Both the position numbers and the translations under genes were made by a program. DNA of 64,000 bases from Cyanophora paradoxa CCMP329. Lineage: Eukaryota > Plantae > Glaucophyta. Every line of letters begins with the position of its first letter. Position 1 is the first letter of the stretch. Shown here piece by piece: positions 1-64,000 of this stretch. The stretch is taken from assembly GCA_004431415.1 (NCBI GenBank), contig QPMI01000188.1, forward strand, positions 62,001 to 126,000, given 5' to 3'. Below the pieces are notes generated by a model, which was given only the letters and a program-made list of their open reading frames with translations, made no database searches and had not been told where the DNA came from.

Positions 1-735
1 CGGGCGCGCCGGCGGCGAGGGCGCGGAAGACGAGGAGCGGGGGGAGCGCTCCCGTCGCCTCCACGGCGTCCAGGGAGCGCGCGAGGTGCCCCGGGGGAGG
101 AGCAGCGACTCTGCTGCTGCTGCTGCTGCTGCGGCGGCGGCGGCCGCCTCGAGGAACGAGAGGAGCTCGGCGCCGTGCTCGGGGCCGAAGGGGGGCAGGA
201 ACGGCTCCGGGTCCGCCCGCTGCCGCCGCGACGGTGCCAGCGGGAGGGCCCGGCTCGAGACGGGGCGGGAGGAGGAGGAGCCGGGGGGCGGCCGGCGGCC
301 GGGGGGGGGGGGGGGGGGGGGGGGGGCGAGGAGGCGGCCGAGGGGCGGCCGAGGGCGCTGGCGGGGGCGGGGGCGGCGGGGCGGTGGCGAGGTTGCTGCG
401 GGAGGGCGTCAGACGCGGGGGGGCGGGGCGGGCCGGGACGAGGCGGGGCCCGCCGCGTATGCGCACCCCGAGACGAGGTCGACCAGGAGGCCGGTCGCCT
501 CTGCCGGCAGCTGCCGCAGGAGCTCCCGCCCGAACCTGCCCCACCGTCGGCCGGCGCGGCGCGGAGCGGAGCGGCGCGGGGCTGAAGAGGCGCACTGGAG
601 GGCGTGGGCGAGGGCTGCGTCGAAGGGGAGGCGCCGGAGGTGGGCGGGGGCGGCGGCCGCGTCACGCAGCTCCTCGAGCTGGGCCCGCAGGTAGGCGGCG
701 TGCAGGCCGTGGCGGCGGGCCGTGGCGCCGGGCGG
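1..735 (-). pseudogene. VPS11: Degenerate/partial VPS11 fragment (internally deleted relative to the copies at 5.5-17 kb)
   Basis: Minus-strand translation ARRHGLHAAYLRAQLEELRDAAAAPAHLRRLPFDAALAHALQ..FGRELLRQLPAEATGLLVDLVSG, near-identical to the tandem copies; unrelated sequence joins at ~740. Confidence 0.75.
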
Positions 736-751
736 CGTGCAGAGCACGCCG

Positions 752-1498
752 CTATGACGACGTGGCCCTCGTATTCGGGCCCCGAAGCGCTGCGCCGGTG
801 GGTTCAGGGTCCGGGCGGGCGGTCGACGGGCCCGGGGGGGAGGGCGCGCGCGCGGGCCTAGGCCTGGACCCCGGAGCAAGTCGAGCGGCGCCTGCATCGG
901 CGACGCGACGAGGCCGTCCGAAGAAAGATGAGCTCGAGCCCGGCGGCTGCAGCGCCTGCCCTCCGGTACCTGCGCCTGTCGACGTCAGCCGCCCGGGGTG
1001 CCGGCGGGGCGGGGCGGGGCGGGGCGGGGCGCGCTTCACGAGGTCAGCGAGGAGGAAGACGAGGAGGCCGGCGCCGGCCCCGGGGTCCGGCGCCCGCTCC
1101 GCCCGCGCCGGCCCCCGGGCCAGGTCGAAGTGCGCGGAAACGTCGCCGCATGCGCAGGCGCGCAGCAGGTTCCGCACGGCCGCCGCCGTCGCCCGCCAGC
1201 CCCGCGCCCACGCCTCCGGGGCCCCGGGCGTCGACGAGGCCGCGGAGGGATCGGATCGAGCAGCTGCGGGGCGAGCTCGAGTGAGGGGCGGGTGGAACTG
1301 CTGGGGCCGAGCGGCGCCGGGCGCACCTAGGCTGTACGAGCTGCCCCTGGACGTCGACGCTGCGGCGCTCCGAGCGCCACCTCCGGCACCTCTCGAGCTC
1401 ACCTCTGACACCTGGCGAGTAAGGGGTAGGCACACCGACCGCCAAGCCTGGCCGAGCGAACACAGCAGCGACCGTCGGACGTCGAACGAATCCAGCAC
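752..1498 (-). CDS. Hypothetical spliced gene or fragment
   Basis: Coding-like segments (WRATAAAVRNLLRACACGDVSAHFDLARG, LLVFLLADLVK) separated by intron-like GC-rich stretches; no recognised domain. Confidence 0.3.
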   Translation of the reverse strand: MLDSFDVRRSLLCSLGQAWRSVCLPLTRQVSEVSSRGAGGGARSAAASTSRGSSYSLGAPGAARPQQFHPPLTRARPAAARSDPSAASSTPGAPEAWARGWRATAAAVRNLLRACACGDVSAHFDLARGPARAERAPDPGAGAGLLVFLLADLVKRAPPRPAPPRRHPGRLTSTGAGTGGQALQPPGSSSSFFGRPRRVADAGAARLAPGSRPRPARAPSPPGPSTARPDPEPTGAALRGPNTRATSS

Positions 1499-2579
1499 GC
1501 CGGCATTAGCTTAGCTTAGAGAGCCAACCAGCTGCCGCTCCGAATGACGCGGCTGGTTTTAGCTGGCATCGGGCTTCGGGAAGATTCATGCGGGCCTTCC
1601 GGCTGGCGTCGCATGCTTCATTCCCGCGGCATGGCCATGCAATGCGCGAAGCTGCTCGAACTGCGGGCCGGTGGCTTCGATGGGCGGGCGCGGAGAGGAC
1701 CGGCATCCATGCAGCGACGCCGAAGCATTGCCCGGCAGCCACACAAGGAGTGAAGTCGTCTCCAGCGTGCACCGCTGCCTCTTTGCCCCGAACAGCAAGA
1801 CTCTGCGAGCGTCTAGCCCAGCGGCTGCCACTCGATCTCCCGTGTCGCTGCGGCAAGTCGGCGAGAGGGCCTTGGCCGTTGCAATTGGCCTCGGCCCTCC
1901 GCGAGATAGGGGTACGCTAGCAATTCAGCCCAGCAATTCAGCCCAGCCTTCAGTTCAAGCAGCGTCGCACGCGTTCGACACGCAGACGCCAAAACGGTAC
2001 GCTCCCCGCGTATCTATGCCAATAGCAACCCATAGCGCTCGGAGCCGGGTCTCCGCTAGTACTGCGGGCTTGCGTCCAGCGGCCGACCGCGGCCGCGCCG
2101 CGAGGGAGAGCGGGGCCGTGCGCGTGGGAGTCTAAAGTGCTCAATGGCATCTAATCTGCGCGCATACGGAGGGAGGGACGGGCCATGCGTTCTGCTCCTC
2201 CCGTCCTAGGCTTGCGTCGGCATCGCCCGCGACCAGCGGGCTTCCGCCTGGCCAGCGGGCCTCCGCCGGGAACTGCCTGTTTGCTATACGAATAGATGCG
2301 CACCTTTCCCATTCGGTCGAAACGGTCTAGACCCTTCACTCGCTCGAGCTCCCGGAGCACACAGCTCACCGTGCGTGTGCGCAGAACGCACGGGCCAGGA
2401 TCTGAATCCGGACTGCCACTTTGGTTTGTCTTTGCGTCGACGTACGTCCGCTAGTACTGCGGGCCTTCGGCAGGCAAGGTAGCCTCCACATCCATGTCTC
2501 CCCGGCCCAACAGACTCCTTCTGATCTCCGCCTCTGTGCGCAGCAGGCCAGACTCTCTCTTCCGGCCACGAGCGTGGAG

Positions 2580-5358
2580 ATGCGCGGTACCGAGGTCCTT
2601 CGTTCTTTTCTTTTCGCTTCTTTTCTCTCCCGCGTTTCCGAGCTCGTCCCTGCAGGCACCCGCGGCAATTGGAGGAGAGGCAGATGAGCTGGGAACGTTG
2701 GATGAGGCGTTCGCCGTCGCGGCTAGCAGATGCGCCGAAGTCTTCAGGTCGGCCGTCCGCCGCGCCGAGGCTGCTGAGGTCAGCTCGAGAATATCGATCT
2801 TTTGATCTTCGGACGCTCTCTGAACTCCCGTTTCCGCCGCCCGTCTTCAGGTCGAGAACAAGACGCTGAAGCGCAAGGTCGCCGAGCAGGAGGACGAGTT
2901 GAACGAGTTGCGGGTGCGGGACCAGCTCCCACCCTCCTGCCCTCCCGCCACGGCTCATTCCAGGCCGCGGCAGGAGCTCAAGCGGCGTCTGATAGCCCTC
3001 GAGGACCCGCACCCGGCGGCGGCGGCTAGCTCGCAGGACGCGCTCTTACAGCCTCGCCCCTTCCAGGCATCACCCGTTCCGGTAACGCGCTCGTTCATTC
3101 TGTCCTTGTGCAGACGACTGACTGGTCTCCCTGCATGCAGGAGAACGCTGGCGCGCCCCGCGTGGCGGCGACGGCGGAGGCGCGTGCGGCTCCCCTCGGC
3201 GACATCACGAACCAGCCGCCAGGCGGTCGCCGGCGGGACCACGAGAAGCGGACCGCGACCGTGGCCGTGCGCCGCTGTTCCCGTCGCCGACGCCGCCCCC
3301 TCGTCCCGACCTTCTCTCCCGCAGGCGGCGCAGGCGGCACCGCCTCCGCCAGTGGCCCCGCAGGCGGCGCGGGTAGCACCGCCTCCGCTAGCGGCCTCGG
3401 AGCCGGCGGGGATGCTCGATGCGCTGCCGGATGCCATCCTCGGCGACGCGCTCAGGGCGCTCGGGCTGTCGGAGTGCTGGCCGATGCGCCGCGTATGCAG
3501 GTCCGCCTCGCGATTGCCCTAATTCTGATTCCGTCTAAGCGAGCGCCGGCTCGCAGGCGTTGGAAGAGGGTGGTCGAGGAGACGGACTGGTCAAGCGTCG
3601 CGCTGTATCTGAAGGGCGTGGAGGGGTGCGATGCCGCGCTGGAGCGCTTCGAGGAGCGAAAGCTGCGGCTCAGCAGCGGCGCCAGCGTGTCTCTGCAGCT
3701 GGAGTTCGACAATATCTGGGAGATGCACAAGAAGATGGACGACAGCATAGTGGAGGAGCGCGTCTGGGCGGCGTCAGCAGCGGCCCGCCGGCTTCTCGAC
3801 GTCATTGCGCACAAGCACACCGGACCAGCGGGGCCGCGGGAGGTGGCAGTCGAGCTCGTCTGCACGCAGTGGTTCGCCCTCGAGCTGAAGCACCTTGGCG
3901 ACAACTTCCTGCCCGCCTACGTGATTGGCGTGCTGGAGGCGCTGCGCCCGGCAGACGGGTCAGCTCCAGCTGCCGCCAGCGCTCTGGAGAGCCTTGCCAT
4001 CGGCCTCGCCACTGGAGGCGACGCCGGTTTTCAGAAATTCCACCACAACGACGACAAAGGGCTCCCGTGGCCCTCAGCCGTGGATCTCAGAGCCGCCCTC
4101 GCGCCCTTCGGCAAGCTGCGCAGCCTCACCCTCGGCTTCAACTCTGCCGACGCTGGCGCCAGCCCGGAAGCTGCAGCCTCCATCGCCGCAGCCTGCCCCC
4201 GCTTGCGCTCCCTCGGGTTCGCCCCGCAAAAAGAATCGGTCGACCGTGTGCTGGCGGCCCTGGCGCCCCTGGCGCATCTGGAGGATCTCGGGGTGATGCG
4301 TTCAGTGTTCAGCGAAGCGGGGCTGGCTGCTCTCGCCGACGGCGCCGCGGGCAAAAGCCTCCGTGAGATTCCGTTCTCGGCCTCGACATCACTGTGCAAG
4401 TGCGTGTCCCCTCCCCCCCTCCCCCCCCCCGGGCTTCCCCGTTCCGTCTTTGTCGCTGATGAATGCCCCGTGTGCAGACGACGGGAGCAGCCGCGCGCGC
4501 TGCAATGGTCACAAACCGGTTGTGCTACCTGCAGCTTCCGAGGCCCCGTCCTTCTCGCGCTCAGCCGCATGCCGAAGCTCGAATCCGTCGGACCGCTGAT
4601 GGTCAGCCCCCGGAGCATTATTATTTGCTTCGTCGCACCCGCGCTGAGCCCCTCGCAGATGTCAAGTACGCTCGGACCCGACGAAGTGCGAGAGCTGGGC
4701 CGCATCGCAAGTCTGCGCAAGCTGTCCCTTCGCTTTCACGGCTATGGTATTGAGGCAGACAGCGGGAACCCTGCTATCCTGCGCGCTCTGGGAGATGCCC
4801 TCTCGAGCCTCCCATGCTTGGAGGAGGTGGACCTAGGATTGCAAAGTGAGCACCGCACCTCTGCCCTGCGGGCTCTCAGTCTCTCATCTGGGGCCGGGAC
4901 CAGATCATGTCGGATTCCCGGACGACGTGGTTGCTTTCCTCGGGGGCGCCGGCGTGCGGCGCGCCCTGACAGACTTCATTCTGGTGCACGAGGACGACCG
5001 GCCCCTCGCGGAGGCCGAAGCCGAGGCGATCGTGGCGCTGCCGGCCCTCCGGCGCCTCCACGTCAACTACGCCGCCCGATTCCCCGATCGACCCGGCCCG
5101 TTCGAGGCCCGCCCGTTCGAGGTGCACATGCCCTTAGCTTGCCCCTATCGAAAGATCTGACCCCGCCCGTGTCGCGATTCTGACCACTCCCTTGCCGCGG
5201 CCGCGCAGGTCCTCCGTGGCCTCCGCCCCGAGGTCGAAGTGCGGGTCAACGTGAAACATTCGTTTGACCGGGAAGAAGCGAAGGGGGTAGAGAGGGCCAA
5301 GGCCGCCATCAACGCGAGCTTCGCCGGGCGCTACCCCGCGGTCGTAGCGCAGTCCTGA
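2580..5358 (+). CDS. Multi-exon F-box / LRR-like protein with N-terminal coiled coil
   Basis: F-box-like LDALPDAILGDALRALGLSECWPMRRVC|RRWKRVV at ~3412-3590; LRR-like repeats (LRSLTL, CPRLRSL, LRKLSL, LPCLEEVDL, LPALRRLHV); last exon ends with TGA at 5356-5358; start codon uncertain. Confidence 0.7.
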
Positions 5359-5559
5359 ATAATGCCCGCACCGCACAAATGCATGTGATCATGAGTACAC
5401 GTGAGCGACTCGAGGCTACCGTAGCTTGCGAATCGCACAGGCTTGTGGGGGCCGGCTAGCCGGAGGGGGCGGGGAGGGGCCCGGAGGGGCGGGGATGAGG
5501 CGGAAGCCGTCCCGAGTCCTCTCGCGGGGCCGCCCGCCCCAGCGCCCCCACTGGGCCAG

Positions 5560-7790
5560 CAGCGCCCGCCCTCGGCCGCGCCGGCGGCGAGGGCGCCGCC
5601 TCCAGGCGCCCCCGCACCGCCTCCAGCTGCCGCCAGGCCGGCAGGCAGAGGGGGCACTCGCCCCCGCTCGGGGCCCGCTCGAGGCAGCGCCCGTGGTACG
5701 CGTGCCCGCAGCCGAAGTGCGCGGCCGGCAGGTCCAGCGGCGCCGCGCACGCCGCGCACTTCGACGACTGGCGGGGGGTACTGCGTCAGGGCTGGGGGGG
5801 GGGAAGAGAGGGGTAGGCGCGCCTGGTAGATCTCGGCGGAGGAGCGGAGGCGGTCGACGCCGGCGCGGGCGCGGGCGGTGCGCTGCCGGAGGGCCTCGGC
5901 GGCCGCCCCCTCCGCCTCCGCCACCTCTCGGCCCCAGGCGAGGGTCTTGGAGAGGTACCCCCGCACGTCCCCGAGGGTGAGGCCGCCCTCGCCGCCCTCG
6001 GCCGCGCCGGCGGCGAGGGCGCGGAAGACGAGGAGCGGGGAGAGCGCGCCCGTCGCCTCCACGGCGTCCAGGGCGCGCGCGAGGTGCCCCGGGAAGCGCC
6101 GCGCGTTGCGCGCGAAGAAGCGCAGCGCGGCGCCCCAGGCGTGGGGGTCCGGGGCGGGGGCCCCGGGGCGGGGCGGCGCAGGCGGCGAGGACGGCGTCGG
6201 CGTCGGCGGCCTCGACAAGACGTGGAGCCGCAGCAGCTCGCGGCGCTGGCCCAGGCGGCCCAGCAGCGCCACCAGGCCCGGCCGGAAGCCGAAGGCGTGG
6301 CAGAGCAGCAGCCCGTGGTGCGGGTCGAGGCCCGAGGCCGGCGCCTCCTCCGCCATGCGCGCCGCCCGCGCCCGCGCCCCTCCGAGCCCTCCTGCAGCAG
6401 GCACTCGAAGAGCGCGTTCGCCACGCGCGCGGGGGGCGGCCCCGCGGGGGCGGCGGCGGCGGCCTCGAGGAACGAGAGGAGCTCGGCGCCGTGCTCGGGG
6501 CCGAAGAGGGGCAGGAACGGCTCCGGGTCCGCCCGCTGCCGCCGCGACGGCGCCGGCGGGGTCGCCAGCGCCGGCGGGAGGGCCCGGCTCGAGACGGGGC
6601 GGGAGGAGGAAGAGCCGGAGGGGCGGCCGGCGGCCGGGGCGGGGAGGGGCGAGGAGGCGCCCGAGGGGCCGCCGAGGGCGCTGGCGGGGCCGGGGGCGGC
6701 GGGGCGGCGGCGAAGTTGCTGCGGGCGGCGTCAGGCGCGCGGGAGCGGGGCGGGCCGGGACGGCACAGAGCCCGCCGCGCACCCCGAGACGAGGTCGACC
6801 AGGAGGCCCGTCGCCTCCGCCGGCAGCTGCCGCAGGAGCTCCCGCCCGAACCTGCGCCGCCGTCGGCCGGCGCGGCGCGGCGCGCGGCGTGGCGCGGAGC
6901 GCGGCGCGACGAGGCGTGGCTGAAGAGGCGCACTGGAGGGCGTGGGCGAGGGCGGCGTCGAAGGGGAGGCGCCGGAGGTGGGCGAGGGCGGCGGCCGCGT
7001 CGCGCAGCTCCTCGAGCTGGATCCGCAGGTAGGCGGCGTGCAGGCCGTGCCGCCGGGCCAGGTAGAGCGCGTGGCTGTGCAGGCCGGCCGCCGAGCACGC
7101 CGCGATTGCCGCGCGCACGTCGAACGAGTGCCGCGCGGCGCCCTTCTCCTTCTCCTTTTCCGCCTGCGCCGCCGGTGAGGCGCGGGCGTGAAGCGGGGAC
7201 AGAGAGGCACGCCGGGCGGACCTCGAGGTCGGACCTGCGGCCGGACTTGCGGCCCGGGCGCTCCGGCGAGCCACTGCGGCGCGGCGCGAGCCGCCTCCGC
7301 GAGCGCTGCGAAGGCGGCGGCTGCTGCTGCTCGCCCTCCGCCGCGGAAGGCGCCTCGCCCGCCTCCGGCGCCTCCTCCACCCCCGCCTCGTCGCCCTCGC
7401 TGCCGCTGCGGGCGTCGGCGGCGGCGGCGGCCTCGGCGGCCTCCTGGTCGGCGTCGGCGCCCTTGCGGCCGATGAAGCGCGCCAGCCGCTCCGTGTCACG
7501 CAGCGGCGCGCGCGCGCGCTCCCGGGCCTCAGCGGACGACGGGCGGGAGCGAGGAGCGTTCTGTTACCTTCACGTAGCACTGGAGGAGCAGCGTGGTGTG
7601 CTCGCCTGATGCTCCTTTGCACAGGTGAAGCGTCTCCAGGAACTTGGTGAGGTTCTCGATTTGCCGCGGCGCGCGCCCACACGGGTGACGTTAGATGGGA
7701 GGGGGCGGGCCCGGCTGCGGCGCGCGCCTTGCCGCGCCGCCGTAGATCAGGCGGCGGATGACGCGGGACGACTCGCCGTGCGGGATCGGC
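5560..7790 (-). pseudogene. VPS11: VPS11 (HOPS/CORVET core subunit) C-terminal half: CHCR-like region + RING finger; N-terminal half absent
   Basis: Spliced peptides SSRVIRRL..IENLTKFLETLHLCKGASGEHTTLLLQCYVK..FDVRAAIAACSAAGLHSHALYLA..AEIYQ|SSKCAACAAPLDLPAAHFGCGHAYHGRC match the VPS11 consensus. Confidence 0.85.
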
Positions 7791-8350
7791 GGGCCAGCGG
7801 GGCCCGCCCCGCCAAATGCAGATGGAGATCATGATACAGGCGCAGCTTAGCGCCAGCGCAGCATGTGCGCAAGCATTTAATGCGCATCGAAGCGCATGCA
7901 AAATGCACCGGCCCGCAAACGGCAAGAAGTCGACGCGCTAAAAGCTTAAATTTCGATCACTCGGTTCGCGTTCAGCCGCGTTCGCGAAGCCTGCGTCGTT
8001 TTCTGGGCCGGGGATGCCAACGGTGGCGATTGCGCCCTACCCCGGTGCCACTTTTGCCCCGGCGAATGCGCTCTACCCCGGTTGCAAAAAAACGCGGTGA
8101 AGGGAGACCAGCTGGCATGAGTGAAGGGCATGGCTGCACCGTGCTTACTGCGCAGTGAAACGCATCACACTCGGCGCCAGACCTTCGCCGTCCGGTACGT
8201 GCAGCCCTGACCGGTGCGCTCCGCCCGCCCGCGGCGCTTGGCATGCGCGTGCGATGGAGCTCATCGTTCGAGCAGGCTAGCCGCGACCTCGCGGATCGCG
8301 GCATCGCCGCGCTCTCAGATCTTCTCCTCTTCTCCACCAGCTAATCAGCC

Positions 8351-8791
8351 ATGGCTTCCCAGGTGCGTCGCCAGGGCCTCGCAGCGTCCGCATACATGCG
8401 TGAACGAATCGCCGCAGGATCGGGGCATTCGTGACGACTCCATCAAGGTGCGCGACAAGGTGCGCGGCGATCTTCTTCAAGTCGACGAGCTCGAGATGTT
8501 TTCCGCACGCGTTTTCTCGTCCGAGACGGACGCGAAGATCGGAGGTGAGTGCTGACGCCGACCCCTCCACCACTTTCGTTGACGATCTCGTTCGCAGCCT
8601 CGGCTGAGAGTTTGGCCAAAGACTTTTCCCAGGCCACGAAGAGCTTCGACCAAATCTGCAAAGACGTCGGCCTGGGCGCGAAGGCGCTTGGATTCGGCTT
8701 TGGAGTCGGCTCCTTCCTCGTCGGGGCCGGTGTGTTTATTCTAAGCGTCCGCCGCGGCCGTGTCCCACCGAGCGTCTCCGGCTTCGGGTGA
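8351..8791 (+). CDS. Small 3-exon gene, 110 aa, C-terminal Gly-rich hydrophobic helix (tail-anchored membrane protein-like), copy 1
   Basis: Exons 8351-8362, 8418-8544, 8598-8791 joined by GT-AG introns give MASQDRGIRDD...GLGAKALGFGFGVGSFLVGAGVFILSVRRGRVPPSVSGFG*. Confidence 0.7.
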
Positions 8792-9159
8792 GCTTATCGT
8801 CTGGTGCCGTGGTAGTGCCCTGTTGCTGAGCTCTTTCGCAGCAATGTTTCATCGCGTGTGTGACGCGCATGCTCTAGATCTTTAATGGCGCACGTGCACG
8901 CAGCAAATTAGAGAGTTCACAGAGTCTCTCAGAGTATGTAGACAAGCGAATTAGAGAGTTGACAGCATGTGCTTGTTGCTTCTCTGGGTTTTGTGCGAAT
9001 CCGCCAGCTGCAGTGTGCATGTGCATGTGACGCCGTGGCACGGTCCGTGCTTCTGGATCGTTCCGAAGTTCGGGCTAGGCGGAGGGGGCGGGGAGGGGCC
9101 CGGCGCGGGCGTGGGCGAGGAATTCGGGGATGAGGCGGAAGCCGTCCTCCCGCGGGGCC

Positions 9160-11385
9160 GCCCGCCCCAGCTCCGCGAGCAGCTCGCGGTGCCGCTCGGA
9201 GGAGGGCGCCGCCTCCAGGCGCCCCCGCACCGCCTCCAGCTGCCGCCAGGCCGGCAGGCAGAGGGGGCACTCGCCCCCGCTCGGGGCCCGCTCGAGGCAG
9301 CGCCCGTGGTACGCGTGCCCGCAGCCGAAGTGCGCGGCCGGCAGGTCCAGCGGCGCCGCGCACGCCGCGCACTTCGACGACTGGCGGGGGGTACTGCGTC
9401 AGGGCTGGGGGGGGGGAAGAGAGGGGGGTAGGCGCGCCTGGTAGATCTCGGCGGAGGAGCGGAGGCGGTCGATGTCGGTGCGGGCGCGGGCGGTGCGCTG
9501 CCGGAGGGCCTCGGCGACCTCGCGGCCCCAGGCGAGGGTCTTGGAGAGGTACCCCCGCACGTCCCCGAGGGTGAGGCCGCCCTCGCCGCCCTCGGCCGCG
9601 CCGGCGGCGAGGGCGCGGAAGACGAGGAGCGGGGAGAGCGCGCCCGTCGCCTCCACGGCGTCCAGGGCGCGCGCGAGGTGCCCCGGGAAGCGCCGCGCGT
9701 TGCGCGCGAAGAAGCGCAGCGCGGCGCCCCAGGCGTGGGGGTCCGGGCGGGGGCCCCGGGGGCGGGGCGGCGCAGGCGGCGAGGACGGCGTCGGCGTCGG
9801 CGGCCTCGACAAGACGTGGAGCCGCAGCAGCTCGCGGCGCTGGCCCAGGCGGCCCAGCAGCGCCACCAGGCCCGGCCGGAAGCCGAAGGCGTGGCAGAGC
9901 AGCAGCCCGTGGTGCGGGTCGAGGCCCGAGGCCGGCGCCTCCTCCGCCATGCGCGCCGCCCGTGCCCGCGCCCCCTCCGAGCCCTCCTGCAGCAGGCACT
10001 CGAAGAGCGCGTTCGCCACGCGCGCGGGGGGCGGCCCGCGGGGGCGGCGGCGGCGGCCTCGAGGAACGAGAGGAGCTCGGCGCCGTGCTCGGGCCGAAGA
10101 GGGGCAGGAACGGCTCCGGGTCCGCCCGCTGCCGCCGCGACGGCGCCGGCGGGGTCGCCAGCGCCGGCGGGAGGGCCCGGCTCGAGACGGGGCGGGAGGA
10201 GGAAGAGCCGGAGGGGCGGCCGGCGGCCGGGGCGGGGAGGGGCGAGGAGGCGCCCGAGGGGCCGCCGAGGGCGCTGGCGGGGGCCGGGGGCGGCGGGCGG
10301 CGGCGAAGTTGCTGCGGGCGGCGTCAGGCGCGCGGGAGCGGGGCGGGCCGGGACGGCACAGAGCCCGCCGCGCACCCCGAGACGAGGTCGACCAGGAGGC
10401 CCGTCGCCTCCGCCGGCAGCTGCCGCAGGAGCTCCCGCCCGAACCTGCGCCGCCGTCGGCCGGCGCGGCGCGGCGCGCGGCGTGGCGCGGAGCGCGGCGC
10501 GACGAGGCGTGGCTGAAGAGGCGCACTGGAGGGCGTGGGCGAGGGCGGCGTCGAAGGGGAGGCGCCGGAGGTGGGCGAGGGCGGCGGCCGCGTCGCGCAG
10601 CTCCTCGAGCTGGATCCGCAGGTAGGCGGCGTGCAGGCCGTGCCGCCGGGCCAGGTAGAGCGCGTGGCTGTGCAGGCCGGCCGCCGAGCACGCCGCGATT
10701 GCCGCGCGCACGTCGAACGAGTGCCGCGCGGCGCCCTTCTCCTTCTCCTTTTCCGCCTGCGCCGCCGGTGAGGCGCGGGCGTGAAGCGGGGACAGAGAGG
10801 CACGCCGGGCGGACCTCGAGGTCGGACCTGCGGCCGGACTTGCGGCCCGGGCGCTCCGGCGAGCCACTGCGGCGCGGCGCGAGCCGCCTCCGCGAGCGCT
10901 GCGAAGGCGGCGGCTGCTGCTGCTCGCCCTCCGCCGCGGAAGGCGCCTCGCCCGCCTCCGGCGCCTCCTCCACCCCCGCCTCGTCGCCCTCGCTGCCGCT
11001 GCGGGCGTCGGCGGCGGCGGCGGCCTCGGCGGCCTCCTGGTCGGCGTCGGCGCCCTTGCGGCCGATGAAGCGCGCCAGCCGCTCCGTGTCACGCAGCGGC
11101 GCGCGCGCGCGCTCCCGGGCCTCAGCGGACGACGGGCGGGAGCGAGGAGCGTTCTGTTACCTTCACGTAGCACTGGAGGAGCAGCGTGGTGTGCTCGCCT
11201 GATGCTCCTTTGCACAGGTGAAGCGTCTCCAGGAACTTGGTGAGGTTCTCGATTTGCCGCGGCGCGCGCCCACACGGGTGACGTTAGATGGGAGGGGGCG
11301 GGCCCGGCTGCGGCGCGCGCCTTGCCGCGCCGCCGTAGATCAGGCGGCGGATGACGCGGGACGACTCGCCGTGCGGGATCGGCGG
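9160..11385 (-). pseudogene. VPS11: VPS11 C-terminal half, tandem copy 2
   Basis: Near-identical to 5560-7790. Confidence 0.85.
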
Positions 11386-11947
11386 GCCAGCGGGGCCCGC
11401 CCCCGCCCAAATGCAGATGGAGATCATGATACAGGCGCAGCTTAGCGCCAGCGCAGCATGTGCGCAAGCATTTAATGCGCATCGAAGCGCATGCAAAATG
11501 CACCGGCCCCGCAAACGGCAAGAAGTCGACGCGCTAAAAGCTTAAATTTCGATCACTCGGTTCGCGTTCAGCCGCGTTCGCGAAGCCTGCGTCGTTTTCT
11601 GGGCCGGGGATGCCAACGGTGGCGATTGCGCCCTACCCCGGTGCCACTTTTGCCCCGGCGAATGCGCTCTACCCCCGGTTGCAAAAAAACGCGGTGAAGG
11701 GAGACCAGCTGGCATGAGTGAAGGGCATGGCTGCACCGTGCTTACTGCGCAGTGAAACGCATCACACTCGGCGCCAGACCTTCGCCGTCCGGTACGTGCA
11801 GCCCTGACCGGTGCGCTCCGCCCGCCCGCGGCGCTTGGCATGCGCGTGCGATGGAGCTCATCGTTCGAGCAGGCTAGCCGCGACCTCGCGGATCGCGGCA
11901 TCGCCGCGCTCTCAGATCTTCTCCTCTTCTCCACCAGCTAATCAGCC

Positions 11948-12387
11948 ATGGCTTCCCAGGTGCGTCGCCAGGGCCTCGCAGCGTCCGCATACATGCGTGA
12001 ACGAATCGCCGCAGGATCGGGGCATTCGTGACGACTCCATCAAGGTGCGCGACAAGGTGCGCGGCGATCTTCTTCAAGTCGACGAGCTCGAGATGTTTTC
12101 CGCACGCGTTTTCTCGTCCGAGACGGACGCGAAGATCGGAGGTGAGTGCTGACGCCGACCCCTCCACCACTTTCGTTGACGATCTCGTTCGCAGCCTCGG
12201 CTGAGAGTTTGGCCAAAGACTTTTCCCAGGCCACGAAGAGCTTCGACCAAATCTGCAAAGACGTCGGCCTGGGCGCGAAGGCGCTTGGATTCGGCTTTGG
12301 AGTCGGCTCCTTCCTCGTCGGGCCGGTGTGTTTATTCTAAGCGTCCGCCGCGGCCGTGTCCCACCGAGCGTCTCCGGCTTCGGGTGA
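11948..12387 (+). CDS. Small tail-anchored-like gene, copy 2 (1-nt G deletion near 12320)
   Basis: Copy of 8351-8791 with one G fewer in a G run, shifting the last exon; may be an assembly error. Confidence 0.6.
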
Positions 12388-12759
12388 GCTTATCGTCTGG
12401 TGCCGTGGTAGTGCCCTGTTGCTGAGCTCTTTCGCAGCAATGTTTCATCGCGTGTGTGACGCGCATGCTCTAGATCTTTAATGGCGCACGTGCACGCAGC
12501 AAATTAGAGAGTTCACAGAGTCTCTCAGAGTATGTAGACAAGCGAATTAGAGAGTTGACAGCATGTGCTTGTTGCTTCTCTGGGTTTTGTGCGAATCCGT
12601 CAGCTGCAGTGTGCATGTACATGTGGCGCCGTGGCACCGCCAATGCTTCTGGATCGTTCCGAAGTTCGGGCTAGGCGGAGGGGGCGGGGAGGGGCCCGGC
12701 GCGGGCGTGGGCGAGGAATTCGGGGATGAGGCGGAAGCCGTCCTCCCGCGGGGCCGCCC

Positions 12760-14975
12760 GCCCAAGCTCCGCGAGCAGCTCGCGGTGCCGCTCGGAGGAG
12801 GGCGCCGCCTCCAGGCGCCCCCGCACCGCCTCCAGCTGCCGCCAGGCCGGCAGGCAGAGGGGGCACTCGCCCCCGCTCGGGGCCCGCTCGAGGCAGCGCC
12901 CGTGGTACGCGTGCCCGCAGCCGAAGTGCGCGGCCGGCAGGTCCAGCGGCGCCGCGCACGCCGCGCACTTCGACGACTGGCGGGGGGTACTGCGTCAGGG
13001 CTGGGGGGGGGAAGAGAGGGGGGTAGGCGCGCCTGGTAGATCTCGGCGGAGGAGCGGAGGCGGTCGATGTCGGTGCGGGCGCGGGCGGTGCGCTGCCGGA
13101 GGGCCTCGGCGACCTCGCGGCCCCAGGCGAGGGTCTTGGAGAGGTACCCCCGCACGTCCCCGAGGGTGAGGCCGCCCTCGCCGCCCTCGGCCGCGCCGGC
13201 GGCGAGGGCGCGGAAGACGAGGAGCGGGGAGAGCGCGCCCGTCGCCTCCACGGCGTCCAGGGCGCGCGCGAGGTGCCCCGGGAAGCGCCGCGCGTTGCGC
13301 GCGAAGAAGCGCAGCGCGGCGCCCCAGGCGTGGGGTCCGGGGCGGGGGCCCCGGGGGCGGGGCGGCGCAGGCGGCGAGGACGGCGTCGGCGTCGGCGGCC
13401 TCGACAAGACGTGGAGCCGCAGCAGCTCGCGGCGCTGGCCCAGGCGGCCCAGCAGCGCCACCAGGCCCGGCCGGAAGCCGAAGGCGTGGCAGAGCAGCAG
13501 CCCGTGGTGCGGGTCGAGGCCCGAGGCCGGCGCCTCCTCCGCCATGCGCGCCGCCCGTGCCCGCGCCCCTCCGAGCCCTCCTGCAGCAGGCACTCGAAGA
13601 GCGCGTTCGCCACGCGCGCGGGGGCGGCCCCGCGGGGCGGCGGCGGCGGCCTCGAGGAACGAGAGGAGCTCGGCGCCGTGCTCGGGGCCGAAGAGGGGCA
13701 GGAACGGCTCCGGGTCCGCCCGCTGCCGCCGCGACGGCGCCGGCGGGGTCGCCAGCGCCGGCGGGAGGGCCCGGCTCGAGACGGGGCGGGAGGAGGAAGA
13801 GCCGGAGGGCGGCCGGCGGCCGGGGCGGGGAGGGCGAGGAGGCGCCCGAGGGGCCGCCGAGGGCGCTGGCGGGGCCGGGGCGGCGGGGCGGCGGCGAAGT
13901 TGCTGCGGGCGGCGTCAGGCGCGCGGGAGCGGGGCGGGCCGGACGGCACAGAGCCCGCCGCGCACCCCGAGACGAGGTCGACCAGGAGGCCCGTCGCCTC
14001 CGCCGGCAGCTGCCGCAGGAGCTCCCGCCCGAACCTGCGCCGCCGTCGGCCGGCGCGGCGCGGCGCGCGGCGTGGCGCGGAGCGCGGCGCGACGAGGCGT
14101 GGCTGAAGAGGCGCACTGGAGGGCGTGGGCGAGGGCGGCGTCGAAGGGGAGGCGCCGGAGGTGGGCGAGGGCGGCGGCCGCGTCGCGCAGCTCCTCGAGC
14201 TGGATCCGCAGGTAGGCGGCGTGCAGGCCGTGCCGCCGGGCCAGGTAGAGCGCGTGGCTGTGCAGGCCGGCCGCCGAGCACGCCGCGATTGCCGCGCGCA
14301 CGTCGAACGAGTGCCGCGCGGCGCCCTTCTCCTTCTCCTTTTCCGCCTGCGCCGCCGGTGAGGCGCGGGCGTGAAGCGGGGACAGAGAGGCACGCCGGGC
14401 GGACCTCGAGGTCGGACCTGCGGCCGGACTTGCGGCCCGGGCGCTCCGGCGAGCCACTGCGGCGCGGCGCGAGCCGCCTCCGCGAGCGCTGCGAAGGCGG
14501 CGGCTGCTGCTGCTCGCCCTCCGCCGCGGAAGGCGCCTCGCCCGCCTCCGGCGCCTCCTCCACCCCCGCCTCGTCGCCCTCGCTGCCGCTGCGGGCGTCG
14601 GCGGCGGCGGCGGCCTCGGCGGCCTCCTGGTCGGCGTCGGCGCCCTTGCGGCCGATGAAGCGCGCCAGCCGCTCCGTGTCACGCAGCGGCGCGCGCGCGC
14701 GCTCCCGGGCCTCAGCGGACGACGGGCGGGAGCGAGGAGCGTTCTGTTACCTTCACGTAGCACTGGAGGAGCAGCGTGGTGTGCTCGCCTGATGCTCCTT
14801 TGCACAGGTGAAGCGTCTCCAGGAACTTGGTGAGGTTCTCGATTTGCCGCGGCGCGCGCCCACACGGGTGACGTTAGATGGGAGGGGGCGGGCCCGGCTG
14901 CGGCGCGCGCCTTGCCGCGCCGCCGTAGATCAGGCGGCGGATGACGCGGGACGACTCGCCGTGCGGGATCGGCGG
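12760..14975 (-). pseudogene. VPS11: VPS11 C-terminal half, tandem copy 3
   Basis: Near-identical to 5560-7790. Confidence 0.85.
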
Positions 14976-15537
14976 GCCAGCGGGGCCCGCCCCCGCCCAA
15001 ATGCAGATGGAGATCATGATACAGGCGCAGCTTAGCGCCAGCGCAGCATGTGCGCAAGCATTTAATGCGCATCGAAGCGCATGCAAAATGCACCGGCCCC
15101 GCAAACGGCAAGAAGTCGACGCGCTAAAAGCTTAAATTTCGATCACTCGGTTCGCGTTCAGCCGCGTTCGCGAAGCCTGCGTCGTTTTCTGGGCCGGGGA
15201 TGCCAACGGTGGCGATTGCGCCCTACCCCGGTGCCACTTTTGCCCCGGCGAATGCGCTCTACCCCCGGTTGCAAAAAAACGCGGTGAAGGGAGACCAGCT
15301 GGCATGAGTGAAGGGCATGGCTGCACCGTGCTTACTGCGCAGTGAAACGCATCACACTCGGCGCCAGACCTTCGCCGTCCGGTACGTGCAGCCCTGACCG
15401 GTGCGCTCCGCCCGCCCGCGGCGCTTGGCATGCGCGTGCGATGGAGCTCATCGTTCGAGCAGGCTAGCCGCGACCTCGCGGATCGCGGCATCGCCGCGCT
15501 CTCAGATCTTCTCCTCTTCTCCACCAGCTAATCAGCC

Positions 15538-15978
15538 ATGGCTTCCCAGGTGCGTCGCCAGGGCCTCGCAGCGTCCGCATACATGCGTGAACGAATCGCC
15601 GCAGGATCGGGGCATTCGTGACGACTCCATCAAGGTGCGCGACAAGGTGCGCGGCGATCTTCTTCAAGTCGACGAGCTCGAGATGTTTTCCGCACGCGTT
15701 TTCTCGTCCGAGACGGACGCGAAGATCGGAGGTGAGTGCTGACGCCGACCCCTCCACCACTTTCGTTGACGATCTCGTTCGCAGCCTCGGCTGAGAGTTT
15801 GGCCAAAGACTTTTCCCAGGCCACGAAGAGCTTCGACCAAATCTGCAAAGACGTCGGCCTGGGCGCGAAGGCGCTTGGATTCGGCTTTGGAGTCGGCTCC
15901 TTCCTCGTCGGGGCCGGTGTGTTTATTCTAAGCGTCCGCCGCGGCCGTGTCCCACCGAGCGTCTCCGGCTTCGGGTGA
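15538..15978 (+). CDS. Small tail-anchored-like gene, copy 3
   Basis: Same structure as 8351-8791. Confidence 0.7.
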
Positions 15979-16359
15979 GCTTATCGTCTGGTGCCGTGGT
16001 AGTGCCCTGTTGCTGAGCTCTTTCGCAGCAATGTTTCATCGCGTGTGTGACGCGCATGCTCTAGATCTTTAATGGCGCACGTGCACGCAGCAAATTAGAG
16101 AGTTCACAGAGTCTCTCAGAGTATGTAGACAAGCGAATTAGAGAGTTGACAGCATGTGCTTGTTGCTTCTCTGGGTTTTGTGCGAATCCGCCAGCTGCAG
16201 TGTGCATGTACATGTGGCGCCGTGGCACCGCCAATGCTTCTGGATCGTTCCGAAGTTCGGGCTAGGCGGAGGGGGCGGGGAGGGGCCCGGCGCGGGCGTG
16301 GGCGAGGAATTCGGGGATGAGGCGGAAGCCGTCCTCCCGCGGGGCCGCCCGCCCAAGCT

Positions 16360-17320
16360 CCGCGAGCAGCTCGCGGTGCCGCTCGGAGGAGGGCGCCGCC
16401 TCCAGGCGCCCCCGCACCGCCTCCAGCTGCCGCCAGGCCGGCAGGCAGAGGGGGCACTCGCCCCCGCTCGGGGCCCGCTCGAGGCAGCGCCCGTGGTACG
16501 CGTGCCCGCAGCCGAAGTGCGCGGCCGGCAGGTCCAGCGGCGCCGCGCACGCCGCGCACTTCGACGACTGGCGGGGGGTACTGCGTCAGGGCTGGGGGGG
16601 GGGAAGAGAGGGGGGTAGGCGCGCCTGGTAGATCTCGGCGGAGGAGCGGAGGCGGTCGACGCCGGCGCGGGCGCGGGCGGTGCGCTGCCGGAGGGCCTCG
16701 GCGACCTCGCGGCCCCAGGCGAGGGTCTTGGAGAGGTACCCCCGCACGTCCCCGAGGGTGAGGCCGCCCTCGCCGCCCTCGGCCGCGCCGGCGGCGAGGG
16801 CGCGGAAGACAAGGAGCGGGGAGAGCGCGCCCGTCGCCTCCACGGCGCCCAGGGCGCGCGCGAGGTGCCCCGGGAAGCGCCGCGCGTTGCGGGCGAAGAA
16901 GCGCAGCGCGGCGCGCCAGGCGTGGGGGTCCGGGGCAGGGGCCCCCGGGGGCGGGGCGGCGCAGGCGGCGAGGACGGCGTCAGCTTTGCCGGCCTCGATG
17001 TGGAGCCGCAGCAGCTCGCGGCGCTGGCCCAGGCGGAGGAGGAGGAGCCGGAGGGGCGGCCGGCTGCCAGGGCGGGGACGGGCGAGGGCGAGGGCTCGGG
17101 GCGGCGGGGCGGGCCGGGACGGCAGAGCCCATCGCGCACCCCGAGACGAGGCCGGTCGACTCCTCCAGTAGCTGACGCAGGAACTCCTAGGTCGCCGCCC
17201 CTAGGTCGACTCATCTAAACCTGCGCCGCCCTAGGTCGCCTAGCGCGGCGAGGCGAGGCGGCACGCAAGCGAGCACACTGGAGGGCGCGGGAGAGGGCGG
17301 AGTCGCAGAGGGCCGACCAG
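16360..17320 (-). pseudogene. VPS11: VPS11 3' fragment, copy 4, degenerate/deleted upstream part
   Basis: RING-end region intact; 16980-17320 consists of deleted and mutated VPS11 pieces. Confidence 0.75.
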
Positions 17321-17331
17321 CTGGGGCGTCA

Positions 17332-20300
17332 CTCGCCCCGCTGTGCTTCCGCTCCAGCTGCGCGCGGGGCGGGCTGTGAGCGAGGACTGGGCAGCGGCGC
17401 GGTGGCGATGCGCACCCGAGGCTGGCAGAGGTCGCTGCGGAGCTCGCCGAGCCCTGCACACGCGGCGTCCGGCGAGGCTTCTCTGCGGCCGCGTCGAATC
17501 CGATCCAGTGGCTGTGCCCGAACGCCCGCACGCGTTCTTCGCCGCCACCGCGCGCGCTCGGGGCCGCAAGCTGGCACTCTGCTCCGTACGCGTGAGAGGA
17601 ATCAACGCGGCTTCTGCGGGGCCTCACGTTTCACGGCACCATCAGGCTGCGCTCATGCAGCCAGTGGCCTTACAATCCGTGGACTCCGAGATTTCCGAGG
17701 GAGAGCCGTGTGAGAAACTCCAAACAGAGGCTGAGCTACATCTCCGCAGCGGCTGCAAGACGCAGTGGGCCTTGCCAAGTTACAGCCCCGGGCAGCGACC
17801 TACTGAGCTGACGAGCGGCGGGCGCTGGACGTACACGACCGAAAGTCCCCGCAGGCTGCATACGTAACGAAGGCGCCAATCCCACCGCTCGGCCGCGGGA
17901 CGGCCCAGCTGCAGGCGAACGCCCGCAACACGTACCCCCCCGATTGATCGGGTTTTACGGTTAATTCTGTTCAATCCTCTCCAGCGGCCGGCAGCGCTCT
18001 GCGGGCGGCTCCGGCCAGTGGGCAATGATGAGCACATTAATCTGCATCCCAGGGACCTCTACGACGCCTTCCCCAAGCGGCGCTCGAAGGGCGAAGCTTC
18101 GGTTCGTGTGCAAGCGCGCCTTGCAGCCTCGACTCTAAGACGCGAGCCGGCGGCGCAGATGGGGTTCTGGAGTTCTCAGGAGCCGTTCGCATCACGCCAA
18201 CGCCCGTGCCGCGCGAAGCGGGAACGCCGCCGGCCTCGAGCGATCGAGGACGGTCGCCGCAGGCGGAGCGCCAGCAGCTCTCCTGAAGCCGGCTTATCGT
18301 CGACCGCAATCGATAAGGACGCGCTGGACGCAGTGACGTGGAGAAAAGCTGGCACGTCGATTGAGCAGGGTTTACGGTGAAATCTGCTCAATCCTGTGGA
18401 GCGGCTGGCCGCGGCTTGCGGCGGCCTCCGGCGAGTGGGCGACGTTCAGCGCATCGATCTGCATCCCAGGGACATCTACGACGGCTTCCCCAAGCTGTGC
18501 TCGCGGAGCCGAGCTTCGGTCCGTACGCGTGGGTACGGTGCGCGCCTCCCGGGAAGCTCGAGGCGGGCGCCAGCAGCTCGCCGGGAGGTCGCTTATCGTT
18601 GACTGCAGCAATAGACGCATTCAAGCGAGGATGAGCTAGGTGCGGGCCTGCCCCCGCTCTCTGTGCCGGTTTCGGCCAACCTGTGATCTTGAGCTCCTCG
18701 CCGCAGTGTCTGTCGGCGGCCGCCGCCGCACTGGAGGTGTAGCAGGAGATCTTCTGGTCCACTAGTCCGGCCTCCTGCGGGCCCAAGATCGGGCGGTGCG
18801 CGCGCCGCTGGCGCCGCTCCTAGGCCTGCGGCCGAGAAAGGGCCTGTGGCCGAGGAAGTTGCCTTGCTTACTCGCGCGCAGCACGGAGGCTGCATATGGG
18901 CCTGATTGACGGCGCACGCGCACCGATCCGTTCGTACGGGGCGCGCTGCGCCCCCTCCCGCCTCCATGAGACGGTCGGCGCCGGCGCGGCGGCGTGCGGC
19001 GGTGGCGTGCGGTCTGGCGGCGGGCTTTGAATTTCAGGGAGCATCGAGCGGCGCCCCCGGCGTCCGCTCCCCCTCTCTCCGGCGCCCGGGCCTTGCGGAA
19101 GGCGGCTGCTGGGCCTCACGGCGGCCGCGCGGCCCGGCCGTGGGATGGGAGTCTGCCTTGCTGGCAGACGTGCAGCTGCAGCTGCAGTACGATTATCTAT
19201 ATAGCGTGTAACCGTGATGCCAATCCCCCGCTCCGCGGATTGACGCACCGTGGCACTAGTACTGGCGAAACGAGGTGTCGAAGCCTCGATGAATATTGCA
19301 ATTGCAATTGCAATGAAGCGGCTATGATACTCGAGTGCGAAAGTCTTGAGAGGCTTAGAAAGGTGCTTGATAGCCTGCCTAGCTAGTAGCTCCTGAACGT
19401 GAACAAGAAAACTAGTGAAGATCAAATGGCCAACGTTAACAGCTTTGGAAGGCATTCGTAACCTCAAGAGAGATCGAGAGAAGAGCGCTAGCGAGCCAAG
19501 ATCTCGAAGCTTCCGCCAAGGCGCTAAGGAAGCCCAAGGGGCGAAGAAGGGGCGGCCCGCGCCGGCGGCGGCTTCGGGGGGCGGAGCGGGCGGGGTCGCG
19601 CGGCGCGGCCGGGCAGGGAAGAGGGCGAGCAGCGGCGCCGCTGGTCCTCCGCGGCGCCCTTAGACCCCCTCTTGGCGCGTCGCTCGCCCCGCTGTGCTTC
19701 CGCTCCAGCTGCGCGCGGGGCGGGCTGTGAGCGAGGACTGGGCAGCGGCGCGGTGGCGATGCGCACCCGAGGCTGGCAGAGGTCGCTGCGGAGCTCGCCG
19801 AGCCCTGCACACGCGGCGTCCGGCGAGGCTTCTCTGCGGCCGCGTCGAATCCGATCCAGTGGCTGTGCCCGAACGCCCGCACGCGTTCTTCGCCGCCACC
19901 GCGCGCGCTCGGGGCCGCAAGCTGGCACTCTGCTCCGTACGCGTGAGAGGAATCAACGCGGCTTCTGCGGGGCCTCACGTTTCACGGCACCATCAGGCTG
20001 CGCTCATGCAGCCAGTGGCCTTACAATCCGTAGACTCCGAGATTTCCGAGGGAGAGCCGTGTGAGAAACTCCAAACAGAGGCTGAGCTACATCTCCGCAG
20101 CGGCTGCAAGACGCAGTGGGCCTTGCCAAGTTACAGCCCCGGGCAGCGACTTACTGAGCTGACGAGCGGCGGGCGCTGGACACGACCGAAAGTCCCCGCA
20201 GGCTGCATTCGTAACGAAGGCGCCAATCCCACCGCTCGGCCGCGGGACGGCCCAGCTGCAGGCGAACGCCCGCAACACATACCCCCCCGATTGATGGGGT

Positions 20301-22790
20301 TTTACGGTTAATTCTGTTCAATCCTCTCCCGCGGGACGGCCCAGCTGCAGGCGGCGAACGCCCGCAACACGTACCCCCCCGATTGATCGGGTTTTACGGT
20401 TAATTCTGTTCAATCCTCTCCAGCGGCCGGCAGCGCTCTGCGGGCGGCTCCGGCCAGTGGGCAATGATGAGCACATTAATCTGCATCCCAGGGACCTCTA
20501 CGACGCCTTCCCCAAGCGGCGCTCGAAGGGCGAAGCTTCGGTTCGTGTGCAAGCGCGCCTTGCAGCCTCGACTCTAAGACGCGAGCCGGCGGCGCAGATG
20601 GGGTTCTGGAGTTCTCAGGAGCCGTTCGCATCACGCCAACGCCCGTGCCGCGCGAAGCGGGAACGCCGCCGGCCTCGAGCGATCGAGGACGGGGTCGCCG
20701 CAGGTGGAGCGCCAGCAGCTCTCCTGAAGCCGGCTTATCGTCGACCGCAATCGACAAGGACGCGCTGGACGCAGTGACGTGGAGATAAGCTGGCACGTCG
20801 ATTGAGCAGGGTTTACGGTGAACTCTGCTCAATCCTGTGGAGCGGCTGGCCGCGGCTTGCGGCGGCCTCCGGCGAGTGGGCGACGTTCAGCGCATCGATC
20901 TGCATCCCAGGGACATCTACGACGGCTTCCCCAAGCTGTGGTCCGTGGGTACGGTGCGCGCCTCCCGGGAAGCTCGAGGCGGGCGCCAGCAGCTCGCCGG
21001 GAGGTCGCTTATCGTTGACTGCAGCAATAGACGCATTCAAGCGAGGATGAGCTAGGTGCGGGCCTGCCCCCGCTCTCTCTGCCGGTTTCGGCCAACCTGT
21101 GATCTTGAGCTCCTCGCCGCAGTGTCTGTCGGCGGCCGCCGCCGCACTGGAGGTGTAGCAGGAGATCTTCTGGTCCACTGGTCCGGCCTCCTGCGGGCCC
21201 AAGATCGGGCGGTGCGCGCGCCGCTGGCGCCGCTCCTAGGCCTGCGGCCGAGAAAGGGCCTGTGGCCGAGGAAGTTGCCTTGCTTACTCGCGCGCAGCAC
21301 GGAGGCTGCATATGGGCCTGATTGACGGCGCACGCGCACCGATCCGTTCGTACGGGGCGCGCTGCGCCCCCTCCCGCCTCCATGAGACGGTCGGCGCCGG
21401 CGCGGCGGCGGGCGGCGGTGGCGTGCGGTCTGGCGGCGGGCTTTGAATTTCAGGGAGCATCGAGCGGCGCCCCCGGCGTCCGCTCCCCCTCTCTCCGGCG
21501 CCCGGGCCTTGCGGAAGGCGGCGGCTGGGCCTCACGGCGGCCGCGCGGCCCGGCCGTGGGATCGGAGTCTGCCTTGCTGGCAGACGTGCAGCTGCAGCTG
21601 CAGTACGATTATCTATAGCGTGTAACCGTGATGCCAATCCCCCGCTCCGCGGATTGACGCACCGTGGCACTAGTACTGGCGAAACGAGGTGTCGAAGCCT
21701 CGATGAATATTGCAATTGCAATTGCAATGAAGCGGCTATGATACTCGAGTGCGAAAGTCTTGAGAGGCTTAGAAAGGTGCTTGATAGCCTGCCTAGCTAG
21801 TAGCTCCTGAACGTGAACAAGAAAACTAGTGAAGATCAAATGGCCAACGTTAACAGCTTTGGAAGGCATTCGTAACCTCAAGAGAGATCGAGAGAAGAGC
21901 GCTAGCGAGCCAAGATCTCGAAGCTTCCGCCAAGGCGCTAAGGAAGCCCAAGGGCGAAGAAGGGGCGGCCCGCGCCGGCGGCGGCTTCGGGGGGCGGAGC
22001 GGGCGGGGTCGCGCGGCGCGGCCGGGCAGGGAAGAGGGCGAGCAGCGGCGCCGCTGGTCCTCCGCGGCGCCCTTAGACCCCCTCTTGAAGCGTCGCTCGC
22101 CCCGCTGTGCTTCCGCTCCAGCTGCGCGCGGGGCGGGCTGTGAGCGAGGACTGGGCAGCGGCGCGGTGGCGATGCGCACCCGAGGCTGGCAGAGGTCGCT
22201 GCGGAGCTCGCCGAGCCCTGCACACGCGGCGTCCGGCGAGGCTTCTCTGCGGCCGCGTCGAATCCGATCCAGTGGCTGTGCCCGAACGCCCGCACGCGTT
22301 CTTCGCCGCCACCGCGCGCGCTCGGGGCCGCAAGCTGGCACTCTGCTCCGTACGCGTGAGAGGAATCAACGCGGCTTCTGCGGGGCCTCACGTTTCACGG
22401 CACCATCAGGCTGCGCTCATGCAGCCAGTGGCCTTACAATCCGTGGACTCCGAGATTTCCGAGGGAGAGCCGTGTGAGAAACTCCAAACAGAGGCTGAGC
22501 TACATCTCCGCAGCGGCTGCAAGACGCAGTGGGCCTTGCCAAGTTACAGCCCCGGGCAGCGACCTACTGAGCTGACGAGCGGCGGGCGCTGGACACGACC
22601 GAAAGTCCCCGCAGGCTGCATACGTAACGAAGGCGCCAATCCCACCGCTCGGCCGCGGGACGGCCCAGCTGCAGGCGAACGCCCGCAACACATACCCCCC
22701 CGATTGATGGGGTTTTACGGTTAATTCTGTTCAATCCTCTCCCGCGGGACGGCCCAGCTGCAGGCGGCGAACGCCCGCAACACGTACCCC
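17332..22790. repeat. ~2.4-kb tandem repeat (units start 17332, 19683, 22096); third unit interrupted by the YR retrotransposon
   Basis: ctcgccccgctgtgcttcc... recurs with periods 2351 and 2413; the third unit resumes at 35376. Confidence 0.95.
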
Positions 22791-23120
22791 ACGTCGTATG
22801 CGCGCAAGGCGTAGACGAAGATTTGTGCGAGCCGGAAGTGCCAAAATTAGCCGAGTCGCCAGTTTCGCGGCCAAGCGGGATCGAACCCGCGGCCCCGGGG
22901 GCCCTCACGTTAATTGCGTAAATTGCGCAATCTCACGACAACAATCGTCATGGGGCGCGTGCCGAATTATCCCCCGGCGGCCGGACAGGGTAGCCCCCCG
23001 GCGTCGCCGGGAATATTAGGCCGGCCCCCGCCAGTTAGAGCCAGTTGCTTGCGCGACCGCACGGACGCGACCGCGCCCGTGCGGCCGCACCTCTAAATAA
23101 ATCGCGAGAATAGCCTCGCG
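22791..23120 (+). repeat. Terminal repeat A1 (330 bp)
   Basis: acgtcgtatgcgcgcaaggc...tagcctcgcg, matches 31001-31330. Confidence 0.95.
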
Positions 23121-24049
23121 CAGCAGCAGTAAGTAGCGTTGTATGCCCTCTGAGCAGCTCGCGGGCGTGCTTTCGACCGTCGAAGCGACCAAAATGCAGC
23201 TCAGCCTGCACAACGCCGAACCTCGCGAGTTTTTAACTCGCTACCTCCGTCGCGCCGGTCCTGCCGCGGGAGGCCTTCAGCTCAACTCCATCTCGGCGCC
23301 CGGCGATGAGTTGCACGCGGACCAACTCGTCCTCCCAGGTCAGTGGTGCCCCTCGGGGCGCGCGCAGTGTAGGTGGCCCGCAGGTTCTCTGCAATCACGG
23401 CATCACACTTCGCGGCCACGCCTGGGCAAGGACGAGCGAGACCGCCGATCTCGTCGTCGCGCGCACCGAGATCGGGATCGCGATCGCGACACACACCTGC
23501 GCGCACCGCCAGGCCCCACGTCACGGTCGTGCCCCCCTCTCGATAAGACGCCTTCCCATGGCAACAGCGGCCCGCGCAAGTCTCTTTTTGCGCGATGGTC
23601 ACCGGTTTCGCGCAGATTTCGAGTCTCCGCAAAAAGTGCGCGCACTTCACGATGGCCTGCTTCCGGCCAAGCCAGGGAGCACGCCCTCGCCCTGCGCGCA
23701 CGCTGCCGCACTAACCGGGTTCGAGGCGGGCGGCCTCGCCTCCGAGTCGAGCCTGATCGTCGAAGTCCCGGCCGCGCGACGGCGCAGGGGCGCGGATCAG
23801 GATCCTCGTCCCCCTGGGCGCACGACGGGCGCGGCGTGGGTGAGGCTAAGTCCCACCGCACGCCAGCTGTCCGCGTCGCCTCGAGTTCTCACACTCGCCT
23901 GCCGCGCGCAGATCGCGCCGACACCTCGCGTCAATCAGCGCTGAGGAGCGCGATCGCGAGCCTCCGGCTCGGACACCCCGCTAACCTTGCGGGAGGGGCT
24001 AGAGCGCTCACTACGCGACCGCTCGCCTCGCTCACGCCTTCGCGCGCAG

Positions 24050-27000
24050 CGGAGGCTCGCAAGCTGCTGTCCTCGCGCGCCGACCTTGAGGGCTTCTTCG
24101 AGAAGTACTTCCTCAAGTTTGGCATCCTGTTCACGGCCGCTCGGCTGTTGCCGGACAAGCAGCTGTGCCTCACGGCGTTCGGCCCGGCCGATATGTACGT
24201 GACTGAGCACGACACGGTCTCCTTCGTGCGCCTGACCTGCAAGGCTGCAAACATCGCGCCCACGGCGTCTCTGACCCAATCTGCAGGGCACGGTGTCGCA
24301 GGCCCAGCCGGCCGACGACCACCAGCGCGGCTACTTCGGCGTCCCTCTGGGGCTCCCGCTCCACTACATTCCGGAGGGCGGCGAGTCAGAGGAGGACCGC
24401 GTCGCCCCGCCGGTCCTGGCCCCCTACCGGTACGCCCCATGATCACTTCCTCTCTTTCCCGCCCGCGGACGGCGCTGATCATGTCGGCGGTGCTCGCAGC
24501 GGCCTCGAGGGCCCCTTGGGCAACATGCCGGAGCAGGCGGTGGCCTTCCCCGCCGCCCTGCAGGAGTACAAGCTCCACGTCGGCGAGGTCGCTGGCCTGT
24601 ACGCGGCGCTCCTGGCGCTCCTGGCGAACGGAATCCCCGGCGAGGCCAAGCGCCCTACCATCCCGACGATCATCAAGCGGATCTGCGACGAGCAGCGCCC
24701 GCTCGTCGTCACCGCCCTGCCCTTCGTCGCCGAAACGGTGTGCACCTGCCGGCCGTGCAGCCCGGGCCCGCCCTCCTCCTCGCTCAGCCTCGACCAGGTC
24801 GAGGCGATTTTCGCGGGAGGATCAGGGGCGGCTTTCAAGACCCTCAGCCGCTGCCCGGAGGCCGCTTGGGGCGCCGTCTTCGCGCCAACTGCCCTCAAGC
24901 AGTTCAAGCTTCGCACCCTCCCCAACCTCGCGGTACGCTCGCAGCCCCTCTCCCCTGGCAGCGGCGCCAGTTGCGTTCGTGGCCTCACGACGCCCGCGAT
25001 CGCAGACGCTCGACGACGTCCTCGCCGCTCTCTCCCCGAAGGTCTTCTCTCAGCGGCAGCTGATCGAAGTGGGCGAATACCTCCGCCCGCGCCTCGCTGG
25101 CACGCTGGAGGAGGCGCCACGCACCTCGGCGACCCGCGAAAGCGATCGCGAGCCGGCGACCTCGAGCGCCGCGGCCGAGCGCGACCCCCGGCCGGCCCAG
25201 GGCGCCAAGAAGCCTGTGTCGACCCCGGCCGGGGCGACGTCGAAGCCCGCAGCTCCCCCCTCGAAGGCCTCCAAGGCGCCCAAGAAGACCGGCGCCGCGA
25301 AGGCGCCGGCGGCTCCAGCGGTCCCAAGAAGCGGCCGCCCCCGCCGCCGCCCACTGACTCGGACGACGAGGAGGAGGACGTGGAGGTCGCCCCCAAGCGC
25401 CCCCGGCCGGCGCCAACCCCCTTCTCTGCGTTCGACAAGGGGTACGCCGGCTGGGCCCCCAATGGCAAGCGCCCCATCGCACCGGTACGCCAGCGTTCTG
25501 GGAATCCGAGCGCCACTTCCTCACGCCCGCGAGAGCAGAACGCGGCGGCGCCGGCCCAGGCACCGGCAGCCTCGCGGCCCGGCAGCTTCTTCGCGGCGCC
25601 GGGCGGGGCGCGCAACGGGAACGCTGGCAGCGGTGCGCCTCCCCCGCCTGGGCGCCCACCCCGCCTTCCCCGCGGCCACGAAATTGATGCACCGCCAGTT
25701 CCGTCGGGCGAGACCTGGAATGCGGCGCCCTGGAGCGCGATGGGCCACGCCGGCGACCTTGAGCTCGAGGACGCCGACGACTTCCTGGAGGAGGTCGACC
25801 CCCACGCGCCCCTCTACTACTCGAACCCGCCCAACGGCCAGCCGCCCTACCCGGCGACTTTCGCGGCGGCGCCCCAGCCGCCCTTCTCCTCCTCGGCTCC
25901 GGCAGCGAGCCGTGCACCGCTGCCCCCGGCGGCAGCCAAGGCGATCATCCTCCCGCCCGTGGAGGAGACAGTCCGCTCGCAGCATGGGCTGCCAATCAAC
26001 GACGTCAACAGCGCGCAGATGCGCGAGGCGGTCGTCTGGCTGGCCAAGCGCATCCAGAAGGCAGCTCAGACGCTGTCGGACGGCCGCGTCGGCGAGGAGC
26101 TCGCCCCGAACGCCGTGGCGGCAGCCGCTGCGAAGGGCGGCGCGGCGGTCGGCGCCGAGCTCGCTGACTCGGCCCTCCGCGCCGTCCTGCTCCACCTCGA
26201 GCAGGCCTTCGCGAGCCGCGATTTCGCGGGACTGCTCGCCGCCGTCCAGGTCCAGAGCGCCGTCCTCGACCACGCCCGCGCCGCAGGCGACCCGGAACTG
26301 GTGGCCTTCCTCGCCCAGCACTTCGTGAAGCTGGAGCGCGCCTGCGCCAGCCTCGAGAAGGCCACCCGCAGCGCCGTCGCCATCCACGCCCTCTGCGCTC
26401 CCTCCTCCGCCGGCGGCTTCGACCCTGTGCGCCTCGCGGCCAGCGGCGAGCTGCTCCTTGGCAAGGGCACGGTGCCCAACCCTCCCGCCCCGCCCCGCAA
26501 AAACGGTCCCGACCTCGAACTTACGGACTGCCCGGTTGCAGGCGACGAACCTCCTGAAGGAGGAGGAGGGCTTCGGGCTCGCCGGCCAGCCGACCTGGCA
26601 ACAGCTCGAGGGCGCGGAGGCAGCTCTCAAGTTCGCCCGCAAGAATCTCTCGACGGCGACGGCCTCCTCTCCGGCGGACCTGGTCCGCTCGACCTTTGCT
26701 GGTCCGTGCCCTCAGCCCCAGCCCCGCCGACAGTGCGCGCGCTGGTGCCGGCTAGCGCTGATACCGCCAGCGCGCAGAGGCCAAGTCCGGCGGGCCCATG
26801 GCCACCCTCACCCCGCAGGGGACCGGCTTCATGCCCATGTTCCCGTTCCCCCCCGCGCCTCCCGGCTACTACTACGATCCCGCCCAGCACCGCTCGGGTG
26901 GCGGTGGCGGCGGTGGCGGCCGGCTGCGCAAGGCGCGGGGCGGCGGCGGCGGTGGCGGGGGCGGCGGCGGCGGCGGCAGCCGCAACGGCGGCGGAGGCGG

Positions 27001-27094
27001 AGGCCACACCCAGCACGGCAGCGGAGGCGGCGGCCACGGCGGCGCAGGCGGCGCCGCCGGCAGCGCCGCCGGTCAGCCGGCCCGCAGCGGTTAG
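24050..27094 (+). CDS. Gag-like ORF1 of the YR element, intron-containing (5' start uncertain, possibly 23143 or 23306)
   Basis: GT-AG introns 24226-24286, 24430-24499, 24933-25005, 26472-26541 and 26702-26777 join the coding-like frames; one indel needed near 25325; Gly-rich C-terminus ends with TAG at 27094. Confidence 0.65.
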
Positions 27095-27275
27095 CGGCTC
27101 GAGCGCAGCTGTACGACAGGCCCGCAAACGCGCGGCCGAGGCCCCGCCCCCCAGATCTAGACCTGGCGCCCCCAGGCGTAATTTTGCAGTCGTCGGTAGC
27201 TCGCAGTCAGAGGCAGACAGCCCGGCAGCTAGCCCTGATTTTGATCAGGAGGCAAGATGGGACCTCAATAAATCA

Positions 27276-29395
27276 ATGATTTGGTCTCCCCTCCCGGCCG
27301 ATGCACTGCCCCGGGCCCCTTTGACACCTCCCTCTCACAACGAGTTTGCACTGCTCCGAGAGCTAGTCCGCAAGCACGGTGACCCCGGCCCGTACGACTT
27401 CGCCAGCCACGAGGCAGGCTTCCGTGCGGGCCAGCTCGCAAAGTTTGCACCTGCATGGCGGGCCCTCTTCCGCGCCGCGAACACGGAGCTGCCCTCCTGG
27501 GTTGGCCTAGTGATTCGAGAAGGCCTGCGCCTTCCTCTGCAAAAAGCGCCCGGACAGCCGGTCCCCTCACTTAAGGACCTTCCAGCGACAGCCGCCGAGC
27601 AGCCGCGCCCCTCATGCTTCAAGACGCCTGAGCACACGACCTTCGTCGACCGCGAGGTTGCCGTGATGCTGAGCCTGGGCGTGGCAAGGCTGGCGACGGC
27701 CGAGGACGTGCTCCTCACTCGCCATGTCTGCGCGCTCCATGTCGTAGACAAGAGCGGCCCTGATAAATTCCGCTTGTGCCTAGACGCAACGCCTGTAAAT
27801 GATTTTATTCAGTGCAAATCATTTCAGTATCAGTCGCTCGACCACGTGGCACCTCTGCTCACGCCGGGCTGTTGGATGGTCAAATACGACCTGCGAAAAG
27901 GCTACTATCACATTGCCTTGCACCCGGCTACTCAGCGGCTGCTGACTTTTCGCTGGCGGGGCCGCCTGTACGTCTATCAAGCCCTCTGCTTTGGCGTGAA
28001 CGTCGCTTGTCGCGTCTTCACCAAGCTGATGCGAGCCTTTGCGAAATACTGGGCAGCCCTCGGGGTTCGCCTCTGCACCTACATTGATGACGGGCTCTTC
28101 ATCTGCCCCTCACGCGAGATTGCCGAGCTGGTCTCCCAGCACCTTCGCTGGCTGGCCCCGCAGCTCGGCCTAGTGTTTTCGTCGAAGTCGGACTTCACTC
28201 CGACCCAGGTCACTGAATACCTGGGACTCGAGATCGACACCCGCCCTGGGCGCGGCGTCTTCACCGTAACGCCGAAAAAAGTGGCAAAAATCACGGCTCT
28301 CCTAGACGAGGCGCTGGCGTCCCCGACGGCCTCTGTCCGAGCCCTGCAGCGGCTTGCGGGAAAATTGATTGCGCTCCGCATGGCCTTCCCGGCCGCCCGC
28401 CTCATGACCCGCCCCATTTTTGCGGCGCTGGCGGCGGCTGAGCGTACAGGACGGAACCCGTTCGACCCGTTGGCAGTTCAGATCGACGGAGCGGTCGCGG
28501 ACGCGCTAAACTGGATGCGGCGTGTGCTCCCAACACGCCCCCACCACCCGATTTGGGAGCCCCTCCGTTTCTTTCGGCTGTTCACCGACGCCTCCGGCTA
28601 CGGTTTCGCCGCCTTCTTAGACTGTGGCGAAGGGGCCGCCCCCCTTGACGAACGGCAGGGAGATGCGTGGTCCACCTGGGGCACGTTTCCCCCAGAGCTC
28701 CGTGCCGGCGCGCAGCCCCCCGTCTCGAGCAACGAGCGTGAACTGCGAGCAGTGCTCGCAGCGGCGCGCGACCTCTTCCCCCTGCTCCCGTTCGGCGCAA
28801 AAGTCTTCCTGCGCTCCGACAACTCGACTACGGTCGCCGCAGTCGGCAAGGGCAGCGCCTCCCCCCGCCTGTTTGACCTGTGCGTCGAGCTCTGGCGACG
28901 CTGCGCAGAGCTCGGCATTATTCTTTGCGCACGCCACATTCCCGGCGTACGCAACCGCTGGGCTGACACGGCCTCGCGTTCCCTGCGCCCGCAGCTCCAC
29001 CGAGGACTGCTCGCTGCGGCGCACGCGGCTCTCGGCGCGGGCTGGCCCATGAGCACGTCGCAGACGACTCCGACGTCTGGCTGGCGGCGGCGCGGCCCCA
29101 GCGCCCCGCAATTCTCACAGCCGACTCGCGGCTCCGAGCTCGCCTTCTGGCGAGCCTCCGCGACCACCCGCCCGCCTGCCCCGTGGCCCTCCTACTACCA
29201 TGGCAGCCGAGCACGACTTGGGCGGTCGCGCTGTCCGACCTCTGGTTCCAGCCGACGGTGCAGGCCGCTTCGCTGCGACCGCGGCCGGCGCATGCCTTTT
29301 ACGCGAAACCGACGCAGGGCAAATCGCTCCTTGGCCTCGGCCGCTCCCCCTGGACCTTCGTACTGACTTGGTGGGGGGGCGTAAACGCGCTCTAA
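27276..29395 (+). CDS. Pol: reverse transcriptase + RNase H + degenerate C-terminal domain
   Basis: KFRLCLDATPVN, KYDLRKGYYH, LCFG, YIDD (28080), YLGLEID; RNase H FTDASGYG, SNERELRA, SDN, HIPGVRNRWADTASR; probable frameshift near 29046 continues to ALLLPWQPSTTW...NAL*; start arbitrary. Confidence 0.93.
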
Positions 29396-29424
29396 AAACC
29401 CATTAGAGCGGGTCGGGCCCCCTG

Positions 29425-30483
29425 ATGCACTGGGGGAGCCTCGATCTGACGCCCCACCGTGGCGCAGACACGGCCCGGCGGCCTGGCGATTCTTGGGGCG
29501 CGGTGCGCTCCGAACTCGCGCGCTGGCAGACGGCGGCGTGGGCGGAGCGCACCCGCGCAGCGGCCTCGCGCGTCTGGCGTCGCTACTTGGCCTTCCTCGC
29601 GGCTGCCCCCGAGCCGCTGCACCCCGGTGACGAAGACTCCATTCTTCTCTTCCTGGCGTCAGCGGCCCGTGCCCGCCAAGCGGCCACCGGACAACCGCTG
29701 GCTGCTACGACCATCAAAAACATGGCCGCCCACATCTGGCGTACGCTTAAAGCTGCGCGGCTCGTCGACCCCTCCCAGCAGCACTCCTGGGAGTACACGA
29801 TGACGCTCCGCGGCATGACTCGGGCACTGGGACGCCCGCCGCGCCAGATGCGGCCCCTGGTCCTGCCACAACTGCAGGCATGGACCGCAACGGCAACTTT
29901 TCGCAGCCTCCCTCCGTTCGAGCGCACCGCCTGCCTCGCACTCCTAGCGCTCGGGATCGCGGGCCTTCTCCGGATCTCCGAGGTCGCGGCGCTCCGGACC
30001 GGCGACGTCACGCCGATCATCTCTTCAGGGGGCCGGACCATGCTGCGGGTGACTATCGCCAGCTCGAAGACCGACCAAGCCGGGCACGGCGAGCACATTC
30101 TCGTCTCCCCAGCTCCCGCGGCCGGCCCGGCCTGCCCCGTCCGGGCCACTGCGGCCTACGCCTGTGCAGCCGCCCGCCGCTACGGCCCTCTCCCGCCGAC
30201 CGCCCCCTTCTTCCTCCGGGGCCCACCGAGCCGCCCCCGCGGCTACGACGACGCCCTCGGGCGCGCCATCATTAAACTCTGCGTCGGTGACATCGGCCTC
30301 GACCCAGCAAATTACTCCGGCCACAGCCTCCGACGCGGCGGGGCCCGCTCGGCAGTCCGCGGCGGCGCCTCCGCCACCTGGCTCCGCCGCCACGGCCGCT
30401 GGGCTCTCACATCGATGGTCCCCCAGCGCTATGTCGACGATTACACCGTCGCCCTGGAGGCCGAAGGCGTCGCCTTCGCTTGA
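29425..30483 (+). CDS. Tyrosine recombinase (retrotransposon YR)
   Basis: Catalytic motifs LLRISEV, SKTDQ, HSLRRGGA, GRW and QRY. Confidence 0.95.
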   Translation: MHWGSLDLTPHRGADTARRPGDSWGAVRSELARWQTAAWAERTRAAASRVWRRYLAFLAAAPEPLHPGDEDSILLFLASAARARQAATGQPLAATTIKNMAAHIWRTLKAARLVDPSQQHSWEYTMTLRGMTRALGRPPRQMRPLVLPQLQAWTATATFRSLPPFERTACLALLALGIAGLLRISEVAALRTGDVTPIISSGGRTMLRVTIASSKTDQAGHGEHILVSPAPAAGPACPVRATAAYACAAARRYGPLPPTAPFFLRGPPSRPRGYDDALGRAIIKLCVGDIGLDPANYSGHSLRRGGARSAVRGGASATWLRRHGRWALTSMVPQRYVDDYTVALEAEGVAFA

Positions 30484-30595
30484 ACCGGACTTCAGTTCCA
30501 GCTTTCCCAGCCGTGCAACCCTGTTCGCACGTGTGCACGAGAATAAAAATTTTAAATTCCACCTAGCTGCTGCTGCTTGAGACCTGGCCCTTGCT

Positions 30596-31000
30596 TGGTT
30601 TGGGCCCGGCGGGCTCCGCCCCCCGGCCCACCAATGAATTCCTGCCTAAGTCTCAGACCGCTGCACTTACCAGCGGTCGCTGTACCCCACCTCTCCCAAG
30701 AGGCCCGCTCGGCACCCTCGAGGTGCCGGGCTCGGGGTACAGCAATTCTAGACTCGCAGTAGCTCGCTAGAAAAAACGCACACGATGTGGACCCCTGGGG
30801 AAGCATCAGCCAGTATCCTCGGCTAGAGAGCGCAAGGAAACCGTGACCACACGGGGATTGCCTCTCCGGTTCGCGCCGCGAACCGTGCTCCCCTCTTCAC
30901 GATCAGCTCGAGATAGCTAGATGCTCGAGTTGAAGTGAATCAATATATTACATACTCTGGGCGCTCGGCGGAGAAAAAAGCACGAGAGGCCCCGCATAAA
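30596..31000 (+). repeat. Terminal repeat B1 (405 bp)
   Basis: Matches 31599-31794 + 35167-35375, with one C/T difference seen. Confidence 0.93.
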
Positions 31001-31330
31001 ACGTCGTATGCGCGCAAGGCGTAGACGAAGATTTGTGCGAGCCGGAAGTGCCAAAATTAGCCGAGTCGCCAGTTTCGCGGCCAAGCGGGATCGAACCCGC
31101 GGCCCCGGGGGCCCTCACGTTAATTGCGTAAATTGCGCAATCTCACGACAACAATCGTCATGGGGCGCGTGCCGAATTATCCCCCGGCGGCCGGACAGGG
31201 TAGCCCCCCGGCGTCGCCGGGAATATTAGGCCGGCCCCCGCCAGTTAGAGCCAGTTGCTTGCGCGACCGCACGGACGCGACCGCGCCCGTGCGGCCGCAC
31301 CTCTAAATAAATCGCGAGAATAGCCTCGCG
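31001..31330 (+). repeat. Repeat A2; the B1|A2 junction reproduces the element end|start (circle) junction
   Basis: ...cccgcataaa|acgtcgtatg... Confidence 0.95.
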
Positions 31331-31598
31331 ACCCACCCTCCCGCACCTCTCCGACCTCAGGACCTGGGCGAAGGCCTGGCTCGGAGCCGAATTAAATTGC
31401 GGTGACCCGAATTCGAATTCGAATTTCGGATTTCTGAGTTCGGCCGAAGAAACTTTAACCGCGGTTTTTCAAAAAATCGGCCTGTCAAAAACAAGCCAAC
31501 TTCGGTATATCGAATCCGAAGGCTGGAAGGGAATTCCTGGCAAGAGCTGAGCTGTACGCCAAGTTCCAGTTCTTGGCTACGGCTCAGCAACTTGGGCA

Positions 31599-31794
31599 TG
31601 GTTTGGGCCCGGCGGGCTCCGCTCCCCGGCCCACCAATGAATTCCTGCCTAAGTCTCAGACCGCTGCACTTACCAGCGGTCGCTGTACCCCACCTCTCCC
31701 AAGAGGCCCGCTCGGCACCCTCGAGGTGCCGGGCTCGGGGTACAGCAATTCTAGACTCGCAGTAGCTCGCTAGAAAAAACGCACACGATGTGGA
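31599..31794 (+). repeat. Repeat B2, left part (ends with TSD copy 1, 31774-31794)
   Basis: Copy of 30596-30791. Confidence 0.93.
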
Positions 31795-34700
31795 ATATAT
31801 TAAATTTGCATTAGCACAACCGTACAACACTGAAGTCGTAACGTCGACCATACCCTCACTGAAAACTATATCCAGGAAGAGAATATGAGGACTCTCGTGT
31901 GCTGTGCCTAAACATCTACCTATATATATAACTAGCTATCCATCTAACTCTACCCCTGGGCTAGTCCTATGCTAATAGGTGGGGATGGAGCGAGGGTGGT
32001 AAAGCTGGTGGGGTGGTACTGCCTGAGTGGAGAGGTGAGGAGCTTGGTGCCTCCGGCCCCGCTAGGGCCGGGGGTTCAGAGAGGATTAGGCCTCCACTTT
32101 GGCTGGGCACTCCCGCTCCGTTGCTCCCCGACTCCAGCTGTCCGCCCCCTCCCAAGTCTACCCCCCTCTCCCCCCCCGGCATGGGCCCGCCCTCCCCTGC
32201 CTGTACGCACAACTTGCCAGTGTCCTTCACACTAGCACGTACAATCCTCGAGGCCTCTCTAGTCTTTAACTGCGGCCTGGCTGCTGGGCTGCAAGCATGG
32301 CGCCAAAATACATCGCCTGCGCCTGGTTCATCTGCATCTGCTGTGCCACCTGCTGCGGCGTCTGCTGCATCATAAATCCCGGGAACCCCCCCGGGAGCTG
32401 GGGGGAGAGGATGGGGATCGGGGGCTGAGGCGCCGCCACCTCCACCGGAGTGTGTCCTCCGCGCCCGCCGTGGGGTCCGCCGCGTCCGCGCGTCCCGCGG
32501 CCCCGCGAGTTGCGGCCACGGGTATCGTTGCTGCTCAGCGCCGGCGCCGCTGACGTCACTGCTGCCGAGTCTATGCCCAGCTGCAGCGGCGGCCAGGATG
32601 CTGCGGGGACGCCGGCCACGACGGCAAAGAGGTCGGTCGGCGTTGCGCTGCTGCCGCCCCAGGCTGGCGCTGGCGGGCCGTGGGAGGTACAAATGGCTGC
32701 AGCACCCGAGGGCGCTTGGCCTCCTTGGGGAAGAAAGTCTCGCGGGGTCCGCCTCTTCCTGGTCGCGCTTGCTCCCGCGCCCGCGCCCAGCGTTCGCTGC
32801 TGCGCCGCCGCGTCCACGGCCGCGGCTGCTGGCTGCTGAGCCCGGCTGCTGGCCAGCCAACGACGCTGCTGACGCCTCAGCGTCCGCCTCGCCGCTCGTC
32901 CGCGGCTTCCAGTCCGTGCCCGGGCACTTCGAGCTCTTGTGTTCGAAGTAGGCTTGGAGGCGGTGACGGCGGCAGCCAGCGGGGCTGAAGTTCTGGAGCG
33001 CCTTCGGGGTGAGGCTCGCCGGCGGCCGGACACGCCAGAGCGAGGCCGTGTGGTCCGCCACCTGCATTGAGAGGTGAAGCGTCTCGCCGCACGAGTAGCG
33101 CACGCCAGGCGCGGCGGGCTTCATCGCCGCCTCCCAGGCAGCCACCTTCTCCTTCTTGATAAGGAGGTGCAGCACGTCGCCGTCGGGTGGTGACTGGCCG
33201 TGACTGTAGCTGCATTGGTGGTAGACCAGCGTCACTTCTGCCGGGTTGCGCGCCACTTCCTTGAGGATGGTGGGCAGCTGCCAAGCCTTCAGCCTTCTGC
33301 GTCCGCGGGGACGGGAGGGGAAAAAGGACTCTCGGCTCACCGGGAGTTGCGCTGTCGCCGCGTGCAGAGCCAGAACAAAGGTGCCGCAGGTGTGGAGCTC
33401 GGGGCCTCGGTTGCGAGGTTCACCGTGATGGGACACGACTCGAACCGCAGCAGGTTCGCCTTGCTGAGTTCGATCAGTCTGCGAGCGCGGGTTGCTGTCA
33501 GCCTCAGGTCAGCCCCGGTCGCCGTGCGCGGCAACGTACTTGTTGGCCAGGTGAACGTTGCCGGTGGTGAGGGCGATGCGCGGAGGCTCGCGCATGATCA
33601 TGTTCTGTTGTACCGCCGCTGGCGTGCCGGCCCATCCGAGGACTCGAAAGCCGAGGCATTCTGCCTCCAGCTGCGTACCAGCGGTTGGTTAGCGTTCGCC
33701 GCGTGGCCGGTTAGATCATCGCACCGTGCCGTCTTGCAGCGGCGTGAGTTTCTCCCGCGTCGCGGTCTTAAGCGACTTCGTCGCGTCGTGCTCCACCTGG
33801 CGCGCCAGTGTGCGGAAGAGATGAAGCACATCGCGGCGCGTGTTCGCGGAGAAGTTGCCGTCCGGCTGGAGGCCGCCCTTGGTAGAGAACACCGGGGCGC
33901 CGTCGATGAGGATCATTGGCGCGTGCTCCTTGTCATCGAGCAGCATCCATGGTTTCGGGGCTCTCTGCGCATGCACAGTTATGGGGAAGTCGTTCCGGCT
34001 CGCTCGGCGGCTTACCACTACTGGCGAATCGATCTGGTAGATCGTCACTTCGTCTCGGCGATTCGTCTTGTTCGGCAATTTCACCGCGAGGCATGTAGCG
34101 ACGCGCAGTTTCGCAGCCGTGTCTTTGGTCCACTGCGAGGGGTGAGTGAGGAGACTTGGGGACGGGCGTATCGTCAGATCGGGCGTACCTTGCGAGCTTT
34201 CGCATATGTGACATCTGTCATCACGTCCGGCGTTGCCAGTACTGCGACGCACCCCTTTGAGGGGAAGTTGGTGCGCACTCCGCCGTGGGCGATGTTCCGT
34301 TCTGAGATCACCTGTCGCACATTCTCAGCGTGGGCGGGAGCTCGCTCGGCCGAGTCATGACGGACCGTTTGAACCATATGTTTGCGTTCATTCAGTGGGA
34401 CTAGCCCGTCGCCGTTGAGGCAGAGTTGGGTCCCCGCGTACTTGGTCGGGACAAGGTCGAGCGGTTCGAAGACGACCGCAACCATGAACTTCGGGACGCG
34501 GAAGGTCTTGTTTATCGGTTGCGACTTGTCCCGTCGCTCTCCGGCCGTCGGCGCTCGCACAACTGGGCCGCTCGGCCCTGCCGCGTCATCGTCGTCGGCG
34601 TCGCCGGCATAGTCTTCATCTTCGCCGGCGTTCACCGCAGCGCCCTGCTCTCCGGCTTCTGCACCAGCGCCTTGCTCGCCGAGATCTGCGCCGTTGCCAG

Positions 34701-35145
34701 CATCGTCGATCTCGCCGAGGCCGTCCATGAGCTCATCGCCATCGGCGTCTCCGCCTTCCTGGCCAGCGCCTTCCTCAGCAGCGCCAGGCTGGGCTGGCGT
34801 TGCGAACGGGTTGAACTCCTGTTCCGCCATCGTGTGGCGCACTTCTCTGCGCATCGTCGTGTCGGTTAGACAACTGGTGCGAAATCGTGCCGGGCCTGGA
34901 GCTTGGCCGGTTAACTGGCCGTCCAGAAGACGTGGCATCTCATTTCAGGACAGGGGGTCCTGTGATTGCGGCAAAGGCCTTTGCGGCGACAAGCAGTGGC
35001 CTTTCGGCGGATTTGAGCCATCGGGCGGGCGCGAGGCACGCTAGAGGTCTCACCAGCGCAGACACTGGCTCCCACAGTGTGTAGGCGTCGTGTCGGCGCG
35101 GGTTCCGGCGCCTCGTGCTCCTTTTTCGGGGTACCGGAATCGCAA
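31795..35145. mobile_element. 3.35-kb nested insertion with 21-bp TSD, non-autonomous (no RT or transposase recognised)
   Basis: aaaaaacgcacacgatgtgga is single in B1 (30771-30791) but duplicated at 31774-31794 and 35146-35166, flanking the insert. Confidence 0.9.
32266..34830 (-). CDS. Spliced ~780-aa ORF1/Gag-like protein of the nested element (acidic N-terminus, Zn-knuckle-like CRRH-x7-H-x4-C, RG/Q-rich C-terminus)
   Basis: ATG 34830 (MAEQEFNPF); GT-AG introns 34188-34133, 33724-33671, 33539-33479 and 33340-33297 join four stop-terminated segments into one frame; indels needed around 32680-32750. Confidence 0.7.
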
Positions 35146-35375
35146 AAAAAACGCACACGATGTGGACCCCTGGGGAAGCATCAGCCAGTATCCTCGGCTA
35201 GAGAGCGCAAGGAAACCGTGACCACACGGGGATTGCCTCTCCGGTTCGCGCCGCGAACCGTGCTCCCCTCTTCACGATCAGCTCGAGATAGCTAGATGCT
35301 CGAGTTGAAGTGAATCAATATATTACATACTCTGGGCGCTCGGCGGAGAAAAAAGCACGAGAGGCCCCGCATAAA
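35146..35375 (+). repeat. TSD copy 2 + right part of repeat B2 (element 3' end)
   Basis: Copy of 30771-31000, ending gccccgcataaa. Confidence 0.93.
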
Positions 35376-36297
35376 CCCGATTGATCGGGTTTTACGGTTA
35401 ATTCTGTTCAATCCTCTCCAGCGGCCGGCAGCGCTCTGCGGGCGGCTCCGGCCAGTGGGCAATGATGAGCACATTAATCTGCATCCCAGGGACCTCTACG
35501 ACGCCTTCCCCAAGCGGCGCTCGAAGGGCGAAGCTTCGGTTCGTGTGCAAGCGCGCCTTGCAGCCTCGACTCTAAGACGCGAGCCGGCGGCGCAGATGGG
35601 GTTCTGGAGTTCTCAGGAGCCGTTCGCATCACGCCAACGCCCGTGCCGCGCGAAGCGGGAACGCCGCCGGCCTCGAGCGATCGAGGACGGGGTCGCCGCA
35701 GGCGGAGCGCCAGCAGCTCTCCTGAAGCCGGCTTATCGTCGACCGCAATCGACAAGGACGCGCTGGACGCAGTGACGCGGAGAAAAGCTGGCACGTCGAT
35801 TGAGCAGGGTTTACGGTGAACTCTGCTCAATCCTGTGGAGCGGCTGGCCGCGGCTTGCGGCGGCCTCCGGCGAGTGGGCGACGTTCAGCGCATCGATCTG
35901 CATCCCAGGGACATCTACGACGGCTTCCCCAAGCTGTGGTCCGTGGGTACGGTGCGCGCCTCCCGGGAAGCTCGAGGCGGGCGCCAGCAGCTCGCCGGGA
36001 GGTCGCTTATCGTTGACTGCAGCACTAGACGCATTCAAGCGAGGATGAGCTAGGTGCGGGCCTGCCCCCGCTCTCTGTGCCGGTTTCGGCCAACCTGTGA
36101 TCTTGAGCTCCTCGCCGCAGTGTCTGTCGGCGGCCGCCGCCGCACTGGAGGTGTAGCAGGAGATCTTCTGGTCCACTGGTCCGGCCTCCTGCGGGCCCAA
36201 GATCGGGCGGTGCGCGCGCCGCTGGCGCCGCTCCTAGGCCTGCGGCCGAGAAAGGGCCTGTGGCCGAGGAAGTTGCCGTGCTTACTCGCGCGCAGCA
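35376..36297. repeat. Continuation of the third 2.4-kb repeat unit
   Basis: Matches ~20378-21300. Confidence 0.92.
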
Positions 36298-37100
36298 CCC
36301 CCCTCTGGCTGGCCCAGCACTGTGTAGCGCGGCTGGCGCGAGCCGCGCACCGCTCTCGAGCTTCTGGCACGACCGCTGATCTCGTGGGTTGCTGCTGGCT
36401 AGCCCGCGTCAAGGCCGTGTCTGCCGCCTGCGCGATGGCGTCGACCATTGCTCTGCGTATCGACAAATGCAATGCGAGGGAGGCCGAACGGACCTGTCAA
36501 CTCCCCTCCAACGTAGCGCCCGCGCTTCCGGTGGATGCGGCTCTCAGATCGCACGGCCACATGCATCCGGTGCGTAGCTGCAGCTCGTAGGTCGGTGCCA
36601 GCATGTGGTTGGATTGCAGCTGGTGGGTGGTCCGACGGTCTGGTAATCCGCCACGGTCGAAGCCAATGCGAACCAACTGCAGCGCCATTGCATGTCCCCC
36701 ACTGGTGCCGCTGCTGATGGTTGGAGCTGGCTATGTGGAGCCTGCAGCTGACGTGGGTCATGCGGGGCCTAAGGTTGACTCAGTAAGCAACTGCCACCGA
36801 TAGGCAGCACTACTACTACCCCCGTCCAGCATCGCGGGATCTTCACGTTTCAAGCCCGAAGCTTTCGCACTGCGGCACTTGAACAGAAACTAGTAGATCG
36901 AGTCTGCAGAGTTTGAGTTTGGTGCGCCCGCTCGCGCCTGCTGGTGCGGCGCTATCGAGTGGCCTTCGTCCCACTGGCCGAGCGGTTGTCTGGTGCAGGC
37001 CGCTCGCTTCAACCGAGGCACGCGCTCGCGAGCGCTTCGGACTCGCCGGACCGTCGCGGGCAGCCGCGGATCGCGCGGCGCGGCTGGCGCGAGCCGCGCG

Positions 37101-38270
37101 ATGGCGGCCGGCGGGGAGCGCATCCCGCTGATGCGCGTCCTGCTCCTGACGCTGGAGTGCGCCGATCCCCTGTTCAGGCACGCGCCCCGCCGCCCTCCCG
37201 CCCGACCGCCGCGCCGCTGACGTCCGGCGAACGCGCAGCGGTGCGAGCGTGCAGCCGCTGCGCCGGGAGGTGGCCTAGATCCTCCACGTTGCAAGCATAG
37301 ATCTGCGCGCGCTCGCCGCCGCGCCGCGCCGCTGAGGGCGGGGCGGGGGCGGGCAGGGAACGGGCAGTACTCGCGGATCATCTGCTCGACGCTCAACGCG
37401 GCCGGCAGCGCCGTGCTGCTCGTCTGCGGCCGCCCAAAGGCGTCGCCCGAGCGCTTCCCCTTCCCCCACGACCGCGCCCTCTTCCAGGGCATCACGGCGC
37501 GCCCTGCCCGCCCGCCCGCCCGCCCGCCCGGCGCCCCCGCCGCGCCCGCGCTCACGCCTCACCCGCTGAACGGCAGGTGCCGGTGGCGCGCTGGTTCAAG
37601 CACGACCGCGGGTGCGCGCACGAGGAGTACTGCGCCGGCGTCGAGGCGGCCGGCGAGGCCATCGCCGCCTTCGGCCCCGACGCCGTCGTCGGTCCGCCCG
37701 CTCCCCAAGTCCTTCTGATCTGATCTGATCTGAGCTTTCGGGTCAGCGGTGGACTGGGTGGGGAGCCTGGCCCACCGCCGCATCTGGCACCTCATCCCCA
37801 GCGTGCCCGTCGTCTGGCTCAACTTCCGTGCGCCCCTGTACCCCCCAGTGGCGAGCCCCTGCCGCCCGCTGACCCTGTACCCCCCCAAGGCGTCTTCCAC
37901 ACGAGCCACAACATACCGCCCGAGGACATCCCCTTCTACCAGTGCGGCCGATCCCCCCTCCTTGTCTTTGGCTGTACCCCCCGCCCCCGCGTCCGACGGA
38001 CCCGGGGACAGGGAAGCGGAGGCGGTGGCGTGCCGAGCGGCATCGCACGCGGTGGCCCTCTGCAGGCGCGCGCGGCCCGCCCCCGCCTTCCCCGCCCCGC
38101 CCCGCCCGGCCGCCGCCCCGCCGCCCCCTCACAGGCCGCAGGATGGACGCGACGGTCCTTGAGAGCAACGCCGCCGGGCCGGCACCGTTCGCGTGCGCCC
38201 CTTCACGACTCTGTAGCTCGAGTCTCCCTAATGCGTTTACTGGACCAAAGAAAGCCAGTGGTGCTGCTCA
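37101..38270 (+). pseudogene. 5'-only truncated duplicate of the GT4 glycosyltransferase gene
   Basis: 36895-38270 is a diverged copy of 40250-41650; homology stops at a GC minisatellite. Confidence 0.75.
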
Positions 38271-38289
38271 CGTGGGCGCGCGGGAGCGA

Positions 38290-38560
38290 GCGGCGAGCGG
38301 CGGCGCGCCTCGCCGGGCGGGGCGGAGCCTCGGAGGCGCGGCGGGCCGGGCCCGGGGCGGAGGCGCGGCTGGCGGGCGGAGGCGCGACGGGCGGCGGCGC
38401 GGCTCGCCGTGCGCGGCGGAGGCGCGGCGGGCGGCGGCGCGGCTCGCCGTGCAGGGCGGAGGCGCAGCGGGCGGCGGCGCGGCTCGCCGGGCGGGGCGGC
38501 GAAGCCTTGAAGCGGGCGGCGGCGCGGCTCGCGGGGCGGGGAGGAGGCACGGCCGGAGGC
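38290..38560. repeat. GC-rich minisatellite (~39-bp unit ggcggcgcggctcgccgtgc...)
   Basis: Imperfect tandem units visible. Confidence 0.7.
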
Positions 38561-39039
38561 CTAGGCGCGGGGCGGTAACCCTCCACGCCGGCACCGTAAA
38601 GGCCAGCCACTTGTATCCCTGGATTCATCTAGATCTGGCGATCTACGATCGAACAGTGTGCGGCACGCCGTGAAAGCCCTTGAAAGCGCATGTACCCCCC
38701 TCGAGGAATAGTCAGAGCCGCCTCGCTGCCCTCGAGGTCGCTCCGGATCCGGCCGTGCATGACGTCTTTTCTTCGGTTCAGAATTGTCTAGAACTGTGTT
38801 TCCCTATCACGCCGCAGCCAACATGATCATCAGCCCCAGCACGAGATAGAGAGCGACCTGCCCCTGCCATGAGAGGGTGGGCGACGGGCTCGCGCACGGC
38901 GGCTCCGCCGGCGAGGGGCTTGGCACGGGGCTCCGGCCCTGCAGCGACAATCAGAGGCTCGCGTCCAGAACATCGGAGAACACAGAGGATCTAAATAGAC
39001 CAGAAGGGCCTCGGCGGCATGCGCGTCCTCCCCCGCCTT

Positions 39040-39460
39040 GTCCTCAAGCAGCTCCCCCTTCGGCTTCTGCGCAGGGGCTCGTCATCGAAACGCCGGAGCT
39101 CGAGGCCTGACGCAAGCTTAAACAGGGGCGGCCGGCCTCGATCTGCACCTTCAACGCTTCGAGCAACTGCTCCGCTCGGCTCAATTCCAGCTCGAGGGCC
39201 TGCGATCCGAGTTCAGAGCCTGCGGCCGCGTGCGGCGCCGCGCAGAAGCGGCCCACAGGCCGCAGCCAGGCCCAGCGGGGCGCACACCTGCTTCTCCAAC
39301 GCCGCCTGCTGCTTCGTCTGGGTCACCTGGAGCTCGAGGGCCTGCGTTCAAGGTCGGGGGAGTCAGCGCGGGACACCGGGATGCGAAGCCCATACTTGTA
39401 GCTGTGGAATCATAGAGGCGACCGACCTGGATTCGGGTATGATGCACGCAAGCCTGTTCA
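39040..39460 (-). CDS. Possible small spliced coiled-coil gene fragment
   Basis: Exon-like ALELQVTQTKQQAALEKQ and ALELELSRAEQLLEALKVQIE bounded by splice-like sites. Confidence 0.3.
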
Positions 39461-40439
39461 ACCCCGCGCATGTCAGAGATCGCCGCAGAACAGGCTGGAC
39501 CAAACCAAAGCGCACAAGTACGACGATAATGACGGAAAGAAAGAAGATCGTTCTGTCGACGGGTAGCCCGCACCAGCCCCGCATTTGATCCGGGGCCTGT
39601 GAGCGCGGAGCGACGTGAGCGCGGCATATGCGTCCGGCCAAAGTGGCGAGGCCCGACCGCCTGGCCCCTAGCATCCGCTTGAGGAATGGTCTGGACGGAG
39701 ACGCGCTGCGCACGTGCAAGCTGCGCGTTAGCGTGTGGTCAGGAAGACACACGACGTCGACGTCCGCACCGGCATTGGAGACGAATTCGACGCAGAGAGG
39801 CCGGAGGAGTCGTAATTTCGCTGGGATTCTGCGCACAACAGGTCTCGTAACCACTCGGAACAACGTTACGCGTCCATGGCCAAAGCGACGGCGACAGGCC
39901 GCAAGAACGACGCGCTATGCGCACGCAAGCGAACGAGAACGCGATCTTCTTAACGCGAGCTTCTTAACGCTATCGCGCACTACGCGCGGTCGGCAGAAAA
40001 CTCGGGCAGGGTTTAGGGAGCGCGAGAAGAGGGAGCAGAGCAGCGGGCGAGCTGACCGCCAGAGGGGGCGCTGCGCAGAGACTCAGAAGCTGCTCCCAGC
40101 CTCCCGCAAGCGCTGGGCGGTTCCCGTTGCGTTGCCTGGGTGCGCGGGTCAGCAAGTTGTACCCGGCGCGGGACGAAGCCGCCTCGAAGCATCGAAGACG
40201 AAGGAACTTGCGGGATCAACGACATTCGGCCTGTCGTATTGGACCCGAGAGATCGAGTCTGCAGAGTTTGAGATCGGTGCGCCCGCTCGCGCCTTCGCCG
40301 CTGCGCCTTCGCCTGGCCGAGCGGTGGTCCGGCGCAGGCCGCTCGCTTCTACCGCGGCACGCGCTAGCGAGCGCTTCGGACTCGCCGGACCGTCGCGGGC
40401 GGCCGCGGATCGCGCGGCGCGGCTGGCTCGAACCGCGCG

Positions 40440-43400
40440 ATGGCGGCCGGCGGGGAGCGCATCCCGCTGATGCGCGTCCTGCTCCTGACGCTGGAGTGCG
40501 CCGATCCCCTGTTCAGGCACGCGCCCCGCCGCCCTCCCGCTCAACCGCCGCGCCGCTGACGCCCGCCTGACGCGCAGCGGTGCGAGCGCCCAGCCGCTGC
40601 GCCCGGATGTGGCGTAGACCTTCCACGTTGCAAGCATAGATCTGCGCGCGCTCGCCGCCGCGCCGCGCCGCGCCGCTGAGGGCGGGGCGGGGGCGGGCAG
40701 GGAACGGGCAGTACTCGCGGATCATCTGCTCGACGCTCAACGCGGCCGGCAGCGCCGTGCTGCTCGTCTGCGGCCGCCCGAAGGCCTCGCCGGAGCGCTT
40801 CCCCTTCCCCCACGACCGCACCCTCTTCCAGGGCGTCACGGCGCGCCCCGGCCCGCCCGCCCGCCCGCCCCGGCCCGCCCGCCCGGCGGCCCGCCCGCCC
40901 GTCCGCCGCCCCCGCAGAACCGCCGCGCGCCGCCGCGCAGGTTCCGGTGCCGCGCTGGTTCAAGCACGACCGTGGGTGCGCGCACGAAGAGTACTGCGCC
41001 GGCGTCGAGGCGGCCGGCGAGGCCATCACTGCCTTCGGCCCGGATGTCGTCGTCGGTCCGCCCGCTCCCGAAGTCCTTTTGATCTGATCTGATCTGAGCT
41101 TTCGGGGCAGCGGTGGACTGGGTGGGGAGCCTGGCCCACCGCCGCATCTGGCACCTCATCCCCAGCGTGCCCGTCGTCTGGCTCAACTTCCGTGCGCCCC
41201 TGTACCCCCCAGTGGCGAGCCCCTGCCGCCCGCTGACCCTGTACCCCCCCAAGGCGTCTTCCACACGAGCCACAACATACCGCCCGAGGACATCCCCTTC
41301 TACCAGTGCGGCCGATCCCCCCTCCTTGTCTTTGGCTGTACCCCCGCATCCGCGTCCGACGGACCGGGGGCAGGGAAGCGGAGGCGGTGGCGTGCCGAGC
41401 GGCGTCCCACGCGGTGGCCCTCTGCAGGCGCGCGGCGCCCGCCCCCGCCTTCACCGCCCCGCCCCGTCCCGCCCCGCCCCGCCCCGTCCCGCCGCCCCGC
41501 CCCTCCGCCGCCCCCTCACAGGCCGCAGGATGGATGCGACGGCCCTCGCGAGCAACGCCGGTACCGTGCGCCCCTCTACGGCTCTGCAGCTCTGCAGCTC
41601 GGTCCCCACTGACGTCTTTGCCGGACCAGAGCAACCTGGTGGTGCTGCTGCCCCCGATCCCGGCGTGGTGTGAGGCAAAAGCGCGCGCCTGGCGGCCCCC
41701 GCCGCCGCCCCCGGCCCCGCCGGTGCCGGCCCCGCCGCCGCCGCCTGCGGCTCCGCGGCCGGGCGAGGATGGGGGGGCGGAGGAGGACCGTCTGGAGGGG
41801 GACGCGCCCCCCGGGGCGGGCGAGGGGGTACCGCAGCTACCGCCGGACCGGCCCTACCTCCTCTGCTGCGTCCGGCGCAGCCCTGAGAAGAACGTTCGTT
41901 CGCCCCATCCATTACAGAACTACATAGAGGAAGGAGGCGCCGGCGGCCTCCAGAAATCCTGCACGCCCTCCTTCTTCGCTTCGATCCTTACTGGGCCGGG
42001 CCCAGGTCGACTTCTTCGTTCGCCTGTGCCAGCGCGCCTCGGCGCTCCTCGACTCGCTCGGCGTCGTACCCCTCCTCTGCGGCGCCACCGCGGCGCGCCC
42101 CTCTCCCCCTCTCGCCCGCCCTTGCCCCGCGCAGAGGCAGAGGCTGAGGCTGCGCTGCGCTGCGCGCAGGACGAGTCGTACGACGCGGGGCTGCGGGGGG
42201 GTCTCCTCGCCGCCTGCCGCCGCGCCGAGGCGCGCCGCCGCCCGCCCCGCCCCGCCCCGCCTCATGCCCGCCTGATCGTTGAGCCCTTGATCGCGCCTCA
42301 GATCCGGGGCTCCCTCAGCCACGACGAGCTCATGGACGTCTACAGCAAGTCCGTATCCCCCGTCCTCCTCCGTCTCCCGTCTCCAGAGCCTAAGAGCGCC
42401 CGGCCCGGCGGGCAGGACGCTGCTGAACGTGCACACGGCTCTCTACGAGCCCTACGGCCTCACCATCGTCGAGGCGGCCGCCTTCGGCGCCCCCTCCCTC
42501 ATCCACCGCGGCGGCCAGGCGAGGCCCGGGGCCTGGGCCGCCCAGCTCCGCTCGGCTCAGCTGAGTTCTGAGCGGGCCGGGCGGGGCGGGGCGGGGCGCA
42601 GGTGGGGGCGACGGACCTGCTGCGGCCGGGCCCCGCCTCGGGGTGGGGCGAGGGCGCCGCCGATGCCGTGCGCTCTCCTCCCCTCCCTCTCCCCCCTCCC
42701 TCCCCCGTCCGCCCGCCCGCCTCAAACCCCTTCTCCCCCGCAGGAGGAGGAGGAGGAAGGGTTCGAGACGGACATGGCGGACCTGGAGACCTGCGCGCAG
42801 GTGCGCCGCTGCCGCGCTGCCGCTGCTGCTGGGCGCCCTCGGGCGAGCGAGAGCAAGCTTAAGCAAGCACGAAAGCTGCTGTGTGACCTAGCGAGCTAGC
42901 GCCCCCACTGAACCCGCCCGCCCGCCAGCCCGCCAGTCCGCCAGCCCGCCTGCCCGCCCCCCTGCCCTATCTAGCTAGCTAGCTAGCTGGCGCCCCCGCC
43001 GAACCCGCTGCGCCTGCCTGCCAGCGAGCCGGCCCGCCCGCGCGCCTCCCTGCCCACCTGGGGGCGTGCGTGCGCGCGGGACCTTGTGGCCGCCGAGCTG
43101 GGTCGCTACTAGTTAAGAGCTAGAAGAACCTAGAAGGTAGTTTGTTAGTGGGGGCTAGAAGGTAGTTAGTTAGTTAGTGGGGGCTAGAAGGTAGTTAGTT
43201 AGTTAGTGGGGGCTAGTAACGAGCCCTCGCAACTCTTAGCTCTAGCTCTTGACAAGTAACTCGCGCAGGACCTGGTCGCCCTCCTCGCCGACCCCCCGCG
43301 CATCGCCGCCGCCGGTCCGTACGCGTCCGGATCCGCCCGACGCCCCCGCCCGAGCGGCAGCGGCTCCGACGCATGCATGCATACATACATGCACCGCCTT

Positions 43401-43550
43401 CCTACATACATACATCGCCCTCTTCTTGACCTTGGCTTGTTGGTGCCTGACGCCTCCGCTCACATCAGGGGCGCGGGCGCGGGAGCGGGCGCTGAGCTAC
43501 ACCGAGCGGGAGAACGGGGCGCGCCTCCTCGCCATCCTCCAGGCCTCCGC
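40440..43550 (+). CDS. Glycosyltransferase family 4 (GT-B) protein, multi-exon; 3' end approximate
   Basis: N-terminal MRVLLLTLE..GNGQYSR; VRRSPEKN; GT4 signature EPYGLTIVEAAAFGAP at ~42447. Confidence 0.82.
43130..43217. repeat. 29-bp tandem repeat x3 (ctagaaggtagttagttagttagtggggg) in an intron
   Basis: Directly visible. Confidence 0.85.
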
Positions 43551-43819
43551 CGTCCGCCCCGCCCCGCCCCGCCCCGCCCCCTCCAATATTTTAAAAGGCT
43601 ATACGGCCCGGCTAAGCCCGACCCGCCCCGCCCCGCCCCGCCCCGCCCCGCCCCGCCCGCTCCAATATTTTTGGAGGCTAAGCGGCCCGGCTAAGCCCGT
43701 CCCGCCCCTTCTCGCCCCGCCCTGCGCCCTCCGCCGCCTTTGAGCGGGCCGCCTTCGTTCGTTCGCAGAGGGGCGAGGTCGCGGGGAGGTCATCCCCGCC
43801 CCCGAGGCCCGCCGCCGCC

Positions 43820-44270
43820 GCCGGCGCGGCGCCGGGCGGCCCGGGGAAGTAGCTATAGCTGTCCGGCGCCAGCCGGCGGCCCGGTGCTGCGCCGGGCGGC
43901 CCGGGGAAGTGGTCGTCCCCTTCCGCCCGCGCCCCTTTCTCCGATCCACCCCTCCTTCCGAAGTTCTCTTTCTGGCCCTCGGACCAGCGCCGGCGCCGCC
44001 CATTCTCTGACGGGCTCTTTACCCAACGCCCCCGCCCTGTCCGGTGCGGCGCCGGGCGGCCGGGGTAAGTAGCTGTAGCTGTCCGGCGCCCGCCGGGTCG
44101 CCCCACCCCTTCCTCCTGGCTCCCCCACCTCCACCCCGGACCCCTTTCTTCCTTGGCCCCCACCCCCTGCCCGCCGCTGGCGCCGACAGCGCTAGCGGCG
44201 CCGGCGCCGGTGCGGCGCCGGGCGGCCCGGAGAAGTAGCTATAGCTGTCCGGCGCCCGCCGGCGCCCCAC
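43820..44270. repeat. Dispersed ~45-bp repeats ggcgccgggcggcccggggaagtagctatagctgtccggcgcc
   Basis: Copies near 43828, 43890 (partial), 44048 and 44214. Confidence 0.7.
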
Positions 44271-44570
44271 CCCTTCCTTCCGGCTCCGGCTCCCCCCCCT
44301 CTACCCCGGACCCCTTCCTTCCTTCTCCTTCCGGCCCCCGGCCGGCGCCGTCCCTACCCATGGCCAGACGGCCCCTCTCGCCAACGCCCCCGCCCCATCC
44401 CTGGCCGGACAGAATCCCGCAGACCCTCGTCCTTGCCGGAGCATATAAAATTAGGCTTACACTATTTGAAACTCGCTGCAGGAACCCTATATATAGCTAC
44501 GCTGTACAGCATGCGGGGAGGGCTCGGGCCCGACATGAGCTCGGTGAACCCGTACCCCAGCGCCTCGTGA

Positions 44571-45535
44571 TCACGAGCTCGAGCTCGGGGCGGGATCCGC
44601 CGTGGAAAGCACCGCCCAGACCTCGTTGTGCCTGCGCGTGCGCGCGCACGCCCGGGGCCGGTCAGCTGTCGTGCTGGAGATCGAAGCGCAGTGGGGCCGC
44701 GAGGAGAGGGTACCGGAACCAGAACTTGAAGGGCGGATCGTACTGCGCGAGGACGGTCTTTGGGCTGGGTACCGCGACTCGGTCCCGTCCTAGGGCCTCG
44801 AGCAGCTCGGACGCCTGGTCGTCCCAGCTGCCCTCTGTCGCCCAGCCGCCGAAGCTCCGAACCGCCACCCGCGCGGCCGGCACCTCGCGAATGTATACCT
44901 GCGCCGCGCGCGTGCACGCGTGGGCTTCCATGGCTAGCGCGGCCGAGGAGAGGCGGGCATCGAATTCGAACCTTTTCCGGATTCGTCGGCGCGGGCACAG
45001 CCTTCGTGGACTTGTAGCGCGAGGCAGCCAAGTAGAAGCAGTTGTCGAAGCCGCCGCTGTCTTTACGCCATCCGATCACTGGCGCCTGCGCAGCGTTTCA
45101 ACGCTTGCGAAAGCGACGGCGCGGCCGCGCGGGGAGCGAACAGTCATGTCCATCGTCTCATGTTTCTCGTTGGCCCCGCGGATGTACGAGAAGAGAGTGC
45201 GGAAGTTGCGCTTGCCAGCGTCGCTCATGCCCTGCGCGAGCGCGCGGTCATCGTCGGCGCCGACTCTGCGAATCCGAGTCCGCACGCGCGCCGCGCCGCC
45301 GGCAAACCTCGTCGTCCGCGTGCGTGCAAATCCAGAGGGACGGATCGTACAGGCGGATCTCATATCCTTCGACGGAGACCTCCACGGCGTAGCGCGGGGT
45401 CTCGGTGGCGTGGCTCGCCTGCGCGGTGGCATCGACCTCAGCGAGCGCGGGGTGGCGTGTGTGGTAGCTCCAAGATGTGCGCACGGCTACGAGGACAGCA
45501 ATAAGGACCAGCGCCAGCGCCGCCGGCGCCTTCAT
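44571..45535 (-). CDS. SOUL haem-binding family protein with N-terminal signal peptide
   Basis: ETPRYAV..YEIRLY, FRTLFSYIRGANE..MDMT|APV, PAPTNP, VAVRSFGGW, AQYDPPF..RHNEVW; ATG 45535, TGA 44571-44573. Confidence 0.92.
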
Positions 45536-46174
45536 TCTTCAGCCGTGAAAGTTCAGGCGCTTCAGCGAGGGGTACGCAGAACAGCCGAGGAGGGCCAGTG
45601 ACTGTGCCGTGAGGGTCGATTCCCTCCATTACAGCGCACGCTTCCGGTGAGCTGGACCCCTTTTCTGGCCGGGGCCGCCCCCTCCCGCCGGCAGAAAACG
45701 CGCGCGTGCACGCCGGCCCTTCTGGGCGGGCAACGTGCCTGGTAGATAGCAGCCCCATAAGAAGAGACGGCAGTCATTCTATTAAAAATAGTTCCGCCCC
45801 GCGCGGCGCTCAGCGACGGCTCTAATTACTAAGCCGCGCCCCTTCCGCAGCGGCGAGCACCTCATCGGAAGACTCGACCCCGACAGGCCGGGAATGGCCC
45901 TCTCGGTGTACCGGCTCTATGACCACAACGCCACTCTCCGCGGTGCGGCCTCCGACGTTGCCGTCGCCCGGACCTCGGAATTCCTCCGCTGTCCTGAGCC
46001 GACGGCGGCGCCCCGGTTCCATTCCGTAAAGGTGTTGACTCCCGCTTCCCTTTTCAGGTGCCAGCCTCGGCGCCAACTGTGCGGGGCATGATGAGATTGT
46101 GCGCAAATACCGGTGCCGAATCCCCTGCTGGTCGCTGACAGCGGGGGCGTACTTTTCAGATCAAGCACAGAACC

Positions 46175-48214
46175 ATGAGCGTGGAGAGCATGTCTTCTGA
46201 CACAAGCCTCGCACCGAGTGTGCCGTCCTCCATGCCGCTGGACGGCAGCGACCGTCCGGTCCGCCTTCCGGACATCGAGGTCCCAGCCTCCCCGAAGCGC
46301 ATCCCCGGTGAGCCCCTCTTTCTCTATCCCTCTTTACCTTTCCGCTGCGCACGCAAGCCGCGCGCGGTCAGTGGGCTGGTCTGACAGCGCGCGGCATGCG
46401 CAGCTGTCCCCTGCAAGGTCCCGCGCGGTCCGAAGGGCGCCGGGAGCGGCAGCGACACGGAGACGGAGTCGGAGTCGGAGGGAGAGGAGAAGCCGACCCT
46501 CTCGGAGCTCTCGCGCCGGAAGCGCGCGCGTGTCAACTACTGCGGTCCGCCCGCTGCCCGGGCGCCCCGCCCCATTCCATTCCGAACCTTTTCGCCCGCG
46601 CAGAGATCGACAACGACGACTTCGTCGAGTCGAACTTTGAGGATGCCCTCTCGCCCGTCTCTTCCCCGCAGGTCCTCCCGCCCGCCCGCCGGCCGCGCGT
46701 CGCGGCCCCGGCCGTGCTGACGTGGGGGCGGCGGCAGGCCGGCGCTCGCTCGCCGTCTGCAAAGTTTGTGGACCGGCGCCACACTGTCCGCTCGCTCGTC
46801 CGTGCCCACCCAGAGTTCAGGCGCAACCGGTGCGGGAGGGCAGACACCTTGTGCTCGTTCGCTCGCCCCCAGGACGCCCGCCTCACCGGCGTCACCTCGC
46901 AGCGCGCGCTACCTTCGCGGCGAGGAGTCCAAGGACGTCCGCACGGTGCGCCCTCCTCCTTCTCTGCGCCCGCGCGGCTGCAGGCCTCCCAGCGCCAACC
47001 ACGCGCTTTCTCTGCGCGAATGCACAGGCGCGCTGGTTCGAGATCGCTCGGGAGATCGGCCTTAGCGCGGCCGAGCTGGGCCCGGTGCACGGGCACCCAG
47101 CGGAGCTCTCCGTCAGCACGTCACCCTCGCTCGTGCCCGGCAGCCCCGAGAGCCTCTCCCCGCCGCCCCTCGCCGACGCGTACGGTGCGCTCTGCTTCAT
47201 GCCGCCCCGCCGCGCTCTCCGGCGCCCCGCTGAGCGCCGCCGGCGTGCAGACGAGGCGTCCTCCGTCGAGTCTCCCCGCTCGCCGGTCCGGCCGGCTCCG
47301 TCCAAGAAGCGGCCGGCCCCGTTCCGCGCCCGCGCCGACGAGGACGAGGACGAGGAAGACGACGAGGGCGCCGCCCCAGTCCCTTCGTCCGTGCGCGGGC
47401 GCCCGCCGGCGGCGGCGGCGGCCCGCTGGGGCCTGTCCTCCCCCACGGCGGCGGCGGCGCGGGCCAAGGGCGCCGCGGCGGCTGCTGCGCCGGTGGCGAA
47501 GCTGGGGCGGCGGGGCAAGGCGGCGCTGTGCGACGCGATCATGCGGCACCCGGACTTCGCCGGCCAGCGCAAGCGCCTCCTGGGAGCCGCCGGCCACGTC
47601 ACGCGCCTCCCGAAGGAGCGCCTCCTCGAGATCGCCAGCGAGCTCGGCGTCGACGTACCCGCCTACGAGGCCGCCCGCCCCCGGCGCCCGCGCCCTCCTC
47701 CCCTGCGACCGCGCCGACTCGCCGGCCCGCGCCTTGAGAAGCCGGCCCGCGGCCCGTGCAGCGGCCCGCCCCGCCCCGCCCTCGGAGGGCGACGAGGAGG
47801 ACGACGAGGCGCGCGCCCGGCCGGCGCCCCGCCCGCCCCGGCCCGTCGCCCTCCCCGCCCGCTTCCGCGCCCGGCTCCGGCGGTGGCCGCCCGAGGCGCG
47901 CGGCCGCTGCCAACGACGCCCTCTCCCTCGTCTCGTTCGCCCTGGCCGACCCGTTCGTCGGCGGCGGCGCCGCCCCGCCGGCGGCGGCGGCGCGCGCCCC
48001 CGCGGGCCCCCTCCGATCCTTCCGCTCCGTGGCTGAGTTCCTCGCCGCTGCGGGCTGCGGGCACCTGGCGCCGCGCTTCGCGGCGCACGGGATCGACGGG
48101 AGCGTCGTGCGGAACCGGCGCTTCACGGAGCTCTTCCTCGTACGGGTCCTCGGCGTCCCCGCAGGCGACGCCATCCGGATCATGGACCTGCGCGACCGAG
48201 CCCGCTTCCTCTGA
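46175..48214 (+). CDS. Multi-exon low-complexity protein with C-terminal SAM-like domain
   Basis: C-terminal SVAEFLAAAGCGHLAPRFAAHGIDGSVV..LGVPAGDAIRI resembles the SAM consensus. Confidence 0.6.
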
Positions 48215-49870
48215 TCCGAGCGAGCGAGGCCCGGCGGCTTTACTCGCCTTTTCGCCGGCGTTTTTCTCCTTCTTCTTCTTTCGGCCCTCCTTTAACATAG
48301 CACCCACCGCCTGTACACTCGCTCACTCTTTCTTTCGCCTGTTCAGCCGTTTCATCAGACGGATCGTTGTTATTATTATTATTGTCTTTGCGCCGGCGTG
48401 CGTTGCGTTAGCGCCCTGTACACGTTATGCCTGATGTCGCCTTCAGTCCCTGTACTGACCTTGGTGACGAACTTTGGCGGATTTGATCCTTTCTTTTGGT
48501 CGTAGTGTCGAGCCCCCGCGATGCGTCGCCGCCTTGGCGTCGCGGCAGCATCCTGTAATTTTACTATTTATGTGTGCCAGTCCTTTCTTTTAGATCTGAG
48601 CCCCGGGCCCCCACAAGAAGAGGCGTCGGTCAATGTCCATCCTGTACAGTGTACTCCTCGTCGTTTCAAAGACCCCCTTAAGCTCGTCACGGATGGAGTT
48701 GTAATTAGAGAGCTCGGCCGCATGTAGATCTTTCGAACCCAGTCACTCATCATGAGTGACCTGAGCTCCCCCTGAGGCCTGTACTTTCTACTGTAGAACC
48801 GTTTTACCGATGTTATGCGCTAGACACCCCGTCTAGGATGTATTCTGATGTACATAGCTGCAAATGCCCCCCACCTTGTAATTTAGTAATGTAACTTAGT
48901 AATGCATAGATCTAGATTCTAACCTGGACATGACATGAGGCCCCGCGGCATCTAACCTTGAAGGCCTTGAGGCCCTGAGGCTTCAAGGCATGAAGACTCC
49001 CCGGCCCGGGTCCGAGCTCGAGCCAGCCGCCGCGGGCCGCCCGGGCGCCCCGCCGCGGCGGGCCGCCGGCGCCTGGCCCCCGGGCCCCACCCGAATTCGA
49101 AACTTTGAAGAAATTTGAAACTTCAACTTTGGCAAGGCTTGTCCTCATGATCATGACTCAGTGAAACTCAGCGGCTCGGAGGGCTCGCGGGCAGGGCCTT
49201 CATGATCATGGTCATGATCATCATCAGGCCTAGAAAATTAAAATCGATCCGATCCGGATCCACTGGGCCACTGGGCCGGGCCAGATCCCGAGTCCTGCGA
49301 CCGAGCCCTAGGCCTTGAATAGGAAGGCCCGGCCCCCGCGGCCGGCGCCCCGCCCGCCCCCCCCGCCCAGCCCCCCCCCCCCCCGGGACCCCCCTGGGCC
49401 TTCCCCCCCCCCCCCCCCCCCGGGGGGGTCCCCTGAAGCAGCCTCCGAGGCTCGGCGGCCTGCGCCACTGCGCGGGAACACGTGGGCCCCTCGCCCTGCA
49501 CTGGCTCTAGATCTGTAGTGGGCTCACAGTGATGGAGCTCTTCTAGATCCGCTCACTTGAAAGCTATCCAATCTACGTTCAGAATTGGACAGAATCACAA
49601 AACGACCGCGAGAAAAATCAGCGCTACTGAAACAACCAACGCTATTAGTACTGAAAAAACGCCCTTCTGCAAAAATGTTGCCGGCCTGGCAGACTGCAGC
49701 TGTACACGAGAGTTCGAGTGGGGTCTGTGGCTGTGCAAATCTAAGCAAAAGAGAGGAAACTGCAACTGTACAGAGAGATCAATAGGACTTGGTTCCTGCC
49801 CTCTCAAAGGGCCTTTGAAACTGGACTGAACGCGCTCTTGGCCGGCCCGCCAGCAGGCGGCCCGGCCCGC

Positions 49871-51194
49871 CTACAGGTCGAAGCAGCCGTCCGAGCCCGA
49901 GCTGTAGTCCCGCGTCCTGCGGTGCTTCGCCCCGGAGTAGCTGCGCGCGTCGGCCAGGGGCAAAGGCGTCAGCGGAGCGCGGGGTGGCGGAGCGGAGCGG
50001 AGCAGAGCGAAGCGTAAGCGCGGCGCTCGCGCACCGGCGGTCGATCGCGCGGCGCGTCTTGTACTTCTTGGCGCGGCTCTTGAGCGCCTCGAAGCGCTTG
50101 CCGTCGATCAGCGCCTTGAGCCGCTCGCGGCCGGCCTCGCCGCCGGGGATCTGCGGCGCCGCTTTGAGCAGCTGCAGCGCACCTCGGGCTCGGATCTGAG
50201 CGGCCCGAGGCGGCGTACCTGCGAGCCCTCCTCGGCGCTGTGGTCGTCGTCTTTCACGAGATCGGGCATGAAGCAGTGGTCGGAAGCGTCGCGCATGTAG
50301 CGCAGCAGCAGCTCGTCCGAGACGCGACCGCCTGCAGCTCATTAGCTTCAACTAGGAAGGATTCGAGCAGGACGCGGGCGGGCGCTCCCGCACCAGCGCC
50401 GGCGGCAGAGCGGAGCAGGGCGCGCCAGGCCCAGGCCACGGCGCTGTCCGGCTCATAGAACTCCATGCTGAAGCTCGCCTCGCCCTCTTTCCAGTTCAGC
50501 TTGAAGCCGGAATCTGCGAGTGGAGAAACAGCGTTACATCATCGCTTGCCGCTGGTATCATTAGATCAGAACCGCACTGGAGTAGTCCTCGGACAGGTCG
50601 CCCCGGAAATCGATGGCCCGCATCTCATCTGCCGCGTCCGCGAGGATGAAGAGCGCCTCGTTCCCGCGCTCGTATGCGCCGGCGGGCACATCGGAGGCGC
50701 GGGAGAGCTCGAGAACCTGCGCGGACGCGGGCACCGCAGTCAAGCACAGCGCTAGCGGCGGCTTCGGCAGTACAGGTACAGCGGCGGCACGGCCTCGAGC
50801 GGCAGGCGAGCGACGCACCGCTTCCAGCACGGGCTTGAACATGCGGAAGAACTCCATGACCTCCGCGCTCTGTTCCTCGTATCCTGACGAAGCGTGAGAC
50901 CGAAAGCGGACACGACGTCGACCGAATTTTTTGGGACGGACCGTCATGCCAATCGGCATCCACAAGTTGCCAAACCATCTTGACATGACCCTTCATTTCT
51001 TTCTTCAGCTCCTTCGAATCGGAGAGCTTCGCCCATGCTCCGTCCGAGACGCCGCGGACGCTCTTCGGCGCCCTGGGCTTCGCGGGCGCGCGCGGCCGCT
51101 TCTTGCCAGCAACGGGTGTGCATGTGGGAATGTCGCCAGCGGGAGCTGCGATGGCGGCGGCGCTCGTGGCGCTAGTCTGACCGATAGAAGCCAT
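49871..51194 (-). CDS. Hypothetical multi-exon protein
   Basis: ATG 51194; coding-biased exons (GYEEQSAEVMEFF, AVAWAWRALL, KKYKTRRAIDRR|YSGAKHRRTRDY), TAG 49871-49873. Confidence 0.65.
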
Positions 51195-51263
51195 TGCGAT
51201 TTCAAATTAAGGGGGGTGGGGCGGTAGGGGGGTAGAGGCGCAAGCTGGGGGTTCATCAGAAGA

Positions 51264-56860
<5,597 letters not shown>

Positions 56861-58731
56861 TAGACCTCCGGATCCTCTAGATCGTTTCCTCTAGACCTCC
56901 GGAAGGTCTAGGGGCCCCCGCCTCCCCCCCCCCCTCTAGATCGTTTCCTCTCCGTTTCCTCTAATAACGATCCACCCTCGGATCGTTTCCTCTCCGCATC
57001 CTCTAGATCTTCACGATCACCGATCGATCGGCCAGTGACACCGCACGCTTCGGCCGCGCAGCCGCTCCCCTCGATCCTCAACTTTAGCCGGCGCGCCATG
57101 GAAACCCCGGGGCCCGCCACCGCGGCCGCCCCCGGGCCCCTTCCCGCCCACCCGCCCCGCACAACCTGACCTCTCCGAAGCTACCCACAAACAACCTGAT
57201 AAATATGTGAACATTCTCAGTATGAACAGTATCCAATTTGCAGGCCATTTTCCAGCAGATGTGAACTTCCGAAGCTCGAGCTAAGTACACTTATATATAA
57301 TTAACTCCGGATCCGGAGCGAGGTTTTAAATTAGAGCTAGCGCTAGCTATAGCAAGTTTTAAATTTCTGACCGGCCCGGCGGCCGGGGCCCCGGGGCGCG
57401 CGCGCGAGTTGCACGTACGCGTGCACGCTTGACACTTGCAATTGCAAGCTTAAGCTTAAGCAGGCCATGGCCGTGCACAAGCAGGGGGGCTCCGCCCCCC
57501 CGGCCCGCACCCCCCCAGTGTTATTTAGGGATGGTTCAATCCCCAAGAATCAATGTATGTGAACTTCGGAACACCGAATTCGAAGAACACTGCAGCTGAT
57601 GTCAATCATTTTTGAATCAAGTGATCACAGAACAATGTGCGGGATGCATCATGGCATTGCAATTGTATTTTCATCATTCATGTTTTGTCATCCTTATCAA
57701 ACTTCGTGTTTTGGGCTTGAACTTTGGCTGGCAAAGAAAGGGCAATTCTTGGTCAGGAATTTAATATGAATAAGAAGCTGAAGTGCTGATCATGAACAAT
57801 TGCAAGAAGCTTAAGATTTAAAGAAGAAAAGCAAAGAAGAGTATCCGCCGGCGCCTCCGCCTCCGCCGGCGGCCGGCGAGCCGCGCCGCCGTCGATATCC
57901 GCCGCTCCGAGGCTCGTCCGCGCGCCTCGCCCGCGGCCGTCCCAGTCGAGCCGCGCCGGCCACCGCGGCCGCCCGCCGGGGCCGCGCGCGGCCCGCCGGC
58001 AACGGCTAGCGCTCCAGATCTAGAGTCCAGACTCCGAGAGTCGAACTCCGGACACTAGTGAATCAGGGGGTGTGTTCTTATGGGTGGAACAAGCAGCAGA
58101 ACCGGAAATTCTAATGGAACGAGCCCCTCTCTTGTGCATAAGACTCCGGACTCCGGAGTCCGGCGTCCGCGGGGGCCGCCGGGCCGACAGGGCCCCTTCA
58201 AGGCTTTGCGCATGCCGGCCCCCACTGCCGGGCGATCGCGAGCCGCGCCATGTGCATGTTCGTTCAGTTCAGCAAAATTTAAAACTTGCCAGAAAGGCGG
58301 TTCGTTCATGTTCATTCGAACAGAATCGAATTCGAACTATGTTCGTTCAAGATCGAAGCGTCCTCGAAGCGGCGTACTAGCTATAGTGGTAGTAGCACTG
58401 TACCAGTACGTAGTACTACGGTAGTAGCTATAGCCTTCAAAAGCAATGATATCGATACCGGGAACGTCGTAAAACGTTTCGAATTCCTTTTGCAGGTACC
58501 CGGAACGTCGCAAAACGCAATAGCTTCAATCAGGCTTACATTCCAATGATTGATAAGTTCCTCCTCGGAGTATTAATTCCAGTTTACGAGTACCGAGAAC
58601 GTCGCGAAACGCTTCACACCCTCATCCGGGCGCCTACAGGCTACATGTACAGCTAGGCTGAGCTAGCTAGGATCCAGACCGAGGCACCCCGCCGGCGCCG
58701 GCGCCGCCGTGATCGACCTCTCAGGCCCCTA

Positions 58732-58922
58732 CCGTGTAACACTTATTTACTGCGCCACAAATTACTGCGTTCTAAAATTTCTGCGCCGGTAGGCGCTTTA
58801 CTGCGCCACCAAATTACTGCGTTCCATCGGCCTCGGAAAATATTATACTGGGGTAATAGGCCAAGGGGGTATTACTGCGCTACCAAGTAGTTATGTCAGC
58901 GCGGTAATTAAGTATTACACGG
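58732..58922. mobile_element. 191-bp MITE, Tc1/mariner-type (TA TSD)
   Basis: Left TIR ccgtgtaacacttatttactgcgc and right gcgcggtaattaagtattacacgg (3 mismatches); TA at 58730-31 and 58923-24; internal ttactgcg repeats. Confidence 0.8.
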
Positions 58923-59613
58923 TAGGCCGCTCATGATCAGCGGCTCGATCCGAGCCTCGGAGCCGGAGCTCGAGTCGGAGGCTCCGAGGCTCGCGCGCGA
59001 AATATTCGAGTTTTGTTTTTGGACCCAGAAACTACTAGCTGTAATTCATTAATGCGTTTAACGTTTTAAATTTTGGACCCATGCAGCTATATAGACCCCT
59101 ATATTAATATTATGGCTATTAATTATGTATACGTACCGCATTACTGTACGTAAGTGCGCGCTTTGCCAGCGGTTTAAACGTACGTTGCCAGCGGCCGCCG
59201 GGCCGGATCGAGAGGCGATCTCTCAAAAAAACAAAACATCAATTACCGTGTACACACGCGCGCTTAAGCTTTATATAATTAATTACTTACTTGAGATTCG
59301 AAATTGAATTAAAACCTCGCCGAGTCGAGCGGTTAGTCGCGGCTGATAGCGGCGGTTACCTATCTCAGGCAGCACGCAGGCTGTCTGCTCCGAGGCTCGA
59401 GCTCGTTGGAGCCGTGCGGGCTCCTTGCATGCGCACTTTCCATCGATATCATTTCCCCGAAGGTGCTGAGCGCGCGTGCTCGAGCTCGAGCAGCTGCAGA
59501 ATCAGTGCATCAGTGCAGATCGATCGCATTCCCTTCCCCGGAGAGCAGCGCTAGCGGCCTGAGGTAGCAGCAACGTTAACAGACCGCACTCCCTACAACC
59601 TCCTGTGAACGAG

Positions 59614-60181
59614 ATGTCGCTCAACGTCTACCAGTGCTGGACTGCTTCCAACTGCACGGGCAGCTACAAGAGCGTCCAAGCCTATGGCACGATCCTCGAC
59701 GGGGAGGATGAGTGCAAGAAGCTCACCGGTTCGGAGTACGCGAACTCGAGTGCGTCGACGTCATGATCATGATCAGCTGCGAGGAACTGCACGCGCGCGT
59801 ATACGTACGCGTACGGCAACAGGCTGACTCGTGTCGCAGTCCGGCAGGGCTGGAACGGGATGTGCAGGACGATCGACCGCAGCTGGGACGCATACGACGA
59901 CTGGCAGCTCGACTCCGACGCGCAGGTGCGCGCGCGCTTCATGCCGCGCGCGATGCAAGAGAAATCAAAAACGCGCCGCGCGCTCGCGCGTTTCTCGCGC
60001 GCAGATCGTGAGCGCTAACGAAGCGGAGATGGACATGGACGCGGCGGAGCTCGACATCGAGGCGGAGGCCGCGGCTCAGGTGGCTCCCGTCATGATCAAC
60101 TGCAGCGGCCGGGATATTCGATCGGATATTTAATTTGCCCCTCCTGCGCAGATGCTGGAGGCAGAGGTTCTCGACGCCTAG
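59614..60181 (+). CDS. Small 4-exon gene, 108 aa: Cys-containing N-half, acidic C-half
   Basis: Exons 59614-59749, 59840-59925, 60005-60079 and 60152-60181 with canonical GT-AG introns form one frame from ATG to TAG. Confidence 0.72.
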
Positions 60182-62487
60182 TTCCGCTTGATCGATCGCG
60201 GTCGACGTCTTTCGAAAATTCTTCGAAAAACTCTTCGATAGATAGCTATTTATATATATAGCTAATTTGTATTACCTATAGGGCGTCGACGTCGCGATAT
60301 CGATACGTATATATATACGTATACGCGTGCACGTGGGTCTCCAATTTTTTCATCTGAGCAAAGATAAATAGCTCTGATTGGTCGCAAAAGGGGCCGGGGC
60401 CGGTATAATTATAACATTAGAGGGTAATCGGTAATTTATAATCGGGAGGGGGGGGGGGGGGGATCGCCCTGCCTTCGAGTTCCTCGAGCTCCCTCTGAGG
60501 CTCCCTCGCGATCGAGCTCCCGGGAGCCCCTCTTTCCCTCCCTCCGGTCCCTCGCGATCGATCGCTTCGGATTCGATCCCGTAACACTCCGAGGCTAGCC
60601 AGCTCCAGGCCAATTCCAGATCCCCTGCACGATTCGCAACGGCGCCGGGCCTCCGATCGCGATCCTGTAACTCCTTGCAATTGCAGGTCCTCCGCCAGGG
60701 CCTCGCGATCGTCCGCCGGCGCCGGGCCGCCAGCTGCAGCTGCAGGTGCGGTACCGGTGCCACATGTACAGTCGGGCTTGCATGCACGTGGGATCCCGCT
60801 CCCGGAGTCCGGATCCACTGGGCCAGCGCCCCGGGGCCCTGACTTCGCTTCGCGGCGGCCGCGGCGGACGTGGCAAATTAAATACAAAACGACAAGGCGT
60901 AGGGCTTTATGGAGCGACGCTGCTGCCCTATACATGTGCATGCGCCCCCCCCCCCCCCCCCACCCCCCCACCCCACCCCACCCCCCTCCCCCCCACCCCC
61001 CCGCCCCCATCCCATGGCCACTGCGGCCACCCCACCTCACCCCCCAACCTCCCCCGCCAGGCCGCCCGCCCCCCGCTGAGGCGCGCCGCCCGCCATCGTC
61101 CCCGCCGCTCCGGATCCGCAAGATCGCCCCGGATCGCCTCCGGATCGACGCGTACCCCCCGCAGGACACGACCGCGAGGACCGCGCTGCAGCACCCCGAG
61201 CTCTACTAGTACTCCCGCGGCCAAGAGAACACGGCGGTACTCCCCCCCCCCCCCCCCCCCCGGGGGCCGATCGCGATCAAAATCAGGAGCAGTGACCGCC
61301 AGCACCGCGACCGTCGGACGCAAGCTCTCACACTGGGGCGCAACCCGGTGACCCTAGGCCTGGCAAAGCCGGCGGCCTGCATGACAAGCCGGCATGGCAA
61401 TTGTGCATATGGCATGATCATGATCATGAGGGTTGACGTCCAAGCCAAAGCATGTCGGCCGCGGGCCGGCCCGGCGGCCGACTGGCATGCCGGACCCCTA
61501 GCCGGCGGGGTGGCCATGGCCATGGGGGCTGGATTCCGAGCCTCGGAGGTCGCCGGGCCAGTCAAAATCATGATCGATATCACCGTTAACGTTATATTAT
61601 CCGATTGATCTGCCAGCATGTGTGGACGAAGTCTAGATCTGGTTCTCCACGGTCAAAACTCATGCTTTGAGCCTCGAGAATCATTACGGCATCTGATGAT
61701 CACCTAGTCACAGCGCTATAGCTAGCTACAGCACAAGACTAAAGCTAGCTATAGGCCTTCCGAAGTTCGAGTTTAAGTGTCTTTGCATGATCGCGCGCTG
61801 CCAGGCTGCCAATGAGTGCCGAAGTTCTAAGTCACTGCTGGGCGTCGGATTTCTGCACTAGCACTGAAGTTAACTGAGGCCACTATCTCTAATGAAAGCT
61901 CTATAACTAGCCCTAGTGGAACTATCGAATTCGAAGCAGAGCGTCCGTTTACATCTGATCGTGAATGAAAATAAGCTGCCTATGAAGTTGTACAGGGCGC
62001 CACGGACCCAGCCTGACCGCCCTTGGGGGGACGGGCTCAGGGCCGGGGGCGGCTTACAATACTATGGTTAATAAATTGGAAAGAAACTGTAATGTACGGC
62101 GCTGTAGTATACACTCACTGCATAATCAATAAAACGAATTCGAAGCAAAAAAAACACTGCAAGCGAAACACACAAGCATCGAATAAGCTTTGGGTTTTAG
62201 ATTTGATTTATCAAACTCGGAGATGGTCCGGATGGATCCGCAAGGGCCTGGCCATCGTGTGAAAGACTAACAGAAGTGTCGCGGTCCTGCCTAGGAACTG
62301 CGGCCCTTTGCAGGGCCAATGCACGAATCGCAATATCTATAAATAGAACAGGATGCAGTCCAGAGGGGTACTCGAATTCGGGAGCCGAAGGAAGCCCGAA
62401 AGAAGAAAGGAAAGGAGCGGTGCGTATCTAATCATCGGGTCCGGGGCGGTTAGATTTATGTGGGCCCCGGCCTGCCCGCGACCGGCC

Positions 62488-64000
62488 TCAGGCCAGGGGA
62501 TGCCCCCCGGGACCGGGCGCCGGCTCCGGGCTCGATTCGCCACCGGGCGCCGCGGCGGACGCTGGCCCGGGCCCTGGAGACCCGGTACCCCCGCTTGCCC
62601 CGGGACCCCGCAGGCCGGGCCCCGACGGATCCGGAGAGCGGCGCGCCCCTGCCGGGTACCCCCCTGGGTCGAGGTCCCTGCGGTCGCGACCGGCCGGCGC
62701 CGGCGCCGGCGCCGGCGCCGCGCCGCCGTCCATTGCGATCGCGAAGAGATCCGGTGGGACCCCGGCGATCGCGAGGGGCGGCGGGGATGCGGACGGGGCC
62801 GGCGGCGCGGGCGGGCTGGCGCTGCCCCTGCCGGCCGCCGGCGTGGAGGGCGAGGCCCGCGACGAATCGCCGTCGGATGCCGTCCGGGGCGAGCCGCCCG
62901 GCGCCGGCGCCGGCGCCGCGCTTGGGGGGCTCGATGCCCGCCGCTCTTCCATCTTCAGCTGCCTGCGGTACGCGCGCGGTTCCTTTTTGTCAGCACAGAA
63001 AGGAAGATTCGATCAGGGGAATGGTGGCGGCAGGCTGCCGGGCCATGCCAACGCCCCACGCTTCGATGGAAAAGGATTCGGACCTTTTGTTGTAGAACGG
63101 GAAGTCTGGGGGAGAAGCACGCCCAATGACATCAGACGCGGCTGGCCGAGAGATGCAATTATAATCTAGATCTGGGGCAGAGGGCGCGCACCGTCGAGAA
63201 TGGATGTCTTGGGCACGTAGTTGAAGAATATGTGGAGCATGTCCCTGCCTTGCTCGAGTGGTACCTCCTGCTCAATCGCGAGCGAAAGATTGGGTTTCGT
63301 GCGTGTCAGCTCAAGCTTTCGGACGCAGCACGAACAGCGCCCGCGGCTGAGCACCTGTGTGTCGCGCGAGTTCGTCACTGGCTTCCCGTCGTTGTTCGGG
63401 AGGTGTATGTGCCGAAGCTGTGCGCGTGACACAGAAATGAGAGGAAAGAGGGACAGGGCACAGAGTGGAGCGCGGGCGGGGCGGGGCGGGGCGGGGCGGC
63501 GTGGCGCGGTGTGGCCGCCGCCCACCTGCGAGTTGGGCACGTCCTTGATGAAGACCCACTCCAGGCCGAACTGGCCGCTCCACTTGTCCTGCGCCCACAC
63601 CGCCGTCAGATGCATGCGTGCGCGTGTACAAATCTGGAGCCGTGGCTGCAAAAAGGAGCGCCGCACCTGCGCCCAGATCGTGGCCTTCGTGGCGAAGTCA
63701 ACGCCCGACGTCATGCGAGCGCAGCCACAGAACTGGCCACTGCGTTCGCGTGCGTTAGCATCGGCGTTTCGAAAGTTGAAAATGGCGCGGAAGAAGAATT
63801 GGAGTCCCACAGCGCACGACGCATTGACGGAGAAGAAGAGATACACAGGGCCTGCGAGCGCACATGTGAGTCGCCGGCGACAGAAAATGGCCTTCGAGAC
63901 ACATCGTAACAGCAAGCCACTGACCCAGGGACGACGATGCCCGAAACGCGGCGTCGAGCCTTCGGTTGCCCGTGTCGGTGCTCGCCCAAATTCCGTACTG
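62488..64000 (-). CDS. YTH-domain m6A reader (YTHDF/ECT type), 3' part; continues beyond the window
   Basis: GPVYLFFSVNAS|GQFCGCARMTSGVDF..WAQ|DKWSGQF..WVFIKDVPNSQ|LRHIHLPNNDGKPVTNSRDTQ|EVPLEQG..TSILD|DFPFY. Confidence 0.93.

Follow-up and report, generated by a model that had tools for sequence, protein, structure and literature searches.

Retroelements normally lose introns, because they are copied from processed RNA. In Ty1/copia elements (Drosophila copia, BARE, Arabidopsis EVD with its shGAG), splicing yields a short gag-only RNA, whereas the roles of template and of pol mRNA fall to the full-length unspliced RNA. What is lost with the intron is pol sequence; the gag coding sequence is continuous, and the unspliced RNA still encodes Gag. 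Among tyrosine recombinase (YR) elements, those with PAT- or Ngaro-like termini are arranged A1-internal-B1-A2-B2, A1 = A2 and B1 = B2 being nearly identical at insertion (PMC6681497, PMC8969392). For one PAT-like YR element, kangaroo-1 of Volvox carteri, introns in transcripts are reported in PMC1636488, citing Duncan et al. 2002. The sense-oriented intron of DIRS-1 (Dictyostelium discoideum), a YR element that has been tagged experimentally, is spliced out and new copies lack it (PMC7192593), so that intron retention in an element of this kind needs explaining. Penelope-like elements keep introns after retrotransposition by a mechanism that is unknown (PMC8557442). In retroviruses and Cer1-type LTR elements, intron-containing RNA must evade nuclear retention and splicing (PMC10309623). 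The literature search returned no paper on Cyanophora YR elements or on an intron-split gag in YR elements.

The locus described here lies in a 64-kb stretch of DNA (the window) of Cyanophora paradoxa. It is a young, structurally intact split-direct-repeat YR retrotransposon of PAT-like grade, and its first gene (ORF1) is split into ten exons by nine real spliceosomal introns.

Sequence data and searches

Contigs of sequencing runs were aligned to positions 22791-28700. Three runs were RNA-like, X17 and X18 from one sample and X19 from another study; they were called RNA by guess, their RNA nature resting on the exon joints themselves and on absent coverage of the reverse transcriptase (RT). 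X1 was the one DNA run aligned. ORF1 was searched with single exons, with the unspliced one-frame region and with its public protein (P0015), and the joined 903-aa model was used for frame arithmetic only. An Rfam scan of 22000-36000 gave no RNA family. Coordinates are collected in Table 1.

Table 1 Features of the inserted unit, in window coordinates
Feature	Coordinates	Strand	Remarks
Whole inserted unit, YR retrotransposon plus one nested insertion	22791-35375	+	Flanks contiguous in empty sister units
Repeat A1	22791-23120	+	A1 = A2 at 330/330; holds transcript contig starts and AATAAATC at 23096
ORF1 ("gag") mRNA, ten exons	23022-27282	+	Single 3021-nt X18 contig covers all
ORF1 coding span, ATG to TAG (27092-27094)	23143-27094	+	903 codons once nine introns are taken out and one C is added after 25322
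Intron 1, 711 nt, GT..AG, in frame, stop-free	23339-24049	+	Joint 23335>24047 (cut +3) in X17, X18 and X19; absent from first-pass annotation
Intron 2, 61 nt	24226-24286	+	Joint in three RNA-like runs, none in DNA
Intron 3, 70 nt	24430-24499	+	Joint in RNA-like contigs
Intron 4, 60 nt, in frame	24738-24797	+	Joint in RNA-like contigs
Intron 5, 73 nt	24933-25005	+	Joint in RNA-like contigs
C-run, window one C short	25322	+	Extra C in all four runs, DNA included
Intron 6, 54 nt, in frame	25485-25538	+	Joint in RNA-like contigs
Intron 7, 66 nt, in frame	25633-25698	+	Joint in RNA-like contigs; absent from first-pass annotation
Intron 8, 70 nt	26472-26541	+	Joint in RNA-like contigs
Intron 9, 76 nt	26702-26777	+	Joint in RNA-like contigs
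AATAAATC, candidate poly(A) signal of ORF1 mRNA	27267-27274	+	Contig ends at 27254-27282
pol frame: RT (YIDD), RNase H, C-terminal conserved region	27276-29395	+	RVT_1; sister proteins 43-64% identical
Tyrosine recombinase frame, 352 aa	29425-30483	+	R / K / HxxR / H-W / Y motifs by eye
Repeat B1	30593-31000	+	Internal B1/A2 junction = B2 end joined to A1 start (circle junction)
Repeat A2	31001-31330	+	330/330 identical to A1
Single-copy spacer between A2 and B2	31331-31595	+	Present too in DNA run X1 (loose end at 23120)
Repeat B2	31596-35375	+	Pieces 31596-31794 and 35146-35375, split by nested insertion

Structure and classification of the element

The insertion (12.6 kb) interrupts a ~2.4-kb tandem repeat precisely, within a single unit. 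In empty sister units, the sequence that breaks off at 22790 on the left and resumes at 35376 on the right is contiguous (20377/20378 and 17938/17939), and against these two units the junctions show no target-site duplication (0 duplicated bases). Split direct repeats follow in the order A1-internal-B1-A2-spacer-B2, with B1 and B2 99-100% identical, and B2 is interrupted by a nested insertion of 3351 bp (31795-35145) with a 21-bp duplication on its flanks. With A1 = A2 and B1 ~ B2, the termini are PAT-/Ngaro-like, the 265-bp spacer between A2 and B2 being the one deviation from that plan. A simple R-to-R transcript leaves this single-copy spacer unexplained.

The element has an RT, a tyrosine recombinase in place of a DDE integrase, and no target-site duplication, as in the order DIRS. 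Pfam scans gave RVT_1 (E = 5.4e-11, 43 bits against a cut-off of 29.6) and YR only, with no GIY-YIG or telomerase-like RT in the element. The pol frame is broken once, at ~29047, by a C-run that is 1 nt short, judged by the public protein model P0001, and RNase H is followed by a conserved region of ~115 aa (29048-29395) that is common to the sister proteins and named by no family model. By tblastn, the YR frame shares 45% identity with the corresponding part of sister proteins; Phage_integrase matches it at E = 0.017, below the cut-off, and sister P0002 at E = 2.9e-5. An AATAAA at 30542, past the YR frame, is a candidate signal for the 3′ end of a pol/YR RNA. The first-pass annotation had described the RT/RNase H and YR frames as intron-free, and they do appear so, consistent with their uninterrupted homology to the sister proteins. 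At 70% GC, open frames longer than 1000 codons often arise here by chance outside the coding frame, and homopolymer deficits meanwhile break true frames.

Sister YR families exist in the same genome; one sister gene, P0009, is on a 3.8-kb contig without upstream region. No further copies of the element or of sister families were found within the 64-kb window, and the public proteome holds one gene model of the ORF1 family and one of its RT. With one copy in the window and one gene model in the public proteome, repeated passage of the introns through transposition can only be presumed.

Introns of ORF1

All of the introns have GT..AG ends (9/9), they are host-like, and all nine are removed in RNA-like contigs. 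The first-pass annotation had put their number at "at least five", naming five frame-restoring introns (introns 2, 3, 5, 8 and 9) and two in-frame candidates (introns 4 and 6), and had proposed splice junctions in RNA as the check. GT..AG joints are present in transcript contigs from two studies and in 0 contigs of DNA run X1; each of the five was recovered in all three RNA-like runs and both candidates are spliced, all at the exact coordinates, and two further introns (1 and 7) were added. The X1 contigs run unbroken across introns 2-9, and one of 3266 nt is continuous over 23678-26930. RNA-like runs contained 0.52-0.68 of the sequence words of a 4180-nt stretch and DNA runs 0.87-0.89, the lower share matching the 1241 of 4180 nt that are intron. 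Codon-position GC periodicity also changes frame at the intron positions.

One frame switch, near 25300, is without a matching intron because of the 1-nt deficit in the C-run at 25322, which is probably an assembly homopolymer error; when the extra C is left out, the joined ORF1 frame hits stops at codon 696. With it, the full 903-codon ORF1 is open after splicing, in agreement with the earlier proposal that spliced RNA encodes the first gene. The public gene model P0015 (881 aa, multi-exon, 2019 assembly) is 100% identical over exon 8. In the public proteome, ORF1 is carried as an ordinary host gene.

Introns are confined to ORF1, with 9/9 in its 2.7 kb and 0 in the 3.2 kb of pol and YR, a distribution with a probability of ~1e-3 under uniform placement. 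Of the 8 coding differences that separate the X1 copy from that of the window, 7 are synonymous (5/6 in ORF1 alone), as are the differences in pol. The expectation that genomic copies keep the introns holds for the DNA versions seen, which keep every one, but the window itself contributes one copy.

The ORF1 transcript and its apparent 3′ end

New relative to the first-pass annotation is that the spliced RNA, as assembled, begins in A1 and stops at 27254-27282, by the pol ATG. Transcript contigs start at ~23022-23027 and end at 27254, 27268 and 27282 in the three runs, as ends of contigs, which show neither poly(A) tails nor true transcript ends. The assembled mRNA reaches ~10-15 nt past the AATAAATC at 27267, to the pol ATG at 27276. 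This octamer has three matches in 64 kb (23096, 27267, 31306) against 0.14 expected, and is also placed ~20 nt upstream of the end of repeat A. No transcript contig of the three RNA-like runs lies over 27519-28700 (depth zero), leaving the RT uncovered, and among the contigs, which drop rare forms, there was no unspliced or full-length element RNA and no pol RNA. Because the contigs end before pol and none covers the RT, ORF1 is probably made from a spliced, 3′-truncated, gag-only subgenomic mRNA and not from a spliced full-length RNA.

The ORF1 protein

ORF1 occupies the first-ORF position, upstream of pol, and is transcribed from the terminal repeat. Its earlier description as a retrotransposon gag gene stands insofar as it is the first gene of an intact YR element; a Gag identity found no backing in a homologue, Pfam family, CCHC motif or usable fold, and the label "gag" is one of position only. 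The protein has basic and NLS-like stretches and low-complexity Lys/Pro-rich and Gly/Arg-rich stretches, and at 903 aa it is large for a Gag. It has 5 Cys in total and no pattern match to a CCHC zinc knuckle; Pfam gave no match on single exons or on P0015, and a word search with exon 8 found the gene's own public model alone. AlphaFold models of the helical part of exon 8 and of P0015:1-345 had mean pLDDT of 48 and 40, below what a fold search requires, and an ESM Atlas search by features gave no usable match. We infer a Gag-like nucleic-acid-binding or structural protein.

A rather unlikely alternative, though the strongest of those considered, is that ORF1 is accessory cargo, host-derived or newly arisen, which brought a captured gene's introns and is spliced host-style from the repeat promoter. 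Its introns are at the host average (9 versus a mean of 9.2 per gene; 54-76 nt versus a mean length of 86 bp; PMC6704402), its GC3 is 0.89 versus 0.75 in pol, it has an apparent 3′ end of its own ahead of pol, and it shows neither a CCHC motif nor similarity to any retroelement ORF1. A phmmer search of P0015 against 1.84 billion representatives returned P0015 alone and thus no homologue in sister YR families, but neither did it return a host paralogue or other relative, although this organism's proteome was included, so that no donor is visible. Against a cargo gene, moreover, stand its position exactly at that of gag and the start of its transcript in the terminal repeat; its introns would still have to survive transposition, which leaves the central puzzle in place.

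Proposed RNA fates and mode of spread

Since the first gene carries nine introns, the template from which the element is copied, whatever its nature, must escape splicing. In the scheme that we favour, with a little over an even chance for the whole of it, a young YR element makes its nine-intron ORF1 from a spliced subgenomic mRNA and uses unspliced read-through RNA as template. ORF1 would be decodable solely from the spliced, prematurely polyadenylated subgenomic mRNA, and a minor RNA class may escape splicing as well as the internal poly(A) site, continue through pol, YR, B1 and A2, and serve as the presumed template for reverse transcription. The first-pass annotation had proposed that unspliced RNA is selectively packaged and reverse-transcribed; this gained no support from the contigs, which drop rare forms. 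Since the last 3′ splice site and the poly(A) signal together define the terminal exon, an RNA that fails to be spliced would also tend to read through, and one promoter would feed two RNA fates. The intron-free pol and YR would fit their being read from RNA that stays unspliced. The unspliced-template scheme does not account for the way in which ribosomes would arrive at the pol ATG. Somewhat short of an even chance is given to the pair of outcomes in which either there are two RNA populations (a spliced, polyadenylated ORF1 mRNA and an unspliced read-through RNA as template and pol/YR mRNA) or an RT-encoding element spreads as DNA via its recombinase.

The expression data, with ORF1 transcribed and fully spliced and pol devoid of transcript contigs, would also suit an immobile, possibly domesticated single-copy relic, in which ORF1 is selected for the host and pol and YR are silent passengers; the single ORF1 and RT gene models of the public proteome and the 5/6 synonymous ORF1 differences are compatible with this. 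The repeats make it unlikely, with A1 = A2 at 330/330 and B1 versus B2 at 99-100%, as do the empty sister units, which indicate recent insertion, and the pol and YR frames and motifs, which are intact save for homopolymer deficits contradicted by reads or by the public protein model. A later mobile element has also landed in B2, so that the site is within active repeat DNA.

Movement as DNA, with a circle excised or copied by the YR and reintegrated as in Cryptons, would mean that the introns never met the spliceosome and that the RT was dispensable or rarely used. The B1/A2 circle junction and the precise insertion with no target duplication can be read in this way, but in PAT-/Ngaro-type elements reverse transcription accounts for just such a layout of repeats (PMC6681497), and the RT model predicts that A and B repeats are identical when the element inserts. 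The YR has intact catalytic motifs, but so do the RT (YIDD) and RNase H, and the synonymous differences in pol indicate an RT under constraint. The absence of RT-region RNA from the three RNA-like runs, and the difficulty of squaring nine efficiently spliced introns with an RNA template, speak for this explanation, which we judge distinctly improbable.

A Gag-Pol fusion through retained introns 8 and 9 is not supported: on paper, 1719 codons can be read without a break between the gag ATG and the stop of pol, but frame 1 is just as stop-free over 26472-27275, and no RNA lies over pol. The last alternative, that the copy is decaying and owes its frame switches to simple indels, with chance GT..AG ends, could draw on two 1-nt homopolymer deficits in the window (25322 and ~29047) and on the commonness of long off-frame ORFs, but was rejected with practically no residual probability, being refuted by nine exact joints that occur in two independent studies, are lacking in DNA and together yield a single frame of 903 codons.

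Comparison with known systems

A recently inserted, intact YR element with nine efficiently spliced introns in its first gene is an extreme counter-example to intron loss. It offers a concrete system for the question of how a retroelement template evades the spliceosome, so far raised mainly for Penelope-like elements, and one could ask with it whether the proportion of structural protein to template is governed by splicing and internal polyadenylation together. If the scheme of spliced ORF1 mRNA and unspliced template is true, a retrovirus-like RNA-fate switch would operate in a YR element of a glaucophyte.

Kangaroo-1 likewise resides in an alga, is a YR retrotransposon whose direct repeats are split, and has introns reported in its transcripts. 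It belongs to a green alga, whereas the present element is from a glaucophyte, has nine introns, all in ORF1, an mRNA that apparently ends before pol, and an ORF1 without detectable relatives. With DIRS-1 the element shares an ORF1 (gag), RT/RNase H and YR and the lack of a target duplication; DIRS-1, however, has inverted terminal repeats and an internal complementary region, whereas here the repeats are direct and split, and nine introns are kept. Intron retention is the only trait shared with Penelope-like elements, which belong to another RT clade, carry a GIY-YIG endonuclease and pseudo-LTRs, use target-primed synthesis and typically contain a single intron, located in the 5′ UTR or the ORF. 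Retroviruses and Cer1-type LTR elements have one or few regulated introns and dedicated export elements or proteins, none of which was identified here, the Rfam scan being empty. The likeness to Ty1/copia elements would lie in a spliced, prematurely terminated subgenomic RNA for the first gene. The difference from them is that here the unspliced RNA is unable to encode ORF1 at all.

Spliced introns in ORF1

ORF1 is the gene in gag position of the tyrosine-recombinase (YR) retrotransposon at 22791-35375. In the interval 23121-27300, sixteen public DNA-type runs contained 0.87-0.89 of the sampled words and four runs guessed to be RNA contained 0.52-0.68, the latter share being as expected if about 30% of the interval (1241 of 4180 nt) is absent from those runs. 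Contigs of three RNA-like runs from two studies and of one DNA run (X1) were compared with 22791-28700. The same nine GT..AG joints were recovered from all three RNA-like runs and none from the X1 contigs on 22791-28700, of which a single 3266-nt contig was continuous over 23678-26930. The RNA nature of the three runs rests on the spliced joints and on transcript depth, which was zero over 27519-28700 in each.

From sequence alone, the first-pass annotation had listed five firm and two candidate introns; all seven were exact at both ends, and its count of at least five rises to nine with the newly found introns 1 and 7. The splice sites read G|GTGCGC- or G|GTACGC-like on the 5' side and (C/G)CAG| on the 3' side, and eight of the nine introns measure 54-76 nt; host genes average 9.2 introns with a mean of 86 bp (PMC6704402). 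Low-level transcript coverage was seen within intron 1 (23354-23911), where RNA-like run X18 has an additional internal 72-nt GT..AG joint (23838>23911); this may represent an alternative exon or partly processed RNA. The short introns have neither residual coverage nor alternative joints.

Features of the element; introns 1-9 are GT..AG joints in the three RNA-like runs
Feature	Coordinates	Strand	Remarks
Repeat A1	22791-23120	+	identical to A2 at 330/330
ORF1	23143-27094	+	between A1 and pol
Intron 1	23339-24049	+	711 nt; not in first-pass annotation
Intron 2	24226-24286	+	
Intron 3	24430-24499	+	
Intron 4	24738-24797	+	
Intron 5	24933-25005	+	
Intron 6	25485-25538	+	
Intron 7	25633-25698	+	66 nt; not in first-pass annotation
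Intron 8	26472-26541	+	
Intron 9	26702-26777	+	
pol	27276-29395	+	RVT_1, YIDD, RNase H motifs
YR	29425-30483	+	after pol
Repeat B1	30593-31000	+	B1|A2 junction = B2 end joined to A1 start
Repeat A2	31001-31330	+	identical to A1 at 330/330
Spacer	31331-31595	+	265 bp, single-copy, between A2 and B2
Repeat B2		+	after spacer; interrupted by nested 3351-bp insertion with 21-bp duplication

All nine introns are confined to ORF1 (2.7 kb); the 3.2 kb of pol plus YR has none (about 1e-3 if placement were uniform). They travel with the mobile unit, which sits as a precise insertion, with no duplicated bases, in a single ~2.4-kb unit of a tandem repeat; two sister units preserve the empty insertion site. 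The array consists of ~2.35-2.44-kb units of 97-100% identity at 17000-22790 and from 35376. The insertion nested in B2 (31795-35145) carries minus-strand ORFs, its flanking duplication being 30771-30791 = 31774-31794 = 35146-35166.

Reading frame and public gene models

At a G+C content of about 70%, chance open frames in the window are very long: 23143-26328 (1061 codons) and 24516-29366 (1616 codons) both cross introns as well as exons lying out of frame. At this base composition the length of an ORF is by itself uninformative, and the true frame is told only by GC3 periodicity and RNA. The third-position signal is clear, constant in one frame over the RT region and switching repeatedly within 24050-27100, and the jumps match the short GT...AG segments of the first-pass annotation. 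GC3 falls from ORF1 (0.89) through YR (0.81) to pol (0.75).

Removal of the nine segments, with one extra C after 25322, gives a 903-codon frame from ATG 23143 to TAG 27092-27094; without this C, stops occur at codon 696. As the C is present in every run compared, DNA and RNA, the window has a homopolymer deficit at 25322, which accounts for the one intron-free frame switch in ORF1. The pol frame is broken near 29047 (~29045-29047) by a second one-C deficit in a C-run, through which the public pol model P0001 reads. The two deficits suggest homopolymer-length errors in this assembly, and frame breaks elsewhere in it should be treated with care.

The RT frame matches EukProt proteins named tig000..._g....t1 at up to 93% identity, a style of naming used in the 2019 C. 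paradoxa assembly, which has 67.6% G+C and short introns (PMC6704402). Exon 8 matches tig00000147_g9507.t1 (P0015, 881 aa), a multi-exon model adjoining g9508, the RT, at 100% identity; ORF1 therefore already stands in the public annotation as an ordinary gene; the model wrongly keeps two introns. Between the window and X1 copies, five of six differences in ORF1 and both in pol are synonymous; the ORF1 protein is under constraint. X1 and P0015 carry an extra GCC (one more Ala) at 25940 that neither the window nor the RNA-like runs have, and the RNA contigs agree with the window and not with X1 at six exonic sites. Two element versions hence exist, as strains or as copies. Sister YR families in the same proteome have RT identities of 43-64%. 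In P0013 (tig00001234_g7734.t1), a protein-kinase domain is joined to an RT fragment of one such family; the likely cause is either a chimeric gene model or insertion of the element into a host gene.

Identity of ORF1

Position and promoter mark ORF1 as a putative Gag. Its composition is suggestive: KKRP and KRPRP occur in a Lys/Pro-rich stretch, and the protein also has an acidic run and ends in a Gly/Arg-rich tail. A profile scan returned no Pfam family, a pattern search no CCHC motif, and searches of 1.84 billion representatives, sister elements and host genes included, and of Atlas no relative; predicted fold models were of too low quality for fold search. That ORF1 is a cargo gene remains an alternative to Gag.

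ORF1 message and proposed mechanism

Transcript contigs start inside A1, at 23022-23027. One of 3021 nt spans all ten exons and ends at 27282; in the remaining two runs the contigs stop at 27254 and 27268. The octamer AATAAATC lies at 27267 and recurs at 23096 and 31306, in each copy of repeat A ~20 nt from its end (three occurrences in 64 kb vs 0.14 expected), and the pol ATG is at 27276. From these positions the ORF1 RNA is read as a message that carries gag only and is both spliced and internally polyadenylated, at a poly(A) site that we infer, as contigs cannot show tails. The main RNA is spliced and short. A further plus-strand AATAAA lies at 30542, ~60 nt past the YR stop and ahead of B1. 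Each of the four AATAAA on this strand of the element falls at the 3' end of a unit (A1, ORF1, YR, A2), a placement that may point to a pol-YR transcript with an end of its own.

The template would be a rare RNA, neither spliced nor cut at 27285, and pol and YR may be kept intron-free because they would be read from unspliced RNA. This mechanism leaves the translation of pol and the copying of the single-copy spacer unexplained. Movement of the element at the DNA level by its recombinase remains a rival, as does a domesticated locus. A Gag-Pol fusion through retention of introns 8 and 9 can be drawn on paper but found no support.

Comparison with known elements

In its layout the element follows the split-direct-repeat plan known from PAT-like and Ngaro-like YR retrotransposons, in which repeat identity is taken as a sign of recent insertion (PMC6681497; PMC8969392); the spacer between A2 and B2, however, departs from the textbook A1-int-B1-A2-B2 order. 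A literature search gave no report on glaucophyte YR elements and none on a multi-intron gag. DIRS-1 loses its sense intron upon retrotransposition (PMC7192593), and Penelope-like elements are called "highly unusual" in retaining introns (PMC8557442). Introns in algal YR-element transcripts are already reported for kangaroo-1 of Volvox, according to a citation in PMC1636488.

Follow-up and report, generated by a model that had tools for sequence, protein, structure and literature searches.

In Cyanophora paradoxa CCMP329, repeat B2 of a reverse-transcriptase element is broken by a 3351-bp insert, which is real, was acquired recently, and is one of several copies. It represents a young mobile element of 3.35 kb, and its family, which is small and specific to Cyanophora, carries as sole cargo an orphan gene that is expressed and rich in introns. 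The reading preferred here, with about an even chance of being correct, is that of a non-autonomous retroposon for which a LINE (long interspersed element) copies unspliced or antisense RNA. Mobile elements of glaucophytes are almost undescribed, and 11.5% of the Cyanophora genome consists of 'unknown repeats' (PMC6704402). The nested insertion reported here is clean and dated and has its own empty-site control, and the family is seemingly active now.

Insertion site and element ends

The window analyzed is a stretch of 64,000 nucleotides (contig QPMI01000188.1, positions 62,001–126,000), and all coordinates refer to it (Table 1). The host element sits without a target-site duplication (TSD) inside a 2413-bp tandem unit, with segments 22791–23090 and 31001–31300 equal to each other and 20378–20677 equal to 35376–35675. 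Its unbroken repeat B1 (30593–31001) aligns without gaps to the left part (31596–31794) plus the right part (35167–35376) of B2, and the alignment has a single internal mismatch. The 21-mer AAAAAACGCACACGATGTGGA, which is single in B1, is the only part of this alignment found on both sides of the insert. The alignment and the flanking 21-mers therefore fix the limits of the insert. The 21-mer has three exact occurrences in the window (at 30771 in B1, 31774, and 35146; none is expected by chance), and the empty form of B is present in DNA contigs of two runs, in which position 31773 is joined to 35146 and the 21 letters fit either side. The first-pass annotation, which had described a 3351-bp insert in B2 with a duplicated 21-mer, is thus borne out. 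Formation of B1 by deletion is ruled out, as most genomic B copies are empty and the insert is present at other places; site-specific recombination with a 21-bp core is ruled out by the unrelated flanks of other copies.

Table 1. Coordinates of the insert, its parts, and its surroundings in the window
Feature	Position	Strand	Remarks
Host element, split direct repeats A1 ... B1-A2-B2, reverse transcriptase	22791–35375	+	RVT_1, E 1.7e-10
21-mer, single, in unbroken B1 (empty-site reference)	30771–30791		Alignment; empty form also in DNA contigs
TSD, left copy (end of B2-left)	31774–31794		Exact 21-mer, alignment with B1
Inserted element, 3351 bp	31795–35145	- (gene sense)	Terminal repeats, inverted or direct, absent
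AT-rich end module, downstream of gene	31795–31925	-	40% GC
Exon 8 (last), stop codon 32266–32268	32266–33277	-	One G missing after 32674 and one after 32743 in window
Exon 7	33341–33478	-	One G missing after 33400 in window
Exon 6	33540–33670	-	RNA joints 33478->33540, 33670->33725
Exon 5	33725–33964	-	RNA joints; matches P0005
Exon 4	34016–34132	-	RNA joints
Exon 3	34189–34311	-	Upstream boundary uncertain by 2–3 nt; RNA joint 34309->34364 '(cut +2)'
Exon 2, start codon 34830–34828, acidic N-terminus	34366–34846	-	
5′ UTR intron, 207 nt, GT-AG	34847–35053	-	RNA joint 34846->35054 in X15, X17; absent in DNA runs
Exon 1, non-coding	35054–35145	-	RNA contigs extend to at least 35122–35128, 17–23 nt short of element end
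14-bp interrupted stem-loop	35101–35141		Fold, z = -2.3; base at 35141
TSD, right copy (start of B2-right)	35146–35166		Opens with A6; final two bases of element also A

The termini of the insert read ATATAT... and ...TCGCAA. The best end-to-end inverted alignment of the two ends scores no better than shuffles, which agrees with the first-pass annotation, in which no terminal inverted repeats (TIRs) were recognized; no direct k-mer of 5 nt or longer is common to the 40 nt at both ends, and a poly(A) tail is absent at either end. The end module downstream of the gene differs from the rest of the insert in composition (40% versus 62–66% GC), and a segment within it (approximately 31817–31866) is covered about 14-fold more deeply than the remaining insert (8558 at 31837 and 2005 at 31867, versus 609 inside). 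Sequence of this left module is also present in other transcribed repeat families, from which it diverges at approximately 31804 and at 31915–31918, and loose ends of RNA contigs lie at 31804, 31915, and 31918. Because the high-depth segment is subterminal rather than terminal, it provides weak evidence for a common 3′ tail. Scans of viral and metagenome contigs with a single DNA pattern taken from the left module gave no match, and within the window the insert and its end modules each occur once.

The right end is heterogeneous. The base of the stem-loop at 35141 is the point at which two other genomic copies cease matching (DNA loose ends in X1 and X2, with mutually unrelated flanks), the window copy has four extra bases (GCAA) between this point and the TSD and so ends at 35145, and one transcribed copy diverges at 35128. 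An A/C-rich 'consensus' in the flanks of other copies was left unused as most likely an artefact of two-contig consensus calling. Rfam (over 31600–35400) and tRNA scans of the insert gave no match, hammerhead ribozymes included. A plus-strand Pol III transcript stopping at the only T5 run (35122–35126) is ruled out, since the element runs 19 nt further.

The gene and its product

The minus-strand gene has seven GT-AG introns in RNA-like contigs, in place of the four counted by the first-pass annotation. Six interrupt the coding region (33278–33340, 33479–33539, 33671–33724, 33965–34015, 34133–34188, and approximately 34312–34365), and the seventh lies in the 5′ UTR. In DNA contigs none of the seven is spliced out, and all are present at full depth. 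At the upstream boundary of exon 3, the paralog P0006 agrees with 54 skipped nucleotides. Homopolymer errors of the assembly explain the three seeming frameshifts of the window copy: at each of the three affected G-runs (Table 1), an extra G is present at full depth in all four runs, contradicting the window. With these G's restored, the exon lengths give 742 codons. Homopolymer errors in the reference assembly thus spoil the annotated gene model.

Low-depth contigs of the RNA runs cover an intron (at 33329) and the region past the stop codon (31925–32136) at about 1.5–2% of the mRNA depth; the intron coverage may reflect DNA contamination. Upstream of 35128, one RNA contig continues for 650 nt in unrelated sequence. 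Since the first exon reaches to within 17–23 nt of the element end, no space is left inside the element for an upstream promoter.

The product is an orphan protein of about 742 amino acids. Its N-terminus is acidic, a conserved core of 420 amino acids lies at about residues 100–530, and further features are a CHHC-like knuckle (C-x2-H-x7-H-x4-C), a KRPR motif, RGG boxes, and a Q-rich tail; exon 8 codes for the end of the core and for all of these further features, the tail being Q/M-rich. This architecture conforms to the acidic, zinc-knuckle-like, RG/Q-rich protein first described, and the C-x2-H-x7-H-x4-C motif is conserved. Acidic residues of the core (D184, D245, D246, D256, D270, and E293) are invariant.

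Similarity searches were run with the exons one by one, and the stored database proteins P0001–P0011 were used in place of the full-length product. Pfam gave no family at E values up to 10 for each exon and for the full-length database protein P0005, and hence no reverse transcriptase (RT), endonuclease, DDE, GIY-YIG, Rep, or helicase domain, consistent with the reported lack of RT, endonuclease, and DDE motifs. No significant match was obtained in PDB sequence and profile searches (MntA, at E = 0.7, was rejected as a relative, its matching acidic residues not being conserved in subfamily B), no usable match in an ESM Atlas feature search, and no match of the protein profile in viral and metagenome contigs. 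A phmmer search with exon 1 against 1.84 billion representatives, together with word-index searches, returned Cyanophora proteins only, plus one spurious repeat protein (P0007). HUH/HUQ, GYxxK, and (G)YxxK motifs common to the two subfamilies described below are absent, and Pfam and PDB recognized none of the domains of LINE ORF1 or Gag-like proteins (coiled-coil/RRM/CTD, esterase, PHD, CCHC), leaving the C-x2-H-x7-H-x4-C motif and the RGG boxes. Two AlphaFold models have mean pLDDT values of 30.5 and 36.6, too low for a fold search, and a beta-alpha-beta-beta-alpha-beta pattern in them has pLDDT below 50. The term 'enzyme-less' in the first-pass annotation therefore holds in that no recognizable enzyme was found, but the 420-amino-acid core common to both subfamilies could be a cryptic transposase.

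Copies, mode of spread, and known systems

A search for further copies revealed a dispersed family. Subfamily A has six or more gene models, located on separate contigs of C. paradoxa and 92–99% identical, among them models on tig00021692, tig00021017, tig00020531, tig00020848, and tig00021094. A second multi-copy subfamily, B, is 42% identical and likewise dispersed over contigs, with two models on tig00000448 and others on tig00000190 and tig00020961, and has an unchanged protein architecture. The DNA depth of the insert (about 610, versus about 100–130 for single-variant contigs) indicates approximately 5–6 copies, and the 21-bp TSD is known from the window copy only. The near identity of the copies supports the earlier view that the mobilizer is probably still active.

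In the preferred reading, the RT and endonuclease of a LINE of the same genome would copy full-length element RNA into a chromosomal break with staggered ends (target-primed reverse transcription), which would account for the 21-bp duplication, the ragged end, and the lack of inverted repeats. A TSD of 21 bp is of ordinary length for LINE-type integration and lies beyond the 2–11 bp of known eukaryotic cut-and-paste superfamilies. Retroposition is favored by the exact 21-bp TSD in the one copy concerned, by the lack of TIRs and of terminal direct repeats, by the dispersal of copies with unrelated right flanks, by the position of the first exon near the element end (as with LINE-like internal promoters), by the ragged right end (35128, 35141, and 35145, a spread of 4–17 nt), which might be the 5′ end of the template, and by the lack of a poly(A) tail. 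The encoded protein would probably be a nuclear nucleic-acid-binding factor that works for the element in an ORF1- or Gag-like role; like this role, the RNA intermediate and the LINE helper are what we infer from these features.

Intronless copies, as might be expected of a LINE-dependent retroposon, were not found: all seven introns are intact in every DNA copy, so mature mRNA cannot be the template, and only an unspliced or antisense template is compatible. The template might be a minor unspliced read-through sense transcript that begins at the first bases of the element, with which the RNA coverage of the intron and post-stop region is compatible. Alternatively, it might be a transcript from the opposite strand, a variant favored by the A6 at the start of the TSD, the AA at the end of the element, and the stem-loop at that same end. 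The clues underlying the sense and antisense models conflict. Retention of the introns in DNA copies weakens the case for retroposition, and to our knowledge seven introns kept in a sense-strand retroposon is a number without precedent. A further weakness is that the 420-amino-acid core, as the sole cargo of two diverged subfamilies, also fits an autonomous element with a cryptic transposase. The first-pass interpretation is upheld as regards a real, recent, multi-copy insertion, the lack of a recognizable polymerase, nuclease, or transposase, and the retention of introns in DNA, though not in its intron count; its proposal of an ORF1-only partner of a bipartite retroelement is tentative, with the long TSD, the missing TIRs, and the missing poly(A) tail as its support. 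If the element is retroposed, a LINE-type machine can spread a seven-intron gene without intron loss, which bears on the duplication of intron-containing genes and on the escape of retroelements from splicing.

Penelope-like elements and retroviruses keep spliceosomal introns in their DNA copies because unspliced RNA serves as the template. The Cyanophora element resembles both in this retention, but they encode their own RT and carry one or few introns, whereas it has seven and no RT was found in it. Penelope-like elements have variable, often long TSDs, pseudo-LTRs, hammerhead ribozymes, and an ORF for RT plus GIY-YIG; the Cyanophora element differs from them in lacking an RT/GIY-YIG domain (Pfam) and any Rfam match in the region scanned. 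HAL1 ('half-L1'), SINEs, and SVA are ORF1-only or non-coding non-autonomous partners of LINEs. Like them, the Cyanophora element encodes neither a recognizable RT nor an endonuclease, has a long TSD and no TIRs, belongs to a young multi-copy family, and has a single protein-coding gene that could serve the RNA; HAL1 is mentioned in PMC5753468. It differs in its seven spliceosomal introns, in having no poly(A) or simple-repeat tail, and in a protein without detectable similarity to LINE ORF1 (no coiled-coil/RRM/CTD/CCHC match in Pfam).

The main rival, which is tentative, is a DNA transposon of a kind not yet described that would move autonomously by copy-and-paste; the 742-amino-acid protein would be a transposase making a 21-nt staggered cut or its equivalent, and introns would be retained simply since DNA, not RNA, moves. 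The presence of all seven introns in every DNA copy alongside normally spliced mRNA is consistent with this, as are the full-length conservation of the single gene, the only cargo, between two multi-copy subfamilies, the invariant acidic residues of the core, and a heterogeneous right end bearing a stem-loop. However, a 21-bp TSD is far beyond those of known eukaryotic transposases, TIRs and terminal direct repeats of 5 nt or longer are lacking, the two subfamilies share no HUH/HUQ or (G)YxxK motif, and the transcript, extending so close to the terminus, leaves no space for an internal upstream promoter. A positive sign of a catalytic fold is also missing, since there is no relative in Pfam, PDB, or other species and the AlphaFold models are unusable. 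An unlikely reading is that the protein acts as a transposase or integrase, with a fold so far unconnected with transposition, and that the family is an autonomous, TIR-less, copy-and-paste DNA element with duplications of about 21 bp. If DNA-borne, the family would stand for a superfamily of eukaryotic transposons that is new and to date seen in a glaucophyte only, with a route of discovery like that of Replitrons.

The anatomy of the element is indeed close to that of Replitron-1 of Chlamydomonas reinhardtii, an HUH-Rep copy-and-paste transposon of 3.6 kb with one intron-containing gene, no TIRs, low copy number, TSDs of variable length, a 'fuzzy' end, and a terminal hairpin, the protein of which had no Pfam or CDD match at first and was recognized by profile searches (PMC10288648). 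Common to both are a size of about 3.5 kb, one intron-containing gene with a product lacking a Pfam match, the absence of TIRs, low copy number, an algal host, and a fuzzy end with a terminal hairpin. In contrast to Replitron-1, neither Cyanophora subfamily has HUH/HUQ or GYxxK motifs in its protein, the 6-bp direct terminal repeats are absent, insertion was not downstream of RG, and the fuzzy end and hairpin are at the 5′ rather than the 3′ side of the gene; Replitron proteins have not been reported from glaucophytes. Helitrons likewise have no TIRs and a hairpin near one terminus, and often carry intron-containing host genes, but they insert between A and T without a TSD and have 5′-TC and CTRR-3′ ends, whereas the Cyanophora element has a 21-bp TSD, other termini, and no Rep/helicase domain. 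TIR (DDE) DNA transposons differ from it in their TIRs, in their short TSDs of fixed length, and in their DDE transposase domain, for which Pfam gave no match here.

It is quite improbable that the gene belongs to an ordinary lineage-specific host gene family, with the window copy being a passenger, a genomic segment duplicated on one or a few occasions. Such copying would have come about by read-through (transduction) from an adjacent retroposon, of which the AT-rich left module would be a fragment, or through capture during repair of a staggered break. The gene is host-like, with short GT-AG introns of 51–63 nt typical of Cyanophora (the genes of which have a mean of 9.2 introns; PMC6704402), normal splicing, and good expression. 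The sharply different composition of the left 130 nt, common to more abundant transcribed repeats, fits this explanation, and the RNA contig going 650 nt upstream would be expected if the copy that is expressed had a 5′ region of its own that is longer. Against it, two other copies cease matching within 4 nt of the right end and have mutually unrelated flanks, both subfamilies are multi-copy and spread over many contigs, and the near-identical copies suggest that a single defined unit was copied again and again in the recent past, as is the behavior of a transposable-element family. A processed retrocopy of a host gene is ruled out by the retained introns, the lack of poly(A), and the presence of about 5–6 copies and a second subfamily.

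An assembly artefact, in which a long-read mis-join produced the apparent insertion and duplication, is extremely improbable: although the window has long-read-type errors (three G's missing in G-runs) and no short-read contig among those listed, a minority of contigs, bridges the filled junctions, a mis-join would not duplicate 21 bp of unique target sequence in direct orientation, the duplication is exact, the insert is delimited to the base against B1, and the element is found at other loci with a right boundary that is equal within 4 nt.

Insertion site and host element

The window contains three copies of the 21-mer AAAAAACGCACACGATGTGGA, starting at 30771, 31774, and 35146, against none expected by chance. 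B1, the uninterrupted sister repeat of B2 (Table), aligns without gaps and with one internal mismatch to 31596–31794 joined to 35167–35376, and in this alignment the 21-mer is the sole stretch found on both sides of the interruption. Because it alone is duplicated across the interruption of B2, the insert occupies 31795–35145 (3351 bp) and is flanked by an exact 21-bp target-site duplication (TSD), as the first-pass annotation had claimed. The host element (22791–35375), which encodes a reverse transcriptase (RVT_1, E 1.7e-10), is located inside a 2413-bp tandem unit without a TSD, and the unit sequence resumes exactly at 35376. Copies of the unit (20000–20299 matching 22413–22712, and 20378–20677 matching 35376–35675; 100% identity) provide a precise empty site for the host element. 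Thus one young insertion lies within another, the insert in the host element and the host element in the tandem unit, and the window contains an empty-site control for each.

Contigs from two DNA-like (X1, X2) and two RNA-like (X15, X17) public runs of Cyanophora paradoxa were compared with the window over 31400–35600. The uninterrupted B form is present in DNA contigs (joint 31773→35146, with 21 letters that fit either side), as expected from B1 and other host-element copies. The contig with this joint has C at 31642, where both B1 and B2 of the window have T, and it therefore derives mainly from other host-element copies. In a depth-8 contig of X15, the match to B begins exactly at 35167, immediately after the 21-mer, and the 252 nt to the left are unrelated, so another B copy carries a different junction at the very phosphodiester bond that bounds this TSD on one side.

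Table. Split direct repeats of the host element and introns of the inserted gene (for introns, the remark names the runs that show the splice joint)
Feature	Position	Strand	Remark
A1	from 22791		host-element split direct repeat
B1	30593–31001		host-element split direct repeat
A2	31001–31595		host-element split direct repeat
B2	up to 35375		host-element split direct repeat
Intron	33278–33340	−	RNA-like runs only
Intron	33479–33539	−	RNA-like runs only
Intron	33671–33724	−	RNA-like runs only
Intron	33965–34015	−	RNA-like runs only
Intron	34133–34188	−	RNA-like runs only
Intron	~34312–34365	−	RNA-like runs only
Intron, 5′ UTR, 207 nt	34847–35053	−	RNA-like runs only

Gene structure and protein

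Seven joints, all GT..AG on the minus strand, are seen only in the RNA-like runs, and the gene therefore has eight exons; the six coding-region introns are 51–63 nt each. None of the introns is missing from any contig of the two DNA-like runs. RNA contigs show that the first exon reaches at least 35122–35128, to within 17–23 nt of the element's end. Low-depth X15 contigs (~5–7, versus 200–440 for the mRNA) cover intron position 33329 and also 31925–32136, past the stop codon; they could stem from a rare RNA that is unspliced and reads through, or from carried-over DNA. An extra G, each time in a G-run, follows 32674, 32743, and 33400 in all four runs at full depth. The three Gs missing from the window explain all three frame breaks of its copy relative to the database protein P0005; once they are restored, the exons total 2226 nt (742 codons), equal in length to P0005. 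Most likely, therefore, the window copy is intact, the frame breaks being long-read homopolymer errors.

Window exons were searched singly, and the full-length product was represented by database proteins P0001–P0011. The protein has an acidic N-terminus (~95 aa) and a core of ~420 aa that is conserved between two subfamilies, A and B, and in which numerous polar and acidic residues are invariant, as well as RGG boxes followed by a Q/M-rich tail. It contains an invariant C-x2-H-x7-H-x4-C motif and a conserved DPR..FF..KRPR segment that, by its sequence, looks like a nuclear localization signal. No Pfam family was matched at E up to 10, PDB gave no significant match, and ESM-Atlas gave no neighbor; AlphaFold models are unusable (pLDDT of 30.5 with the core and 36.6 with a 134-aa subdomain). 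The two subfamilies have no HUH/HUQ or YxxK motif in common. Of the earlier gene description, the minus strand and GT–AG splice sites stand, whereas the proposed four introns give way to seven. The acidic-N, Zn-knuckle-like, RG-Q-rich character then assigned holds, in the acidic N-terminus, Cys/His motif, RGG boxes, and Q/M-rich tail, and the lack of a recognized reverse transcriptase, endonuclease, or DDE motif agrees with the Pfam result.

Family and copy number

When the last large exon was used as the query, two EukProt proteins matched, both from C. paradoxa: P0002 (tig00000806_g4359), which is the gene model of the window copy, and P0001, which is 93% identical. Owing to the missing Gs, P0002 is distorted, with 705 aa where 742 are expected. 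P0003, P0004, P0005, and P0008 came from cluster look-ups and a profile search, so that subfamily A comprises six gene models on six contigs (92–99% identity). Subfamily B (P0006, P0009, P0010, P0011; three contigs) is ~42% identical to A and collinear over the full length, including the low-complexity C-terminal half. No relatives outside Cyanophora were found among 1.84 billion representative proteins, a 5.8-billion word index, and viral and metagenome contigs. The model P0008 (tig00021094_g18101) has an annotated caleosin domain (PF05042) fused to it, probably because this copy inserted beside or inside a caleosin gene.

DNA depth across the insert is flat (~610–620 in X1, ~545–555 in X2) and that of DNA contigs with single variants is ~90–130, which therefore indicates ~5–6 insert copies, in agreement with the number of gene models. 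The mobile element proposed previously is a genuine one: it is young, exists in multiple copies, and encodes no recognizable enzyme. To our knowledge, nothing comparable to this family has been described for glaucophytes. Unknown repeats make up 11.5% of the Cyanophora genome and LINEs 2.5% (PMC6704402).

Element ends and mode of movement

Neither terminal inverted repeats (TIRs) nor terminal direct repeats of at least 5 nt are present at the ends of the insert; the insert carries no poly(A) or simple-repeat tail, and no Rfam families or tRNAs were found in it. At the right end, two DNA contigs match as far as 35141 and then enter two mutually unrelated sequences, and the window copy has four extra bases, GCAA, between 35141 and the TSD. 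One RNA contig departs at 35128 into ~650 nt of unlike sequence. An interrupted 14-bp stem-loop (35101–35141) ends exactly where the other copies cease matching. In plus-strand orientation, the TSD begins with A6 and the element terminates in AA. The only T-run of at least 4 nt on the plus strand of the entire insert, at 35122–35126, differs in length between copies (an extra T in one DNA contig).

The left 130 nt are AT-rich (40% GC, versus 62–66% elsewhere). Depth climbs near this end (~2000 at 31867, ~8560 at 31837), and bin arithmetic suggests that very high depth spans ~31817–31866, excluding the last ~20 bases; this segment has ~14x the depth of the remaining insert. RNA contigs of other transcribed repeat families have ~31804–31918 in common with the insert and then diverge. 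The AT-rich segment may be a shared retroposon tail, part of a MITE, or a module with a regulatory role.

The element could well be a retroposon, a reading to which we give roughly even credence: its RNA would be copied in trans by target-primed reverse transcription. The 21-bp TSD, absence of TIRs, and ragged right end support retroposition, as does a transcription start almost at the very end of the element, the arrangement given by LINE-like internal promoters. The obstacle is the retention of seven introns, because of which the template would have to be unspliced sense RNA or antisense RNA. Clues to orientation disagree: the sense strand is favored by transcription starting so close to the end and by the left module common to other repeats, the antisense strand by the TSD's A-run, the AA at the terminus, and the stem-loop. 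If retroposed, this is a non-autonomous retroposon carrying an expressed, intron-rich gene.

It is rather unlikely that the element instead moves as DNA, in copy-and-paste fashion, by means of a cryptic transposase, in which case it would represent a new superfamily. Intron retention would then need no special assumption, and the sole gene is conserved across two subfamilies; however, we know of no precedent for a 21-nt stagger among eukaryotic transposases. The anatomy is strikingly like that of Replitron-1 of Chlamydomonas, which is 3.6 kb long, has a single gene with introns and no Pfam hit, lacks TIRs, produces TSDs of variable length, and has one fuzzy end and a hairpin at a terminus (PMC10288648). 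The insert resembles it in size, in its single intron-bearing gene without a Pfam match, in lacking TIRs, and in its ragged end and near-terminal stem-loop, but the absence of HUH and Y motifs and of terminal direct repeats argues against a Replitron assignment. A passenger-gene or transduction scenario is improbable, and an artefact extremely so.

Elsewhere in the window, apparent tandem repeats of ~3.59 kb (~3100–15100; ORFs and 11-mers recur at 6976/10569/14159) and ~3.35 kb (~36900–41600; 36974–38173 versus 40313–41560, 84–96% identical) lie in very GC-rich DNA (up to 83% GC).
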